DNA of 64,000 nt. It comes from an uncultured delta proteobacterium. Its GTDB lineage: Bacteria; Desulfobacterota; BSN033; UBA1163. This document shows, in pieces, positions 1-64,000 of the stretch. Location: contig CAVQFR010000041.1 of assembly GCA_963711845.1 (NCBI GenBank), positions 21,182 to 85,181 on the forward strand, in the 5' to 3' direction. The position numbers and the translations under genes were made by a program. Each line of letters begins with the position of its first letter. Position 1 is the first letter of the stretch. Under the pieces are notes generated by a model. It was not told where the DNA came from. It worked only from the letters and a program-made list of their open reading frames with translations, and did no database searches.

Positions 1-1995
1 CGTTGCCCCGCCATAAACCTGACCTTCCAGAAGCATGGGATTGATCGCTCTCCCGACGTCGTGGGCAGCAATATATTTCAGGATCTTCACCTGACCGGTT
101 TCCTTATCGACTTCAACTTCCACGCCGTGTGTTCCAAAGGCATAGGTGACCGAGAGATTTCCTTTAAATTCTCTGTCCAAATTCTCGTTGGCAGGATCGT
201 AAAAGTAGTCTGCCATGATCATGCTTCCGCCGGCGGTATAGTGGGCAGCTCTTAGGACCTTTCCCAGAGGAGACTTCTTCTCGGGATCTTTCTTTGAGAA
301 GATCGTTCTATCCCGGATATCTAAATCCTCAGGGCTTTCGCCCAATGACTTAGCGGCGACCTCGAGGAGTTGGTTCTTTACTTTTCTCGCTGCACCTATT
401 GCAGAATTTCCAGCCACAAAGGTGGTTCGACTGGCATGGGCTCCAACATCCCAGGGACAGATATCCGTATCCGTATGGGTGACGACCACATCTTCAACCC
501 TGACCCCAAGTTCTTCAGCAGTGATTTGAGCGATCACCGTATCCGAGCCCTGTCCCATATCGGTCGCGCCGGTGATCACATTGACCGTTCCGAAGTCGTC
601 GATTTTTATGATGGTACCGCAACCATCTGATTTATAGACCCGGGCGCCTCCACCGACATGGATCATCGAAGCCATCCCGAGTCCTCTCCCATCTCTTCTT
701 CCTCGATTCTGGCGCCAATCCAACTTTTCTGCCACAACATCAATGCACTCCCTCAGGCCGCAGGTGTTGATCTTGAAATTCTGGGGCGTCACTTCACCGG
801 GGGTGTTGGCATTTCTCATTCTGAAATCAAGAGGGTCGATCCCGGCCATTTCGGCTAAGATATCAATCTGGGAATCGATCGCAAAGGTCGCTTGGGGATT
901 TCCATATCCTCTCATGGCTTGAGAATAGGTATTATTGGTATAAACACATTTGGCGACATACCGGATATTGGGGACTTTATACAGAGAGGAGATGGGCATC
1001 ATCATCACCGAAGGTGTGGTGGCGCCCCAAGAAGTGTAAGCCCCATTGTCGAGGATCATTCGAATATCGCGAAAGGTGAGTCTCCCATCCCTCGTGCATC
1101 CCTGAGCAATATCGATGATCGCAGGCTGTCTGGGAGAAGTGGCAAAAAACTCCTCTTCACGACCAAAAATGATTTTGACAGGTTTTCGGGTCTTGTGAGC
1201 TAATAGGATGGCGATGTACTCGAAGGCATAGGTATCGAGTTTGCTTCCAAATCCGCCACCGATCATCGTTTTGATCACCCGAACCTTCTTGTCCTTCAAT
1301 CCCATCGTAGCGAGGGCGTCCGTGTAATCCCGCTGAGCGAGAGATGGAATCTGAGTGATGCTGTACATGGTGAGATTATTCTTCTGGTCGAACTGAGCCA
1401 GGCATCCACTCGTTCCCAGGCAGCAATGAGCAACCCACGTCACCTTAAAACGATCTTCAGCAACATAGGAGGAATTCTTTCTTGCCTCGTCCACGTCTCC
1501 TGCAACAAGCCTCCAGGGGAGATTGAGGACATTGGTCGGCTTTTTCTCTTTGCCGCCCACATGTTCCTCATGGATGAGGATGGCCCCTTCTTTCATGGCC
1601 TCTTCGGGGTCGAAGATGGCAGGAAGAATTTCATATTCGACCTTGATGAGACAGAGAGCCTCCTCGGCGATATCAGGATCTGTGGCAGCGACCGCAGCGA
1701 TCTCATCTCGCAAAGAGCAAACTTTATTTGCCTTGAGAGGGACATTGTCTTTATAGACACCGAACTTGATGGGAGGAATGTTGTAGCCCGTTAAAACGGC
1801 CTTCACCCCGGGAAGCTTTTCTGCTTTAGAGGTATCGATACTTTTTATCTTCGCATGGGCATGGGAACTGTAGAGGATTTTCCCGTAAAGCATCCCCGGG
1901 ATCTTCAGGTCGTGAATATAGACCGCCTTGCCCGTGACCTTTTCCTCTGCGTCCATCTTGGGGATTCGCTTTCCAACGTTGATAAACTCTTCCAT
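1..1995 (-). CDS. Xanthine dehydrogenase family molybdopterin-binding large subunit (CoxL/HcrA-like), C-terminally truncated by the window edge
   Basis: Minus-strand translation from ATG at 1995 (RBS GGAGGT upstream) gives MEEFINVGKRIPKMDAEEKVTGKAVYIHDLKIPGMLYGKILYSS... with later Mo-hydroxylase motifs such as GGGFGSKLD. The ORF runs off the window, so it is not in the supplied ORF track. It is co-oriented with the FAD and 2Fe-2S subunit genes. Confidence 0.85.
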   Translation of the reverse strand, partial: MEEFINVGKRIPKMDAEEKVTGKAVYIHDLKIPGMLYGKILYSSHAHAKIKSIDTSKAEKLPGVKAVLTGYNIPPIKFGVYKDNVPLKANKVCSLRDEIAAVAATDPDIAEEALCLIKVEYEILPAIFDPEEAMKEGAILIHEEHVGGKEKKPTNVLNLPWRLVAGDVDEARKNSSYVAEDRFKVTWVAHCCLGTSGCLAQFDQKNNLTMYSITQIPSLAQRDYTDALATMGLKDKKVRVIKTMIGGGFGSKLDTYAFEYIAILLAHKTRKPVKIIFGREEEFFATSPRQPAIIDIAQGCTRDGRLTFRDIRMILDNGAYTSWGATTPSVMMMPISSLYKVPNIRYVAKCVYTNNTYSQAMRGYGNPQATFAIDSQIDILAEMAGIDPLDFRMRNANTPGEVTPQNFKINTCGLRECIDVVAEKLDWRQNRGRRDGRGLGMASMIHVGGGARVYKSDGCGTIIKIDDFGTVNVITGATDMGQGSDTVIAQITAEELGVRVEDVVVTHTDTDICPWDVGAHASRTTFVAGNSAIGAARKVKNQLLEVAAKSLGESPEDLDIRDRTIFSKKDPEKKSPLGKVLRAAHYTAGGSMIMADYFYDPANENLDREFKGNLSVTYAFGTHGVEVEVDKETGQVKILKYIAAHDVGRAINPMLLEGQVYGGAT

Positions 1996-2008
1996 GGCGA
2001 CCTCCGTT

Positions 2009-2431
2009 TCAAATACCAATCTCCAATATCGAAACATCAAATAAGCTCCAATGATCAATTCCCCAATTAATAAATTTGTCAGCAATTGATGAAAAAATCT
2101 TCTTCAATTCAAAAGCCTCTATTAATAATATGTCGATCTTTTCCTTAAATTCTGGATTTGCATCTATCAAAAGTTCCAGCCAGTAATGGGTTTCTTTAGC
2201 TTCTTTTCGTGCAATTTTGATTCGGTACTTGAAATCCTTTTTGCTTAAAGCATCATTTGCTTCGCGATAGTTTGCGCCAATCGAGCCGCTTGAATCTATC
2301 AGCTGGCCGATGACTTCATTATTGATCACATTTTGGGACAACTGTTTGCAAAGCCTTATTACCTTTTTAGCAAATTCAAGAGTTCGCTCTTCGAGATCAA
2401 AGCTATGTCTGGTTGTTTGTGAATTGGTCAT
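2009..2431 (-). CDS. Four-helix-bundle protein (23S rRNA intervening-sequence protein family)
   Basis: 140 aa. The pattern ...GANYREANDALSKKDFKYRIKIARKEAKETHYWLELL... is typical of TIGR02436-like four-helix-bundle proteins. The gene sits between the small and large Mo-hydroxylase subunit genes. Confidence 0.65.
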   Translation of the reverse strand: MTNSQTTRHSFDLEERTLEFAKKVIRLCKQLSQNVINNEVIGQLIDSSGSIGANYREANDALSKKDFKYRIKIARKEAKETHYWLELLIDANPEFKEKIDILLIEAFELKKIFSSIADKFINWGIDHWSLFDVSILEIGI

Positions 2432-2474
2432 TGATTATTATTTGGTTATTGAAATTTGGTTATCGGGTATTAGT

Positions 2475-2942
2475 TTATTTCTGTCCACTGGCTGCTTTAA
2501 TGGCCTGAACGATCTGGAGATAACCCGTGCAACGGCATAGGTTTCCGGCAATCCCTGTCCGAATCTCCTCCTCGGTCGGTTTTGGATTCTCATCCAGGAG
2601 GGCTTTGGCAGAGAGGACCATGCCCGGGGTACAGAAACCACACTGGATGGCTCCATATTCGATGAAAGCCTTCTGAACGGGATGGAGTTTTCCCTGGGAA
2701 TCGGTCAGGCCCTCGATGGTGATCACGCTCTTCCCATCCACCTCCATGGCAGGAAAGATGCAGGAATTGACGGACTTTCCATCTAAAAGGACGGTGCAGG
2801 CGCCGCATTCCCCCATGCCACACCCTTCTTTCGTTCCTGTCAGTTCCAATTTATCCCTCAATAATTGCAGAAGGGTGAGATGAGGTTCGATCTCCACCTC
2901 CGCAGACTCTCCATTTAGCGTGAAACGCAACGTCTTCTTCAT
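2475..2942 (-). CDS. (2Fe-2S)-binding small subunit of a molybdenum hydroxylase (CoxS/HcrC-like)
   Basis: 155 aa with both Cys clusters ([11 protein letters not shown] and [14 protein letters not shown]). Confidence 0.9.
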
Positions 2943-3203
2943 TGTTTAAGCTCCTTCCCAAGGAGAATAACTGGCACCGCTATCGCTAAAAATCCGAAAT
3001 CCGAATATCGAAATCCGAATATCAAATCCACAAACTCTAATCGACCAAATTTTCAAAGAGCTTATCGGATTACTTAATAGTTTAAATTTCGAGTTTCGAG
3101 TAATTTGAATATTGTTTCGAATTGATCCCTTCGGGATGCTTCGCCCGGATTTCGTGCTTCGAATTTCAAAATTAACCCGCGGTTCATTCATAAAAGATGG
3201 TAA
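2943..3203. repeat. Intergenic heptad-periodic repeat element (AAATCCG/AATATCG tandem plus GGATTTCGTGCTTCGAATTT arm)
   Basis: aaatccgaaatccgaatatcgaaatccgaatatcaaatcc at about 2985-3030 and ggatttcgtgcttcgaatttcaaa at about 3140-3165. The same motifs recur in the intergenic region 15648-15860. Confidence 0.6.
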
Positions 3204-4175
3204 TTACCACAGCCTTTCAGGGAAGATGGTCTCTTCAGGCTGGACCACTCTCTCTATGGATTTCATCGCCATTCGTTTTACCAGGACCCTGACCATGTCT
3301 TTACGGTACCAGGCCTCACCTCGGAGCGTGTCCCTTGGCTGCGCTTCCTGGGAGGCGATATTTGCGACCTCCTCCAAGAGCTCGTCACTCAGTTTTTTAC
3401 CCCTGAGAAGGGCTTCGGCTTTCAATGCCCTCATCGGCGTCGGCGCCGCTACTCCCAAAGCAATCCTCACATCCTTACAGATGATTTCATCTTCTTCCAT
3501 CTTATGAAGGATGGTTGAAATAGGGGAGGCCGTGCAAAGCAGGTCGGAACAGGTGACTTTGTCCTTATCGAGTGAAAGAAGGACAGATACTCCTAAGATG
3601 GGGAGGTCCAGGGCGAGACGCCTCTGAAGTTTATAGTAAGCAGATCCGGTATTGGGCAAAGGCTTAGGAATCGATAGCTCTTTAACCAATTCCCCTGTTT
3701 TTAATACGCTTTCCCCTGGTCCTTTAAAGAATTCCTCAACGGGAAGGGTTCTCTCTTCTTTGAGGTTCTTGATCTTGACCTGAGTCCCGAGAACCAGAAG
3801 GGGAGTGGCTGTATCTGCTGAGGGGGCAGCCGTACAGACGTTGCCGCCAATGGTCGCTACATTACGGATCTGGACCGAGCCGAGATAATCCACCGCATCG
3901 GCTAAGGCGGAGAAATTTTTTCTGATGACCTCAGACTTCTCAATCGCCCGGTGAGTGACCATCGGTCCGATGCTCAAAGATCCATTGTATTTCATCTGGT
4001 CCAGACCCGGGATCCCCTGCAAGGAGATGAGGACGTCAGGAGCCATCGCTTTCTGCTTGATCATAACGATGACATCCGTCCCCCCCGCAATCAATTTTGC
4101 TTTCTCACCATATTTCGCAAGAAGGGTGAGAGCTTCCTCGAAGGTCTTTGGTCTAAAATAATCAAACTTTTTCAT
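3204..4175 (-). CDS. FAD-binding subunit of a molybdenum hydroxylase (CoxM/HcrB-like)
   Basis: 323 aa. FAD-binding fold (GGTDV..., AIGGNV). The order M-S-L matches CoxMSL organisation. Confidence 0.85.
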   Translation of the reverse strand: MKKFDYFRPKTFEEALTLLAKYGEKAKLIAGGTDVIVMIKQKAMAPDVLISLQGIPGLDQMKYNGSLSIGPMVTHRAIEKSEVIRKNFSALADAVDYLGSVQIRNVATIGGNVCTAAPSADTATPLLVLGTQVKIKNLKEERTLPVEEFFKGPGESVLKTGELVKELSIPKPLPNTGSAYYKLQRRLALDLPILGVSVLLSLDKDKVTCSDLLCTASPISTILHKMEEDEIICKDVRIALGVAAPTPMRALKAEALLRGKKLSDELLEEVANIASQEAQPRDTLRGEAWYRKDMVRVLVKRMAMKSIERVVQPEETIFPERLW

Positions 4176-4238
4176 AGAAGCCTCCGATATCCCCTTTCCA
4201 TGAATTCCCCATAGGGGAGGATGAATGTCGGCCGATTC

Positions 4239-5546
4239 TTATCTCACAAGATCGGATAAAACCAAAACGGTCCAGTAAGGGGAGAGACATAGGAGAATAT
4301 TAGCAATAAAGTAAGTAGGGATATAGTATACGGCACCTCTAAAGACAGTTCCGATGGGAATATCCTTAGCCATTCCGGCTACGACATAACAACAGATCCC
4401 GATGGGTGGCATGAGGGCTCCCATGGTGGTGGTGATCGTAATGATCTGTCCATACCAGATCGGGTCATAACCCATTCCCTGGACGATCGGGTAAAAGATG
4501 GGGAGGGATATTAAGAGAAAAGCCAATGCATCCATGACGCAACCGCCGATCATATAGCAGAAGAGGATGATCCAGAGCAACATCCAATTCGGCAACGCAA
4601 GCGTACTGATCCACGATGCCGCTTCGAAGGGTAATCGGGTCACGGCAAGAAAACGGCCAAAAATCGTGGCGCCCGCGACAATCATAAAAACCAGGCATGA
4701 AATACGAAGCGTGTCAACACAGGAAGCAACAAATCCCTTCCAGGTCAGTTTTTTTCTCACGATACAGATAATCAGACCCACGGCGCTGCTCGCTGCCGCA
4801 GCCTCTGTGGCAGTCACCATCCCTGTAAAAAGAGCGACCATGATGATAAGAAATAGGATGACGATATCGATCGCATCGGGAAGGGCCCTCCATCTTTCTT
4901 TCCAAGTGCTTTTAGGCCCTTTGGGACCCCAGTCCGGATGTCGATGACAGATGTAGACGACGGTGGCTGCAATTAAAAGGGTAAGGATGGCACTGGGAAT
5001 CACATTTCCGAAAAAGAGTTTGCCGATGGATTGACCCGTGTAGATGGCATAAACGACGAGCACAATACTCGGGGGGATCATGACCCCGAGGGTGGAACCG
5101 GCCACGACCGACCCTGCACTGAGCATCGGGTGGTAGTGATATTTTTTCATTTCCGGGATGGCGACGGAGCTCATGGTCGCAGCCGTTGCCGTATTCGAAC
5201 CGCTGATGGCTGAGAAGGCTGCACAGGCCATGATCGTGGTGATCGCTAAACCTCCTTTATAATGGCCAAACCATTTGTAGGTGGTAAAATAAAGCGTATT
5301 ATTATATCCTCCGTAATGAGCAAATTCTCCGACCAGGATGAACATGGGGATGACCGTCAGGCCATAATTCGAGAAGATATTCCACATATCAGTGCCGATC
5401 ATTCCAAGGGCTGCTTTGAAACCGGCCACATAACTGAATCCTAAAAATCCAACCAATGCCATCGTAAAGCCGACAGGTATCCTGAGGAGGAAGAGGACGA
5501 CGAACATGAGGAGAATTCCATAGACTCCAACGATCGGACCTTCCAT
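4239..5546 (-). CDS. dctM: TRAP transporter large permease (DctM family)
   Basis: 435 aa polytopic membrane protein with a typical DctM profile, immediately downstream of DctQ and DctP genes. Confidence 0.9.
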   Translation of the reverse strand: MEGPIVGVYGILLMFVVLFLLRIPVGFTMALVGFLGFSYVAGFKAALGMIGTDMWNIFSNYGLTVIPMFILVGEFAHYGGYNNTLYFTTYKWFGHYKGGLAITTIMACAAFSAISGSNTATAATMSSVAIPEMKKYHYHPMLSAGSVVAGSTLGVMIPPSIVLVVYAIYTGQSIGKLFFGNVIPSAILTLLIAATVVYICHRHPDWGPKGPKSTWKERWRALPDAIDIVILFLIIMVALFTGMVTATEAAAASSAVGLIICIVRKKLTWKGFVASCVDTLRISCLVFMIVAGATIFGRFLAVTRLPFEAASWISTLALPNWMLLWIILFCYMIGGCVMDALAFLLISLPIFYPIVQGMGYDPIWYGQIITITTTMGALMPPIGICCYVVAGMAKDIPIGTVFRGAVYYIPTYFIANILLCLSPYWTVLVLSDLVR

Positions 5547-5553
5547 CTGTTGT

Positions 5554-6042
5554 CTAGTCCTCCTTGCTTTTTAAGTTCTTGAGAAAATCTATAATGAGTG
5601 TGAGGGAGAAGACTGCGAATCCGAATGCGACACTATAGATAAAGGGATGGAAGACAATTTTTAAGGTTTCCGAGACCTCTCCTGATTTCGATATCTTCAT
5701 GCCCCAGACGAATACCTGCCAGGAGACGATCGCAAAGAAAATCGTCGTAATAAAATAATTGATCCCATCGAGAACCCGGTTGATCCGTTTAGGAAACTTT
5801 TCTGTTAAGATGTCGACAACGATATGATCTTTTCTTTTCTGGGTGTAGCCGAGCGCAAAAGCGATGACGATGGCTCCTAAAAACCCGACGGTTTCATAGG
5901 CCCCTCGCCAGGTCGATTTAATCAAGGGGATTCTCAAAAAGGCATTCGTTGTTGCAATGGCCATGAGGAGGAGTACGGCGACGCTGCCTAAAACCATCAG
6001 GATCTTGTTGAAGAAAACATTTATCTTTTCGAGATAATTCAT
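5554..6042 (-). CDS. dctQ: TRAP transporter small permease (DctQ family)
   Basis: 162 aa with four predicted TM helices, positioned between the DctP and DctM genes. Confidence 0.8.
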   Translation of the reverse strand: MNYLEKINVFFNKILMVLGSVAVLLLMAIATTNAFLRIPLIKSTWRGAYETVGFLGAIVIAFALGYTQKRKDHIVVDILTEKFPKRINRVLDGINYFITTIFFAIVSWQVFVWGMKISKSGEVSETLKIVFHPFIYSVAFGFAVFSLTLIIDFLKNLKSKED

Positions 6043-6106
6043 TCTCTTCCCCCGTCCCTCTCAATAAATGGGGTGCCCGGGAATTTCCCGGGCAATCCAT
6101 CGTTCA

Positions 6107-7129
6107 TTACTTGTACTGCTTTTCGTACTTCTCCTTCAACGCGTTGACATCCTTCATGATCTGCTTGCCGTTTAACCCCGCTTTCGTCACTCTCTCAACA
6201 TAGCCGTCGATCAGGGGTTTAATCAGTTTGGGTACCTCGGCTTTTTCACTGGCAGGAAGTTCAAAGATCTGAAGGTTATATTTTTCCTTTGACCACTTGA
6301 GCGACTCCAGGACATGATTATCAACATAGTTTCCCGTCCAGAGCGCCCATTCCTTTCTCATGCCGTCGATCACTTTCTTCACGTCGGCAGGCAGTGAGTC
6401 CCACTTATCTTTATTCATCACGACGCTAAAGGTGACCACCCATAGGTTTGCAATGGTCGCATTCGCCGTGTATGCAGCATAGTTAAAGTCTTTGAGGACT
6501 TCCATGGAAGACACATGGCCTTTTACCGTCCCCTTCTGGAGCGCCTCGGGTGTATCGGACTGCGGCATGGCGACCGGGATCCCGCCCAGATTTTTTATGA
6601 TGTCGGCTTGAGTTCCCCCCACCCTTAATTCCAGTCCTTTTAGATCGTTAAGAGATTTCACCGGTTTAATGGTCATGATGTTCGCCGGCGGGCATGTAAA
6701 CAAGGTAATAATCTTTACCTTTTCAAATTCTTTGGGTTTATATTTTTCGATGAGATCATAGAGAGTAAGGCTTGCGGCTTTTGCGCTTGCAAATCCGACA
6801 GGTTGGTCAACCGCCTCTGAGATAGGGAAACGACCCGGTTGGTAGCTCATCGCTAAGCAACCAATATCCGCCGTCCCGGAGATGACCCCTTCGAACATGT
6901 TTTTCGGATTGAGCAGAGTGCTGCCGGGAAAGGTTTGGATGGCCACCTTTCCTGCGGTCCTTTTTTCCACCTCTTTTTTCCATTCCTCCATCTGGACACA
7001 CGGGAAAGTTGGAGCGGGGGGAAAGTTTGCATAAGTCAATTTAATCTGAGCCTGGGCGGGGAGGGATAATAAACTGATCCCCAATAAGAAGGCTACTAGT
7101 ACCATCATGGATATACTCTTTTGTTTCAT
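6107..7129 (-). CDS. dctP: TRAP transporter substrate-binding protein (DctP family)
   Basis: Signal peptide MKQKSISMMVLVAFLLGISLLSLPAQA. The likely true start is ATG at 7129 with AAGGAGG 10 nt upstream. DctP-like periplasmic binding fold. Confidence 0.85.
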   Translation of the reverse strand: MKQKSISMMVLVAFLLGISLLSLPAQAQIKLTYANFPPAPTFPCVQMEEWKKEVEKRTAGKVAIQTFPGSTLLNPKNMFEGVISGTADIGCLAMSYQPGRFPISEAVDQPVGFASAKAASLTLYDLIEKYKPKEFEKVKIITLFTCPPANIMTIKPVKSLNDLKGLELRVGGTQADIIKNLGGIPVAMPQSDTPEALQKGTVKGHVSSMEVLKDFNYAAYTANATIANLWVVTFSVVMNKDKWDSLPADVKKVIDGMRKEWALWTGNYVDNHVLESLKWSKEKYNLQIFELPASEKAEVPKLIKPLIDGYVERVTKAGLNGKQIMKDVNALKEKYEKQYK

Positions 7130-7167
7130 TTTCCCTTGACCTCCTTTCGAAGTTTCATAACTCATTT

Positions 7168-7186
7168 ACGGTATACTGTATACAAA
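7168..7186. promoter_or_regulatory. Putative GntR-type operator (GGTATACTGTATACAAAG) upstream of the TRAP operon
   Basis: A GTATAC-containing pseudo-palindrome. Two near-identical copies sit in the GntR/CoA-transferase divergent region (16985-17003 and 17122-17140). Confidence 0.45.
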
Positions 7187-7248
7187 GTGTCAACCTCCTG
7201 TCAAGCTTTATTGAGCGAAATCACCTCCTTTTTCTGATTTAAAAAGCA

Positions 7249-7770
7249 TCATATTTCTCCAATCGTTAGCCCGGTTTCCCCGTAAGGAAGAGGAACGATA
7301 AAAACCGGTTTTTTGGCTCGATCCAATACCGAGCGGGCCACACTCCCCAGAAAGGTTTGTTTTAAGAATCCTTTTCCATGGGTTCCAAGGACGATGATGC
7401 TGCAATCCTCTTCGTCCGCTGCTTTCAATATTTCCTCAACAGGATATCCCGGACGGACAAGGATGCTCGAAACCTGGGCAAGGCATTGGGGAGCCTCTTG
7501 GGTTTCTTGCTTACAAAATTCCTGTAATCGTTTTTTGATCCGTTCAATCGCTAAATCCTGCTCATATTTAATCTTTTCTTCCCATTTAGACTCATCGACA
7601 TAAACTTTCATATAATGTTTTGCTATGGAGGGAATAGGTTCAATGACATGTAAAATGATCATCCCTGCATCATACTTTTCTGCCATCTTTGTGGCATATC
7701 GAAATGCGTAGACAGAGTTTTTACTCAAGTCTGTGGCATAGAGAATTTTCTTTATTTGTGGGATCATCAT
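7249..7770 (-). CDS. Universal stress protein (UspA family)
   Basis: 173 aa with Usp-domain motifs (ILHVIEP..., VLGTHGKGFLKQTFLGSVA...). Confidence 0.85.
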   Translation of the reverse strand: MMIPQIKKILYATDLSKNSVYAFRYATKMAEKYDAGMIILHVIEPIPSIAKHYMKVYVDESKWEEKIKYEQDLAIERIKKRLQEFCKQETQEAPQCLAQVSSILVRPGYPVEEILKAADEEDCSIIVLGTHGKGFLKQTFLGSVARSVLDRAKKPVFIVPLPYGETGLTIGEI

Positions 7771-7786
7771 GTTCCTCCAAAAAAAA

Positions 7787-7868
7787 TTAGTGAGGGTTCA
7801 AGGGTTCGAGGGTTCCAGGGGCAAAGCTTTTCGATTCCGCATTCCACAATCTGCATTCCGCATTCGAA
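7787..7868. repeat. Intergenic periodic repeat (GAGGGTTC octads followed by GCATTCC heptads)
   Basis: gagggttcaagggttcgagggttccagggg...cgattccgcattccacaatctgcattccgcattcgaatc. A related copy is at 52150-52244. Confidence 0.55.
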
Positions 7869-9161
7869 TCAAATGTCCCGATTATCAAAAACCCGTTTGC
7901 TCTTTCGCTCCGATCTCGGAAGGGTTCCGTAGTTAACGATCTCCACTTTGCCGCTGACCAGAATCTGTTTTTTAATCTCTTCCTCAATAGACCTGGCCAG
8001 GGTTAGGTCTTCTGTTGGATGACCCCCTTCCGTCCTTTCGACCTTAATCGTCATATAATCCTTGCCGTCTTCTTTTTGGTCAAGGTGAATCTGGTATTCA
8101 CTGCCCACCCCCTTTGTGTTGGACAGGATATGATCAATCTGACCGGGGTAGATGTTGACCGCCCTGATGATAAACATATCGTCCGAACGACCCAACAATC
8201 GGTCATGCATCGGAAGGATAGAGCCGCAAGAGCACCGCTTTGGAATGAGTTTGGTGAGGTCCCGGGTCCGGTAGCGGACAAGAGGAGCAGCTTCTTTCCG
8301 GAGGGTTGTGATCACCATCTCGCCCGTCTCTCCGGGGGGTACAGGTTGAAGAGTTTCGGGATCCAGAAGTTCAAGAATGTAGTAGTCTGCCCAGTAATGG
8401 ATGCCTTCGTGATAGAGACAATCGAGCCCTGTGCCGGGACCATAAAGTTCGGTCAACCCGGGGATATCGAAGACATGGTCCACACCCAGGAGCTCCTTCA
8501 TCTTCTTTCTCTGGGCATCGCTTGAACGCTCAGAGCCCATAATCAATTTTTTGAGAGCAATTTTGTTTCTCAGGACCCTCTTTTCGATTTCCTCTGCCAT
8601 GAGGATGCCCATCGAGGCGGTGCAGCATAAGACGGTTGATTGAAAGTCTTCTAAGAACTGACATTGCATATCGATATTGCCCGGACCGATGGGGATGGCC
8701 ATCGCCCCCAAACGTTCGACCCCTAACTGAAAACCAACTCCAGCCGTCCAGACGCCATATCCCACGGCAATTTGGACCCGGTCCTTCGTGGTCAATCCAG
8801 CCATCTCATAACAGCGGGCAAACATATTGGCCCAATCATTAATATCCTTCTGTGTGTAGCAAAGGACCTTTCGCTTTCCGGTCGTTCCGGAGGAAGCGTG
8901 TATTCGAACAATCTTTTCAAAAGGGGTTGATCTTAGCGGAAAAGGATATCCTTCCTGAAGATCTTTAGAGGTGGTGAAGGGAAGCTTAGAGATATCCTTG
9001 AGAGATTTGATATGCTGGGGCTTCACTCCCGCCTCATCAAATCGTTTTCGATAAAATTCAGAATTCTTATAGACATGGTTTACGGTCCATTGAAGCCCTT
9101 CCGTCTGAATCCGCTTCAGCTCCCTCTCCGTCCTGATTTTCGGCATGAAGGTTCGTCCCAT
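7869..9161 (-). CDS. Phenylacetate-CoA ligase family (PaaK / coenzyme F390 synthetase-like) aryl-acid-CoA ligase
   Basis: 430 aa with the PaaK-type AMP-forming ligase architecture (N-terminal ...KSLKDISKLPFTTSKDL...). RBS GGGGGA sits 7 nt upstream of the start. Confidence 0.85.
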   Translation of the reverse strand: MGRTFMPKIRTERELKRIQTEGLQWTVNHVYKNSEFYRKRFDEAGVKPQHIKSLKDISKLPFTTSKDLQEGYPFPLRSTPFEKIVRIHASSGTTGKRKVLCYTQKDINDWANMFARCYEMAGLTTKDRVQIAVGYGVWTAGVGFQLGVERLGAMAIPIGPGNIDMQCQFLEDFQSTVLCCTASMGILMAEEIEKRVLRNKIALKKLIMGSERSSDAQRKKMKELLGVDHVFDIPGLTELYGPGTGLDCLYHEGIHYWADYYILELLDPETLQPVPPGETGEMVITTLRKEAAPLVRYRTRDLTKLIPKRCSCGSILPMHDRLLGRSDDMFIIRAVNIYPGQIDHILSNTKGVGSEYQIHLDQKEDGKDYMTIKVERTEGGHPTEDLTLARSIEEEIKKQILVSGKVEIVNYGTLPRSERKSKRVFDNRDI

Positions 9162-9298
9162 AGGTTATCCCCCGCTATGATACTTTAAATTTCTATTAAT
9201 TCATATATTTTTTAGGATGGCGAACCTTCCCACTGAAAGTTCAGAGTTTCTAACTTGGAATCCGTAATGGTTGCTTTTGTATCTTCGAACTCAGCCGG

Positions 9299-11089
9299 TC
9301 AGATAGCCTTCCTTAAAGTATCCCTGAGCTTCCTGGTTGCCTCCTCGTTAAACGTCAGGGTCTTGGGATCTATGATGACCCCATAATCTTCTCTGGCTTT
9401 TTCAAGGCTCACATATCCTTCAATCACATCACGCTCCACCCTTTCAGGTTCACGGTCCAGCGGATTTCCACAACCTCCTCCGCCGGCGGCATCGATGGTC
9501 ACGACATCACCTGGTTTTAACTGCGTTAACCCAAAAGGATTTCCAGAGACTCCGTTTACCAGAAACTGTGCTTTCGCTCCGGGTTTACCGCCGAAGAGTC
9601 CTTCCGGAGGATGGATATGTCTTCCTGCCTGTATTCCTAAATTCACGGGTGGAAGAGGGGCAGTCTGATCATCGGGCACTCTAAAGACTTCTCTTTGCCC
9701 ACTCCCTCCCTTCATCCTGCCAGGACCGCCCGAATCGGCAAGGAGCTCCCTGTTTTCTATCAGGAGAGGGGTGTCGCTTTCGAAAATCTCAACAGGGGTA
9801 TTCGCCCCATTCGCAGGGAAGATGTAGACGTAATTCCCATCGCTGACGGAACTGGCGCCCATTCCACCCCCTCTGATGATCACGGAATGCCATGGCCTTC
9901 CATCATTCCTTTTCCCATAGAACACATTCATCTGAGCAGGCGTGCCTCCACTTGCCGCAATCACCTTGCCCGGTGCGACTTCAGAGAGGGCTCTGTAGAT
10001 GATCTCCGTGATGTAATGGCCGATCACGAGCCGCGCTGCCACGGCTGCAGGGAATTTACAGTGCACGACAGTCCCCTCAGGTGCTTTCAGTTTGACGGGT
10101 TTTGCGCAGCCATCATTGTTCGGTATATCCGGTCCAAACATGCTCTTGATCGCCATAAACACATAGGCATAAGTGAAGTTGTAGACCACATTGCCGCCCC
10201 AATTGACCTGGGGGGAAGACCCATCGAGGTCCACCGTGATATCGCTTCCCTTTACTTCAACGGCTGCTTTAATCACCACATCCTGTTGCCCCTTCATCTG
10301 TTCTATGATACCTTCCGCGCGGTAGATGCCGTCCGGGATCTTCTCGATCTCCTCCCTCATGCTTTTCTCTGTGCGGCTGATCACTTGATCTGCGAGATCA
10401 TCCAGATTCTCTAAATCATTTTCCCTGAGCATCTGACCTATCTTCTCCGAGCAGACATGATTGGCTGCAATCTGGGACCGGATATCTCCGATCACCTCAT
10501 CGGGTGTCCGGACATTCCAGCGGATCATCTCCATCACAGACGGATTGAGCACCCCTCCGTCATAGAGCTTAACGAGGGGGATGAAGAGTCCTTCCTCAAA
10601 GACATCATGGTTGTCCGAGGAGACGCGACCCCCGATATCCGAATGATGAAAAACACAGGCAGTGAAGGCCACCACCTTATTCTTATAGAAGATAGGGCTC
10701 ATCACACAGACATCGTTCAGATGACCTGCCAGAGCCCAGGGGTCATTGGTGATGAAACTATCGCCAGGTTTGTAAGTTTCCAAAGGAAGTTTGGTGACAA
10801 GATTCTTGATTCCCAATGCCATCGCTCCGGATTGGCCGGGGGTTGCAAACGACCCTTGTGCAAGTTCCCGGCCTTTCTGGTCTGTGAACATGCAGGTGTA
10901 ATCATGCGCATCTCTCAGCAGGCTCGAAAAGGCTGTCCGGGCCACGGAGCCATCGGATTCATCCACAATGGAAATCAATCTCCGCCAGAGTATTTCTAAT
11001 GTGATTGGATCAAATGTGCGCCTTTTCCGTCCCATCTCATGCCTCCTATCAGGCTTCTGAAAAACGCCTCTCTGCGGCGTTTCTCTCAT
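9299..11089 (-). CDS. Hydantoinase B / oxoprolinase family protein (HyuB / acetone-carboxylase alpha-like)
   Basis: 596 aa in the hydantoinase_B family. It is paired with the downstream HyuA-family gene. The start may be the internal Met at about 11035. Confidence 0.85.
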   Translation of the reverse strand: MRETPQRGVFQKPDRRHEMGRKRRTFDPITLEILWRRLISIVDESDGSVARTAFSSLLRDAHDYTCMFTDQKGRELAQGSFATPGQSGAMALGIKNLVTKLPLETYKPGDSFITNDPWALAGHLNDVCVMSPIFYKNKVVAFTACVFHHSDIGGRVSSDNHDVFEEGLFIPLVKLYDGGVLNPSVMEMIRWNVRTPDEVIGDIRSQIAANHVCSEKIGQMLRENDLENLDDLADQVISRTEKSMREEIEKIPDGIYRAEGIIEQMKGQQDVVIKAAVEVKGSDITVDLDGSSPQVNWGGNVVYNFTYAYVFMAIKSMFGPDIPNNDGCAKPVKLKAPEGTVVHCKFPAAVAARLVIGHYITEIIYRALSEVAPGKVIAASGGTPAQMNVFYGKRNDGRPWHSVIIRGGGMGASSVSDGNYVYIFPANGANTPVEIFESDTPLLIENRELLADSGGPGRMKGGSGQREVFRVPDDQTAPLPPVNLGIQAGRHIHPPEGLFGGKPGAKAQFLVNGVSGNPFGLTQLKPGDVVTIDAAGGGGCGNPLDREPERVERDVIEGYVSLEKAREDYGVIIDPKTLTFNEEATRKLRDTLRKAI

Positions 11090-11299
11090 CCTCGCCCTGT
11101 TAGATAAGCAGCTATTTTTTAGAGAGAACCAGTTAAAATTTCAGCTCTCGAATGGCTGCAAAACAAATCAGGATTCTATCTAACAGGGCAAGTCGTCGCA
11201 GAATCCCTGTAGGGGCAATTCATAAATTGCCCCTACAATTTCCATATGGGCATTTTTGAGCAGCCTGAAAAGATTGTTCTCTCAATACCCTATTTTAAA

Positions 11300-13486
11300 T
11301 TAACGCTTCGATTTTCCTAGGGCTGAGGTCTTGGGTTTGGTCTTTGTCGATACGGAGCGACGTTCTTGACCTCGCCGCGAAGGAGCAAACGCGGGTGTCT
11401 TCGAAATATCAATCCATAGAAATCCAAAGTCGTCTACGGAAACCGAAGCGTCCTCGCCGACAATGACGGTCGACTCCTTCTCCTCAATGATCGCAGGGCC
11501 TCTAAACTTTGCCTTCGGAAAAAGTTTGTATCGATCGTAGACCGTGTAGGGGATAAAATTCCTGGCCATAGGGGAGTAAGCCTTGCGCTTCCCTTTGATC
11601 GCACGATCAAGAGATTTCCCCCTTTTTTCAAGTTTTGGAAATTGAATCAGTCGTTCAGGGAGACTCGCCTTGACTTTAAAATTAATAAACTCCACTTCCG
11701 AGTCAGGATAGGTCCTTCCGTATAACTTCACGTAGACTTCATCAAAGCGTCGACGGACCTCTTCCTTCTTCATCTTTGTAAAATCTCTCTCAGAGAGTGG
11801 AACGTTCGTTTCTGCTCCTTGTCCAACAAAACGCATATCCAGGGATCTTTGTATTTTGATATCTTTTTCTGTGGCCTCTTTCTTTAAGATTCTTGTTGCG
11901 TCCGCTTCCAGTTCCGTAAAGATCTTTTCAATTTCATTAAAATTGGCGGCCCCCAGGGAAACCTTATGGCTCCTGAGAAGATCAAAGGCCCGAGGAGCAG
12001 TGAAGAAGCCGAGTGCCGAACCTACTCCCGCATTCGGCGGGACGAGCAACCGGGGCGCTCCCAATTTCTTGCACAGACCATAAGCATGGACTGGCCCCGC
12101 TCCTCCGAACGCAACCATCGTTACGATTTTGGGATTTCCTCCTTTTTCAGCAATATGTGTCTTGGCGGCTGCGGCCATGGTCTCATTAATGAGATCATGG
12201 ATTCCCCATACGGCCTGTATGAATGAAACTCCCAAAGGCTTGGCAACCTTTTCCTCAACGCCTCGTCTTGCCCCCTCCTTATCGAGCTTCATTTCACCTC
12301 CAAGGAAGTAGTTCTCATCGAGATAGCCCAATAAGAGATCGGCATCGGTGACACAGGGGTCCGACCCTCCTATTGCGTAACAGATGGGTCCGGGATCCGC
12401 CCCTGAGCTCTCCGGCCCCACCTGAAGCGTTCCCATCCTGCTTACCTTTGCAATACTGCCACCTCCTGCTCCGATTTCCATCAAGTCAACAACAGGCACC
12501 TGAATGGTGAGACCGCTGCCTTTCATGAACCTCTGAACACGGCCGACCTCAAAAGTCGGTACAACACCGGCAACCCCTTTTTGAATCAGGCAGGACTTGG
12601 CGGTTGTCCCCCCCATGTCAAAGCAGAACATTTCCGAAATCTTGAAGAGTTTGCCGTAGTATTGACCCGCGATGACCGCTGCGGTCGGACCAGATTCGAT
12701 GATCCTTACCGGAAATTCAGCCGCTGTTTCGACGGAGGTAACGCCCCCGCTTGAAAGCATGATGAAAAGCTTTCCCTTAGAGCCAATGGACTCCAGCCTT
12801 CCTGCGAGCCTGGAAAGATATCTTCCCGTCAGAGGCTTCACATAGGCGTTGGTCGCTGTGGTGCTGGTTCTCTCATACTCCTTAATCTGCGGTAAAACCC
12901 GGAATGAAATGGAGACCGACATCCCGGGAGCTTCCTTTTCGATGATCTCCTTGAGCATCAGCTCGTGGGTTGGATTCTCAAAAGAATTGATGAGACAGAC
13001 AGCAATCGATTCTACGCCCATTTTGAGGAGAGACCGGACCCTTTGCCTCGCCTCCTCGGGGTCGAGCGACTTTAAGACGGTCCCGTCGCTCCGAATCCTT
13101 TCATCCACTTCGAGACGGAACTGTCTCGGAATCAAGGGCTTGGGGAATTCAGCAAACACATCGTAAGGCGCATACCGGATCCCCCTTCCGATTTCCAAAA
13201 CATCCCTGAAGCCCTTTGTCGTGATCAGGCCTGTTTTGGCTCCCTTTCTTTCTATAATAGAATTGATGACCAGGGTTGTTCCATGGATCACTTCGTCCAT
13301 TTTCACCACAAAGCCCGGTGAATTCTTCTCCATTTCTCTGATGCCGTGTTCCACGGCATCAGAGGGGTCTTTGGGAGTGGTCAGACACTTATAGATTTTT
13401 ATCCCCCCTGTTCGATCGTTCAGCAGGACAAAGTCGGTGAAGGTGCCGCCAATGTCACAGCCTAATCGATAAGACTTTTCAGCCAT
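11300..13486 (-). CDS. Hydantoinase A / oxoprolinase family protein (HyuA / acetone-carboxylase beta-like), with an unusual Lys/Arg-rich C-terminal tail
   Basis: 728 aa. N-terminus MAEKSYRLGCDIGGTFTDFVLL... is the typical HyuA ATPase fold. C-terminus ...SRRGQERRSVSTKTKPKTSALGKSKR. Confidence 0.85.
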   Translation of the reverse strand: MAEKSYRLGCDIGGTFTDFVLLNDRTGGIKIYKCLTTPKDPSDAVEHGIREMEKNSPGFVVKMDEVIHGTTLVINSIIERKGAKTGLITTKGFRDVLEIGRGIRYAPYDVFAEFPKPLIPRQFRLEVDERIRSDGTVLKSLDPEEARQRVRSLLKMGVESIAVCLINSFENPTHELMLKEIIEKEAPGMSVSISFRVLPQIKEYERTSTTATNAYVKPLTGRYLSRLAGRLESIGSKGKLFIMLSSGGVTSVETAAEFPVRIIESGPTAAVIAGQYYGKLFKISEMFCFDMGGTTAKSCLIQKGVAGVVPTFEVGRVQRFMKGSGLTIQVPVVDLMEIGAGGGSIAKVSRMGTLQVGPESSGADPGPICYAIGGSDPCVTDADLLLGYLDENYFLGGEMKLDKEGARRGVEEKVAKPLGVSFIQAVWGIHDLINETMAAAAKTHIAEKGGNPKIVTMVAFGGAGPVHAYGLCKKLGAPRLLVPPNAGVGSALGFFTAPRAFDLLRSHKVSLGAANFNEIEKIFTELEADATRILKKEATEKDIKIQRSLDMRFVGQGAETNVPLSERDFTKMKKEEVRRRFDEVYVKLYGRTYPDSEVEFINFKVKASLPERLIQFPKLEKRGKSLDRAIKGKRKAYSPMARNFIPYTVYDRYKLFPKAKFRGPAIIEEKESTVIVGEDASVSVDDFGFLWIDISKTPAFAPSRRGQERRSVSTKTKPKTSALGKSKR

Positions 13487-13982
13487 GTTTACCCCCTCGT
13501 CTGAAATTCCAAATCCCTAAATCCCTGCTTACCGGCCCCGGTCCCGACCGAGGACGGGGCAGGCGGGTCAAACAAACTCCAAATTCCAATGTCAAATGAT
13601 CTGGAAGCTTTTGTTTGTGGTTTCGAAATGGATCCATCGGAGTTTATTTTTTATTTGATGCCTGGAATTGAGCGCCTTCCATGCTTCTCTTTCAAGATGA
13701 ACCTTCGAATCTTGCCGCTTGCCGTTTTGGGGGGTTCTTCAAAGATCAAAGCTTTCTTATGAGGTTGAAGAAAACTCGATTGCCGTATCCAATCACTGAT
13801 GTTAATCATCTTCAAACGTTCGAGTGAATTATAAGGCGATGAAGAAAGGATTCAATCACCTTCCCCTTTGATGCCTACCGGCAGGTGAGCAGGGGGGAAG
13901 GTCCTGACATATTGGAATAGTGGAATACTGGATTGTCGGAAACCCGTTATGCCAGTACTCCAACATTCCGTTACTCCATGTC

Positions 13983-15611
13983 TTAGAAGATGGAGGGTTC
14001 TTTAAACTCTCCGTAGACACCCTTAAAGACCTTTGTCATCTCACCCACAGTGGCATAAGCCTTACAGCATTCGAGAAGATAGGGCATGACGTTCTTCTCA
14101 GCCCTCGCAGCACTTTCGAGATCTTTCAGCAACTGTGAAACCTTTCGATTGTCCCTTTCGCGCTTCACCTCTCGAAGCCGCTGGACCTGTTCTTCTGCGG
14201 ATCCCAACCGGTATTCGTGGAGCTCAACCTCCATCTCTTCCCCTTCCGTATATTTATTTACTCCCACCTTGATCAACTCTCCCTTTTGGACCCCTTTCTC
14301 AAACTCGTAGGCCTGCCTCGCGACTTCTTTCTGAACGTAGCCCGTCTCAACGGCCTTGATCATCCCTCCCATTTCATCGACCCGCTTCATCTCCTCAATA
14401 ATTTTTTCCTCCATCTGTTTGGTCAAGGTTTCGATAAAGTAGGAACCCGCCAAGGGATCGACCGTATCCCTCAACCCAATCTCTTCCATCAGAATCTGGA
14501 ATGTCCTGAGAGAGAGGAGGGCTGCTCTGGGCGTTGGGATGGTGTAAGCTTCGTCAAAGGAACAGAGAGCAGTCGTCTGAGCGCCGCCTAAAGCCGCCGC
14601 CAGGGCATAGTACGCACCTCGAATGATATTGTTTTCGGGCTGGGCTTTGGTCATTCCATATCCGCCGCCGCCAAAGATTCCCCGCAAGAGGAGGGATCGA
14701 TTATCCTTGGCTCCGTAGCGCTCCTTCAGGTTTTTTGCCCAGAGTTTTCTTGCCGCACGGAACTTGGCTACTTGTTCCCAGAGGTTTCCAAAGACATTGA
14801 GGTTGAAGGTGAAGCCCCTGACAAAATCGTCGATGTGATGGCCACGGCGCAAGACTTCCTCGATATAGGTATTGGCAATCTGGAAGGCGTAAGCGATTTC
14901 CTGAACAGGAGAACAACCCGATTCGCGAATGTGATAACCACAAACACTGACAGGGTTGGTTCGGGGAAGTTCCTTCATCGAATATTCGATCGTATCACCG
15001 ATGAGACGTACGGCGGGTTTCACTGGAAAGATCCATGCTCCCCGTCCGATCATCTCTTTGAGAATATCGTTTTGAGGGGTAGCGCTCACTCGATCTTTTT
15101 TAAATCCATATTTTTCGGCAGTTGCCTGGAACATGGCCAGCATGATGCTTGCTACAGCATTGATGGTGAGGCCGGCGCCAATTCGGTCGAGTGGGATGCC
15201 CTGGAAGGCAACTTCGAAGTCTCTGAGAGAATCAACCGCCATACCTACCCTTCCCACCTCACCCTCCGCCAACGGGTCATCGGAATCGAGACCCATTTGG
15301 GTGGGAAGATCGAAGGCGACATTGAGACCGGTCTGGCCATGGGAGATCATCAGTTTGAAACGCTCATTGGTCTCTTTGGGCCTTCCGAAACCCGTATACT
15401 GCCGGGTGGTCCACTCCCGACTCCGGTAGCCAAGGGAATGGATTCCCCGGGTGTAAGGATATTCGCCTGGAAGACCTAAGTCCTTGTCCGGGTCAAAACC
15501 GATCGCTTCTAAATCCTTCTTCGTATAGAGAGGTTTGACGTGGATGCCAGATTGGAGGATCACATCCTGAACTTCGTCTTTCTCATTCTTGATATATTTT
15601 GCAACACCCAT
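13983..15611 (-). CDS. Acyl-CoA mutase large (substrate-binding TIM-barrel) subunit, methylmalonyl-CoA mutase family
   Basis: MCM catalytic-domain homology throughout. The likely start is ATG at 15611 with RBS GGGAG. The B12-binding domain is encoded separately, upstream. Confidence 0.85.
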   Translation of the reverse strand: MGVAKYIKNEKDEVQDVILQSGIHVKPLYTKKDLEAIGFDPDKDLGLPGEYPYTRGIHSLGYRSREWTTRQYTGFGRPKETNERFKLMISHGQTGLNVAFDLPTQMGLDSDDPLAEGEVGRVGMAVDSLRDFEVAFQGIPLDRIGAGLTINAVASIMLAMFQATAEKYGFKKDRVSATPQNDILKEMIGRGAWIFPVKPAVRLIGDTIEYSMKELPRTNPVSVCGYHIRESGCSPVQEIAYAFQIANTYIEEVLRRGHHIDDFVRGFTFNLNVFGNLWEQVAKFRAARKLWAKNLKERYGAKDNRSLLLRGIFGGGGYGMTKAQPENNIIRGAYYALAAALGGAQTTALCSFDEAYTIPTPRAALLSLRTFQILMEEIGLRDTVDPLAGSYFIETLTKQMEEKIIEEMKRVDEMGGMIKAVETGYVQKEVARQAYEFEKGVQKGELIKVGVNKYTEGEEMEVELHEYRLGSAEEQVQRLREVKRERDNRKVSQLLKDLESAARAEKNVMPYLLECCKAYATVGEMTKVFKGVYGEFKEPSIF

Positions 15612-15647
15612 AGTAAACTCCCAAAATCCGAATATCGAAATCTTCAC

Positions 15648-15860
15648 CCTGTTAAGTCATTCCGCCTGAAGTTGACGACTTTACTTTTCCTGGACGGATC
15701 GTGATACATCAAACCAAAAGCTACCCAAAACCTACTTAACAGGGCAGGCAAATCCGAAATTTAAATATCAAAATTCAAGAGGTTTCCGTTTGGGAAATTG
15801 GGTTTCTGGACATTTGTATTTGTTTCGGATTTCGTGCTTCGAATTTAAAGTTTTCCCCGA
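15648..15860. repeat. Intergenic heptad-periodic repeat element (same family as 2943-3203)
   Basis: aaaatccgaatatcgaaatc at about 15622-15642, caaatccgaaatttaaatatcaaaattc at about 15752-15780, and ggatttcgtgcttcgaatttaaag at 15820-15845. Confidence 0.6.
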
Positions 15861-16262
15861 TCAAGATCGGGGTTTAATATGTTCTTTGATCCATCGGATC
15901 GATTCGTCGAAAGAGGTTCCTCCGGGAAAGATGCCCTGGATCCCAATCTTTTGGAGAGGAGGGATATCCCGTTTGGGGATGACACCGCCAATGACTACCA
16001 GGATATCATCGATCTTCTTCTTTTCCATTTCCTTCATCAGTTTTTCACAGATCGGCAGGTGGGCTCCGGACATGATGGATAGGCCGATGACATCCACACC
16101 CTCCTGGATGGCGGTATGGGTGATCTGATCGATGGTCTGATGAAGGCCGGTGTAAATGACCTCCATCCCCGCATCACGGAGGGCTTGCGCCACCACTTTC
16201 GCCCCTCGATCATGACCGTCCAAACCAGGTTTTGCGACTAAGATACGAATTTTTTTCTCCAC
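15861..16262 (-). CDS. Cobalamin (B12)-binding small subunit of an acyl-CoA mutase
   Basis: 133 aa. B12-binding Rossmann domain with a DxHxxG-type motif (GLDGHDRGAKVVAQAL). Confidence 0.85.
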   Translation of the reverse strand: MEKKIRILVAKPGLDGHDRGAKVVAQALRDAGMEVIYTGLHQTIDQITHTAIQEGVDVIGLSIMSGAHLPICEKLMKEMEKKKIDDILVVIGGVIPKRDIPPLQKIGIQGIFPGGTSFDESIRWIKEHIKPRS

Positions 16263-16274
16263 CTCATCACTCCC

Positions 16275-16961
16275 TTAAGGAATCATTCTCCCCTCATCAA
16301 TTTCCCTTAAAACAAGTTCCTTGCCTCTCGCCAGATGCTTCCGGACAAGCCTTTCTGCCAATCTTGGGTTCTTCTTCTTCATCGCTTCCAACATCTGACG
16401 ATGGTCTTTATGGGAGGAGCTTACGCCATCTTGTATATGGAGCAAGGCAGACCGATACCGATAAAAATAGTCGCGGAAGGTATTGATCATCTCGACCAGT
16501 TTTTTGCTTTTACAGGATTTGTAGAGGAGATCATGGAATTCAGTGTTTAGCTGAACGACCTTATCATGGTCTCCTTTCTCCAAGGCATCCTCCGATTCCT
16601 TCAATTTATTCTCCAAAATGGAGATTTTGTCCGGGGCCATATGAAGGGTGGCTAAATAAGCAGCATAACTCTCGAGGGCACTCCGAATTCCAAAGATTTC
16701 CTCCACGTCCTCTTTTGTGAATTCCCTGACCGCAAAACCCCCTTTGGGAAGTCGGGTGACTAATTCATCCTTTTCCAGTTTGTGGAAAGCCTCTCTGACA
16801 GGGGTACGGCTGATTCCCGCGTGATCGGCCAATTGCTCCTCAATGAGATGCTGGCCGGGTTTCAATTTTCCGTGAAGAATAGATTTTCTTAATGACTCAT
16901 AGACTTCTTCCCGTAGGGATTTCTTTTTGCGGATCCGAAGGCCTCCTAATGTCGTTTCCAT
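16275..16961 (-). CDS. GntR family transcriptional regulator (FadR/FCD subfamily)
   Basis: 228 aa. N-terminal wHTH (ISRTPVREAFHKLEKDELV) followed by an FCD ligand domain. Divergent to the CoA-transferase gene. Confidence 0.9.
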   Translation of the reverse strand: METTLGGLRIRKKKSLREEVYESLRKSILHGKLKPGQHLIEEQLADHAGISRTPVREAFHKLEKDELVTRLPKGGFAVREFTKEDVEEIFGIRSALESYAAYLATLHMAPDKISILENKLKESEDALEKGDHDKVVQLNTEFHDLLYKSCKSKKLVEMINTFRDYFYRYRSALLHIQDGVSSSHKDHRQMLEAMKKKNPRLAERLVRKHLARGKELVLREIDEGRMIP

Positions 16962-16984
16962 GGAACCCTCCTTTTTTTAGTTAG

Positions 16985-17003
16985 AATTTTGTATACTGTA
17001 TCC
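16985..17003. promoter_or_regulatory. Putative GntR operator copy (TTGTATACTGTATCCAG)
   Basis: Shares the GTATAC-N-GTATMC motif with 7168-7186 and 17122-17140. Confidence 0.4.
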
Positions 17004-17121
17004 AGAGTAACCTCTTTTTTATATGCCAAGGGTCTTGGCTTGTCAAGGGTTTTTTGGTGAGGAAACGGGATAGGGAAGGGGAAAAGGCTTGACACCATCA
17101 GGGTTTTGGGTATATATAATT

Positions 17122-17140
17122 TTTTGTATACAGTATCCAA
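17122..17140. promoter_or_regulatory. Putative GntR operator copy (TTGTATACAGTATCCAA)
   Basis: Same motif, about 25 bp upstream of the CoA-transferase RBS. Confidence 0.4.
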
Positions 17141-17163
17141 ATCGAGACCAGGAGGCGATTTTC

Positions 17164-18282
17164 ATGGACGAAGTCCAACTTTTTGAACATATTACTGTTT
17201 TGAGTCTCGAACAGGCAACTGTTCTCCCCTATTTAACCCTCCGTTTGGCTGAGGAAGGAGCCCATGTCATTCGCCTTGAACATCCCATCTACGGTGACCC
17301 GAACCGGAGGATCGGGGACGATGTCCTGAAAGAGGACAGAATGTTTTCCTACTACCTCTCCATCAATGCGGGAAAAAAGGCTTTGACGCTGGACTTGGCA
17401 ACCCCGGAGGGAGCAAAAATCTTGAAGGAACTCGTCCTCAAACTGAAGGTGGATATCTTTGCCACCAACCAACTCCCCAGAAATTATGCTAAGCTCGGGA
17501 TTGAATATCAGATGCTTAAGAAGATTAAAGAGGATATTATCTGGTTGGGGATGACCGGTTTCGGTCCGCAGAGTAATGAGGCCGCCTATGATCCTGTGCT
17601 GCAAGCAAGAGGAGGATTGATGGACCTCACCGGTGAAAAAGGAGGAAGCCCTCAGGTGATGGGGATACCTCTCCCTGATATGGGAGCGAGTGAACACGGT
17701 TATGGCCTCTTAATGAAGGCCCTTTATAAAAGAGCCGTTACAGGACAAGGAAGCCGCATCGATCTCTCGATGTTCGAAAGCACGGTCTCCTGGCTCACTC
17801 AGGCCATCACCCATACGGTTTCGTTCAGGAAAAAGGTGACGCGAAGGGGAAATACTCACGAATTCTTTGCTCCGGTTTCCGTTTACGAGACAAAGAATGG
17901 CTATGCTTACATTGCCTTGGGAAATGACCGGCAATGGGAGACAATGACCAAGATTCCAGGGTTTGAATCTCTCTCCAAGAGAGAGTATGAGCGAAACGCA
18001 GGCCGGATTGCCGATGTCGATAATCTCAACCGGGCACTCAATACGATTACAGGAAACTTTACCACGGAGGAATTGATGGATACCTTTAATAAGGCCACTC
18101 TTCCCATCTCCAAGGTAAATTCAATTGAAGAAGTCGTGGAGGATCCCTTTGTCAAACCCAACTTGATTCGAAGCAAAGATCCAAAGACAGGGATTGGAAA
18201 TCACCATTGCCCCCCCGTCCGTCGAATACCTCGTTCTGAAATCGATCAATCGAATGACTCGCTTTCCTCCCCGATTCGGTGA
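17164..18282 (+). CDS. CoA-transferase family III (CaiB/BaiF/benzylsuccinate-CoA-transferase-like)
   Basis: Family III CoA-transferase signature (LSLEQATVLPYLTLRLAEEGAHVIRLE...). The likely start is ATG at 17164 after AGGAGG. The longer ORF from 17089 reads through the promoter/operator. Confidence 0.85.
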   Translation: MDEVQLFEHITVLSLEQATVLPYLTLRLAEEGAHVIRLEHPIYGDPNRRIGDDVLKEDRMFSYYLSINAGKKALTLDLATPEGAKILKELVLKLKVDIFATNQLPRNYAKLGIEYQMLKKIKEDIIWLGMTGFGPQSNEAAYDPVLQARGGLMDLTGEKGGSPQVMGIPLPDMGASEHGYGLLMKALYKRAVTGQGSRIDLSMFESTVSWLTQAITHTVSFRKKVTRRGNTHEFFAPVSVYETKNGYAYIALGNDRQWETMTKIPGFESLSKREYERNAGRIADVDNLNRALNTITGNFTTEELMDTFNKATLPISKVNSIEEVVEDPFVKPNLIRSKDPKTGIGNHHCPPVRRIPRSEIDQSNDSLSSPIR

Positions 18283-18502
18283 ACACAACGAGGAGATTTA
18301 CGGTGGGCTCTTGGGATATAGTAGCGGCCGGCTGAAGGAGTACAAGGAGAAAAATATTATTTAGTTATGAGTTTTGAATTTAGAATTTGGAGGTTGAGAC
18401 TTGTTTGGGATTTGTGATTTTGGATTTAAGTGTGTCCAAATCAGAAGAATGGTCCAAAAACTGCTGGCGATCATTTGCATCATACGCCCAAAGGAGTGAG
18501 CC

Positions 18503-19663
18503 ATGGCACTTGACTTCAGTTTTACAGAAGACCACGAGTTCTTCAGGCAGACAGTCCGGGTTGCTGTGAAGCGTTTAATCATACCCCGGGTCAAGGAACT
18601 GGACGAAAAAGAGGAATTCCCCTGGGACCTCTGGAAGGAATTTGCTGCCCTGGGGTATCTCGGTCTAAGACACGAAGAAAAATACGGGGGCATGGCAACC
18701 GATATCATTAGTCAGATGATCTTCTATGAAGAACTCGCAAGGGGATCTTGCGGATTTGCTATGTCGGTAATCATGCAGATTCTCATGGGAACCTATTTCA
18801 TCGCCCGTTTTGGAAGCGAGGCCATCAAACAAAGAATCCTTGTGCCAGCGATCAAAGGCGAGAAAATCGGAGCAATCTGCTTTACGGAAGACCAGTCCGG
18901 TTCTGACCTTGCTGGAACAAGAACTGTCGCAACGAAGGTGGATGGAGGTTGGAGGATCGACGGCCGAAAACAGTGGATCACCAACGGTCCAATTGCTGAA
19001 TTCGCTACAGTGATGGCAACGGTGGATCGGAAAATGGGCCTTAAGGGTCTTAATTTTTACCTCGTAGAAAGGAAGACGGAGAATCGTGATGGGTTCGTCC
19101 CCGGCCAGAAGATCCATAAATTGGGCTCTCGCTGCTCGGTGACAGGGGAATTGGTGTTCGACAATGTCTTTGTTCCTGATGAGAATTTCCTGGGAGAAGA
19201 GATTGGTAAAGGGGTTCAGTACGCAGGGGAGATATTAAATGAAGTCCGGGTGATGACTGGTATGAATGCTTTGGGGATTGCAAAAGAAGCCATGGAAGAT
19301 GCGAGGCAATATGCCAATAACCGAATTGCTTTTGGAAACCCTATCAGCAAGTATCAACTCATTCGCGAAAAATTTGCCAAATTCTGGGCCTGGTATGAGG
19401 CTTCGCGAACCTTCCTCTACAAATGCGCATGGATGATTCAAAACAACATTCCTTGTACTAACGAATGCATGTTGGCCAAATATCATTCTGCAGAGATGTG
19501 TATGTACGCGGTGGAAGAGGCCATGAGGATCTACGGTGGAAACGCCTTCTGCAGTGAAATCTCTGTTCAACGATTCTGGAGAGATGCCAAATTCCTGCTC
19601 TATGGTGGTGGCACCCATGAAGTTCTGTGTGACTATCTGGGAAGGATTTACTGTAAAGATTAA
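18503..19663 (+). CDS. Acyl-CoA dehydrogenase
   Basis: 386 aa with the ACAD fold (N-terminal helical, beta and C-terminal helical domains; ...YGGNAFCSEISVQRFWRDAKF...). Confidence 0.9.
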   Translation: MALDFSFTEDHEFFRQTVRVAVKRLIIPRVKELDEKEEFPWDLWKEFAALGYLGLRHEEKYGGMATDIISQMIFYEELARGSCGFAMSVIMQILMGTYFIARFGSEAIKQRILVPAIKGEKIGAICFTEDQSGSDLAGTRTVATKVDGGWRIDGRKQWITNGPIAEFATVMATVDRKMGLKGLNFYLVERKTENRDGFVPGQKIHKLGSRCSVTGELVFDNVFVPDENFLGEEIGKGVQYAGEILNEVRVMTGMNALGIAKEAMEDARQYANNRIAFGNPISKYQLIREKFAKFWAWYEASRTFLYKCAWMIQNNIPCTNECMLAKYHSAEMCMYAVEEAMRIYGGNAFCSEISVQRFWRDAKFLLYGGGTHEVLCDYLGRIYCKD

Positions 19664-19812
19664 CATAACCCCCCTGCGCCCCCTGCCCGCCGGGAGGCAG
19701 GCTCTTGAAAAATCGATTGAGATTTAGAAAAATGTAACGCTTTCTCAACACAGAGTCACGGGGAGCCTAGGACCTCTGAGGTGAAACTGATTATGAACGA
19801 GGGTCGCCTTCG

Positions 19813-20085
19813 ATGAAGATCACCGAAAAGCTGGCCCTCGATGCCTTTAAAAACGACAAAGAAAGCCACATCACCCTTGATCAAAAAATCTGTCACCCCT
19901 GTAAAGAACGATTCTGTATTTATGCCTGTCCGGCAAACCTTTACGCCCTCAGCGAAAAAGGAGAGATGACCGTCGAATTTGCCGGGTGTCTGGAATACGG
20001 CACCTGCATGATTGCCTGCGTCTATGGTTCCGTGAAATGGAAACATCCCAAAAGCGGATTTGGTGTCCAGTATCGGTTTGGATGA
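19813..20085 (+). CDS. fixX: FixX-like ferredoxin
   Basis: 90 aa. The pattern CHPCKERFCIYACPANLY...CLEYGTCMIACVYG is the FixX-type ferredoxin-like protein normally found with EtfAB/FixC. Confidence 0.75.
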   Translation: MKITEKLALDAFKNDKESHITLDQKICHPCKERFCIYACPANLYALSEKGEMTVEFAGCLEYGTCMIACVYGSVKWKHPKSGFGVQYRFG

Positions 20086-20642
20086 TGGAAACCAAATCAA
20101 TCCTCGGCAACGCTCTGGCGCTGATTTGCTATCAACCTGAAGCGAACTCCTTAGCCCGATTGTTTCCATGTTTCCAGACTTTCCTGGGATGTTAAAATCT
20201 GATGGTCACCCCCTTCTTCTTTCAGGACTACCCAATCACCGCCCATAACCACTCTTGCTACTTCATAGATTTTCCCAGTATCGGGCTTAATAAACCTGTC
20301 ACCCTCCTTAGCCCTTTCCACAGTTCCCCACCCCTGCTTTAAAGCCTAAGTCAATAACCATATCTACGATGAAGAGTGTATTAAATTAGGGACGGAGTGT
20401 CAATTAAAGAATGGGAAGGATGGTTTGGGGGTTCGGTAATCGAATAGACCTCTGTTGAAGACCCCAAGCGTTGACACTCTTAATCAAACGGTGTAAATTT
20501 CTTGTTAATACAAACGATTCCCTCATAAAGGAAAACGTTTTTTGAAGAGAGCTCTGTCTTTTGAGGATTCTTAAGTATTGGTAGATAGCCACGGAGGACA
20601 GGACTCCGAAGCGTTATACAGGGAAATAGCATAGAGTAAAAA

Positions 20643-21233
20643 ATGAATATACGAAAGGGTTTTCTTAAATTCACATTGGTATTATCTATTCTTGTTGGAG
20701 TAATCACCCCCATTTGTCATGAGCGTTTTTTTGATAAGAATGAAATCGATGTAAACCTTCCCGAGAATTGGAATCGAATGTCTACACAAGAAAAATTAGA
20801 TAGCCTTGGCGGACTTTTGTCAAAAGACACTCCTTTCTTCCTGCTATCTGAAATCAAACAGTTAAATATCAGAAGGCATTTAAAGAAAATGATTGTTGAC
20901 AAAGAAGACGAAGCATTGAGGGGAGGGTTTAACTATAGTTTTGGTTTTCGTTTTTTTCTTGGATGGGAAGAATTAAGTCTCTTGGGCTTGGCAGGATTTG
21001 CATCCGTCTGGATGCTCTATGTGGCTGTAAGAATGATCATTCTCTTGATTCCATCCGCGCTAATGAACCATTTCCCCTCACCTCCTTTGGGTGGGCGAAT
21101 AGAATCTCTCAATTTCCATATGGGGTATAAACCTGCCTCTCTTCCCAGTGTTAAGATAACTCTCTTCAGTTTCCTTGTTCTTGAAGAAGGGCCCAAAAGG
21201 CCGGGGAAGCCAGGAGCGGTATGGATAGATTGA
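20643..21233 (+). CDS. Hypothetical membrane protein (N-terminal signal/anchor plus an internal TM segment)
   Basis: 196 aa, AT-rich codon usage, no recognisable domain. Confidence 0.4.
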   Translation: MNIRKGFLKFTLVLSILVGVITPICHERFFDKNEIDVNLPENWNRMSTQEKLDSLGGLLSKDTPFFLLSEIKQLNIRRHLKKMIVDKEDEALRGGFNYSFGFRFFLGWEELSLLGLAGFASVWMLYVAVRMIILLIPSALMNHFPSPPLGGRIESLNFHMGYKPASLPSVKITLFSFLVLEEGPKRPGKPGAVWID

Positions 21234-21650
21234 ACGGAGGAGAGATTTGTAACTTATCGCCTGGAGCGACATGAAAGCCGGGTGGGAGATAGAAATGAGT
21301 GATTTTTCGGAGCATGCTTTATGGAACAATGAAATTGCGTTGAGGTCAGTAGAGAATTTTCCAAGTGAAGATTCCTCGTCTTGAAAATTTCATTTTCTTT
21401 CAGAACCAAGTTTCGATTACCCATCCTTGTTCCAAGTAATTCTTAAGTGATTCCCACTCATCCATTGACCGGCTGGGTCGAATTTTTCTCACTGAGGGGA
21501 GTGCACTGGCGGATATGATCCAAGGGAAAGTTTTTCACATTTTTATATAAGGAATTCAGGACTTTTGTGAAAATTCTTTCCACTTTTGGTTTTCGTTAGA
21601 AAAGTTGGAATTTCAGAAAAGATGTGAGTTATCGTGGTTTTACAGCAATT

Positions 21651-21683
21651 GACAAAAATTGGCACTAAAGTTGCTATATTTAC
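21651..21683 (+). promoter_or_regulatory. Putative sigma70-type promoter (TTGACA ... TGCTATATT)
   Basis: ttgacaaaaattggcactaaagttgctatattt lies about 45 bp upstream of the small ORF at 21725. The spacer length is not ideal. Confidence 0.3.
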
Positions 21684-21724
21684 CTTATTGCTTTTATTCT
21701 ATCCTATAAGGACGGACTCCAAAT

Positions 21725-21907
21725 ATGGTAGCCTATGAATTTTACTGGTGCGATGAGATAGGGAAAGAGCATCTTGTTGGGATACTCCCAGAGAGAAGGA
21801 AAAATTCACTGAGAATAACCAAGGAGTCTATCTTGAATTGGGTATGGATGGTGATTGGTGATAACTTAGAAAGCAACAATATCTATTTCGTTCAAGTAGA
21901 ATTGTAG
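21725..21907 (+). CDS. Small hypothetical protein (60 aa) in its own promoter/terminator unit
   Basis: ORF MVAYEFYWCDEIGKEHLVGILPERRKN.... A rho-independent terminator-like hairpin plus T7 run follows at 21984-22013. Confidence 0.35.
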   Translation: MVAYEFYWCDEIGKEHLVGILPERRKNSLRITKESILNWVWMVIGDNLESNNIYFVQVEL

Positions 21908-21983
21908 GCAGAAATTATTTGAATCACGGAGCACCTCAAAAGTGAAGTAATATTCGAAGTAATATTCAATAATCAAATGCGGA

Positions 21984-22013
21984 AGCAGGGTCGGAGATGA
22001 CTCTGCTTTTTTT
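21984..22013 (+). terminator. Rho-independent terminator-like hairpin followed by a T-run
   Basis: agcagggtcggagatgactctgct then ttttttt. Confidence 0.4.
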
Positions 22014-22282
22014 ATCCCTTTGGGACTAGCAACATTCTTTCTCAAGTTCAATATATCCTCAACTCTCACTTTTCATGGACACATTCTTGCGCTGGTTTTT
22101 CCTTGCTTCACCCGATATTTCTTGTTAAAATCCCACTACAAATCCGAAGATCGGGTGTTTGAATCACCCCTACCGTGTCATGGACTCCATACGGCGCATC
22201 ACCCCGCTGAAGCTATCAAGGTCCATGACGCCGATCAACATGCCATTCGTTTAGCGATAGTGAGTATCGTAAATCAAAGAGG

Positions 22283-22741
22283 ATGGATAAGGAACTTGAT
22301 GAAAGGTATATGAAGATGGCTCTGGAAGAAGCAGAGAAGGGCCGAGGGAAAGGGGAAGTTCCAGTAGGAGCCATTTTATTGAAAGGACATCAGGTGCTGG
22401 CAAAAGATCACAATCGTTGTATCGAGCTCAGCGACCCCACTGCCCATGCAGAAATCCTTGTCCTTCGAAAGGGAGGGGAGATTTTAAGAAATTATCGATT
22501 GAATGGAACAGTGATGTATGTGACAGCAGAACCTTGCCCCATGTGTGTTTCCGCAATGGTTAACGGCAGGATATCGAGATTGGTCTTTGGATCATGTGAG
22601 CCGAAATTTGGGGCAGTGGAATCAAAATTTAGATTACTGAACGATAAGGGCTTGAATCACAAAGTGAAGGTTGATCGAGGTATTCTCGAAAAAGAATGTG
22701 GTGAAATCTTGAAGGCTTTTTTCAGAGAAAGAAGAGAGTAA
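22283..22741 (+). CDS. tadA: tRNA adenosine(34) deaminase
   Basis: CMP/dCMP deaminase zinc motifs HAEILVL and PCPMCVSAM. The size fits TadA. Confidence 0.9.
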   Translation: MDKELDERYMKMALEEAEKGRGKGEVPVGAILLKGHQVLAKDHNRCIELSDPTAHAEILVLRKGGEILRNYRLNGTVMYVTAEPCPMCVSAMVNGRISRLVFGSCEPKFGAVESKFRLLNDKGLNHKVKVDRGILEKECGEILKAFFRERRE

Positions 22742-22872
22742 AACTAAGGTTCTAGGTTAAGGTTGAGGCTGAGGATAAAGAAAAAATTGGGTTAAGGATA
22801 AGGTTAAGGAGAAAAGGAAAAAGGTTTGAGCTAAGGGTGAAAGTCTAAAGTATTTTGCTGAAAGGAAAATCC

Positions 22873-22962
22873 AGGAGAGGTTGCCGAGTTGGCTTAAGGC
22901 GCCGCTCTCGAAAAGCGGTTCTCCCGAAAGGAGACGTGGGTTCGAATCCCACCCTCTCCGCC
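22873..22962 (+). tRNA. tRNA-Ser (anticodon CGA)
   Basis: 7 bp acceptor stem GGAGAGG/CCTCTCC, anticodon loop cuCGAaa, long variable arm, T-loop GGTTCGAATCC, encoded CCA. Confidence 0.85.
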
Positions 22963-23095
22963 ATCCTACGCCGAGGCTCTGTCTGGCAGGCCAGTTAAAG
23001 AAATATTCAATGGGATGAGAACCTTCCCCGACGTGAGGAGGGGAATTGGTTCGGCGACCCGAAGGGGAGGCGGAAGGAGCGAAGCGGATGAGCAC

Positions 23096-23113
23096 ATCCC
23101 ACCCTCTCCGCCA
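23096..23113 (+). repeat. Duplicated 3' end of tRNA-Ser(CGA) (ATCCCACCCTCTCCGCCA)
   Basis: Exact 18 nt copy of 22945-22962, located about 135 bp downstream of the intact tRNA and directly preceding the conserved 3' flank. Confidence 0.7.
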
Positions 23114-23304
23114 GAAAATTTGCAGAGCAAATTTTACTTAAAACTCATAACTCTTAACGTTAGACCACCAAGCCAAGAGTCAAAGGTTTATCGTTAAAAG
23201 TATCTCGCCTAGGGCGAGATCTACGAGGGCCCACACCTTGTAAATTAAAGTGTAAAAAGTTAAAAGTAGATCTCGTCAAAAGTATTTCGCCTAAGCGAAA
23301 TCGT

Positions 23305-23397
23305 GGAGAGATGCCCGAGAGGCCGAAGGGGCACGATTGGAAATCGTGTATTCCGCTAATAACGGGATCGAGGGTTCGACTCCCTCTCTCTCCGCCA
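23305..23397 (+). tRNA. tRNA-Ser (anticodon GGA)
   Basis: Acceptor stem GGAGAGA/TCTCTCC, anticodon loop TTGGAAA, long variable arm, T-arm GAGGGTTCGACTCCCTC, encoded CCA. Confidence 0.85.
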
Positions 23398-23536
23398 TCC
23401 TGCGCTAAAGCTTCGGATGGCAAGCCAGAAAATTTGCAGAGCAAATTTTACTCACAACGAGTAACTCTTGACAATTAACCCAGAGCGCAAAATGTTAAAG
23501 GTTAAATGTTAAGAGTATTTGACCTTTGGTCAAATC

Positions 23537-23649
23537 TTGTTGATAGTCGGGTCCTGCGCAACAAAAGATTACAAACCCCGTCAGGTCCGGAAGGAAGCAG
23601 CGGTAGTGATCCCCTTTGTGTGCCGCAGGGGAGCCTGGCTATCAACAAG
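23537..23649 (+). ncRNA. ffs: Signal recognition particle RNA (small 4.5S-type)
   Basis: Contains the conserved domain IV motif GTCAGGTCCGGAAGGAAGCAGC. The terminal helix pairs TTGTTGATAG with CTATCAACAA. Its position upstream of dnaX is conserved in many bacteria. Confidence 0.8.
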
Positions 23650-23717
23650 TTATATACGGAACGAGAGCTGACGGGCGTCGGCTGACAGTTGACCGCTGAT
23701 AGCCTATATTTCATAAC

Positions 23718-25475
23718 TTGTATCCCATGGCAAAAGAAGACACATCCTATTTAGTGCTGGCAAGAAAGTGGAGACCCCAGCTTTTTGAAGAGGTCATTGG
23801 GCAGCGGCATATCACCCAAACGTTACAGAATGCCATTTCACAAAAAAGGGTGGCTCACGCCTTTTTATTTACCGGAGCAAGAGGAGTGGGCAAGACCTCT
23901 TCGGCTCGCATTTTAGCAAAAGCTCTAAACTGCGAAAAAGGTCTTCGAACGAATCCCTGTAATGAATGTAAAAACTGTCAAGAGGTTACCCGCGGAACTT
24001 CGATGGATGTGATTGAGATCGATGGAGCCTCCAACCGCGGGATCGATGAGATTCGGGAGTTGAGGGAGAATGTCCGTTATACTCCTGCCAAGAGTCGGTA
24101 TAAGGTTTACATTATCGATGAAGTTCACATGCTGACCAAAGAGGCTTTCAATGCCTTGTTGAAGACCCTGGAAGAACCTCCTCCCCACATCATCTTTATC
24201 TTTGCCACCACCGAACCCCATAAAATTCCGGCTACAATCCTTTCGCGATGCCAGCGGTACGATTTTAAGAGAATTCCGTTTAAGGAGGTCATCGGGAGCC
24301 TGAAACGGATCGTGGAAGAAGAAGAAATCCAAATCAGTCAGAGAGGACTTCTTTCGATTGCTCAAGAATCAGAGGGGAGCCTGAGGGATGCTCAAAGTCT
24401 CCTCGATCAGGTGATCGCTTATGCCGGGAAAAATATTCATGATGAAGATATTGCCGAAGTCCTTGGACTCATCGATCGTAAAATGCTGAGCGATACCATC
24501 GAAGCGATAGCCGACAGGGATGTTGAACGTTGTATGGAGGTCATCGAGCACGTCTATCACTTTGGATACGATCTCCAGCACTTCTGCCGAGAGCTTCTTC
24601 AATATCTTCGCAATTTGATCCTCATCAAAGTCAGCCAACATCCAGAAGGGTTAGTGGAATTGCCGGAAGAGGAATTAATGCTACTTAAGAAACAGGCAGA
24701 GAAATTCAAATTCGATCAATTGAATCACCTCTTCACGCTTCTTTTGAAAGGAGAACAAGAAACAGCGCAGTCCACTTTTCCTCGGACCATGCTGGAGGTG
24801 ACATTGATTCGAATGGCTACTCTACGCCCCATCCTTCCCATCGATGAGATGATGAAGAAGTTGGAGGCTATGGAAAGCAGGGGACTGACCGAAGGAGAGA
24901 AGGAGAGAAAAATATCTTCTGTTTCAGGAAGAGGGATCCATTCAGAGGATCCGGGGAGAGATAAAGAAAAGGGAGAAGAACCACCCAAGAAACGGGAGCA
25001 AACCAGCGAGGAAAAGGTTTTTGAAAAAAGTGAGAATTTAGAGGATTTAAGAAAAGAGGAGGAGTCTCGTGACGTTCTTCCGCATCATTGGGAAGAGGCA
25101 TGGAAAGGCCTGGTCGAGTTTACGCGGGCAAGGAATCCTATTTTGGGAGCGTTCTTAGCCTTGGGGAATCTTGTTCATCTCAGTGACGAAAAGATTGAGA
25201 TTGGGTTTGAAAAAGATTCGTTTCACTATGATAGAATGCTGGAGAAGGAGAATCGGAGCCAATTGGAATCCATCTGCCTTGAATATTTCCAAAAGAAGGC
25301 AAGGGTGGTGATCTCACCGTTGAACCAGGGGATAGGAACGAAAGGACGGGGGATGTTCAGCGAAGGAAAGGCAACCCCCAAGGAGGGGGATAGACGGTTG
25401 GGTAATCGAGGAGAAGAGAACCCTCTTATTCAAGAGGCACTCCGTCTTTTTGACGGAAAGATTGTAGAAAGGTAA
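23718..25475 (+). CDS. dnaX: DNA polymerase III subunit gamma/tau
   Basis: Walker A GARGVGKTS, clamp-loader motifs including DEVHML and SRCQ, plus a tau C-terminal extension. Confidence 0.95.
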   Translation: MYPMAKEDTSYLVLARKWRPQLFEEVIGQRHITQTLQNAISQKRVAHAFLFTGARGVGKTSSARILAKALNCEKGLRTNPCNECKNCQEVTRGTSMDVIEIDGASNRGIDEIRELRENVRYTPAKSRYKVYIIDEVHMLTKEAFNALLKTLEEPPPHIIFIFATTEPHKIPATILSRCQRYDFKRIPFKEVIGSLKRIVEEEEIQISQRGLLSIAQESEGSLRDAQSLLDQVIAYAGKNIHDEDIAEVLGLIDRKMLSDTIEAIADRDVERCMEVIEHVYHFGYDLQHFCRELLQYLRNLILIKVSQHPEGLVELPEEELMLLKKQAEKFKFDQLNHLFTLLLKGEQETAQSTFPRTMLEVTLIRMATLRPILPIDEMMKKLEAMESRGLTEGEKERKISSVSGRGIHSEDPGRDKEKGEEPPKKREQTSEEKVFEKSENLEDLRKEEESRDVLPHHWEEAWKGLVEFTRARNPILGAFLALGNLVHLSDEKIEIGFEKDSFHYDRMLEKENRSQLESICLEYFQKKARVVISPLNQGIGTKGRGMFSEGKATPKEGDRRLGNRGEENPLIQEALRLFDGKIVER

Positions 25476-25551
25476 CCCCCCTTAGAAATTCCAGTCGTTG
25501 CGACTCGAAACCGAGCGGGGCATTATTTCTAACGGGGTAAAGGAGAAGCGT

Positions 25552-25866
25552 ATGACAAAAGGCTTTGGAAACATATTGAAACAGGCTCAGCAGATGCACG
25601 CTAAGATCGCCCAGCTCCAGGAGGAGATGGCAGGGAAAACGGTGGAGGCGAGTTCCGGCGGGGGCATGGTGAACATCGTGATGAATGGAAAGCAGGAGGT
25701 TCTGAACATCCGGATCGACCCGGAAGTGGTCAATCGAGAGGACGTTGATATGTTGCAAGATCTGATTGTAGCCGCTGTGAATGAGGCCATCCGGAAATCC
25801 CAGGAGATGATGACCGAAGAGATGAAAAAGGTCACCGGGGGGCTCAATATCCCGGGGTTGTTCTAA
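25552..25866 (+). CDS. ybaB: Nucleoid-associated protein YbaB/EbfC
   Basis: MTKGFGNILKQAQQMHAKIAQLQEEMA... is the YbaB family sequence. Start at 25552 after AAGGAGAAG. Canonical dnaX-ybaB-recR synteny. Confidence 0.9.
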   Translation: MTKGFGNILKQAQQMHAKIAQLQEEMAGKTVEASSGGGMVNIVMNGKQEVLNIRIDPEVVNREDVDMLQDLIVAAVNEAIRKSQEMMTEEMKKVTGGLNIPGLF

Positions 25867-26016
25867 AGAGATCATTGTAAATTGCAAAATTACCAGTGCA
25901 AAATGCAAAATGCAGAACCCAATTGCACACGATAGAATGGAACGAAGAACGAGGATCTTTTCAACTATTTTGCATTGCTAACTTTGCAATTTCCATTTTG
26001 CATTGAGGTCTTGCCA
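25867..26016. repeat. Array of TGCAAAAT / ATTTTGCA octamers forming a long imperfect inverted repeat between ybaB and recR
   Basis: Left arm has about three TGCAAAAT copies (25880-25915). Right arm has about three ATTTTGCA copies (25960-26010). Confidence 0.5.
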
Positions 26017-26616
26017 ATGGCTGCTTATGCCAAGCCCATTGATCACCTGATAGAAGCCCTGACAAGACTCCCAGGGATAGGGAAAAAGACGGCGTCCAGA
26101 CTGGCCTTCCATATCTTGCGGAGCAGTCCATCCGAGGTTCAGGAGCTGGCGAGAGCGATTTTGGACGTAAAAGAAAAGATCCGGCTTTGCTCTATCTGCT
26201 TCAACCTGACGGATGAAAATCCGTGTCGAATATGTCAAGATGAACGCCGAGCGGGCGAGACCCTTTGTGTGGTCGAAGGGCCGAATGACCTGATCGCCAT
26301 CGAGAACACGGGCGTTTTTAACGGAAGATACCATGTGTTGCACGGGACGATTTCTCCCTTGGAAGGTGTTGGACCAGACCACCTGAAAATGAAGGAACTG
26401 CTGGAAAGACTCCAAAAGGAAAAGATCTCTGAAGTGATTCTGGCCAACAATCCCACGGTCGAAGGGGGAGCGACTGCCCTTTATCTTATTGATCTGATAA
26501 AACCTCTGGGCATAAAAGTAACAAGAATCGCCTACGGAATTCCTATGGGAAGTGAAATTGAATACTCAGACGGGATGACTTTATCGAAAGCCCTTGAGGG
26601 TCGCCGAGAGACTTAG
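26017..26616 (+). CDS. recR: Recombination protein RecR
   Basis: HhH motif (LPGIGKKTASRLAFHIL), C4 zinc finger (CSICFNLTDENPCRIC), Toprim domain. Confidence 0.9.
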   Translation: MAAYAKPIDHLIEALTRLPGIGKKTASRLAFHILRSSPSEVQELARAILDVKEKIRLCSICFNLTDENPCRICQDERRAGETLCVVEGPNDLIAIENTGVFNGRYHVLHGTISPLEGVGPDHLKMKELLERLQKEKISEVILANNPTVEGGATALYLIDLIKPLGIKVTRIAYGIPMGSEIEYSDGMTLSKALEGRRET

Positions 26617-26723
26617 GAAAAATTCCTTGACAATTTAGGATAGAAGTTTTAACGTTAACGCACGAATTTTGATTCTAGATAAAATGTAGTAGTTTCATGG
26701 TGATATGTTGGAGACAGAATCTC

Positions 26724-26754
26724 TTGATATAATTTATCAAATGTATTATATAAT
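26724..26754 (+). promoter_or_regulatory. Putative sigma70 promoter of the por operon (TTGATA-N17-TATATAAT) overlapped by a TTGATA..TATCAA inverted repeat
   Basis: cttgatataatttatcaaatgtattatataat lies 30-55 bp upstream of the porG start. Confidence 0.45.
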
Positions 26755-26780
26755 CTGCGATTATTACCCGGGAGAAACAG

Positions 26781-27329
26781 ATGATTGAGATTCGATTTCA
26801 CGGAAGAGGTGGCCAAGGGGCTGTCAGTTCGGCGGAACTTTTGGCCTTGGCAGCGATTGAAGAAGGTAAGTTTGCTCAAGCCTTTCCAAGCTTTGGTCCG
26901 GAGCGAAGGGGAGCACCGGTGCTGGCTTTCTGTCGAATTAGCAATGAACCGATTAGGATCAGAGCCAATATCTACGAACCGGATCTCGTGGTCGTCCTTG
27001 ACGCTTCGCTTTTGAAGATCGTTAACGTGGCCGCCGGGTTGAAACCGGATGGTATTCTGGTCACCACAAGCAATGATCTTCCTGAGAAGGTAAAAGAGAG
27101 CCTGAAGATAAGAAACCGAATCGGAGTGGTGGATGCGGTCAAGATTGCCAGGGAGGTTCTCGGACTTCCCATTACGAATACCACCATGCTTGGGTCTTTG
27201 GTAAAGGTTTCGGGATTGGTCAAGAGGGAGTCCTTTATCTCTCCTTTGAAGGAGCGGTTTGGTCGAATTGCCGAAAAGAACATTTCTGCTTTCGAAAGAG
27301 CCTATCAGGAAACCATCCTCATCCAATAA
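26781..27329 (+). CDS. porG: 2-oxoacid:ferredoxin oxidoreductase gamma subunit
   Basis: 182 aa in the POR/VOR/KOR gamma family ([22 protein letters not shown]...). Confidence 0.85.
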
Positions 27330-27378
27330 TTTTTATTCCCCTTTCTTTGGGGGAAAGATCAAAAAGAGGTAGAAAGGT

Positions 27379-27678
27379 ATGACAAAACCTGAGTCAGAAT
27401 GGACATGGAAGGAATTGCCAGTCGGAAATGTTGTCTTAGAGCCCGGGAATGCCAGCCAGTATCGGACAGGAGATTGGAAGACCCTCAAACCTGTTCTGAA
27501 AAAGGAGCTCTGCATCCATTGTGGATTGTGCTATATCTTCTGTCCGGACATGGCCTATAGCCTGAATGAAGAGGGTTATTTCATTGCGGACCTTTTCTAT
27601 TGCAAGGGGTGTGGCATCTGTGCAAAAGAATGTCCCACCGGAGCCATCACCATGGTGCTGGAAGAGGAGGAGAAATAA
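27379..27678 (+). CDS. porD: 2-oxoacid:ferredoxin oxidoreductase delta subunit (2x[4Fe-4S] ferredoxin)
   Basis: 99 aa with two CxxCxxCxxxCP motifs. Confidence 0.85.
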   Translation: MTKPESEWTWKELPVGNVVLEPGNASQYRTGDWKTLKPVLKKELCIHCGLCYIFCPDMAYSLNEEGYFIADLFYCKGCGICAKECPTGAITMVLEEEEK

Positions 27679-28851
27679 ATGGGGAAAAGGGTTGGAATGG
27701 AAGTTTCAATTGCTGCGGCCGAGGCGGTGAAGCAGGCCAATGTTGATGTGATCTCTGCTTATCCCATTACGCCTCAAACGCATATCGTTGAACACCTCTC
27801 GGAACTGGTGGCGAATGGAGAGATGGATGCAGAATTCTTTTGTGTGGAGTCCGAGCACTCCGCATTGAGCGTCTGCTTGGGGGCGGCGGCGACCGGGGCG
27901 AGGGCATTCACGTGCACGAGTTCTCAGGGGTTAGCCCTGATGAGTGAGATCACCTATATCGCCTCGGGCTTGAGGCTGCCGATGCTCATGATCCTTTCGA
28001 ATCGAACGCTCTCGGCTCCCTTGAGTATCTGGAACGATCATAGTGACGCGATGTCCATCCGGGACTGTGGGTGGGTTCAATTCTTCGTGGAGAACGGTCA
28101 AGAGGTCTATGACCATGTGTTTGTGTCCTATCGTTTAGCAGAGGATAAGAAGGTCCTCTTTCCGGTCATCATTAACATGGACGGATTCGTCCTCAGCCAT
28201 GTGATCGAACCGATCGAACTGATTCAGCAGGAGAAGATCGATCAGTTCCTTCCTCCTTATCAACCTGTTTACCAACTGCACCCTGATCATCCGGTGACCA
28301 TGGGTGCTTTTGCCCTTCCCAGCATCTTTGCGGAGGCAAAGAAAGCTCAAGAGGAGGCTCTCCGGTCATCGATCCCTAAGATCCTGGAAACCTGGAAGGC
28401 CTTCGGAGACATGACGGGGAGATATTATCATCCCGTCGAGAGCTATAAGACCGAGGATGCGGATACGTTGCTGGTCACTATGGGAAGTTGCAGCGAGACG
28501 GCCTCAGTGGCGGTGGATAAGATGCGAGAGGAGGGAAGATCTGTTGGGCTCGTCAAGATTCGACTCTGGCGACCTTTCCCCTTCGATGATTTCAAGAAGG
28601 CGACCCTCCGCGCCAAGCAGTTGGTGGTGATCGACCGTGCCATGTCCGTCGGGGCGTGTGGACCTGTTGCCTCGGAGGTGAAAGCAGCCCTCTATGGGAA
28701 GGACGACAGGCCATCCATCTATAATTTCGTTGCAGGGATTTCAGGAAGGGATGTGACTCCTTCAGACTTCGTCAAGATGGTGGACAAGGCAGAAATTGAG
28801 ATTGGAGAAGGAAATAAAGAAGGCTATGAAATGTATGGGGTGAGAGGATGA
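27679..28851 (+). CDS. porA: 2-oxoacid:ferredoxin oxidoreductase alpha subunit
   Basis: 390 aa in the POR alpha family. Overlaps the beta subunit gene by 4 nt. Confidence 0.9.
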   Translation: MGKRVGMEVSIAAAEAVKQANVDVISAYPITPQTHIVEHLSELVANGEMDAEFFCVESEHSALSVCLGAAATGARAFTCTSSQGLALMSEITYIASGLRLPMLMILSNRTLSAPLSIWNDHSDAMSIRDCGWVQFFVENGQEVYDHVFVSYRLAEDKKVLFPVIINMDGFVLSHVIEPIELIQQEKIDQFLPPYQPVYQLHPDHPVTMGAFALPSIFAEAKKAQEEALRSSIPKILETWKAFGDMTGRYYHPVESYKTEDADTLLVTMGSCSETASVAVDKMREEGRSVGLVKIRLWRPFPFDDFKKATLRAKQLVVIDRAMSVGACGPVASEVKAALYGKDDRPSIYNFVAGISGRDVTPSDFVKMVDKAEIEIGEGNKEGYEMYGVRG

Positions 28852-29780
28852 CTGAAAATTTAAATGTTTTTGCAGTTCGGACACTGACTCAAAAAGAATA
28901 TTTTACACCCGGCCATCGGTCCTGCCAGGGATGCGCCGAGGCATTGGCAGTGAGATTGGTTGCCAAAGCGGTGGGAAGGAACGTGATCATTGCGAATGCC
29001 ACAGGCTGTATGGAGATCGTTTCTTCTCCGTTGCCCTACACGGCTTGGAGGGTGCCCTGGTTCCATGTGGCTTTTGAGAATACGGCGGCTGTTGCCTCTG
29101 GCATTGAATCCGCCTTGAAGGTCTTAATGAGAAAGGGAAGAATCCCCAACAAAAAGATCGTCACCCTTGCCATGGGCGGGGATGGGGGAACAGCGGACAT
29201 CGGTTTCCAGGCGCTCTCCGGTGCCCTGGAGCGGGGGCACAACTTTCTCTACGTTTGCACCGACAATGAGGCCTATATGAACACCGGGATCCAGCGGTCC
29301 TCCTCGACGCCTTTTGGGGCATCCACGACCACCTCTCCCGTCGGGAAGGTTCAAATGGGGCAGATGACGTGGAAGAAAAATATGCCTGCCATCGCAGCGG
29401 CTCATAATATTCCTTATGTGGCCACCGCCTGCCCCAGTTATCCGATCGACTTGGTGCAGAAAGTGAAGAAGGCGGCTGATATCGAGGGTCCTGCCTACGT
29501 TCATATTCTTTCTGTTTGCCCCACCGGGTGGAGATCGGCGCCGGAACTCTCGATCAAGCTGGGCCGGTTGGCCGTAGAGACGGGGGTTTTTCCCCTTTAT
29601 GAGGTGGAGCGGGGGCAATATCGTCTGAATATTGATTTCCCGAAATTGAAGCCTATCAAGGAATATATCAAGCTTCAAGGAAGGTTCCGTCACCTCACGG
29701 ATGAAATGATCGGGGAGATTGAAAAACGAGTTCACAGGGAATATGAGCAATTAAGAGCGAAAGCAGGAAAGGGAGCTTGA
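28848..29780 (+). CDS. porB: 2-oxoacid:ferredoxin oxidoreductase beta subunit (TPP-binding)
   Basis: TPP motif GDGG..DIG and Cys ligands for the proximal [4Fe-4S] cluster. Confidence 0.9.
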   Translation: MTENLNVFAVRTLTQKEYFTPGHRSCQGCAEALAVRLVAKAVGRNVIIANATGCMEIVSSPLPYTAWRVPWFHVAFENTAAVASGIESALKVLMRKGRIPNKKIVTLAMGGDGGTADIGFQALSGALERGHNFLYVCTDNEAYMNTGIQRSSSTPFGASTTTSPVGKVQMGQMTWKKNMPAIAAAHNIPYVATACPSYPIDLVQKVKKAADIEGPAYVHILSVCPTGWRSAPELSIKLGRLAVETGVFPLYEVERGQYRLNIDFPKLKPIKEYIKLQGRFRHLTDEMIGEIEKRVHREYEQLRAKAGKGA

Positions 29781-29781
29781 G

Positions 29782-30234
29782 ATGGAAGTTTCAAAGATTG
29801 ACGGTATCATTCGACAATACGGGGCAAGGGAATCAGCGATCCTGGCCATCCTGCAAGATATACAGGCTGAGGAAAAGTACCTTCCCAAGGAAACGTTGGA
29901 GTACGTTTCTCAGAGGATGGAGATTCCCCTGGGGCAGGTCTTTCGCATTGCCACGTTCTATAACGCATTAAGCCTGAAGCCCCGGGGTCGGCACAAGATT
30001 GATGTGTGCCTTGGGACGGCCTGCCATGTCCGAGGGGGGGAAAGAATTTTAAGTAAACTGGAGAGAGATCTGGGCGTCTCTGTGGGGGAGACCACCAAGG
30101 ATAAACGGTTCACCTTGGAATCGGTTCATTGCGTTGGCTGCTGCAGTTTGGGGCCAGTGGCTGTCATTGACGGAGACGTCTTCGGCCGTCTTTCACAGGA
30201 TAAGGTGCCTGGCCTGTTAAAAGATTTCAAATAA
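29782..30234 (+). CDS. NuoE/HydC/HoxE-like thioredoxin-fold [2Fe-2S] subunit
   Basis: 150 aa with Cys motifs C..CxxxC...C (CLGTACHVRG...CVGCC). Starts 2 nt after the porB stop. Confidence 0.85.
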   Translation: MEVSKIDGIIRQYGARESAILAILQDIQAEEKYLPKETLEYVSQRMEIPLGQVFRIATFYNALSLKPRGRHKIDVCLGTACHVRGGERILSKLERDLGVSVGETTKDKRFTLESVHCVGCCSLGPVAVIDGDVFGRLSQDKVPGLLKDFK

Positions 30235-30435
30235 TTGGTTGTGATCAAATCGTAACCCTGGCAGGCAGGATGCCGATGCTTGACGGACACGAAAAACGGA
30301 AACGCCTGCGTGCTGAAACGTCTTGTCCAAAGCGTTCTCATCCGCCACAGAACCTTTTCTGGAGCGAGGCAGGTGAAGATGGATACTACGGCGTGCAAGC
30401 ACGGTCACGTTATCTAAGTTAAGATTGAGGGAAAA

Positions 30436-32364
30436 ATGAATATTCAGACGAAGAACGATTTGGAGAAGATAAGAGAAGAAGGCTTGAAATCTCTTTATCC
30501 CGGTGCGGCGAAGATTTCTGTAGGGATGGCGACCTGCGGTCTCGCCACGGGTGCCGGTAAGGTTTACGAGGCCATTCAAAAAGCGATAGAAAAAGCCAAG
30601 GTTCCGATCCTTCTGGGACGGACAGGCTGCATCGGTTTCTGCCAGAGAGAGCCCGTCGTGGATATTTTGGAGCCGGGAAAACCCAGAGTCTTCTATCAGG
30701 AGGTGACCCCTGAGCGCTGCGGCGAGTTGGTTGAGAAATGGCTGGAGAACAGAGTGGTGGAGGATCTGTTGTTCTGCAAGATGGAAAAAGAGGACCGAAT
30801 CCTTGAGGGTTCGGCAAAAGATTACTCCATCCGGAGCGTCCCCGCAGGAATGGATGGGACTCCCAGTTATCATCAGGTCCCCTTTTACAGCAAACAGTTA
30901 AAGATTGCGCTGAGGAACTGCGGGTTCATCGATCCCGATCATATCGAGGAGTACGTTGCCAGGGGAGGATATTTCTCTCTCTATCGAGCCCTCTTCGAAA
31001 TGAAGCCGGAAGAAATCATTGAAGAGGTAAAGCGATCAGGTCTCCGCGGGAGAGGAGGGGCTGGGTTTCCGACAGGCAGTAAATGGGATTCATGCCGGAA
31101 GGCAAAGGGGGATCGGAAATTCATCCTCTGCAACGCCGACGAAGGGGACCCGGGAGCCTATATGGACCGAAGCATCCTGGAAGGCGATCCTCACAGCGTG
31201 ATCGAGGGGATGATTATCGGGGCCTATGCCATCGGGGCCCACGAAGGATATATCTATGTCAGGGATGAATATCCGCTGGCTATCGAAAAGCTCAAGATCG
31301 CCATCCGTCAGGCCGAAGAGAGAGGGCTGTTGGGTGATCATATTATGGGGTCTGGCTTTTCGCTCAAAATCAACCTTTTCCGGGGAGGCGGGGCGTTTGT
31401 CTGCGGAGAATCCACAGCCCTGATGGCCTCCATCGAGGGGAAGGTTGGAGAGCCGAGGGCCAAACATATTCACACCACGGAAAGCGGTCTCTGGGATAAA
31501 CCCAGTAACCTGAACAACGTGGAAACCTGGAATAACGTCCCCATGATCATTTCAAGGGGTGCAGACTGGTATTCGAAGATCGGAACCGAGGGGAGCAAAG
31601 GGACAAAGGTCTTCTCCATTGTGGGAAAGGTGAACAATACCGGTCTGATTGAAGTTCCCATGGGAGCCAAACTGCGAGAGATCGTTTATGATATCGGAGG
31701 AGGAATTCCAGATGGAAAGAAGTTCAAAGCGGTTCAGACCGGAGGCCCTTCGGGTGGATGTATTCCTGAATCGCTGATTGATATGCCCGTGGATTACGAT
31801 CAGTTGACCGAGGTGGGCTCGATGATGGGCTCCGGCGGAATGATCGTCATGGATGAGTCCACATGCATGGTAGACGTCGCAAAATATTTCATGAACTTTC
31901 TCAAGAGCGAATCCTGTGGAAAGTGTACCTCCTGCCGGGAAGGGACGAAGCGGATGCATGAGATCCTGACGGAGATTGCCGAGGGACGAGGAACCGCGGA
32001 TCACATCGACCTTTTGAAGGAATTGGGATGGGTGACCGCAGAAGCCTCTCTCTGCCAGCTGGGAGCCACGGCTCCGAATCCCGTCCTCTCCACCCTCCGG
32101 TACTTCCAGAGCGAATATGAAGAACATATTATCAATAAGCGATGTCCGGCAAAGGTCTGTCAGGCACTGCTCCGATACCGGGTTCTCTCTGATGTCTGCA
32201 AGAGGTGTGGCCAATGCATCAAGGCCTGTCCGGCCGAGGCCATCACCGGCAAGAAGAAGACGAAGAAGGAGGCCGGAGAGCCCTTTAAAATCGATACCAA
32301 AAAGTGTACCCGGTGCGGGATGTGTTTTGAGGCCTGCAAATTCGAAGCGATAGAAGTCGAATAA
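30436..32364 (+). CDS. NuoF/HydB/HndC-like NAD(H)- and FMN-binding subunit with an extra N-terminal [2Fe-2S] Trx-like domain and a C-terminal 2x[4Fe-4S] domain
   Basis: 642 aa. NuoF core (GRGGAGFPTGSKW, FMN/NADH sites, CxxCxxC...C), an N-terminal HndC-type domain and C-terminal ferredoxin motifs (CKRCGQCIKACP, CTRCGMCFEAC). Confidence 0.9.
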   Translation: MNIQTKNDLEKIREEGLKSLYPGAAKISVGMATCGLATGAGKVYEAIQKAIEKAKVPILLGRTGCIGFCQREPVVDILEPGKPRVFYQEVTPERCGELVEKWLENRVVEDLLFCKMEKEDRILEGSAKDYSIRSVPAGMDGTPSYHQVPFYSKQLKIALRNCGFIDPDHIEEYVARGGYFSLYRALFEMKPEEIIEEVKRSGLRGRGGAGFPTGSKWDSCRKAKGDRKFILCNADEGDPGAYMDRSILEGDPHSVIEGMIIGAYAIGAHEGYIYVRDEYPLAIEKLKIAIRQAEERGLLGDHIMGSGFSLKINLFRGGGAFVCGESTALMASIEGKVGEPRAKHIHTTESGLWDKPSNLNNVETWNNVPMIISRGADWYSKIGTEGSKGTKVFSIVGKVNNTGLIEVPMGAKLREIVYDIGGGIPDGKKFKAVQTGGPSGGCIPESLIDMPVDYDQLTEVGSMMGSGGMIVMDESTCMVDVAKYFMNFLKSESCGKCTSCREGTKRMHEILTEIAEGRGTADHIDLLKELGWVTAEASLCQLGATAPNPVLSTLRYFQSEYEEHIINKRCPAKVCQALLRYRVLSDVCKRCGQCIKACPAEAITGKKKTKKEAGEPFKIDTKKCTRCGMCFEACKFEAIEVE

Positions 32365-32512
32365 AATATAGAGTAAATAGGTTAATGAGTGATTACGTTA
32401 ATAAGTTATCAGGGGACATAACCAGTCGACAATTCGATACTCATTCACTCATTAACTTATTACCTCATTGACTGAATACTTCAACAACCTGTGCTCACCC
32501 GGAGGAAAATCC

Positions 32513-33226
32513 ATGATTCCTTTTGTGATTGACGGTCAACCCGTAGAAGGAAAAGAAGGCGGGAATGTTTTAGAAGTAGCGATGGATGCAGGCATCGATA
32601 TTCCACACCTCTGTTTTAGCGAGGCGGTGAAGCCCTACGGCGCCTGCCGTCTCTGTCTTGTGGAAGTGGGGAGGAGAGGAAGATCGAAGATGACCACTTC
32701 TTGCACCTATCCTGTTTTGGAAGGAATTGAGGTGTTCACACAAACAGAGAAGGTGTTGCGTGCCCGCCGAATGATCATCGAACTCATCTTGGCGATGTGC
32801 CCTGGCGACAAGCTCATACAGGAGTTGGCCAGAAAGATGGGGGTGAATGGGGTCCGATTCAAGCAAGAGGACAAGGACTGCATCCTTTGTGGTCTTTGCG
32901 GCAGGGTCTGCGAAGAAGTCGTGGGGGCCAATGCCATCCAGTTCGCCTTTCGTGGAGATCGGCGGGAGATGATCCCGCCCTTTCAAGGAGAAGCGATGAG
33001 CTGTATCGCTTGCGGTGCCTGTGTGATCGCCTGTCCTGTAGATGTCATTCGGATGAAGGAAGAAAAGGATGAGCGGACGATCATCCGGTGGAAACGAACA
33101 TTGAAAATGAAACAATGTAAAATCTGTGGAAATTATTTCGCCCCCTGGTTTCAGTTGGAAAAGTTCAAAGAGCAGGCCAAACTCCAAAAAGATTTTTTTG
33201 ATGTCTGTTATACGTGTCGGACTTGA
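32513..33226 (+). CDS. NuoG-N-terminal / HoxU / HydA-N-terminal-like FeS subunit lacking any catalytic domain
   Basis: [2Fe-2S] ferredoxin fold (C..GACRLC..C), a His/Cys cluster motif and two [4Fe-4S] motifs. Start ATG at 32513 after GGAGG. About 237 aa. Confidence 0.8.
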   Translation: MIPFVIDGQPVEGKEGGNVLEVAMDAGIDIPHLCFSEAVKPYGACRLCLVEVGRRGRSKMTTSCTYPVLEGIEVFTQTEKVLRARRMIIELILAMCPGDKLIQELARKMGVNGVRFKQEDKDCILCGLCGRVCEEVVGANAIQFAFRGDRREMIPPFQGEAMSCIACGACVIACPVDVIRMKEEKDERTIIRWKRTLKMKQCKICGNYFAPWFQLEKFKEQAKLQKDFFDVCYTCRT

Positions 33227-33287
33227 AATCTCTGCTCAATTCAAGTATATTTAAGAGAAGAGGCATGTTCAATAGGAGGTGACGGGT

Positions 33288-33731
33288 ATGACCCTGGTAA
33301 AATGGGAACCCTTCCGAGATCTGATGACCATGCAAGACCGAATGACCCGACTGATTGACGAAACTCTTTCTCGTATTTGGAAAGAGGAAGTTCGTCAGGG
33401 AGTTTGGTCCCCGTCTGTGGATATTCTGGAGAAAGGAAACGAAGTGATCTTGAAAGTTGATCTTCCCGAAGTGAATCAGAATGAGATCGATATCAGAGCA
33501 GAAGAAAACACCCTGATCATTCAAGGGGAGAGAAGGTTTATCAAAGAGTCTTCCGAAGAAAACTATGTTCAGATTGAAAGACCCTACGGAACCTTTCGCC
33601 GGACGTTTAGCATCCCGAGAACGATCGATCAGGAGGGAATTAGGGCTTCTTATAAGGATGGAGTGCTTCGAGTCGTCCTTCCGAGAAAACAGGAAATTCA
33701 ACCCAAGCAGATTGCGGTTGAACCTAAATAG
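33288..33731 (+). CDS. Hsp20/alpha-crystallin family small heat-shock protein
   Basis: ACD domain (...VDILEKGNEVILKVDLPEV...GVLRVVLPRK). Start ATG at 33288 after AGGAGG. Confidence 0.85.
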   Translation: MTLVKWEPFRDLMTMQDRMTRLIDETLSRIWKEEVRQGVWSPSVDILEKGNEVILKVDLPEVNQNEIDIRAEENTLIIQGERRFIKESSEENYVQIERPYGTFRRTFSIPRTIDQEGIRASYKDGVLRVVLPRKQEIQPKQIAVEPK

Positions 33732-33747
33732 ATGAGAGGGGAAGGGG

Positions 33748-33780
33748 GCCCTTTGAAAGAGGGTCCCCTTTTTTTATTTC
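33748..33780 (+). terminator. Rho-independent terminator
   Basis: gggggccctttgaaagagggtcccc followed by ttttttt. Confidence 0.7.
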
Positions 33781-34112
33781 TTAGGAACCTTCTCCCAGTC
33801 TGCCGAAGACTTTTCGATACCGATATCTGTCTCACCCCAGTCCGTTCCCATCGGTGAAATATCGTCCAATCTTCCGATGAATCCTCTTCTCCCGAAAATC
33901 CCTTGATCGGCTTTAGGCCCTCTGTCGCCGCAAGCACGGGGTATAAAATCTATCTTCCCCTGACAGATCAACACGGGATGGGAGAAGACGCTATCCATGA
34001 CTCCCATCTCGTACGCCTTCCGAATCCCGCAAGGACTGGTTTTACCGACAAAGAGTTTGACCCGACCGTGCTCCTGAAACAAATATAGGTGGCAGAAAAA
34101 AGTTCCTGCCAC
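33774..34112 (-). CDS. Hypothetical protein (the 5' end overlaps a terminator hairpin, so the real start is uncertain)
   Basis: 112 aa ORF with no confident family assignment. A ...GKTSPCGIR... segment weakly resembles an L,D-transpeptidase active site but the Cys/Gly order differs. Confidence 0.25.
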   Translation of the reverse strand: MAGTFFCHLYLFQEHGRVKLFVGKTSPCGIRKAYEMGVMDSVFSHPVLICQGKIDFIPRACGDRGPKADQGIFGRRGFIGRLDDISPMGTDWGETDIGIEKSSADWEKVPKK

Positions 34113-34147
34113 CTATACGTCCATACTTCATGGATTAATGGACCTGG

Positions 34148-34906
34148 TTATGGGATCACTCTAAATTCCACTCTCCGGTTTTTGGCGCGACCCTCTTTGG
34201 TCTTATTATCAGCAACAGGTTTTTGGCTTCCATAGCCCTTGGTAGTCATTCGGTCGCCCGGAATGGTGAATTTATCCATCAGATACTTCTTAGCGCTTTC
34301 CGCTCTCTTCTCTGAAATCTTCTGCCTCGCTATCTCCGATCCCACTGCATCCGTGTGGCCTCCGATTTCAACTTTGATGTTCGGATTGTCCTTCAGGATC
34401 ATCGCGTCTTGGTCCAACGCCTTGGCAGCTACAGGATCGATATTCGTTTTGTTCTCGTTAAAGTAGACGTTTTCGAATATCGGCACTGGCTTCGGTGCTG
34501 GAGGCGGCGGTGCCGGTGCTGGTTTGGGTGGTTCCGGTGGTGGTGGTGCAGGTGTTGGTGGCGGCGGCGGCGGTGGAGGTGCAGGTGCCGGTGGCGCCGG
34601 TTTTTCTTCACAAGGTGTGAGCTTGAGAGCTTCTAATGACTTCTCTTTGGCAATTTTTGCATGTAAGTCCAGATCCTCCAACTCTCTCCAATAGTATTGC
34701 ATTTCATGATCGGCCAACGCAAGATTGGCCTCTGCTGTCCCATATTGACAAGGTGCACATTTCTTTGCTCCAGCAATGGTGGCCTTCTGGAAGGCTTCTT
34801 TTGCCTCGTTATAGACCATTACCGTCGCTTTGGGTGCACATCCTGAGGCAATCACTGCTCCCAGGATGAGTAGTAATAAGATCATCCATTTCCTGTTCAT
34901 CTTCAT
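34148..34906 (-). CDS. OmpA-family lipoprotein: N-terminal DUF4398-like domain, Pro-rich linker, C-terminal OmpA peptidoglycan-binding domain
   Basis: Lipobox LILGAVIASGC. Linker PAPPAPAPPPPPPPPTPAPPPPEPPKPAPAPPPPAPKP. OmpA-C motif (...NRRVEF). Confidence 0.8.
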   Translation of the reverse strand: MKMNRKWMILLLLILGAVIASGCAPKATVMVYNEAKEAFQKATIAGAKKCAPCQYGTAEANLALADHEMQYYWRELEDLDLHAKIAKEKSLEALKLTPCEEKPAPPAPAPPPPPPPPTPAPPPPEPPKPAPAPPPPAPKPVPIFENVYFNENKTNIDPVAAKALDQDAMILKDNPNIKVEIGGHTDAVGSEIARQKISEKRAESAKKYLMDKFTIPGDRMTTKGYGSQKPVADNKTKEGRAKNRRVEFRVIP

Positions 34907-34933
34907 AATTCACCCCCTCTCTTCTTTTCTAAA

Positions 34934-35227
34934 CTATTTTTTCTTGATTTCGGCTAATCCGGCTTGGGCGGCAGATTTGGAGCGTTCTGCAAGTCCTTTG
35001 GCTGGCCCAAAATCACCCTGGCTAAATTCAACTTTGGAAACTTCTAAAAACCCCTCGGCACTACAGTATTCATAGGGAACTTGCTTCTCCCCTCCTGCCC
35101 CCTTCAGTTCGGAAAGCAACTTCTCAGCATTCCCGATCTCCTTCTTGGCGCTGAAATAATAACACCCGGAAAGAGAGAGGGTAAAGAAAACAAAAATAAA
35201 GAAAAATATGAAATATCCTTTCTTCAT
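34934..35227 (-). CDS. DUF4398-like lipoprotein
   Basis: Lipobox FTLSLSGC. Start ATG at 35227 after GGGGGTGA. Paired with the downstream OmpA-like gene, a common arrangement. Confidence 0.6.
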   Translation of the reverse strand: MKKGYFIFFFIFVFFTLSLSGCYYFSAKKEIGNAEKLLSELKGAGGEKQVPYEYCSAEGFLEVSKVEFSQGDFGPAKGLAERSKSAAQAGLAEIKKK

Positions 35228-35446
35228 ACAGTCACCCCCTTTCAAGTTTTAATAAAAAACCTATCATTGTTTAGGCTATCGAACATATCCCAGTTTGTCA
35301 AAATTTTTTGAGTTTTTTTGAGTTTTGTTCCAAACAAGCAAAACTCATCCGAACCGGTCGAAGGAATAAACAAAGTCAATTCTGTATTCTGGGAGAAAAA
35401 AGACTATATTCTTATCTCAATCTCCGTGCTTGAGCTTTAGGTTTTT

Positions 35447-35704
35447 CTAAGATTTCTTTTCTTCAAGGAATTTTCTCAGACATTCCTTACTGCAGAAATA
35501 ATAATCTCTTCCTTCTACCCTTTTTCTAACGGCAGTTCGCTTTGGGATATAGGTTTGGCAATAGGGATCTTGGACAAGTTCTTCTGGTTCAAACTCTCTG
35601 TTCAATTTTTTCCTCTGCACGAATATGTCTTTAATAAGGTAGTGAAGGATCGCATAAAGGAGGAGAAGAAGAAGGATGAATAAAATGAAACGAGCCATGA
35701 TCAA
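35447..35704 (-). CDS. Small membrane-anchored protein with a C-terminal Cys-pair (YHS/TRASH-like) motif
   Basis: 85 aa with an N-terminal TM helix and PYCQTY...YFCSKEC. Confidence 0.4.
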   Translation of the reverse strand: MIMARFILFILLLLLLYAILHYLIKDIFVQRKKLNREFEPEELVQDPYCQTYIPKRTAVRKRVEGRDYYFCSKECLRKFLEEKKS

Positions 35705-36251
35705 TTTCCTCTGATTGAAGATCGAAAATTGAAAAATCTGAAATCTTAAATCTAAAATTTGAAATTAGAGTTTTTCTACCCCCTGATCCTCCTTGAGATT
35801 GTTTAAGAGCTCTTGGATGGTTTTCTTCAAAACAGGATGGAATGAGATTTCGATCGATTTCAACCAATGGGATGAGGACAAATTGGCGATTTTGGATGAG
35901 AGGGTGGGGGATTTGGAGTTCCTCGGTGTGAATTTCAATATCATCGAAGAAGAGAATATCCAGATCAATCGTTCGGGGTCCCCATCGAAAGGTTTCTGTG
36001 CGACCCCGCTGGGATTCGATGGTCTTCAACGTGTGGAGGAGTTCAGGGGCTTCCAGATCCGTCTCGATTTTTATTACCCCGTTGACAAACCAATCCTGGC
36101 AGGTATAGCCCATGGGTTGCGTTTTAAAGAGCGAAGATTTTGCTAAGAGTCTGTGACGGTCGAGTTTTAAGATCTGTGAAATGGCTTTTTCGCAGTGGTG
36201 TAACTTATCGCCAAGGTTAGAACCAATCCCGATGTAGGCAATGTGTCCCAT
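35631..36251 (-). CDS. folK: 2-amino-4-hydroxy-6-hydroxymethyldihydropteridine diphosphokinase (HPPK) with a C-terminal extension
   Basis: MGHIAYIGIGSNLGD...RWGPRTIDLDILFF... is the HPPK family sequence. Start chosen at the internal Met (36251). The upstream part of the long ORF overlaps tatA. Confidence 0.8.
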   Translation of the reverse strand: MGHIAYIGIGSNLGDKLHHCEKAISQILKLDRHRLLAKSSLFKTQPMGYTCQDWFVNGVIKIETDLEAPELLHTLKTIESQRGRTETFRWGPRTIDLDILFFDDIEIHTEELQIPHPLIQNRQFVLIPLVEIDRNLIPSCFEENHPRALKQSQGGSGGRKTLISNFRFKISDFSIFDLQSEEIDHGSFHFIHPSSSPPLCDPSLPY

Positions 36252-36345
36252 TCTGATCGGAGGAAAGAAGCTTGACTTTTCACCCCGCACCTTTGGGTGA
36301 GGATATCGTGCATAGAAGTCCTGCAACTCGGGAGACGGTGCGGGT

Positions 36346-36534
36346 TCACTTTTTTTCTGAAATCTCTTCTGGTTTCTTGGGAGTGACGTCGATCTCTTCG
36401 TCTTTGGTCGACTTCTTAAAGTTTCGGATCCCTTTTCCAAGTCCTTCACCGATCTGAGGGAGTTTCCCAGCACCGAAAATGATCAAAATGATGACCAAGA
36501 TGACGATCAACTCCGGCATTCCTATTCCAAACAT
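36346..36534 (-). CDS. tatA: Sec-independent protein translocase TatA/E
   Basis: [42 protein letters not shown].... Start at about 36534. Confidence 0.85.
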
Positions 36535-36606
36535 TTTTTTCTCCTTTTCAATGTTATTAAACAAGCTCACCTGCCCATCACAGGCAGGCCGCAATCCGTT
36601 ACAATT

Positions 36607-36700
36607 TGGCGGAAGTGCATGGGAATCGAACCCACCACGGACATCTCTGCCCGTCACTGGATTTGAAGTCCAGGAGGCCCACCAGAACCTGTCCACTTCC
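36607..36700 (-). tRNA. selC: tRNA-Sec (selenocysteine, anticodon UCA)
   Basis: Reverse complement reads GGAAGTGGACAGGTTCTGGTGGGCCTCCTGGACTTCAAATCCAGTGACGGGCAGAGATGTCCGTGGTGGGTTCGATTCCCATGCACTTCCGCCA. The anticodon arm CTGGACTTCAAATCCAG is identical to E. coli selC as recalled from memory. Long variable arm, long acceptor stem, encoded CCA. Confidence 0.85.
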
Positions 36701-37051
36701 AAAGTATAACCTAATGGATTCTCTTTTTAAAGTCAATCCTTTCGACAGACAAAACATGACAGACAAAACTGCTGTCTTCCTCAGGGTTGATTTCACAAAT
36801 ACCGTCATTTCTCAAAGAAAATACATATTTTATCCCATTATCTACTGAAGGTTTTGAAATATTCTAATAATGTTGATTTTCTCTTAATACCAATTATATC
36901 ATGGAGGTGCATCCACGAAGTCATCCATTCCCACGAGAGGGAGAAAATCGCAGCGCAGAGGGTAAGAAATGAAGAGAAAATTAAAAGAGGATGCAAGCAA
37001 GACTAACGTGTCGTCCATTTTATTGACTGCCAAAGGGAGGATATTCTAGAT

Positions 37052-38482
37052 ATGAAAGAGTCAAACTACGAAACAGAGGTTCTCGTCCTTGGTGCAGGGC
37101 CCGGAGGCTATTCGGCTGCGTTCCGGGCAGCGGATCTGGGGATGGAAGTTACCCTGGTAGATATGGAGAAACGGCCGGGGGGTGAGTGCCTGTTTCGGGG
37201 ATGCATTCCCTCCAAAACGCTCCTTTATCTGGCCGAGCTTTTGTTCGATGCCCAACGCTCGGGAGAGATGGGCGTAAAATTCGATAAACCCCAGATCGAT
37301 CTCGATCGAATACGGGCGTGGAAAGACCAGGTGGTCGACAAACTGACCGGTGGACTACTTACCTTGAGTAAACGACGCAAGGTTCAATTGGTGCAGGGAA
37401 GAGCTATCTTCGACGGGTCGGATCGGGTACGATTGGAGAACTCGGAGGTAAGCCAGATCCGGTTTCGTCATGCCATCATCGCGACTGGATCTTACACAAC
37501 TCCTTTTCCCGACATTCCCTTCGTGAAAGGAAGTCGTATCATGGATTCGGCGGGTGCACTGGAATTACCCGAGATCCCCCGGTCACTGCTCGTCCTGGGC
37601 GGCGGTTATATTGGTCTGGAGATGGGTACGGTTTACGCGGCCTTGGGAAGTCGGGTCACCGTGGCGGTCCATGGCGATAGACTGCTAAGAGGTGCAGATG
37701 AGGATCTGACGAATGTATTGCTTTTCAGACTCAAGGAGGTTTTTGAAGCCATTCATTACAATACCAGGGTCATATCCCTTAAAGAACGGAGCGAAGGAGT
37801 AGATGTCAAATTTGAGGGGGAGGTGAATAAGGCTGAACAAACCTTCGATCGAGTCCTCGTGGCGATCGGCCGAAAGCCTAATTCGGGGAAGATCGGCCTG
37901 GAGAAAACCGGAGTGAAAGTGGACGAGCAGGGTTTTGTGGTCGTGGATGAACAGCGCCGCACCACCGATGGCAACATCTTTGCCATTGGTGACGTAGCGG
38001 GAGAGCCTCTGCTCGCTCACAAAGCCTTTCGGGAAGGGAAGGTAGCAGCAGAAGTGATCAAGGGGAAGCCGTCGGCCTTTGACGTTCAGGCCATTCCGGC
38101 AGTCGTTTATACAGACCCTCAAGTTGCCTGGGCGGGTTTAAGGGAGGAGCAGGCTCGGAAAGAGAACCGGAACATAAAGGTGGAACGATATCTATGGAAA
38201 TTTTCCAGTCGTGCGACAACCATGGGTGTCTCGGATGGGGTCACCAAAATGATCCTCAACCCTGAAACAGGTCGAATACTGGGAGTAGGAATTTGTGGTC
38301 GAAATGTAGAGGGGTTGATCTCAGAAGGCACCCTCGCAATCGAAATGGGAGCTGTTGCTCAAGACCTTGGGCTCACCATTCACCCTCACCCGACCCTTTC
38401 AGAAATGATGATGGAGACAGCGGAACTCTTCACAGGCACGGTCACGCATGTTTTGCCGGAAAAGCATTTGACATCGGATTGA
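37052..38482 (+). CDS. lpdA: Dihydrolipoyl dehydrogenase
   Basis: FAD motif GAGPGGY, redox-active GGECLFRGCIPSK, NAD site GGGYIGLE, and the C-terminal HPHPTLSE interface motif. Confidence 0.9.
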   Translation: MKESNYETEVLVLGAGPGGYSAAFRAADLGMEVTLVDMEKRPGGECLFRGCIPSKTLLYLAELLFDAQRSGEMGVKFDKPQIDLDRIRAWKDQVVDKLTGGLLTLSKRRKVQLVQGRAIFDGSDRVRLENSEVSQIRFRHAIIATGSYTTPFPDIPFVKGSRIMDSAGALELPEIPRSLLVLGGGYIGLEMGTVYAALGSRVTVAVHGDRLLRGADEDLTNVLLFRLKEVFEAIHYNTRVISLKERSEGVDVKFEGEVNKAEQTFDRVLVAIGRKPNSGKIGLEKTGVKVDEQGFVVVDEQRRTTDGNIFAIGDVAGEPLLAHKAFREGKVAAEVIKGKPSAFDVQAIPAVVYTDPQVAWAGLREEQARKENRNIKVERYLWKFSSRATTMGVSDGVTKMILNPETGRILGVGICGRNVEGLISEGTLAIEMGAVAQDLGLTIHPHPTLSEMMMETAELFTGTVTHVLPEKHLTSD

Positions 38483-38779
38483 AAGAGCGGGATGGATCTC
38501 TCCGTTTGATCAGCGGTGGAACCAGACCCTATCCGCACCCCGCTGAAGGAAAGTCCAATTTGGCCTGGGAAGGAAGACCCAATTCCAAATCCAAAGCTGC
38601 CCTCTCCATCCCTGTCTGTCCTCCGGAACCAGTCTTCTCAATGCGAGAAAATATTTTATTTTTTCTCCCTTTCGCATGGTTCGACCTCCGAATATCGAGG
38701 GTCTATCCGACATCTCTTTGAGCAGCGATCCAAGATGGTGAGAAGCGTCCGAGGGAGAAACCCCTTAGATCCTTTGGTT

Positions 38780-39052
38780 TCAAGAGATTTTCCTGTTGAA
38801 GTGAAGCCGTTTATCGAGAAGGGTACCCGAAATTCTTAATGTTTTTTCTCGTGAATGAAGGCCCTTGATGATTTCAATACAAGATGGGGAAGTTCCAAAT
38901 TCCTTAGCCAGGAAACGAATAAGAGTCTCATTTGCTTTTCCCTCAACAGGTGGAGCAGTCACCTTCACCTTTATCCCATCCCGATAGGGACCCACCACCT
39001 CATTTTTGGACGACTTGGGTTGAAGATAGACTTTCAAGATAACGTCTTCCAT
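38780..39052 (-). CDS. DUF167/YggU family protein
   Basis: 90 aa ...LKVYLQPKSSKNEVVG...VKVTAPPVEGKANETLIRFLAKEF.... Confidence 0.7.
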   Translation of the reverse strand: MEDVILKVYLQPKSSKNEVVGPYRDGIKVKVTAPPVEGKANETLIRFLAKEFGTSPSCIEIIKGLHSREKTLRISGTLLDKRLHFNRKIS

Positions 39053-39124
39053 TTCCTATCACCTATTCGATTTATTTCAGCACCCGGGGGAATAATGATA
39101 TAGTAGAAAATTGAGAACCTGAGA

Positions 39125-39235
39125 AAGAATGTTGGAATTATGGAATATTGGAATAGTGGGTTCTTGGTAAAGAATGGTCTTTCATTATTCCATTACCCCG
39201 GGTTTTTCCATCATTCCATTATTCCAATAAACGAG
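39125..39235. repeat. GGAATA-type heptad repeats (ggaattatggaatattggaatagtgg ... attccattattccaat)
   Basis: Related copies at 13910-13945 and 40010-40060. Confidence 0.55.
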
Positions 39236-40002
39236 AGTTGTCTGCCCGTCCGGCCTTCTTTTCGATACGAAAAGAAGAGATCGCCATGGCAGTGGGTACA
39301 AAGATTGATGCAGCAAATTTGCTCTTCCTCAATCCCTTCTCTCTTCATCTGACCGATATTGATCTGGGCGAGGTCCACCATCCACTTTCCAACTCCTCTT
39401 GAGGCTGAAAAAGGTTTCCATTCCTGCTGAAATACCTTTTCATCGATTTCATAACAGAAAGGCCCTATGGAGGGGCCTATGGCGATGAAGAGGTCTTTCG
39501 ATAGGCAGCCGAACTCTTCCTCCATCTTTCTCAAAGCCTTTGCTGTGATGCCGAGGGCGGTCCCTTGCCTTCCGGCATGGATCGCCGCAATCACTTTCTT
39601 CTTTTGGTCGGCAACGAAGATCGGAAGGCAATCTGCGGTGAGAATGCCCAGGAAGGTATTAGGAGAATTTGTGATTAGCGCATCAAATTCTAAGGGGGAG
39701 GGGAGGGGAGTGATTGGTTTTTTCAGAAGAAGGATCCGGTCCTGGTGTATTTGATCGAGGAGAATCAAGCGGGACGAATCAAAGCCAAAGGTTTCGGCGA
39801 TGTTCTTTTTATTCTTTGAGACAAATTCCTCCGGGTCGCCATTCTTGTCGCTCAGGTTGAGCGAATCATAGGGGGAAAGGCTCACGCCTCCCTGGCGGGT
39901 TAGAAAAGCATGGCGTATCCATGTGATTCTTGCGAACTCAGGATTTTCGAAATGGGGAAGGTTGTTCCTTATTTTCAGAGCAGATCGGTCAAGGGTGTTC
40001 AA
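39211..40002 (-). CDS. pgeF: Peptidoglycan editing factor PgeF (YfiH/DUF152 laccase-domain protein)
   Basis: DUF152 motifs (...LTADCLPIF..., ...HAGRQG..., CTHC). Lies downstream of rluD as in E. coli. Confidence 0.85.
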   Translation of the reverse strand: MNTLDRSALKIRNNLPHFENPEFARITWIRHAFLTRQGGVSLSPYDSLNLSDKNGDPEEFVSKNKKNIAETFGFDSSRLILLDQIHQDRILLLKKPITPLPSPLEFDALITNSPNTFLGILTADCLPIFVADQKKKVIAAIHAGRQGTALGITAKALRKMEEEFGCLSKDLFIAIGPSIGPFCYEIDEKVFQQEWKPFSASRGVGKWMVDLAQINIGQMKREGIEEEQICCINLCTHCHGDLFFSYRKEGRTGRQLSFIGIME

Positions 40003-40077
40003 TTTATTCTCCGGATGGAATAATGGAATCGTGGAATGCTGGGAAATTGGATAAGGGATACTGAAGGCTCATTTTTC

Positions 40078-41111
40078 TTATCCATGTTTGGCCTTTGACC
40101 GCAACCACCCCAGCACTTCGTTCATATCTTCAGGGATGGGGGAAACAAATTTCACCCTTTCTCCACTTCGAGGGTGGGTGAATTCCAATCGTCGGGCGTG
40201 AAGGGCCTGGCGATTCATTCTCTTCACACACTCTTTCAAAACAGGGTCATGGATCGCCCCGGGTCTCCCTTTTCTTCCGTAGAGAGGATCTCCCAAAACG
40301 GGATGACCAATGGAGGAGAGGTGCACCCGGATCTGATGGGTTCGGCCGGTCTGAGGAAAGATCTCAAGGAGAGTGCAGCACTCAAATTCCTCCACTTTCT
40401 TCCAGCGAGTGACGGCCGCCCTTCCTTTTCTCGTCCGGGTCGACATCCGCTTTCTCTCACTTGGGTGTCTTCCGATGGCCGAATCGATTAAGCCTTCGTT
40501 AGGGCCGAATCTTCCGTAGGCAACGGCAAATAGACCTTTTCCACGGTCCGGTTTCTAAACTGTTTGGTCAAATGATGAAAAGCTTCATCCTCTTTAGCGA
40601 CGACCATCACACCCGATGTGTCTTTGTCCAATCGGTGCACGATCCCTGGTCTTAAGACACCATTAATGCCGGCGAGATCTTTGCAATGGTAAAGAAGGGC
40701 ATTGACCAATGTGCCGGAGGGATTTCCATAAGCAGGATGGACAACCATTCCGGGAGGCTTGTCAATGACGATGAGGAACGGGTCCTCATACAGGACGGTC
40801 AGGGGAAGGGGTTCTGGTTGGAGAGAAAACGATTCAGGCTGGGGGAGGCTTCCTGAGATCCTATCACCCGCTTTTAGATGTGTACTGGGTTTGGTCGGTT
40901 TTTGATTTAAAAGGATGTGATGTTTCTGAATCAAAGTTTTTGCATGAGAACGGGAGAGATTGAGATCGGCTTCCGAGAGAAATTGGTCGAGGCGCCTTCC
41001 GTGATCCTTTTCCATGACTTGAATGGAGAAAGATAAGTTCCCCTCCCCCCTCTTTAGCAAAGGGGGGGTGGGGGGATTTTGGAATTTATTCTTTATGGAA
41101 TCTTGCATCAT
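40078..41111 (-). pseudogene. rluD: RluA-family 23S rRNA pseudouridine synthase (RluD-like) split by a frameshift between 40446 and 40490
   Basis: ORF 40488..41111 has the S4 and catalytic N-terminal part (...HRLDKDTSGVMVVAK...). ORF 40078..40446 has the C-terminal part (...CTLLEIFPQTGRTHQIRVH...). The two are in different frames. Confidence 0.7.
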
Positions 41112-42542
41112 TGCGGCTGGAGATATTTCAATGCCTTCTCAATTCCGGCAGCCAAAAGAGGGATTTCTTCATCGAAGACGGTTCTCATATCCAGAATCAA
41201 TTCCTCTTTGCTGATTCGAGAAATAATCGGGGGATCACTCTTCCGTAGATTTTCTTCAAGGCTGTTCACGGAAAAGTCGAGAGGTTTAATGGCAACGACC
41301 ATGGTTGGAAGTTCTTGAAGGGGAAGGGCTCCACCGCCCACCTGAGAGACATCTTCTTTCAAAGAGAACGTCATCCTTTCATTCGTCATCCTCGACAACC
41401 TTTTCAGCAACTGTTTTCCTCTCCTTTTTAGCTTCCTCGTATCCAAACTCAACATGCTAAGAACGGGAATCTCTTCCATGGCTCTCTTCTCGTCGAGGTA
41501 GAGAAGCAAGGTTGATTCAAGAGCGGCCAGGGTGAGTTTGTCGATGCGAAGGGCTCGGGTCAAGGGATTGATCTTGAAGAGGTCCAGAATTTTTTTCTTC
41601 CCCAGAATGATTCCCGCCTGTGGCCCTCCAAGGAGCTTATCGCCGCTAATGGTGACCGCATCCACACCGGTTTTGATGGTTTCTTGAACAGTAGGTTCTT
41701 TTTCTAATCCATATTGAGAGAGGTCCACGAGGCAGCCGCTTCCTAAATCATCCACGACAGGGAGCTGATGCTCCCTCCCCAGTTGGACCAGATCCTGCAG
41801 AGAGACTTCGGAAGTGAATCCCATCACTCTGAAATTACTGGTGTGAACCTTCAGAAGCAGAGCCGTGTGAGGGCCAATCGGCCTTTTGGTAATCGTTGAA
41901 GTGAGTACGATTGGTCGTCCCGACCTCCCTGAGCAAAGCCCCGCTTCGTTTCATGACATCGGGGATTCGAAAAGCTCCCCCGATTTCGACCAGTTCTCCT
42001 CTCGAAACGATCACCTCCTTGCCCTCTGCAAGCGTATTCAAGGCAAGTAAGACAGCCCCGGCATTATTGTTCACCACCAAGGCTGATTCTGCTCCTGACA
42101 GGCGGCAGAGAATCTCTTCCACATGGGTATAACGGTCTCCGCGTTCACCCCGATCCAGGTCATATTCTAAATTGGAATAGGTTTTGGAGACCTCCATCAG
42201 ATGTTTAATCGCAGAGGAATGGAGGGGAGCTCTTCCCAGATTGGTGTGGATGACCACCCCGGTCGCATTGATCACCCTGCGGAGGCGGGGCTGAATCTGA
42301 AGGTCGATCTCTTTCTGAAAAAGAGGATAGAGGTTCTCGAAAGAGAAGATGGCCTCTCCTCGTTGAGAGAGGTCTTGTTTGTGGAGGATGTCATCGCGCA
42401 GCCGTCCCAATCCCTTTCGGATGGCTTCGACCACGACATGGCGGGGATGGACCTTTAAGAGGTCAACGATCTCTGGCCTTGAGAGGAGTTCATCGACGCT
42501 GGGGATCTCACGGAGCACCTGTTGACGAAGGGATGGAGACAT
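41108..42542 (-). pseudogene. selA: L-seryl-tRNA(Sec) selenium transferase, split by a 1-nt frameshift near 41876
   Basis: N-part RVINATGVVIHTNLGRAPL...VVNNNAGAVLL...VSRGELVEIGGAFRIPDVM...VGTTNRTHFNDYQKA. The C-part continues ALLLKVHTSNFRVMGFTSEV...DDLGSGCLVDLSQYGL...GDKLLGGPQAGII only in another frame. Confidence 0.8.
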
Positions 42543-44284
42543 TGGGCTTCCTCCTCATCAGGAGTGTTTTAAAGATCTTAAAGAAGTTCATCCGAATGAA
42601 TCGAGTGGGCCACTCCAGTTCTTTTTTCTCACAGATCGTGGACATGCTGTAATGACGGAGGGAGTGACGTCCACTGGCGATGGACTCCAAGATGCCTTCT
42701 CTCTCACTGGCATCCGGAAGAGCCATGATCCGGTCGATCTCCTTCATCATCCGGACGGACCCTTCAAGCCTTCCCTCGACCGATTCTGCGGTCTTCGGGT
42801 CGATCAGACCGAATTGGGCCTTCAGCCGGTTGAGTCTTTTCCCGGCCTCATAGGTGCTGTAAACGATCTCATCCCGATTCATCCATTCCGTTTCATAGTT
42901 GAGGATATATTTCCAGCTGGGAGCCAATGAGGCCTGACGGTGTTCTTCCACTGTCCGACAAAGCAGGCGGTATCCGTATTTTTCCGGCGCTTCAAAGACA
43001 GCACTCCCGGGATCCAAGAAGGGGGCCAGGGGAGAGATAAAGGGAAAAAGTTTGTTGTAAGAGCGAAATCGCTCCAAGAGGGAGTGACAATAATCGACCG
43101 TTTCCAGGACGGAGGAATAGGTTTGTTTTGGAAGGCCGGTCATGAAGAACAGATCGATCCGTTTCGAGCCAAGATCGACGGCATCCTCGATCATCCTTTC
43201 CAGCGATTCATTGTTGTAAGGTCTTCCGAAAGCCCTCCGGACTTCTTCATCGTGAGACTCAGGAGAGATTTCGATATTGAAGTTGAGAATGGAGTCAGCA
43301 ATCCTTTTCAGTTGAGCCCTCGTGGGAGGAACAAAAAATTCAAAAGCGATATGGTTGCTGATCGGCCTTCTCTTCATCTCCTGAAGAAAGGTAAAGCCAT
43401 ATTCTTCCCCGGGTTGAAAGATATCGCCGATGATCATCACCGGGGCATGAAGGTGATCCGAGACATTGAAGATATCCTGCGCCAGTAATTTGGGGTTCCG
43501 ATAGGCGGGTTTCCTCCGGTTGGCCATCGTTCGAAAGGTCTGTGCCGAGCCTCCGCAGGTTTTGCAGGAATAGGTGCATCCCCGGCAGGTGAAGACGGCT
43601 GTCACAGGATAGGTGTACCAATCCACAAAAGGCTGGTACCCTGTGGGATCAACATACCTCACCACCTTCTTCATGATGTGACTGTAATCGATCGTAATCT
43701 CGTCAAGGTTCTCCGGTACATGGGTGAGGGGATTGACCTGAATTTCATTTTCCGCCCCTCGATAGGTGAGGTTAGGAATATTTTTGAGGTCTCCGCCCTT
43801 TTTGATGGTTTGAAGGAGTTGGACCAACGGTTTCTCTGTAGAATCTCCTCTCATCACAAAATCAATAAATGGATATTGACGGAGTATCTCTTCATGATAA
43901 TAAGTGGCAGAGAGCCCACCCAAGATGACAGGGATGCTGGGATGAAACCGTTTAATGATCTCTGCAAGGGCCAAAGTTCCCTGGACATGGGCCATCCAAT
44001 GGAGATCGATCCCGAAGGCTACGGGCTCTATTTTTCTGGATGAGCCGCTCCACGTCAAATTTCTCATCCTTCAGCATCTTCATGGCCACATTGATGATCC
44101 TGACATTGAGACCATGGCGCTCCAAGTATTCCGAGAGGCTGGCAAACCCAATGGGATACATTTCAAAGATGGGGGTGGAGGGAACGACGTCGCTGATCGG
44201 ACCATGAATCCCGGGCCGCTTTCTAAAGTCGTAAAGGGTAGGCGGATGCAAAAGGATGAGATCAATACTTGCCATCTTCATCAC
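42508..44284 (-). pseudogene. B12-binding radical SAM protein, split by a frameshift in an A-run near 44030
   Basis: N-terminal B12-binding domain ORF (43952..44284, DLILLHPP...). Radical SAM core ORF (42508..44067, CRGCTYSCKTCGG). The junction agaaaaatag implies a homopolymer indel. Confidence 0.7.
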
Positions 44285-45432
44285 TTTGGAGTGGTAGGGG
44301 TTTCTGTTGTCTGGGTTTTTGCCTTATAGGCTTCGACCGACTTTTTAATCTCGGGATCGTCCTTCATCTGTTCATGTAGTGAAATGACGCGATTCATAAA
44401 TTGGTTTTTACCCCGGAGCTGGTTCAGGGTTCGTTCAGCCTCTTCCTTGGCCTTTCGCAATTGTGTTCTTTCAGCCTCTGGCATCGCCTTAGAACTTAAT
44501 CGTTCGTTGTAACTTTTGAGGTTGTTCTCCAAAGAGAGTCTTGTTGCCGAATTGTAAAAGACCGGCTCATTGTTATAAAAGAGGAGGTCAAGTCTTCCTC
44601 CAAACATTCCTCGAGAAGCGGTCTGCAGAATAATGATGTTTTTGATGACTGGAGGATAGGGGAGATTGATCCCGGTATGGCCCCCCGAGATGACATTGAT
44701 TCCCTGGACCCTCTGAGCGATTTCGATATCCTTCGCATAGCCAAGATGGCTCAGGAGAATGATCAGATCGGTTTTGGGCTTAAGTTCTCTGACCATGGCC
44801 TGTGCGGTTTCGATGGGTGAACGAAAATTCAGTCCCTTCTTCCGGGGATCAGAAGGACTTGAAAAGAAATCGGGTGAGAGAAGGCTAAAGAGACCAACTC
44901 GAAGACCGTTGATTTCCTTAACGAGAGAAGTTTGAAAAAGAGTTTTGCCGGATGCCTCATCGAGAAGGTTGGAACAGAGGAATGGAAAGTTCGCCTTCTT
45001 CGAAATTTCCAATAGAAATTCCTTCCCTAAGGTTAAATCATCATCCCCAATTCCCATGGCATCGTAACCCATTAAATTGAAACTCTCGATGATGAGGTGG
45101 GCCTTTCCGGCCATGGCTGCGAACTCATTTTCCGGAATGGGATTAAGATATTTTTTGAAAAGGAGATCGCCCGCATCTAAAACGAGTATTTCCTTTTCAC
45201 TCTCCCGTAAGTCCTTCACCCATGCTCCTCTTCTGGCCAGACCGCCAGCTCGACTCTTCTCCCCTCAGGTCGGGCAGGGGTCAATCTCACCATTGATATT
45301 ATTGCTATAGACGAGGGTAAGTGTTTTAGGGGATTTTTGGGCAAGGGATGGGGATGCATTGAAGGACAAGAAAAATCCCAGAACCAAAACACCTACCCTA
45401 AACCATTTTCCATTCATCGCCGGTTTTTCCAT
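44281..45432 (-). CDS. Secreted metallophosphoesterase (5'-nucleotidase/UshA N-terminal family) with an in-frame TGA at 45265-45267: candidate selenoprotein (C-P-T-U)
   Basis: Signal peptide MEKPAMNGKWFRVGVLVLGFFLSFNASPSLA. Sequence ...LTLVYSNNINGEIDPCPT[TGA]GEKSRAGGLARRGAWVKDLRESEKEILVLDAGDLL.... Both sides are in the same frame and both match the nucleotidase N-terminus (GGLARR, LLDAGD). A hairpin ctggc-GGTCTG-gccag begins 16 nt 3' of the TGA. Confidence 0.55.
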
Positions 45433-45668
45433 AAAAATATTTATATCCCATCCATCCTTCGAAAACAAGTATCGGTCATTCGTCAGCGATAACCTCTGCC
45501 TCGATTCCCGCCGGACCCGGTCCTGGCCGAGGGCGGGAGGGCAGGCATGCCGGCGCCACGGATCATTTAAGATTGCTTCTCGTCCGCTGGGAGCATCGCA
45601 AGGATACCTCCGCCTGCTGAAAGGGAGGGGTGACGAATTGCGAGACCCGGGCTCGGTCACGGCATTTT

Positions 45669-46547
45669 CTACGTAATCCAGGGGTTGGGGACTGGTCTCT
45701 TGTAACCTTTTTGGGAGGCTAAAATATCCAGGTGGGGAGTGGCAAGATCCTCTAAAACCGGATCTGACTCCTGGAGGTTTCTGGTGTCGATGGTTTTAAT
45801 ATATTGCTGACACTTGTCACAGAGATCGATACGTTGGGTTTCCTCTCCCTCCCCATAAAAATAATGGAGAGATTCCTGATCTTTGCTTTCGCAGAAAGGA
45901 CAGAATATTCGGTCCGTTCTCCACTGGTAACCGCAATAGGAACAGAGGAGATACCGCTTTCCCACATCCTCCTTCAACAGACTTAAAGAGGGGAGAGACC
46001 CACATATCGGGCAATAGCCTTTCAGCCAGGTTTCAGGATCCAGTTCGCTGCGAATCTGTTCCACTCCTGCTTCAATCGAAGGCCTGATGCTGCTCTGAAT
46101 TAAAAATAAAAAGACATTTTTGTCCAGTCCAAGTTCTTCGGCAATCTCCTCCATCCGTTGCCCCTTTAATCCGTCCTTTAGTAATTTCTTCAACTCTATC
46201 CTTTTATCGTCGATAGCTTCTTTGATCCTTTTCAGCTGCCCAGCCAGATGGGGGTTTGCATCTTTCCCGACCTGACAAAGTGTTTCGAAGAGCTTGACGG
46301 ATGATTCAAGATCCAATGGGAAATCATCTTTCTGAATCAATGAGAACCCCTCTTTGGAGAGGAGTTTCTTCCATTCCTCCGCGAGTTGCACGGAATTAAT
46401 CTTCAAAGAGGCTTTTACCTTTTCTTGCGCTTCTTTGACGCTTTGGTAGAAATCAAGAATCTTTCCATAGCCGGGTCTTTTCTTTTTAATCTGCTGAATC
46501 CTCTCTCTTAACCTGCCCAATTCTTTCTCCCTTGTCCTTGTCAACAC
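45669..46547 (-). CDS. fdhE: Formate dehydrogenase accessory protein FdhE
   Basis: Four CxxC pairs (CPICGS...CSYCGYQW...CPFCES...CDKCQQY). Confidence 0.85.
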   Translation of the reverse strand: MLTRTREKELGRLRERIQQIKKKRPGYGKILDFYQSVKEAQEKVKASLKINSVQLAEEWKKLLSKEGFSLIQKDDFPLDLESSVKLFETLCQVGKDANPHLAGQLKRIKEAIDDKRIELKKLLKDGLKGQRMEEIAEELGLDKNVFLFLIQSSIRPSIEAGVEQIRSELDPETWLKGYCPICGSLPSLSLLKEDVGKRYLLCSYCGYQWRTDRIFCPFCESKDQESLHYFYGEGEETQRIDLCDKCQQYIKTIDTRNLQESDPVLEDLATPHLDILASQKGYKRPVPNPWIT

Positions 46548-46727
46548 ATTTTGAGATTGCTTCGTCGTGCCGCCAAAGCGGGACTCCTCGCAACGACCTG
46601 ATGGTTATCCGGATACATAGCAGTCATTGCGAGCGAAGCGAAGCAATCTGATCCCCATGTCAAAAAAACGGGCCTGTTCCGTGACTCCCGCTCGAAACAA
46701 GCCCTGGTTTCCCCCCTTTGATAGGGT

Positions 46728-47462
46728 TTACCCGATCATGTGTCGAAGGTCGCTCAAAGGTTGAAAGAGACGCTTGAGCGCCATCTTCCTCGTCATCCCG
46801 ATCGTGTTCTCCGCCACAGCGAATTTGTGATACTTTTTGGGATCGTCAACAAGCAGGTAGATCGCCCGGACATCATCGGGATTGGCAAGCGTCGCGTCTT
46901 TATAGACCTTCTTAACCTCTTCCAATCTTTTATTTGCCTTCTCGAGCATATCTTTCCGATCACCAAAATTCATCGTCCCCGTCGGGCAAGCCTTGACACA
47001 GGCAGGAAGCATCCCTTCTTTGACTCGGTCAAAACACATCGTGCATTTGGCCATGACCCCCATTCTCTCATCCCATCGAGGAATATCATAGGGACAAGAT
47101 TCTCGGATGGATTTAAGATCGGCCGGCTTCACTTTTATCTTTGGATTGAAGACCACTGCACCCGTGGCCTCATTCCTGGCAATGGCCTTGGATCCCAAGG
47201 ATTCGGCCGTGGACATGCAGGGCGGCTCCATACAGTGTCTGCACTGATCAGGGAAGAAGTACCATTTCGGGTCTCCCCCGGTCTCGATTTCACTGAATCT
47301 GACGAGCTTAAATGTGAAAAAGCTCAGGTCCGCAGGGTTCTGATGACTTCCGGTCTGGACGGTTTTTGTCCCTGGATTCTTATTCCACTGCTTGCAGGCG
47401 ATCTGGCATCCCCGGCAGGCTGTGCATTTGGTCGTATCGATGAAAAAAGATTTATCCGCCAT
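46728..47462 (-). CDS. fdhB: Formate dehydrogenase iron-sulfur (beta) subunit, 4x[4Fe-4S]
   Basis: 244 aa with four ferredoxin-type Cys clusters and no C-terminal membrane anchor. Immediately downstream of the catalytic subunit. Confidence 0.85.
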   Translation of the reverse strand: MADKSFFIDTTKCTACRGCQIACKQWNKNPGTKTVQTGSHQNPADLSFFTFKLVRFSEIETGGDPKWYFFPDQCRHCMEPPCMSTAESLGSKAIARNEATGAVVFNPKIKVKPADLKSIRESCPYDIPRWDERMGVMAKCTMCFDRVKEGMLPACVKACPTGTMNFGDRKDMLEKANKRLEEVKKVYKDATLANPDDVRAIYLLVDDPKKYHKFAVAENTIGMTRKMALKRLFQPLSDLRHMIG

Positions 47463-47476
47463 TTAAGTCACCTCCT

Positions 47477-50400
47477 TTAGCTTTTTACCGGCTTCTTCGC
47501 CGGTTGTTTGGCCAATTTGCTTACATTGACCATGAATGCCTTCGATTCGGGGATCATCGTATTGGGATCCCCGATCGTCGGGGTGAGCAGATTGGCGCTC
47601 TCCCCACCATCCTTCGGATGGAGCCAGCCGAAATGCCAGGGAATTCCTACCTGGTGGACGGTCTGGCCGGCGATGTTGAAAGGCTTAAAACGGGAAGTGA
47701 CGATGGCCACTGCCTCAACTTTTCCCCGGGGCGACGCTACCATCACCCTGTCACCGTTCTTGATCTCTCTCAGTTTTGCCAGTTCCAGACTCATCTCGCA
47801 AAACATCTGAGGTTCAGCCTCGATGAGCCAAGGAAGCCAGCGGGTGAGAACTCCGGTCTGCCAGTGTTCAGTTACTCGATAGGTTGAGCAAACAAAAGGA
47901 TATTTGGGATCGCAAGTAAGGAACGTATCCAGGCCCCCTTCAAAAATTCTGACGACCGGATTGATCCTCTGGTTGGACATCAAGTTCTTTTCAATGGGAC
48001 ACTCCAGGGGTTCATAATGTTCGGGGAATGGCCCATCTTTCAGTCCAGGTCCGAAAATCGAGGCTACACCATCCGGTTTCATGATGAACGGATAGACTCC
48101 GGTGGTTCCCATCGGAGGCACGGCATTGTCGGGAACATCCCCTATCCATTTCTTTCCGGCCGCATCCCATTTGAGCAAGGGCCGTTTGGGATCCCTTGGA
48201 TTTCCATCCAGATCCACGGAAGCCCGGTTGTAGATGATCCTTCTGTTGAGTGGCCAACACCATGACCACTCAGGATAGAGGCCTAAACCCGTTGGATCGG
48301 TCTTCTTCCTCCGGGCGGCCATATTGCCAGCTTCGGTATAGCTGCCTGAATAGAGCCAGTCACCGCAGGAAGTGGTTCCATCATCGTTTAGAGGAACAAA
48401 ATTGGGAAGCAATTTACCAGTCGTGAGGTCGTAGCCATTGATCTCCTTGGCTACTTTGTGAATATCAAAATGACCGTTCGTCTCATAATCCCACTTTAAG
48501 TTCAAAATCGGCTCTGGAAAATCGCCCTTATCCTTCTCGTAGAGAGCTCGAACCTTCTTAAACAACTCATACATGATATCGCCATCAGGTTTGGCCACTC
48601 CTGGAGGATTGGCCGCTTTATAGCGCCACTGCATCCAACGGCCGCTATTGCTTATACTTCCTTCCTTTTCCAAAAAGGCTGCGCAAGGGAGCTGGAACAC
48701 TTCGGTTTTAATCTTCTTTGGATCCATTCCGGGGCCTTTCCAGAAAGACCCGGTCTCATTATCGAAGACATTCACATTGACCATCCAGTCAAGCTTCGTT
48801 AATGCTTGACGGGCCTTCCCCGCGTTGGCGCTTGAACAAGCCGGGTTCATACCCCACGCAAAGAAACCTGTGAAAGATCCTTTGTACATTTCGTCAAAGA
48901 GATTCAACCAGGAAGCGTCTTGACCTGTATCGAGTTTCGGCATCCAGGCATAACCGAATTCATTCTCTTTCGTGGCTTTATCCCCGAACATCGTTTTTAA
49001 GAAACTGGCCACATACTTAGGTCGGTTCTTCCACCAGTTGATACTCCGGGGATCCTTCGAGGCCGGCGTGGTTTTATTGTAATCGGCCAAGGTTGCTAAA
49101 TGAGCTTGGGGATTAGGTAAATATCCTGGCCAGATATGAAAGAGAAGGCCTGCATCGGTCGAGCCCTGAACATTCGATTCGCCTCGAAGGGCATTGACGC
49201 CTCCGCCTGCAATGCCCATATTTCCAAGAATCGATTGGATGATGGACATAGCCCGGATATTCTGAACGCCCACGGTATGTTGCGTCCACCCCATGGCGTA
49301 TAATACGGTTCCGGCTTTATCCGGAGCGCCGGTAGCCCCATAGGCCTTATAAACTTTTTCCAAATCTGCCATTGGAGTTCCTGTGATTTCCGAAACCTTC
49401 TGGAGCGTATAGCGGGAATAATGTTTTTTGAGAAGTTGTAAGGCACAACGAGGATCCTGCAGGCTCATATCCCTTTTGGGAATCCCCTGTTCATCCTTTT
49501 CTAATGCCCAGGTGGATGCATCATAGGCACGTTTCGTGGGATCATATCCCGAGAAGAGGCCATCATCGAATCCATATTTGGGATTCACGATGAAAGAGGC
49601 ATTGGTGTAGTTCTTGACGTAGAACTCATCGTAGAGATTGTTGTCCAGAATGTACTTGATCATGCCGCCCAGGAAAGCGATATCAGTCCCTGAACGAAGT
49701 CTGACAAAAATATCAGCTTTGGTGGATGTTCGAGTGAATCTTGGGTCCACATGGATAAAGGTTGCCCCTTTGTCTTTTGCCGCCTGAATCCATTTAAATG
49801 AAACGGGGTGGTTTTCTGCAACATTGCTACCCATGTTCAAAATCACATCAGCATTTCGAAAATCGTTGTAGTGATTGGTCATTGCACCGCGTCCGAACGA
49901 CTCTCCCAGAGCCGCTACAGTTGCGCTGTGTCAGATACGGGCCTGGTGTTCAATATAAACAAGGCCCAGGGACCTAAGAAACTTTTGATAGAGCCAACAT
50001 TCCTCGTTATCCAGGGCCGCGCTTCCCACAGAGGCGATGCCATTGGTTCGATTCACAACCTGGCCTTTTGCATTTTTCTCCATGAAACTCTTGTCGCGGC
50101 TCTTCTTGATGTTCGCTGCAATCTTGTTCAGAGCCCATTCCCAACCTACTTCTTTCCATGCAGCGCTCGAAGGAGCGCGGTAAAGGACTTTCTGCAAACG
50201 ATTGGGATTGACTGCGATTTGAAAGCTTGAACCCCCTTTCGGGCATAGGGCGCCTTCGTTGATGGGATGGTCGGGATCTCCCTCGGCATTGATCACCTTA
50301 CCTTTGGCTATCGGTATGGACGATAATTCCGCAGCCGACCGAACAGTAGCAGCAGACCGTGGTGGTTGCCTTGGCCCCTTTAATGCGCAATTCCTGGGCA

Positions 50401-50552
50401 TAGACCTCGGCCGGAGAAAGATCAAATCCCAGACCACCCATCACCGTCCCGGCGGCTGTTGCCCCCGAGATCTTCAAAAAGGTTCTTCGGTTAATCTTCA
50501 TAGATATTCCTTGGCCTCCTTTCTCAAATTTGGAGATGAGAGTTGAACTCAC
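47477..50552 (-). CDS. fdhA: Formate dehydrogenase catalytic subunit, Tat-exported, selenocysteine-containing (TGA at 49931-49933), with an apparent 1-nt frameshift near 50300
   Basis: Tat signal MKINRRTFLKISGATAAG. [4Fe-4S] motif CCYCSVGCG. Reading continues in frame through TGA as ...YIEHQARI-U-HSATVAALGESFGRGAMTNHYNDF..., matching the E. coli FdnG Sec motif QARV-U-HGPTV. The N-terminal 84 aa ORF (50298..50552) is in a different frame from the rest. Confidence 0.85.
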
Positions 50553-50858
50553 CCCGTTGCATTGAACAAATGTGAGAGGTCGCTTAATTTTTTGATTTTT
50601 CTAAGGTTCCCCCCCCCAAACTAAACCCCCAGAACTATATGAATCAGATTGGAAAGATGGTACGGAAGATCGAGGTATTGTGAAAGATACCACAAAGGAT
50701 TTTTTTGTCAAGAAAAAAATATTTGAAAAAAATATTTGAAAAAAATTTGGGTTTTCGGCTGATTTTAAAATGTTTTAAAATCCACAGTTGCGATAGAAGG
50801 TAGAAAAAGATATGATTTCCCAACGAAAACATTCTGGATTTTTTGGGGTGGAGGCATA

Positions 50859-51436
50859 ATGAGGGCGATTTATTTGCCTATTGCAGCTGTCGGGCTGATA
50901 TCCTTAATCGTCTGCGATCTAAACCGGGCCGCCAACCTCCCTCCTGTAAAGGGAGGTGTACTGCCACTGATTACGCTTCCGGTCCCAGAAGATCCAGATG
51001 AGAAAGAATACCTAGGGCTATCTGGCGAGCAGTTTTTTCCGAATACCACAGATCAAAGCCAAAGTTGTCATCATTGAAATCTTCAGTACATACTGCCCGA
51101 AATGCCAAAAAATAGCACCCGGAATGGACAAGCTTTATTACCTTATTGAATCGGATCCAGGTCTTAGGAACAAAATTAAAATGATCGGTATCGGTGCCGG
51201 AGATTCGCGTTACGAGGTTGATGTGTTTAAGAAAACTTTCAATACTCCTTTTCCCCTCTTCCCAGACAACGATTTCACCATCCATAAAGCCCTGGGAGAC
51301 GTCAGGAGCCCTTACTTCATCGCAATCAAAATCAACAAAGATGGCACGTCATGAGGTCGTTCATTCGGAATTGGACAGCTTCGAAGAAGCCCGTGCATTT
51401 TTGGAGTTGATTATTACTGCCTCAGGCCTGAAGTAA
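50859..51436 (+). pseudogene. TlpA/ResA-like thiol:disulfide oxidoreductase (CPKC active site) disrupted by two frameshifts
   Basis: Three frames carry consecutive parts: ...LPLITLPVPEDPDEKEYLGLSGEQFF | RIPQIKAKVVIIEIFSTYCPKCQKIAPGMDKL...FPLFPDNDFTIHKALG...IKINKDGT | RHEVVHSELDSFEEARAFLEL. Shifts at the T6 run 51033-51038 and at about 51345. Confidence 0.65.
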
Positions 51437-51637
51437 AAGGGTGACGCTTATCCTTTGGGCAATTGATACAAGGACACTCCTAATAACTACGAATTTGTCA
51501 CTCCCACCCCGTATCCATCCTACGGGTCAAGCTCCGGCGGGAGTCCAGTATTGCTCGGTACTGATCTGGATGTCCTGCTTTCGAGGCATAGACATTTTTA
51601 GGGGTAGCCATAAATTACTGATTTAAATTGAGGTGAT

Positions 51638-52124
51638 TCAATAATACGTACTGACGACGATTTCTGGAGTTGCGGAGATGTCCACCGTCAAACCGTCTTT
51701 CGGTTCTTCGAGAGTATCTAACTGGCTTCTTAACAAATTCTTATCCATATAAGGATGTTGACGGTCTTCAACCCGTTTGCGCAGCAATTCATAGGAGCCT
51801 TTTAAATAGACTGTCCTCACGGTGTTCTGGTCAACGCCGAGGATATCCCGGTAAGCCTGTTTCAGGGCAGAACAAGCCAATATCGTGTTCTCTTTATTCT
51901 TTCAACCAGCGTTGTATATTCCCATACAAAATTTCCAACCAGAGTTTGCGGTCTTCATCGGTCAGGGCAATTCCAGCCCGCATCTTTTCAACATTCTTTT
52001 TTGGGTGAAAGTCATCCCCATCATAAAAAGACCAGCCGAGCCTCTCAGCGAGCATTTTCCCGATGGTTGTCTTACCACAGCCCATCGGCCCCATCAGTAT
52101 GAGTACCATAACTTCCTTTTCCAC
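51638..52124 (-). pseudogene. gntK: Gluconokinase (GntK/thermoresistant gluconokinase family), split by a frameshift near 51885
   Basis: N-part MGPMGCGKTTIGKMLAERLGWSFYDGDDFHPKKNVEKMRAGIALTDEDRKLWL. C-part ACSALKQAYRDIL...VYLKGSYELLRKRVEDRQHPYM...LDTLEEP. Both align to E. coli GntK as recalled from memory. Confidence 0.75.
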
Positions 52125-52149
52125 AACTTATTCAGTACCGAGACCCACT

Positions 52150-52244
52150 GCCATCCTGACAAGTCGGGATGACTTGAGGGTTCGAGGATTCAAGGGGTCA
52201 AGGGTTCGAGTGAATCTTTTCTATTCCTTTCGGAATTTGGATTC
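52150..52244. repeat. Intergenic periodic repeat (GAGGGTTCGAGGATTCAAGGGGTCAAGGGTTCGAG ...), same family as 7787-7868
   Basis: Direct sequence similarity of the GGGTTC octads. Confidence 0.55.
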
Positions 52245-53489
52245 TTATTCCAGGCGGTAAAGAATCTCACCGGCGTGGTCCACATAGAGGATGCCCTCAT
52301 CCTCCTTCCCCGTGTAATCCGCGATCCTGATCTCAGCCGGGTTCATATAACCCAAGTTGATCTGCTCGCATTTCTCTTTTGGAATGGCAGTCGCCAGTAC
52401 GACTTCAATCCGGGGTTTCTCAATGCCGTTTTGATAGATGCCGGTCCCGCACACATGGGTGGAATGGGCGAGAACACCTCTCGGAACATCTTTGAAATTC
52501 TCCATCTGAAACAGGAAGTAGTCCCGCACGTGGTATCCTATTTTTTCAATATAATCTCCCCAGGTACTCGAAACCCTGTCAATATGCGGAGCATAGATGA
52601 TCAGTCTACCATTGTCGGCGACCACCTGTTCCAGCTTGTACATCACTTTTCCGCCTGTCCAGATCTCGTCATACATTTCGGGCGCTCGGCCCAATACGGT
52701 CCGATAGGGTTTCTCTTTGACCACAATGTGAATTTTCGAGGACAAATCCGCAGCCGCAGACCATGCCTCTCTTACATCGCCGGCAAATAAGCCGTACAGC
52801 CCGGCATCCGGCTTGACCACCATGGCCAAACAATGAATGGGTAGGTTGATTTTTTCCATGGCCTTATGGATCACCTGTCGGACCGGAGTCTCTTTTTTCC
52901 CGATGATCTCTTTGCAGGTCATCACCGCTGACAGCCAGTGAAAAAAATGTAATAACTCGCCGCCCGAAATGCCCGGGAACAAGTATTTCGCGCCTCCGGA
53001 GAATCCGACGACTTCATGCGGGAAAACGGGTCCCAGAATGAGGATCAGGTCATAATCATAGATCTTTCTGTTAATCTCGATCGGCACCTTTTCCTTCAAA
53101 AGTCCACCGGAAATTCTTTCAACCTCTTCCTCGGACAGATATCCAATTTGGAGAAAGGTTTCCGGCAAATCCCAGCGATGGCAAAAAAATTCGGATCGAC
53201 CAAACTTCTCCTTCCTGTCTTGAGGGGTGATCCCATAAAGTTCCAAAATCTTCTCTTCAGACAAGGAGGGATGGGTTCCCACGGCTACCATGAAATCCAA
53301 TTTGGCAGCGCGTTCTCCAATCACCTCACGGACAGCACGAGTCATCATCGGCAGAGGGCAGGTCCTTGTCGCATCCGGCGTTAGGACCAGGACACGTTTT
53401 TTTTCATACAGGGTCGCGGGTGTTCCGGCTTCGATAATCTCTTTAGCCTTTTCTTCTGAAATGGACACGGCGGAGCTCCCCTTTCCCAT
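52245..53489 (-). CDS. LarA-family protein (nickel-pincer-dependent hydroxyacid racemase/epimerase superfamily, DUF2088)
   Basis: 414 aa. The N-terminal ...VLVLTPDATRTCP... matches the LarA DxTR motif. Size and architecture fit LarA. Flanked by gntK and a sugar ABC transporter. Confidence 0.65.
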   Translation of the reverse strand: MGKGSSAVSISEEKAKEIIEAGTPATLYEKKRVLVLTPDATRTCPLPMMTRAVREVIGERAAKLDFMVAVGTHPSLSEEKILELYGITPQDRKEKFGRSEFFCHRWDLPETFLQIGYLSEEEVERISGGLLKEKVPIEINRKIYDYDLILILGPVFPHEVVGFSGGAKYLFPGISGGELLHFFHWLSAVMTCKEIIGKKETPVRQVIHKAMEKINLPIHCLAMVVKPDAGLYGLFAGDVREAWSAAADLSSKIHIVVKEKPYRTVLGRAPEMYDEIWTGGKVMYKLEQVVADNGRLIIYAPHIDRVSSTWGDYIEKIGYHVRDYFLFQMENFKDVPRGVLAHSTHVCGTGIYQNGIEKPRIEVVLATAIPKEKCEQINLGYMNPAEIRIADYTGKEDEGILYVDHAGEILYRLE

Positions 53490-53491
53490 GG

Positions 53492-54322
53492 TCAGTCTTT
53501 CAAAGCACCCATGGTCAGTCCCTGAACAATTGTTCTCCGTACGAAGAATGCAAACACGGAAACCGGCAGCACGATCAGGGTCGCCGCGGCGCCGATCCCG
53601 GCCCAGTCGATCTTTCCGTAGGAGATGAAGTTATATACTGCCACCGGCACGGTTTTCGTCTTCGGGCCGGAGAGGATCAGCGAGAAGAGAAACTGGTTCC
53701 ACGAGAAGATGAAGGACAGTATCGCCGAAGTGGCGATGCCGTTTCGCACCAGGGGGAGCACGATTATGAGAAAACTCTGCAGGCGGGAACACCCGTCGAT
53801 CATGGCCGCGTCTTCCAGTTCCTCCGGCATCCCCTCGAAGAAGGAGACCATCACCCAGATCACCATGGGCAGGGTGATGATCAAATGGGTGATCGTAAGG
53901 GCCGTGTAGGTGTCGATGAGCTTCAGGTGACGGAAGATGATGTACCAGGGCAACAGGTAGCTCACAAACGGCGTCATCCGGGCGACGAGGATGAGGATGC
54001 CGATCTTTCCTTGCCGGTATTTGGCGATGGAATAGGCTGCCGGCAGCCCCAACACCAGTGAAACACCCGTGGCCAGGCCGGCGACGATGAGACTGTTCAT
54101 CAGGTATCTGAAAAAATTGTATTGTTGAAATACCGCCCTGAAGTTCTCCAGCGTAGGCCTAAAAATGAACTCCGGAGGATAGGAGATGTTTTGCACTCCG
54201 GTCTTGAGCCCCGTCAGGATCATCCAGACGAACACGAATACCGGCGGCACACACAGGGCGACAGCCCCCGCGTAAAAAAAGGTCGATTTAATCGTTTTCG
54301 TCATTCCGGTTCCGGTTATCAT
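53492..54322 (-). CDS. Carbohydrate ABC transporter permease (MalG/UgpE-like)
   Basis: 276 aa, six TM helices, EAA-loop-containing permease. Confidence 0.85.
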   Translation of the reverse strand: MITGTGMTKTIKSTFFYAGAVALCVPPVFVFVWMILTGLKTGVQNISYPPEFIFRPTLENFRAVFQQYNFFRYLMNSLIVAGLATGVSLVLGLPAAYSIAKYRQGKIGILILVARMTPFVSYLLPWYIIFRHLKLIDTYTALTITHLIITLPMVIWVMVSFFEGMPEELEDAAMIDGCSRLQSFLIIVLPLVRNGIATSAILSFIFSWNQFLFSLILSGPKTKTVPVAVYNFISYGKIDWAGIGAAATLIVLPVSVFAFFVRRTIVQGLTMGALKD

Positions 54323-54363
54323 CTCTTACATATTCGCGCTTCTGATTGCAGGGCCACCTCCGG

Positions 54364-55305
54364 TTAGATATCTTGTGCCCTGAGCCGCATTCGGTTCATG
54401 ACCACATTGAACGCCAGGACGATCAAAAAGACGACCACCATGAGGGCCGAGCCGTACCCGGCCTTGAAGAAACTGAACCCGACATTGTAGGAATACAGAT
54501 AGAGCGTCTCGGACGAGATGCCCGGCCCCCCCTGGGTGATGGTGTAGATCATATCAAACTCCTTGAGGTTGTCCAGAGACCGCAGCATCAATGCTGCAAT
54601 CAGCACCGGCCGGATCAGGGGAAGGGTGATGTGCCAGAAGATCTGAAGCGCGTTGGCCCCGTCGATTCGCGCGGCCTCGTAGGGATCATGGGGCAGGGAT
54701 TTGAGGCCCGCCAGCACGATGAGGGTGATCATGGGGGTCCACTTCCACACGTCGACCATCACCAGGGCCGGAATCACTGTCATCGGGCTGCTGACCCACA
54801 GGCTTCCCGGAAGGCCGAGGCTTTGAAGCAAATAGTTCATGACCCCGATTTCGGGGTTGAGCATGATCCGCCAGATCAACGCGACGGCCACCGGCGTGGC
54901 TGCGAACGGAAAAATATAAATCGCCTGGACGATCTCGCTGCCCTTGAATTCGCGGTTGAAATAAACTGCGATGAGAAGTCCCAGCACCAGCTCGAGGGAA
55001 AGGCTCAGGCCACTGAAATAGACCATCACCTTCATGCCGTTTAAGACGCGCTCATCCGAGAAAAGTTCGATGAAGTTGCCGAAGCCGATAAATTTCGGCT
55101 GCCCCAGTCCGATGGTCCACTTGGTAAAGGTCAGATACAGGTTATACGCGATGGGAATGATGACGATGAAGAACAGGGCGGTCACCGCAGGCGCTGGGTA
55201 GACAAGAGCCTGGTGGCGATCCATGAATCGGCTGAGTGCGCTGGGAGCGGTCTTCATGACGGTGGTTTTTGTCCCGACCATGGGGTGCCGGGATCTGTCC
55301 GCCAA
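54364..55305 (-). CDS. Carbohydrate ABC transporter permease (MalF/UgpA-like)
   Basis: 313 aa ABC type-1 permease. Confidence 0.85.
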   Translation of the reverse strand: MADRSRHPMVGTKTTVMKTAPSALSRFMDRHQALVYPAPAVTALFFIVIIPIAYNLYLTFTKWTIGLGQPKFIGFGNFIELFSDERVLNGMKVMVYFSGLSLSLELVLGLLIAVYFNREFKGSEIVQAIYIFPFAATPVAVALIWRIMLNPEIGVMNYLLQSLGLPGSLWVSSPMTVIPALVMVDVWKWTPMITLIVLAGLKSLPHDPYEAARIDGANALQIFWHITLPLIRPVLIAALMLRSLDNLKEFDMIYTITQGGPGISSETLYLYSYNVGFSFFKAGYGSALMVVVFLIVLAFNVVMNRMRLRAQDI

Positions 55306-55337
55306 GCAGAGGCAAACAGATCCCGGCCGTTTGAAAG

Positions 55338-56642
55338 CTATCGTTCCATCTTCCTATCCATCAATTCGGCTGCTTTCTTAGCCGAGGCGGCCACATCCTT
55401 GCCTTCGATGGCGTCCACGATCACCTGGCCGGTGATATCTCGGATCTCGGGGACGTTGATAACGGGCGGGTTCCACTGGGGCTGGCCGATCTCAAAAGAC
55501 TTCATCGTGCTTGACGTCCAGTCCGGATGGTCGTCTTTGGATTTATATTCCTTGGAAGTCCACGCCGACGCCCTTCCAGCCGGCACCCCGGCCAGGAGCG
55601 CGCCCAGAGAATTATTTTTGTTGGTGGCCCACTGGATGAATAGCCAGGCTGCCTTTTGCCGCTCAGGGGTGCTGGTTTTGCTGATCGAGAGACTCCAGTT
55701 GGAAACATGGGGCAGCCTGCCTGCCGGACCGGCCGGGATAACAGCATACCCCACTTTCCCGGCAACCTTGGACTCCTTGGGGTTTTCATACAATGCCTTG
55801 AACACGTTGGCGTCGTAGATCATGGCCGCTTTGCCTTCCATGAACATGGACGTGCTTTCGGCCCAGTGGAGCATTGTGCCGCCCTGGGGACCATAGTTTC
55901 TCAGCAGGTCTCCGTAAAACTTAAAAGCTGCGATGTTCTGGGGCGAGGCGAAGTTCGACTTACCCTGGGGAGTGGTCCATGAACCACCGAAGCTGTACAG
56001 GAAGTCAACCCACTGGGACGTAGCCGCAGCTCCCTTTCCTCTCAAGGTAATGCCGACCATCTTCTTGCCATCGACCTCCTTGCCGTAGAAAAACTTGGCC
56101 GTCTGTTCAAGTTCTTTCATCGTTTGAGGGACCTTAACCTTGAACTTTGTAAACAGATCCTTGCGATAGGCCAAAAGGGATGTCTCGGCATTGATCACGA
56201 TGCCAATCAGCTTGCCATCCATCGACGAGGCCTTTGCAAAACTGGGGAAGAAGTCCTTAAAATTCCAGTCTGCCTCGGTCAGGGCGGGGTCTGAGTTGTA
56301 TCCATCCATGGGCTGCAGCCATCCCGCTTTCCAATAGTGGAGATCATCCTGACCCGGCATAATCATGTACCCATCCACCTTGCCTCCGGCATTAAGTTCG
56401 ATCGTCCGTTTGTTCCGGTATTGATCCTCCGGAAAAGCTTCGATCGTCACTTTGATGCCGGTCAACTTTTCGAACTCGGGCACCTTTGGTTCTATAAACG
56501 TGGTAAAGGGATGCTTGTTCATCAGAAAACGGATCTCGGTGCCCTGGAGCTGCTTCCAGTTTACTGCTCCGAGGGCGATCGAAGAAAATGCCCCCACACA
56601 AATCAGAGCGACCAGCGATAAACATACCATTCTTCTTTTCAT
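55338..56642 (-). CDS. ABC transporter extracellular solute-binding protein (family 1, sugar-type)
   Basis: Signal peptide MKRRMVCLSLVALICVGAFSSIALGA. Start ATG at 56642 after GAGGAGG. Confidence 0.85.
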   Translation of the reverse strand: MKRRMVCLSLVALICVGAFSSIALGAVNWKQLQGTEIRFLMNKHPFTTFIEPKVPEFEKLTGIKVTIEAFPEDQYRNKRTIELNAGGKVDGYMIMPGQDDLHYWKAGWLQPMDGYNSDPALTEADWNFKDFFPSFAKASSMDGKLIGIVINAETSLLAYRKDLFTKFKVKVPQTMKELEQTAKFFYGKEVDGKKMVGITLRGKGAAATSQWVDFLYSFGGSWTTPQGKSNFASPQNIAAFKFYGDLLRNYGPQGGTMLHWAESTSMFMEGKAAMIYDANVFKALYENPKESKVAGKVGYAVIPAGPAGRLPHVSNWSLSISKTSTPERQKAAWLFIQWATNKNNSLGALLAGVPAGRASAWTSKEYKSKDDHPDWTSSTMKSFEIGQPQWNPPVINVPEIRDITGQVIVDAIEGKDVAASAKKAAELMDRKMER

Positions 56643-56715
56643 GTTCTGCCTCCTCTTTAATAAGTTTTGAGATTCCGTCGTCAGACCGATCGTCTGCCGA
56701 GATGAATCTTTCGAT

Positions 56716-57819
56716 TTACACAATGGTTTGCGACGTCTTCTTATCGAAGATATGGGTTTTGGACATCTTGAGGTCCACCTCTAATGTTTGGCCCACGGTC
56801 CATGGCCGTTCCGGGGACTCCATTCGAGCGACGATGGCATGAGGTCCGCAGGTCAGATAAACAAAGGTTTCAGATCCAAGGGGTTCCACCACATCCGCTC
56901 GTGCCGTGAGGGTGTTTCCGTGGACGCCGGCTGCTGCAGGGGTGCGTTCCGCCACATCCTCGGGCCGAACACCGAATATGACCTGTCGGCCGGCATAGGG
57001 TTCGATTCTGGGATAGAACGCCTCAGGCAGCCTTACCTTAAAACCGACAGCGTCTATGAAATAGGCGTTCTCTTCGTGGATCAGCGTGGCTTCGATAAAG
57101 TTCATGGCGGGTGAGCCGATAAACCCTGCGACGAACCGATTGGTCGGCTGCTTATAGACCTCCAGGGGCGCCCCGGATTGCTGCAGGGTGCCATTATGCA
57201 TGATGAAGATCCGATTGGCCATGGTCATGGCCTCCACCTGATCGTGGGTGACGTAGATAATCGTGGCCCCCAGTCGCCGGTGTAGTTTGCTGATCTCGGC
57301 CCGCATGGCCACCCGCAGCTTGGCGTCCAAGTTGGAGAGCGGCTCGTCAAACAGAAATACCTTTGGCTTACGCACGATCGCCCTTCCCACTGCCACGCGC
57401 TGCCGCTGCCCTCCCGAGAGCTGTTTCGGTTTTCGGTCCAGAAGTTCATGGATGCCGAGGATGTCGGCCGCCTCCTGCACACGCTCGTCGATTTCTTCCT
57501 TTGGAAACTTGCGCATTTTCAGCCCGAATCCCAGATTTTCCCCGACATTCATGTGAGGGTAGAGAGCGTAATTCTGAAAGACCATCGCGATGTCCCGATC
57601 CTTGGGCGCGACGTCGTTCACCAGGCGGTCGCCGATATAGATCTCGCCGGATGTTATAGGCTCGAGGCCGGCGATCATTCGGAGGGCTGTGGTCTTACCG
57701 CATCCGGAGGGCCCCACCAGCACTGCAAATTCGCGGTCCTGGACTTCAATGCTCAGGCTGTCAACCGCCGTCACCGACTTGAATCGTTTCGTTACGTTTC
57801 TCAGGATGACATTCGCCAC
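56716..57819 (-). CDS. ABC transporter ATP-binding protein (MalK/UgpC-type, with a C-terminal TOBE domain)
   Basis: Walker A GPSGCGKTT, signature LSGGQRQR, Walker B FLFDEPLSNLD. Confidence 0.9.
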   Translation of the reverse strand: MANVILRNVTKRFKSVTAVDSLSIEVQDREFAVLVGPSGCGKTTALRMIAGLEPITSGEIYIGDRLVNDVAPKDRDIAMVFQNYALYPHMNVGENLGFGLKMRKFPKEEIDERVQEAADILGIHELLDRKPKQLSGGQRQRVAVGRAIVRKPKVFLFDEPLSNLDAKLRVAMRAEISKLHRRLGATIIYVTHDQVEAMTMANRIFIMHNGTLQQSGAPLEVYKQPTNRFVAGFIGSPAMNFIEATLIHEENAYFIDAVGFKVRLPEAFYPRIEPYAGRQVIFGVRPEDVAERTPAAAGVHGNTLTARADVVEPLGSETFVYLTCGPHAIVARMESPERPWTVGQTLEVDLKMSKTHIFDKKTSQTIV

Positions 57820-58009
57820 GTCCTCTGCCTCTTTTCAGTTTGTCTGAAAATCGAGAATGCAGGATTTAGAATTCAGTCGCCAGAAGTAAGGGTTAGGGAA
57901 GTATCCTTTTCTCTTCCAGGATTCTGACTCGTGACTTCTGGATTCCATTTTCATCATGCCCGGCTATCGAGGATGACTATTTTCCCAATATTCCTTTACA
58001 ACGAATTGC

Positions 58010-58864
58010 CTAAATAGAATAAGATGAAAACCCACCATCGACGGGCACGACCACGCCGGTGACGAAACTGGAAGCATCTGAAAGCAGCCAGACGAGGGTG
58101 CCAATCAGATCCTCCGGCTGGCCAAACCGTCCCATGGGCGTGTGCGCGATTGCCTTATCGCCGCGGGGCAAGAGGTCGCCCGTCTTCTGATTCACAAGCA
58201 AGAACTTATTCTGCTCGGTCATAAAAAAACCCGGCGCCAGAGCGTTGACACGGACGCCCGTGCGCGAAAAATGGACTGCCAGCCACTGCGTGAAGTTGCT
58301 CACCGCCCCCTTGGCTGCCGAATAGGCAGCCACTTTTGTGAGCGGTGTGAAGGCGCTCATGGAAGAAATGTTGACGATTGATCCCTGGCCCTTCTTGACC
58401 ATCCCCTGTGAAAAGACCTGGCTCACGAGAAACGTCCCCATGAAATTGAGATCAAACACCTGGCGGAATCCGGCCGGATCCAGATCAAAAAACGATTGGG
58501 CTGCCGGATCGGGCGATCCTGCGTGACGGTGGAATTCTTCGGAAGTGGTGGCACGAGGGTGGTTGCCGCCAGCGCCGTTGATCAGAAAATCAGGCGGGCC
58601 CCATAAGCTGCAAACCGCCTCGTGGCACTCCCGGACCTGATCCTTATCGAGCACGTCGCACCGAAACGCCTTGGCGGTTCCTCCGGACTGTGTGACGGCG
58701 AACGACCGGGCTTCGGCCTTTTTCAGGTCGATATCCAGCACAGCCACCTTCACGCCCATCGCACCCAGGGCTTCAGCCATGGCGCCGCACAAATCACCCC
58801 CGCCGGCGGTGATCGCGGCAACTTTTCCGTCGAGATCAAAACTTTTCAAGATATCGCTTTTCAT
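58010..58864 (-). CDS. SDR-family oxidoreductase (sugar-acid dehydrogenase-like)
   Basis: Rossmann motif GKVAAITAGGGDLCGAMA and catalytic YSAAK. Start ATG at 58864 after AAAGGAG. Confidence 0.8.
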   Translation of the reverse strand: MKSDILKSFDLDGKVAAITAGGGDLCGAMAEALGAMGVKVAVLDIDLKKAEARSFAVTQSGGTAKAFRCDVLDKDQVRECHEAVCSLWGPPDFLINGAGGNHPRATTSEEFHRHAGSPDPAAQSFFDLDPAGFRQVFDLNFMGTFLVSQVFSQGMVKKGQGSIVNISSMSAFTPLTKVAAYSAAKGAVSNFTQWLAVHFSRTGVRVNALAPGFFMTEQNKFLLVNQKTGDLLPRGDKAIAHTPMGRFGQPEDLIGTLVWLLSDASSFVTGVVVPVDGGFSSYSI

Positions 58865-58884
58865 TCCACCTGTACTCCTTTCAA

Positions 58885-59919
58885 TCACAATCCGCCCTGG
58901 TTTTGGACAAAGGTCATCACTTCTTCCCAGAAGGGCATGGAGATAGAGCAGCCGTGCCGGCTGGCAACCATTGCGCCGCAGGCGTTACCCAGTCGGCAGG
59001 CCTTCCGGAGGTCCCATTCCTTCACATACCCGTACAGGAACCCTGCGCCGAATGCGTCTCCGGCACCCAGGATGTTCTGAACCGTTACCGCAAATCCGGG
59101 TACGTCCTCTGCCGCCCTATCGCGCTGATGGACCCGGCAACCATGTCTGCCGCGCTTCTCCACCACCACCCGGGGTCCCCTTTCCAAAAGGGCGCGAACA
59201 TGCTCGGCCGTGTTTCCGATCACCCGGGCATCGGTCACCTGGGAATGGGTCAGCCGGACAGCCTGCGGGTCGGTCAGCATGGCGGCATTAATTTCATCCT
59301 CGGTACCCATAATGATATCCACGCAAGGAAGGGCGGAACGAACTGCGGCGCCGTAAGCACGGGGGTCGTTCCACTGGTCTGGCCGGAAGTCCAGGTCGAG
59401 GACAACGGTTGTGCCAGCTTTTTTGGCAATTTCCGCTCCGTACAGAGTGGCGCCCCGGCTCGGGTCTTTGCTCAGATTCGTGCCGGCAAACTGAAACACA
59501 CTGCTGTCGGTAACGGGAGCCGCCAGCACATCATCGATGTCCAGGGCGATATCGGCACAGTTATCCCGGTAAAAGACCAACGGAAACTTGTCAGGAGGCT
59601 CGATGCCCAGGACGACGAGGCTGGTGTGCCGGCCCGGTTTTCGGGGGCTGAATTGGACGTTCACTCCTTCCTTCTTCAGAAAATGGACAACGAAGTCGCC
59701 GACGGGATCTTCGCCAAAGGCGGTCAGTAAGGCCGATTTCAGTCCCAGCCTGCGGCACCCGACGCTCATGTTGGTGGGGGACCCACCCACATAGGCGGCA
59801 AAGCTTTTGATATCAACAAAGTCGGCCCCCACATCGTTGCTGTAAAGGTCCATGCAGGATCGGCCCATGTGAAACGTGTCATAAGTGCGCTGATCCTGGC
59901 GGGGGTCTTGGTGTTTCAT
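58885..59919 (-). CDS. PfkB-family carbohydrate kinase (2-dehydro-3-deoxygluconokinase / KdgK-like)
   Basis: Ribokinase-fold motifs (...GGSPTN... and GAGDAFGAGFLYG). Overlaps the SDR gene by 4 nt. Confidence 0.8.
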   Translation of the reverse strand: MKHQDPRQDQRTYDTFHMGRSCMDLYSNDVGADFVDIKSFAAYVGGSPTNMSVGCRRLGLKSALLTAFGEDPVGDFVVHFLKKEGVNVQFSPRKPGRHTSLVVLGIEPPDKFPLVFYRDNCADIALDIDDVLAAPVTDSSVFQFAGTNLSKDPSRGATLYGAEIAKKAGTTVVLDLDFRPDQWNDPRAYGAAVRSALPCVDIIMGTEDEINAAMLTDPQAVRLTHSQVTDARVIGNTAEHVRALLERGPRVVVEKRGRHGCRVHQRDRAAEDVPGFAVTVQNILGAGDAFGAGFLYGYVKEWDLRKACRLGNACGAMVASRHGCSISMPFWEEVMTFVQNQGGL

Positions 59920-60095
59920 TCTATGATTTTCAGCTTTTCTGGCTGGTTAAGTTCTCAAAACTGGATAAAAACCCGCTCATGATAACAATAAGAACTTGCT
60001 CTTAGGTGAGTTGAATATAACGAAAAATGGAGTTGTATGTCAACCTGAGAGACCACGGGGAAAATGCTTCTTGAAAACAGATTTCTCGAGAATGA

Positions 60096-60140
60096 TGGAT
60101 GTGTCTAAGAAAACATTTAATACGCCTTTCCCTTTGAGTA
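60096..60140 (+). pseudogene. Diverged 45-bp fragment copy of the redoxin gene (KKTFNTPFPL segment)
   Basis: gatgtgtctaagaaaacatttaatacgcctttccctt is about 85% identical to 51224-51262. Confidence 0.5.
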
Positions 60141-60193
60141 CCGAGGCTGTGGTTTTCCCCGCTATCTTGTTTGAATCACTGGGAAAAAAAGAT

Positions 60194-60222
60194 TGACATT
60201 CAAATGGGTCTGTGGTATTCAA
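60194..60222 (+). promoter_or_regulatory. Putative sigma70 promoter TTGACA-N17-TATTCA
   Basis: ttgacattcaaatgggtctgtggtattca lies about 30 bp upstream of the RBS and ATG at 60254. Confidence 0.4.
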
Positions 60223-60253
60223 GTCTCCATCAGTATGAGTGCGGGGGATGAGA

Positions 60254-60829
60254 ATGGACCTAGAGACAAAGGAGTATTTGGAAAGAATATTACTGGGCCT
60301 GACCACCAAAGAAGATCTGGAGAAGCTGAGGCAAGAAACGAAGTCGAACTTCCGTCAATTGAAAGAGGAGAATAAAAATCAGGTTCTTGAATGGAGACAG
60401 GAAGTCAAGGCCGATTTTGAGCAGTTGAGAAAAGGTGGGACGGGGGAAACCGATCCGATCCGGAAAGAATTCAGAGATGGAATTCAGGAGCTCAAGGTCG
60501 GGACTCAGTCTGCCCTTGATCAATCCTTCCAGAAATTAGAGACTTTTCTTCAAGACATCAGAGAGGAAAGAGAAACCCCTTCGGCTGATGCCAGGGAAAG
60601 GGTCAGCATCGATGTGAGTGGATTGAAGGATGGAATGGAGAGCCTGAGAGAAGGGATCAAGGAGGTGACAGAGGAGATCCACTACATCAAAGAGAAGATG
60701 AAAGACGGTTTTGTTGAAGTCCAAACGGAATTGGGTTCGATGATCAGATTTTCTTATGCAGATCTGGAGAGGAAATTTAACGCCTTGGAATCCAGAATCA
60801 AGGCCCTGGAAAAAATGGTTTTTCCTTGA
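60254..60829 (+). CDS. Coiled-coil protein of unknown function
   Basis: About 190 aa, highly charged with heptad-like periodicity (MDLETKEYLERILLGLTTKEDLEKLRQETKSNFRQLKEE...). Confidence 0.5.
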   Translation: MDLETKEYLERILLGLTTKEDLEKLRQETKSNFRQLKEENKNQVLEWRQEVKADFEQLRKGGTGETDPIRKEFRDGIQELKVGTQSALDQSFQKLETFLQDIREERETPSADARERVSIDVSGLKDGMESLREGIKEVTEEIHYIKEKMKDGFVEVQTELGSMIRFSYADLERKFNALESRIKALEKMVFP

Positions 60830-61068
60830 TACTTCGACGGCACCCAGCCCCGACTTTTAGCACGGGGTTTAAAGCGCCGCTCAGTATCAACCCTGAGCAA
60901 CCCCTGGGCTTAGACCGGGGAAAGTCGAAGGGTTGATTCTTTATAAAAGACACCTGTTGAATACCGCCCAGCTCTGCTGGGCGGATGAAAACAGGTTCGC
61001 CGAAGACGAAATGTTTTAGAGTTTTAAATTGATAATTCCATGTAGCTTGGTACAGGGTTACCTCATCT

Positions 61069-61156
61069 GTCATTCCCACGAAAGTGGGAATCCAGGCTTG
61101 TTCCTTGGAAAACAGGGGACCAACATAAACTGGATTCCTGCTTGCGCAGGAATGAC
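61069..61156. repeat. Nested palindromic element (GTCATTCC-cacgaaagtg-GGAATCCAG ... CTGGATTCC-tgcttgcgca-GGAATGAC)
   Basis: Two internal hairpins whose outer arms are also mutually reverse-complementary. MITE/REP-like. Confidence 0.6.
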
Positions 61157-61210
61157 GACATGGAAATAGGTTTTGAATCTTAATGCTCCGCAGCTCTGCT
61201 GCGGGGTAAT

Positions 61211-61933
61211 TTACTTGCCGCTTTTCTCTTTATATCCTCCTGCAAAAGTAATGACGCAGACAGTCCTGTAAGTGGCATGATGACCGCAGGCCACTCCGAT
61301 CACACGAAAATCCGGGTTGAAGATGTTTTTTCTGTGCCCCCGACTCGAGACCCCATCGTCTATCATTAGAAACATCACAATACTCCGAGCTTTGTCGCTG
61401 CCATAGGCTATATTTTCACCTATGCTTTTTTCCCAAGTCCCGTAGCGATTGACTCTATCCCGGGGCTGGCTGCCATCGCTCCCCTTGTGTTGGGTGGAAC
61501 CTGATGGTCCTTGATCCGTCACATGATCCCTTGCTCCCGAGGACATACCTTTCGAAGGGTTCAGGGGAGGGAGTGGTTTGGCAGAGCGCAGAAAACGTAT
61601 GGCCTCGACCACCGCTCCCACTCCTTCGTTTGTCAGTATGGGAGTCTGTCCAGGGAGTCTAAGGAGTTTCTTATCATAATACTTCTTATATTGTTCAAGG
61701 AAAGAAGAGTAGTCTTTGGGAGCCGTTCGGGCCATGTTTAACTCATGAACCACTGCATTTTCCAAAGACGAAAGAAATTTGGCTTCTCCGATGCTGCTGG
61801 ATCGGGGGGATCCAACAGAGGGGCTGAACAAGAGAATCAGGAGGATAACCGATGAGATCTTGGAGGACAATCCGATCTTCCTGAATTCTCTTCGTTTCCC
61901 ATTCAGGATAGAGTGAAGAGAGCGAAGGACCAT
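61211..61933 (-). CDS. CAP-domain (SCP/PR-1-like) secreted protein
   Basis: N-terminal signal/anchor. C-terminal CAP motifs (...GENIAYGSD...GHRKNIFNPDFRVIGVACG...). Confidence 0.7.
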   Translation of the reverse strand: MVLRSLHSILNGKRREFRKIGLSSKISSVILLILLFSPSVGSPRSSSIGEAKFLSSLENAVVHELNMARTAPKDYSSFLEQYKKYYDKKLLRLPGQTPILTNEGVGAVVEAIRFLRSAKPLPPLNPSKGMSSGARDHVTDQGPSGSTQHKGSDGSQPRDRVNRYGTWEKSIGENIAYGSDKARSIVMFLMIDDGVSSRGHRKNIFNPDFRVIGVACGHHATYRTVCVITFAGGYKEKSGK

Positions 61934-62658
61934 AGAAAAGCCTTTACCCCGTTAGAAATAATGCCCCGCTGCTCTGCAGCGGGGTCAGGTTTTATAATAA
62001 CTCCGTCAGGGTTTAATGCCCCGTTGGAATTTCTAACGGGGTTTACCTCTTGAAAAAGCTGACTTCTTTTTCTGGTTCCATGCCTTTTGAGACCAAACTT
62101 TTTTATGAAATTCTGAATCTCTTCCCACTCCCGATCTATATATTTTAATCTCTCGAAAGGAGAAAATTTAGAAAACCAGAGGAGATCCTGGTCAAGTTGG
62201 CGTTGTCGCCACAAAGGGATATCGTTAAGAGATTTGGGGTAAACAATCTTTCTTCTTGTCACTTTCTTTCCCCCAGCGCAAAATATTCTATCATGTTTTG
62301 TAGCAAGATTTTGAACCAAAAGGGAAAATAAAGGAAGCGTACCTCTACCCTCTGAGGAGCGGGAATGGTCACCTAGAGAATTTGAGACGAATGAGAATCG
62401 CCCGAAGTGATCCCAGGAGGGAAATAGGCGGTCTGTCTACCACGACGGAAGGCCAGCACGCGCTTGGGTGACTGAGTATAGAGGACCCGGGCCAGATGTT
62501 CCGGGAAGAAGAAAGACTTGGGAACGGTCAGGGTCTTACCGGCAAAACGGTGCAAGAAATCGCTCACCGCCACCGTGCAGAACAATCCGATCGTCGTCGT
62601 CGTGAACCGGCCCGCGGGGTGATTTTTATCAGTTCCGTTGAGGAGGACATCGTATAGG

Positions 62659-63117
62659 TCACGGGCTACCTTCAGGTTTCAGATCCCATTCAAAAACCTC
62701 CACCTCCAGGCTGCTGAAACGCCAGATATGCCGTACGTACGTTTCGAGGTCCGGCGGGTTGATGCGTATCAGGTCCTTGCTTCTCACATCCTCCGGAAGA
62801 TCAACGCCATACCCACCCCCCGGGTCCCAAAACAGAACCGGCCGACCGGGACAGACCAATCGTAAAGCGGAGTGGTGATCCCATGCCGGCCCATAAACGA
62901 TGATGACCTGGAGCAGGGGTTGGTCTGGGGGATCCGCAACGGATTTCATATCAATCGGAGCATTCTCCCAAAGGCTTGGGCGATAAGGAGCAGGGGCGTG
63001 GACACAACCCACCAGCAGACAAATAATTAAAAGCAAAGCCGGAATGAAATAAGCTTTGATGTGTTTCGTTTTTCTGGAGAATTCTGATCGGGTCTCCATA
63101 GGATCACCCGTCCCCAT
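62659..63117 (-). CDS. Hypothetical lipoprotein
   Basis: Lipobox LLVGC. No domain recognised. It may continue into ORF 62373..62585 through another frameshift. Confidence 0.4.
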   Translation of the reverse strand: MGTGDPMETRSEFSRKTKHIKAYFIPALLLIICLLVGCVHAPAPYRPSLWENAPIDMKSVADPPDQPLLQVIIVYGPAWDHHSALRLVCPGRPVLFWDPGGGYGVDLPEDVRSKDLIRINPPDLETYVRHIWRFSSLEVEVFEWDLKPEGSP

Positions 63118-63316
63118 GGCTCTATGCGATCAAGGCGAAAATGAACTTTCTGCCGCAGCATAGGCCCTTCAATGCAAACTTATGACAGATGTTTGGCAGA
63201 ATAAATGGGCTGGAAACGGTATTTTTTGGTAAAAAGAGATGTATTTTTAAATGGGCGAGCTCGAGTGCCTTTATCTTTGCCTATCGATTTTGTCGAGAAC
63301 TCGAAAGACGAATTTC

Positions 63317-64000
63317 TCAAAATAAGGCCTGAACAAATTCCGAGGCGTTAAATTCCTTCAGGTCTTCGATTCCTTCTCCCACGCCGATATATCGAATTGG
63401 AATTTTCAGCTCTTCTGTGATTCCGATAATGATTCCTCCCTTGGCTGTCCCGTCGAGCTTGGTAAGGGCGATCCCCGTCACCCCGATGGCCTCATTGAAG
63501 AGTTTCGCCTGAGAGATCGCGTTCTGACCGGTTGTGGCGTCAAGGACGAGGAGGATCTCATGAGGCGCCCCGGGGCATTCTCGCCCGATAATCCGTTTCA
63601 CCTTTTTTAACTCTTCCATCAGATTCACTTTGGTGTGGAGCCTTCCCGCTGTATCGATGAAGACGAGATCGATCTCTCTGGCCTTGGCGGCATGGATGGA
63701 GTCGAAGGCCACAGCGGAAGGATCCGATCCTTTTGATTGTTTGATCAGATCGGCTCCGACCCGATTGGCCCAGATCTCAAGCTGTTCAACCGCAGCCGCC
63801 CTGAAGGTATCCGCGGCGCCGACCAGGACCTTTTTCCCCTGCGACGAATATTGATGGGCAATCTTTCCGATGGTGGTCGTTTTGCCGCCGCCATTGACTC
63901 CAATCACCATCATGACAAATGGCTTCGTCTGAGAGAAGTCGATGGAGAGAGGTTTTTCCCCTAATTTTAGGATCCGAAGGATCTCTTGTTTAATAAACTC
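63317..64000 (-). CDS. ftsY: Signal recognition particle receptor FtsY (C-terminal NG/GTPase domain; 5' part lies beyond the window)
   Basis: GTPase motifs [18 protein letters not shown] and TKLDG. The ORF is open to the window end. Confidence 0.9.

Follow-up and report, generated by a model that had tools for sequence, protein, structure and literature searches.

Conversion of D-mannonate to D-gluconate has been measured for two groups of LarA homologues (LarAHs), 19 and 20 (Desguin et al., 2020, PMC7583248). With D-mannonate, the sole characterised member of group 19 (“G2E2”), GntE1 of Corynebacterium glutamicum, shows a KM of 120 mM; the authors suspected another native substrate and noted a genomic link of the group to uronic acid metabolism (PMC7583248). 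In Thermotoga maritima, GntE2 (TM0442, LarAH20, PDB 4NAR) belongs to a gnd-uxaR-uxaE-uxaD-gntE-gntK operon with an adjacent aguEFG ABC transporter, in which an SDR fructuronate reductase is followed by a LarA-family 2-epimerase and a gluconokinase, and the route continues to 6-phosphogluconate dehydrogenase (PMC3750489). This gntE-gntK logic goes back to a proposal of 2012 and was demonstrated enzymatically in 2020 (PMC7583248). The L-gulonate pathway of Haemophilus influenzae (GulPQM, GulD, UxuB, UxuA, KdgK, KdgA) relies on a TRAP transporter and converts mannonate to KDG by UxuA; C5 oxidation of D-mannonate has been demonstrated for its UxuB-named enzyme, whose gene lies beside that of KdgK (PMC5788505). 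Finally, the galacturonate pathway of Lactobacillus suebicus joins mannonate to 6-phosphogluconate and pentose-phosphate metabolism through a mannonate kinase and then a 6-phosphomannonate 2-epimerase, both shown as activities in cell extracts, with genes not assigned (PMC6978723).

The operon described here occupies positions 51638-59919 of the 64,000-nucleotide stretch of DNA that was analysed (the window). It consists of eight genes, all on the minus strand, in the 5' to 3' order PfkB kinase, SDR, ABC ATPase, substrate-binding protein (SBP), permease 1, permease 2, LarA homologue and gluconokinase; each gene of the array in the original prediction was recovered at its coordinates. The region is a single operon, which probably serves to import a six-carbon sugar acid and break it down via LarA-family epimerisation of D-mannonate to D-gluconate and a gluconokinase. 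Thermotoga and Corynebacterium already provide examples of this enzyme type and pathway logic, and the reading is not new. The operon shares with T. maritima the reductase-epimerase-gluconokinase logic and a CUT1 importer, but lacks UxaE and Gnd and carries an extra IolC-like kinase. As in H. influenzae, a transporter and a UxuB-named enzyme (fructuronate to D-mannonate) stand beside a sugar-acid kinase, and a module variant in a related locus (L090) even adds UxuA and an aldolase; by contrast, the window has a LarA-family epimerase and a gluconokinase where H. influenzae uses UxuA, its transporter is of the ABC type, and its operon contains no GulD-like dehydrogenase. L. suebicus takes the two steps in the opposite order from that proposed here, phosphorylating before epimerising.

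The LarA homologue

The LarA homologue (52245-53489, minus strand, 414 aa; Lar_N E = 2.8e-18) is of the GntE1 type and is predicted to be an NPN-dependent D-mannonate/D-gluconate 2-epimerase. Its key residues are D39, R42, H73, H158-E159-V160, K168, H184, W277, T278 and K281, together with G338/L340/A341/S343/T344/H345. In a profile alignment, D39/R42/H73/H158/K168/H184/K281 correspond to D72/R75/H108/H174/K184/H200/K298 of L. plantarum LarA, and these positions are invariant across the family alignment; the NPN-binding Lys/His residues singled out by the original prediction are thus kept, as are all the catalytic ones. By the mechanism of the family, NPN would be attached covalently to K168 and its nickel also held by H184, and a hydride would leave C2 to give a 2-keto intermediate and then be delivered back from the other side, H73 and H158 serving as acid/base pair.

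Phylogenetic placement, likewise suggested at the outset, assigns the protein to group 19 by two routes. It agrees with the published signature of the group (D R H H E V K H V W T A/G K G L A S T H; PMC7583248) at no fewer than 18 of its 20 positions, with Cys at position 362 in place of the Arg of GntE1, and a neighbour-joining tree nests the window clade within the group as a separate Thermodesulfobacteriota/Spirochaetota sub-clade. Identity amounts to 47-50% with the non-actinobacterial group-19 members Plabr_2258 (50%), Npun_F5335 and Rcas_3031, 37% with C. glutamicum GntE1 and 34% with T. maritima GntE2. Although GntE2 falls in a different LarAH group and has E-S in the loop where the window protein has E-V, it is the best solved-structure match, aligning over the full length with E = 7e-63 (the second-best PDB match scores 40 bits).

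Neighbourhoods were counted over 83 related loci, in which the orthologues are accompanied by a UxuB-like SDR (46/83), UxaC (40/83), Gnd (35/83), GntK (33/83), UxaE (29/83) and TRAP transporters (20-25/83). Orthologues at 58-75% identity have UxaC, UxaE, a UxuB-like SDR, GntK and Gnd as their neighbours. As this neighbour set equals the T. maritima gnd-uxaE-uxaD-gntE-gntK operon (PMC3750489), there is good support for the succession from D-mannonate through D-gluconate to 6-phosphogluconate. Three independent lines, namely the conserved residues, the group-19 placement and the UxaC/UxaE/SDR/GntK/Gnd neighbours, therefore support epimerisation of D-mannonate to D-gluconate, in agreement with the nickel-pincer aldonate epimerase ahead of gluconokinase that was first proposed. 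The context of the window clade (UxaC-UxaE-SDR-GntK-Gnd or ABC-SDR-PfkB-GntK) also appears to favour this conversion more clearly than that of GntE1 does. As also predicted, no LarB, LarC or LarE domain occurs among the scanned ORFs of the window (42-51 kb being judged by synteny with the annotated locus L001 and a crude motif scan), and larB, larC and larE adjoin none of 172 related loci, a result that speaks against the epimerase reading.

An unlikely alternative, though one with arguments in its favour, is that the enzyme acts on another pair of C6 sugar acids (hexonate, aldarate or uronate, for example D-glucarate/D-mannarate), the gluconokinase working on a later product. The KM of GntE1 and the other native substrate proposed for it (PMC7583248) point in this direction, as do the distance of the window protein from GntE1, its Cys362 and a gene content that does not fix the imported compound. 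However, the sole gap among the enzymes flanking the closer orthologues is the step from mannonate to gluconate, and aldarate enzymes such as glucarate dehydratase do not recur among the orthologue neighbours.

The PfkB-SDR-ABC module

The first gene of the operon encodes a PfkB sugar-acid kinase of the IolC (5-dehydro-2-deoxygluconokinase) type (58885-59919, minus strand, 344 aa; PF00294 E = 3e-44; TIGR04382 373 bits against a cut-off of 300), with 3PL2 and 2QCV as best PDB matches. The label “KdgK-like,” originally given to it, fails at the family level, KdgK models scoring 41-89 bits, far below the IolC-type models, but still describes a plausible function because the same kinase accompanies UxuA, KduI and Eda in other loci (KduI/Eda/UxaC in L074; UxuA and an aldolase in L090). 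KDG and a 5-keto-hexonate come into question as its candidate substrates. Upstream of this gene, at a distance of about 95 nt, lies a sigma-70-like promoter candidate for the operon (60014-60043, minus strand; TTGACA-18-TATATT, 11/12), the top match of the region, called by consensus match alone in a region whose promoter-like sites are not enriched (9 against 6.0 ± 2.7 in shuffles).

The ORF of the second gene overlaps the PfkB stop codon by 4 nt and encodes a classical SDR (58010-58888, minus strand) of the UxuB/YjmF “D-mannonate oxidoreductase” (fructuronate reductase) subfamily (PRK08277, 385 bits against a cut-off of 281), matching PDB 4WUV (E = 2.7e-81, about 50% identity) and T. maritima 1VL8 (E = 1.7e-36). 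The four genes that follow, all on the minus strand, make up the complete ABC importer of the original prediction, here assigned to CUT1: a MalK/UgpC-type ATPase (56716-57819; ABC_tran, OB_MalK and TOBE_2 domains; NF008653 487 bits against a cut-off of 432), a periplasmic SBP with a signal peptide (55338-56642, 434 aa; SBP_bac_1 E = 8e-32), a MalF/UgpA/GlcT-like permease 1 (54364-55305; BPD_transp_1 E = 1.6e-23) and a MalG/UgpE/GlcU-like permease 2 (53492-54322; family profile matches). The start of the SBP was set by its homologues (434-435 aa), the mechanical ORF extending to 56723. The SBP is of the polyol type, its closest solved relatives being 5IAI and 4RYA (E about 1e-34), of which 4RYA carries the name of a sorbitol SBP; these bind neutral polyols, an observation that speaks against the proposed route.

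The six genes of this module (53492-59919) have a GC content of 0.558 and GC3 values of 0.67-0.79, against a mean GC3 of 0.533 (sd 0.063, maximum 0.625) in 48 other ORFs of at least 130 aa (Mann-Whitney p = 4e-8), and the GC-richer block noticed earlier at 53.5-59.9 kb is thus real. Its edge coincides exactly with the junction between permease 2, the last gene inside, and the LarA homologue, which starts 2 nt after the permease stop and lies outside the block (GC3 0.59), as does gntK. The horizontal acquisition put forward earlier holds only in part, the atypical composition being confined to the PfkB-SDR-ABC module and leaving out the LarA homologue and gntK. Acquisition of the module is older than the split from relatives with 80-93% identity.

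The whole eight-gene operon is kept in at least 9 genomes from two taxonomic orders. The module also occurs in other genomes without any LarA homologue, sometimes with GntK directly after it, so the two halves of the operon need not share a substrate. Its partners are LarAH-GntK (12 loci), GntK alone (4), the mannonate dehydratase UxuA (3) and also Gnd. It is conceivable, but rather doubtful, that two unrelated modules are merely co-transcribed, PfkB-SDR-ABC taking a polyol to a ketose and a ketose phosphate and LarAH-GntK being a resident mannonate/gluconate module. A polyol SBP, a dehydrogenase and a PfkB ketose kinase form a common operon pattern, and the composition step at the junction, the independent occurrence of the six genes and the relatives of the SBP fit such an arrangement. 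Against it, the variable partners of the module are all hexonate enzymes, the SDR exceeds the mannonate oxidoreductase cut-off, and the fusion has been kept in both taxonomic orders, the genes lying 2-23 nt apart.

In the preferred mannonate-to-gluconate route, the importer would bring in a hexonate (D-mannonate, L-gulonate) or a 5-keto or uronate precursor, the SDR would interconvert D-fructuronate (5-keto-D-mannonate) and D-mannonate, and the LarA homologue would invert C2 of the latter. The PfkB kinase would most likely serve a parallel branch, acting on KDG, which a UxuA encoded elsewhere would form from mannonate, or on the 5-keto acid itself. Neither UxaC nor UxaE is present in the window operon, an absence that counts against the route on the side of its supply of fructuronate or mannonate.

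The gluconokinase

The last gene encodes a GntK/IdnK-type P-loop gluconokinase (51638-52124, minus strand; probable start ATG at 52109), which would yield 6-phosphogluconate for the pentose-phosphate or Entner-Doudoroff pathway; in Desulfosarcinaceae, Gnd follows GntK. A gene of this type is present as predicted, but as assembled it forms two ORFs rather than one (51894-52124 and 51638-51880; TIGR01313 82.8 and 62.6 bits). Between them, at 51894-51901 (minus strand), lies one inserted nucleotide, an additional A; here the window reads ...GAAAGAATAAAG... and two relatives (L004, L005) read ...GAAAGA-TAAA.... Removal of one A gives a protein with a TIGR01313 score of 160 bits (cut-off 113.75). 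The split is most likely an assembly error, since the extra base is missing from the four closest relatives (L004 and L005, and L001 and L006, whose local sequence differs) and frameshifts relative to intact orthologues occur in three further genes of the window (selA, an rluD-like gene and an AhpC-like gene). That the gluconokinase is not intact as assembled is a further observation against the proposed route.

It seems improbable that phosphorylation comes first, the PfkB or GntK-like kinase making 6-phosphomannonate and the LarA homologue being a 6-phosphomannonate 2-epimerase. The L. suebicus activities (PMC6978723), the two kinases of the operon, the millimolar KM of characterised GntE enzymes for free mannonate and the permease-LarAH-Gnd order without an intervening GntK in two loci (L132, L133) would suit this scheme. 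However, in vitro, unphosphorylated D-mannonate is epimerised by GntE1, GntE2 and LarAH15 alike, and both loci are short contigs whose end falls inside Gnd or shortly behind it, so that a GntK may follow past the contig end. That the LarA homologue is a lactate racemase, as the automatic JGI label of most metagenomic homologues (“nickel-dependent lactate racemase”) would have it, is hardly credible given an NF033504 score of 68.5 bits against a cut-off of 460, a substrate loop with E-V where lactate racemases have F-F, W/T in place of Y294/Q295, and a neighbourhood without lactate-related genes.

The operon and its gluconokinase gene

Family scans confirmed the originally predicted gene array as eight tightly packed genes on the minus strand (51638-59919), with spacings that range from a 4-nt overlap up to ~190 nt. 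The first gene encodes a PfkB kinase (58885-59919) that passes the IolC-type model TIGR04382 (373.4 bits, cut-off 300), followed by a short-chain dehydrogenase (SDR, 58010-58888) that passes PRK08277, "D-mannonate oxidoreductase," over its full length (385.3 bits, cut-off 281). A MalK/UgpC-type ABC ATPase with a TOBE/OB domain (56716-57819), an SBP_bac_1 binding protein (55338-56642) and two BPD_transp_1 permeases (54364-55305 and 53492-54322) lie adjacent to each other, the composition of a CUT1 importer. The LarA homologue, with its Lar_N domain (52245-53489), starts 2 nt from the permease stop, and a GntK/IdnK-type gluconokinase (51638-52124) ends the array. The best promoter-like match of the region, a putative TTGACA-18-TATATT promoter, is located ~95 nt upstream of the first gene. 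Rfam matched no riboswitch or leader RNA across 50-61.5 kb, and terminator-like sites are no commoner than chance in the operon region. The gap between the LarA homologue and gntK (52125-52244) contains short direct repeats (CTCGAACCCT ... CCTCGAACCCT), and the alignment spanning them has 92% overall identity to the closest related locus (L004).

As assembled, the gluconokinase consists of two ORFs in different frames, which score 82.8 and 62.6 bits on TIGR01313 (cut-off 113.75). The shift is confined to 51894-51901, where DNA alignment places one extra base in the window relative to all four closest relatives (L004, L001, L005 and L006); removal of one A yields a 161-aa protein that scores 160.1 bits on the same model. 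The gene is intact in the relatives, and a real pseudogene was dropped as the leading view since three other window genes are also frameshifted against intact orthologues: selA (41835-41950) and an rluD-like pseudouridine synthase gene (40488-40554), both compared with L005, and an AhpC/TSA-like gene at ~51350 (within 51124-51436), compared with L001. Four frameshifts in ~55 window genes suggest indel errors in the assembly, to which the split of gntK would also belong.

The LarA homologue and its genomic context

The Lar_N domain (PF09861, E=2.8e-18) places the product of 52245-53489 in the LarA superfamily, whose published mechanism is a proton-coupled hydride transfer on a Lys-tethered nickel-pincer nucleotide (NPN). 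In LarA, His108 and His174 are catalytic, Lys184 tethers the NPN and His200 is a nickel ligand. When a profile of ten family members was aligned to Lactobacillus plantarum LarA, D39, R42, H73, H158, K168, H184 and K281 of the window protein, invariant in all ten, aligned to D72, R75, H108, H174, K184, H200 and K298. The NPN-associated lysine and histidines, whose loss had been named beforehand as counting against the proposed enzyme, are thus retained. The lactate racemase annotation was rejected: the protein scores 68.5 bits on NF033504 (cut-off 460), and its substrate loop, after the residue aligned to His174, reads E159-V160 in place of Phe-Phe. Its best solved relative by far is PDB 4NAR (E=7e-63, full length, residues 10-413), which is Thermotoga maritima GntE2, a characterized D-gluconate 2-epimerase; 2YJG, 5HUQ and 6D6Z also match, and the next PDB hit after 4NAR scores only ~40 bits.

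Group sequences and 20-position signatures were taken from Desguin et al. (2020; PMC7583248, supplementary table), in which group 19, with Corynebacterium glutamicum GntE1 as its characterized member, has the signature D R H H E V K H V W T A K G L A S T H R. At these positions the window protein has D R H H E V K H V W T G K G L A S T H C (D39, R42, H73, H158, E159, V160, K168, H184, V203 and W277, then T278, G280, K281, G338, L340, A341, S343, T344, H345 and C347), a group 19 signature in which the C-terminal positions (353-362) were set by eye on the conserved "LAHSTH" motif rather than by structural alignment. The glycine at signature position 297 also occurs in the group 19 member Plabr_2258, and group members differ at position 362 (R/H/T/S/A/K). 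Identity is highest to Plabr_2258 (50%) and to Npun_F5335 and Rcas_3031 (47%), all of group 19, then 37% to GntE1, 34% to GntE2 of group 20 and 26-31% to group 18 members. Phylogenetic placement, by a neighbour-joining tree without bootstrap in which reference sequences were truncated at ~400 aa, puts the window clade inside group 19, beside Plabr_2258, and not in groups 18 or 20. On this evidence the window adds a new, predicted sub-clade of group 19. The best NCBIfam match is the group 18 model (NF052594, putative hexonate epimerase), but it is misleading against the published signature table: the score is below cut-off (191.9 bits against 500), and the protein has W-T-G-G-K where the group has W-L-G-N-K. 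NCBIfam holds no model for groups 19 or 20. GntE1 itself has a KM of 120 mM, and its authors doubted that mannonate is the native substrate (PMC7583248).

The window protein belongs to a large family: metagenomes contain thousands of sequences at 70% identity or above. One scan of species-representative genomes gave 80 loci, Desulfopila aestuarii DSM 18488 among them, and all 80 belong to Thermodesulfobacteriota or Spirochaetota. No sequence identical to the window LarA homologue was on record; its nearest relatives come from uncultured MAGs labelled Syntrophaceae (L004, 93%). All neighbouring ORFs were clustered and the cluster representatives annotated. The most frequent neighbours are a UxuB-like SDR (46 loci), glucuronate isomerase UxaC (40 loci, in most cases directly downstream), 6-phosphogluconate dehydrogenase Gnd (35 loci), GntK (33 loci by tblastn) and tagaturonate epimerase UxaE (29 loci; PF16257, 465 bits), followed by TRAP transporters (20-25 loci) and by KduI and Eda (13 loci each). 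L058 shows a typical order, SDR-LarA homologue-UxaC-GntK-Gnd-UxaE-TRAP. These recurring neighbours correspond to the genes found together in the T. maritima gnd-uxaR-uxaE-uxaD-gntE-gntK operon, located beside the aguEFG ABC transporter (PMC3750489). The conversion of mannonate to gluconate is the sole step in such a route that has no other candidate enzyme, so the comparative context supports D-mannonate to D-gluconate as the predicted physiological reaction of this group 19 clade.

A third architecture is present at L080 (1540-11299), where a GFO-family oxidoreductase, a Zn-type alcohol dehydrogenase and an ABC transporter accompany the LarA homologue, GntK and Gnd, meaning that different dehydrogenases stand ahead of the same epimerase-kinase core.

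The PfkB-SDR-ABC module

The window operon has no UxaC, UxaE or TRAP transporter and contains an ABC importer and a PfkB kinase instead; it is a new operon architecture. Its exact eight-gene order was found only in the Syntrophaceae-like lineage (L001, L004, L005, L006 and L009) and in Desulfosarcinaceae (L003/L008, L013 and L014), where Gnd comes after GntK. A search with the binding protein showed that PfkB-SDR-ATPase-SBP-permease-permease (53492-59919 in the window) is a self-standing module, with cases that lack any LarA homologue among the further loci L084-L092 and L093-L172 (e.g., L084 6994-13084, L086 6784-13131). The module proteins share 76-98% identity between contigs that include some assigned by MAG binning to Burkholderiales or Rhodocyclaceae, and such identity across differently labelled contigs suggests that the module may have spread horizontally, and recently, in wetland and sediment communities.

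Base composition also sets the module apart. The GC-rich block of the original prediction is real, but it extends over the module only: the six genes have GC3 values of 0.67-0.79 against a mean of 0.533 (sd 0.063, maximum 0.625) for the remaining 48 ORFs that encode 130 aa or more (p=4e-8), and the LarA homologue (GC3 0.59) and gntK have a composition usual for the window. L001, L004, L005 and L006 show the same step at the boundary between module and LarA homologue. It is missing in Desulfosarcinaceae, in which GC is high throughout the operon and in its flanks. Flanking synteny is common to the window, L001 and L004. The simplest reading of composition and distribution is that the module came from a higher-GC donor and was joined to LarA homologue-GntK before these relatives diverged.

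What follows the second permease varies. The LarA homologue with GntK occupies this place at 12 loci, GntK alone at 4 and mannonate dehydratase UxuA at 3, two of which also have a divergently transcribed class I aldolase of the LacD/DUF2090 type (PRK12858, 357 bits); in other cases there is Gnd, a HAD hydrolase or nothing. At L084 a divergent GntK-type kinase adjoins the module (TIGR01313, 176 bits). Since the variable partners are nearly all hexonate enzymes, the arrangement argues that the module would deliver mannonate and/or gluconate. The UxuA/aldolase variant is seen at L090 (4676-13221) and also at L144, L152 and L169.

Individual components were compared with solved structures. The binding protein is closest to the polyol-type structures 5IAI and 4RYA (~1e-34), which belong to a set of polyol or disaccharide binders only; they would fit a linear polyhydroxy ligand, do not separate hexitol from hexonate, and are not decisive for the substrate. 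The best solved relative of the SDR (~50% identity) is 4WUV, probably a D-mannonate oxidoreductase of Haemophilus influenzae. An H. influenzae enzyme named UxuB, adjacent to KdgK, oxidizes D-mannonate at C5 in the L-gulonate pathway (PMC5788505).

The kinase had been called KdgK-like. This does not hold for its family, as it scores 41 and 89 bits on NF052444 and NF040938 (cut-off 400), but a KdgK-like role is possible from context. Its best PDB matches are 3PL2 and 2QCV. No IolG-, IolE-, IolD- or IolB-type genes recur beside the module in ~170 loci; the genes that do recur there encode hexonate enzymes. Both D-fructuronate and 5-keto-D-gluconate have the IolC substrate, 5-dehydro-2-deoxy-D-gluconate, as their 2-deoxy analogue, so the kinase could act on a 5-keto-hexonate; its position beside KduI/Eda (L074) and beside UxuA and the aldolase (L090) suggests 2-keto-3-deoxygluconate (KDG) as another candidate substrate. 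Pairing of the IolC-like kinase with the LacD/DUF2090-type aldolase hints at a branch that cleaves a keto-acid phosphate.

Possible routes, cofactor genes and other loci in the window

The enzyme type, its mechanism and the logic of the gntE-gntK pathway are already published, and the operon leaves the current understanding of the LarA family unchanged. That it encodes a route undescribed in strictly anaerobic Thermodesulfobacteriota seems improbable to us, whichever of two versions is considered. In the first, the module might import a hexonate or reduced uronate, with the LarA homologue merging two C2 epimers into gluconate; the substrates might be L-gulonate, or the mannonate/gluconate pair from the reduced alginate monomers D-mannuronate and L-guluronate. 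In the second, the order of steps may be reversed, as in Lactobacillus suebicus, where a mannonate kinase followed by a 6-phosphomannonate 2-epimerase was measured and the genes were left unassigned (PMC6978723). The LarA homologue might then be the 6-phosphomannonate 2-epimerase, and the IolC-like or the GntK-like kinase the mannonate kinase.

Epimerization of mannonate to gluconate by the group 19 clade would, if true, extend the nickel-pincer D-gluconate 2-epimerase route (from a uronate or hexonate through mannonate and gluconate to 6-phosphogluconate) to sulfate-reducing and syntrophic Thermodesulfobacteriota as well as to Spirochaetota of anoxic sediments. To our knowledge, these organisms are not usually regarded as sugar-acid consumers. 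The physiological role of group 19 would also become much clearer than it is from GntE1, the one member characterized. The small mobile ABC-SDR-PfkB uptake module, wired to differing downstream hexonate enzymes by genome, would be a natural experiment for finding its own substrate.

As originally stated, genes for NPN synthesis were not found in the window: none of its scanned ORFs has a LarB, LarC or LarE domain, the 42-51 kb part being covered by synteny with annotated L001. Nor did a crude motif regex pick up any LarC- or LarE-like ORF in the 10 kb around each of the 172 loci. In the close relative L001, the operon is closely followed downstream by the nickel chaperone genes hypA and hypB (12548-13596); the window and L004 lack both at the equivalent position.

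Other loci of the window include a formate dehydrogenase alpha subunit gene (47477-50437, minus strand), in which two in-frame ORFs are split by a TGA at 49931-49933 (...ARI-TGA-HSATV...) that is probably a selenocysteine codon. The alpha gene is followed by those for FdhE and a 4Fe-4S subunit, and selA lies at a distance of ~6 kb. A separate catabolic cluster (2475-13486, minus strand) encodes the 2Fe-2S and FAD subunits of a xanthine-dehydrogenase-type enzyme and a DctPQM TRAP transporter (4239-7165), together with a universal stress protein, an AMP-forming ligase and hydantoinase/oxoprolinase A and B subunits. It is followed by genes for methylmalonyl-CoA mutase and a GntR/FCD regulator (13983-16961). 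A gene of the 23S rRNA intervening-sequence protein family (PF05635, 2009-2431) has a markedly low GC content of 0.357.
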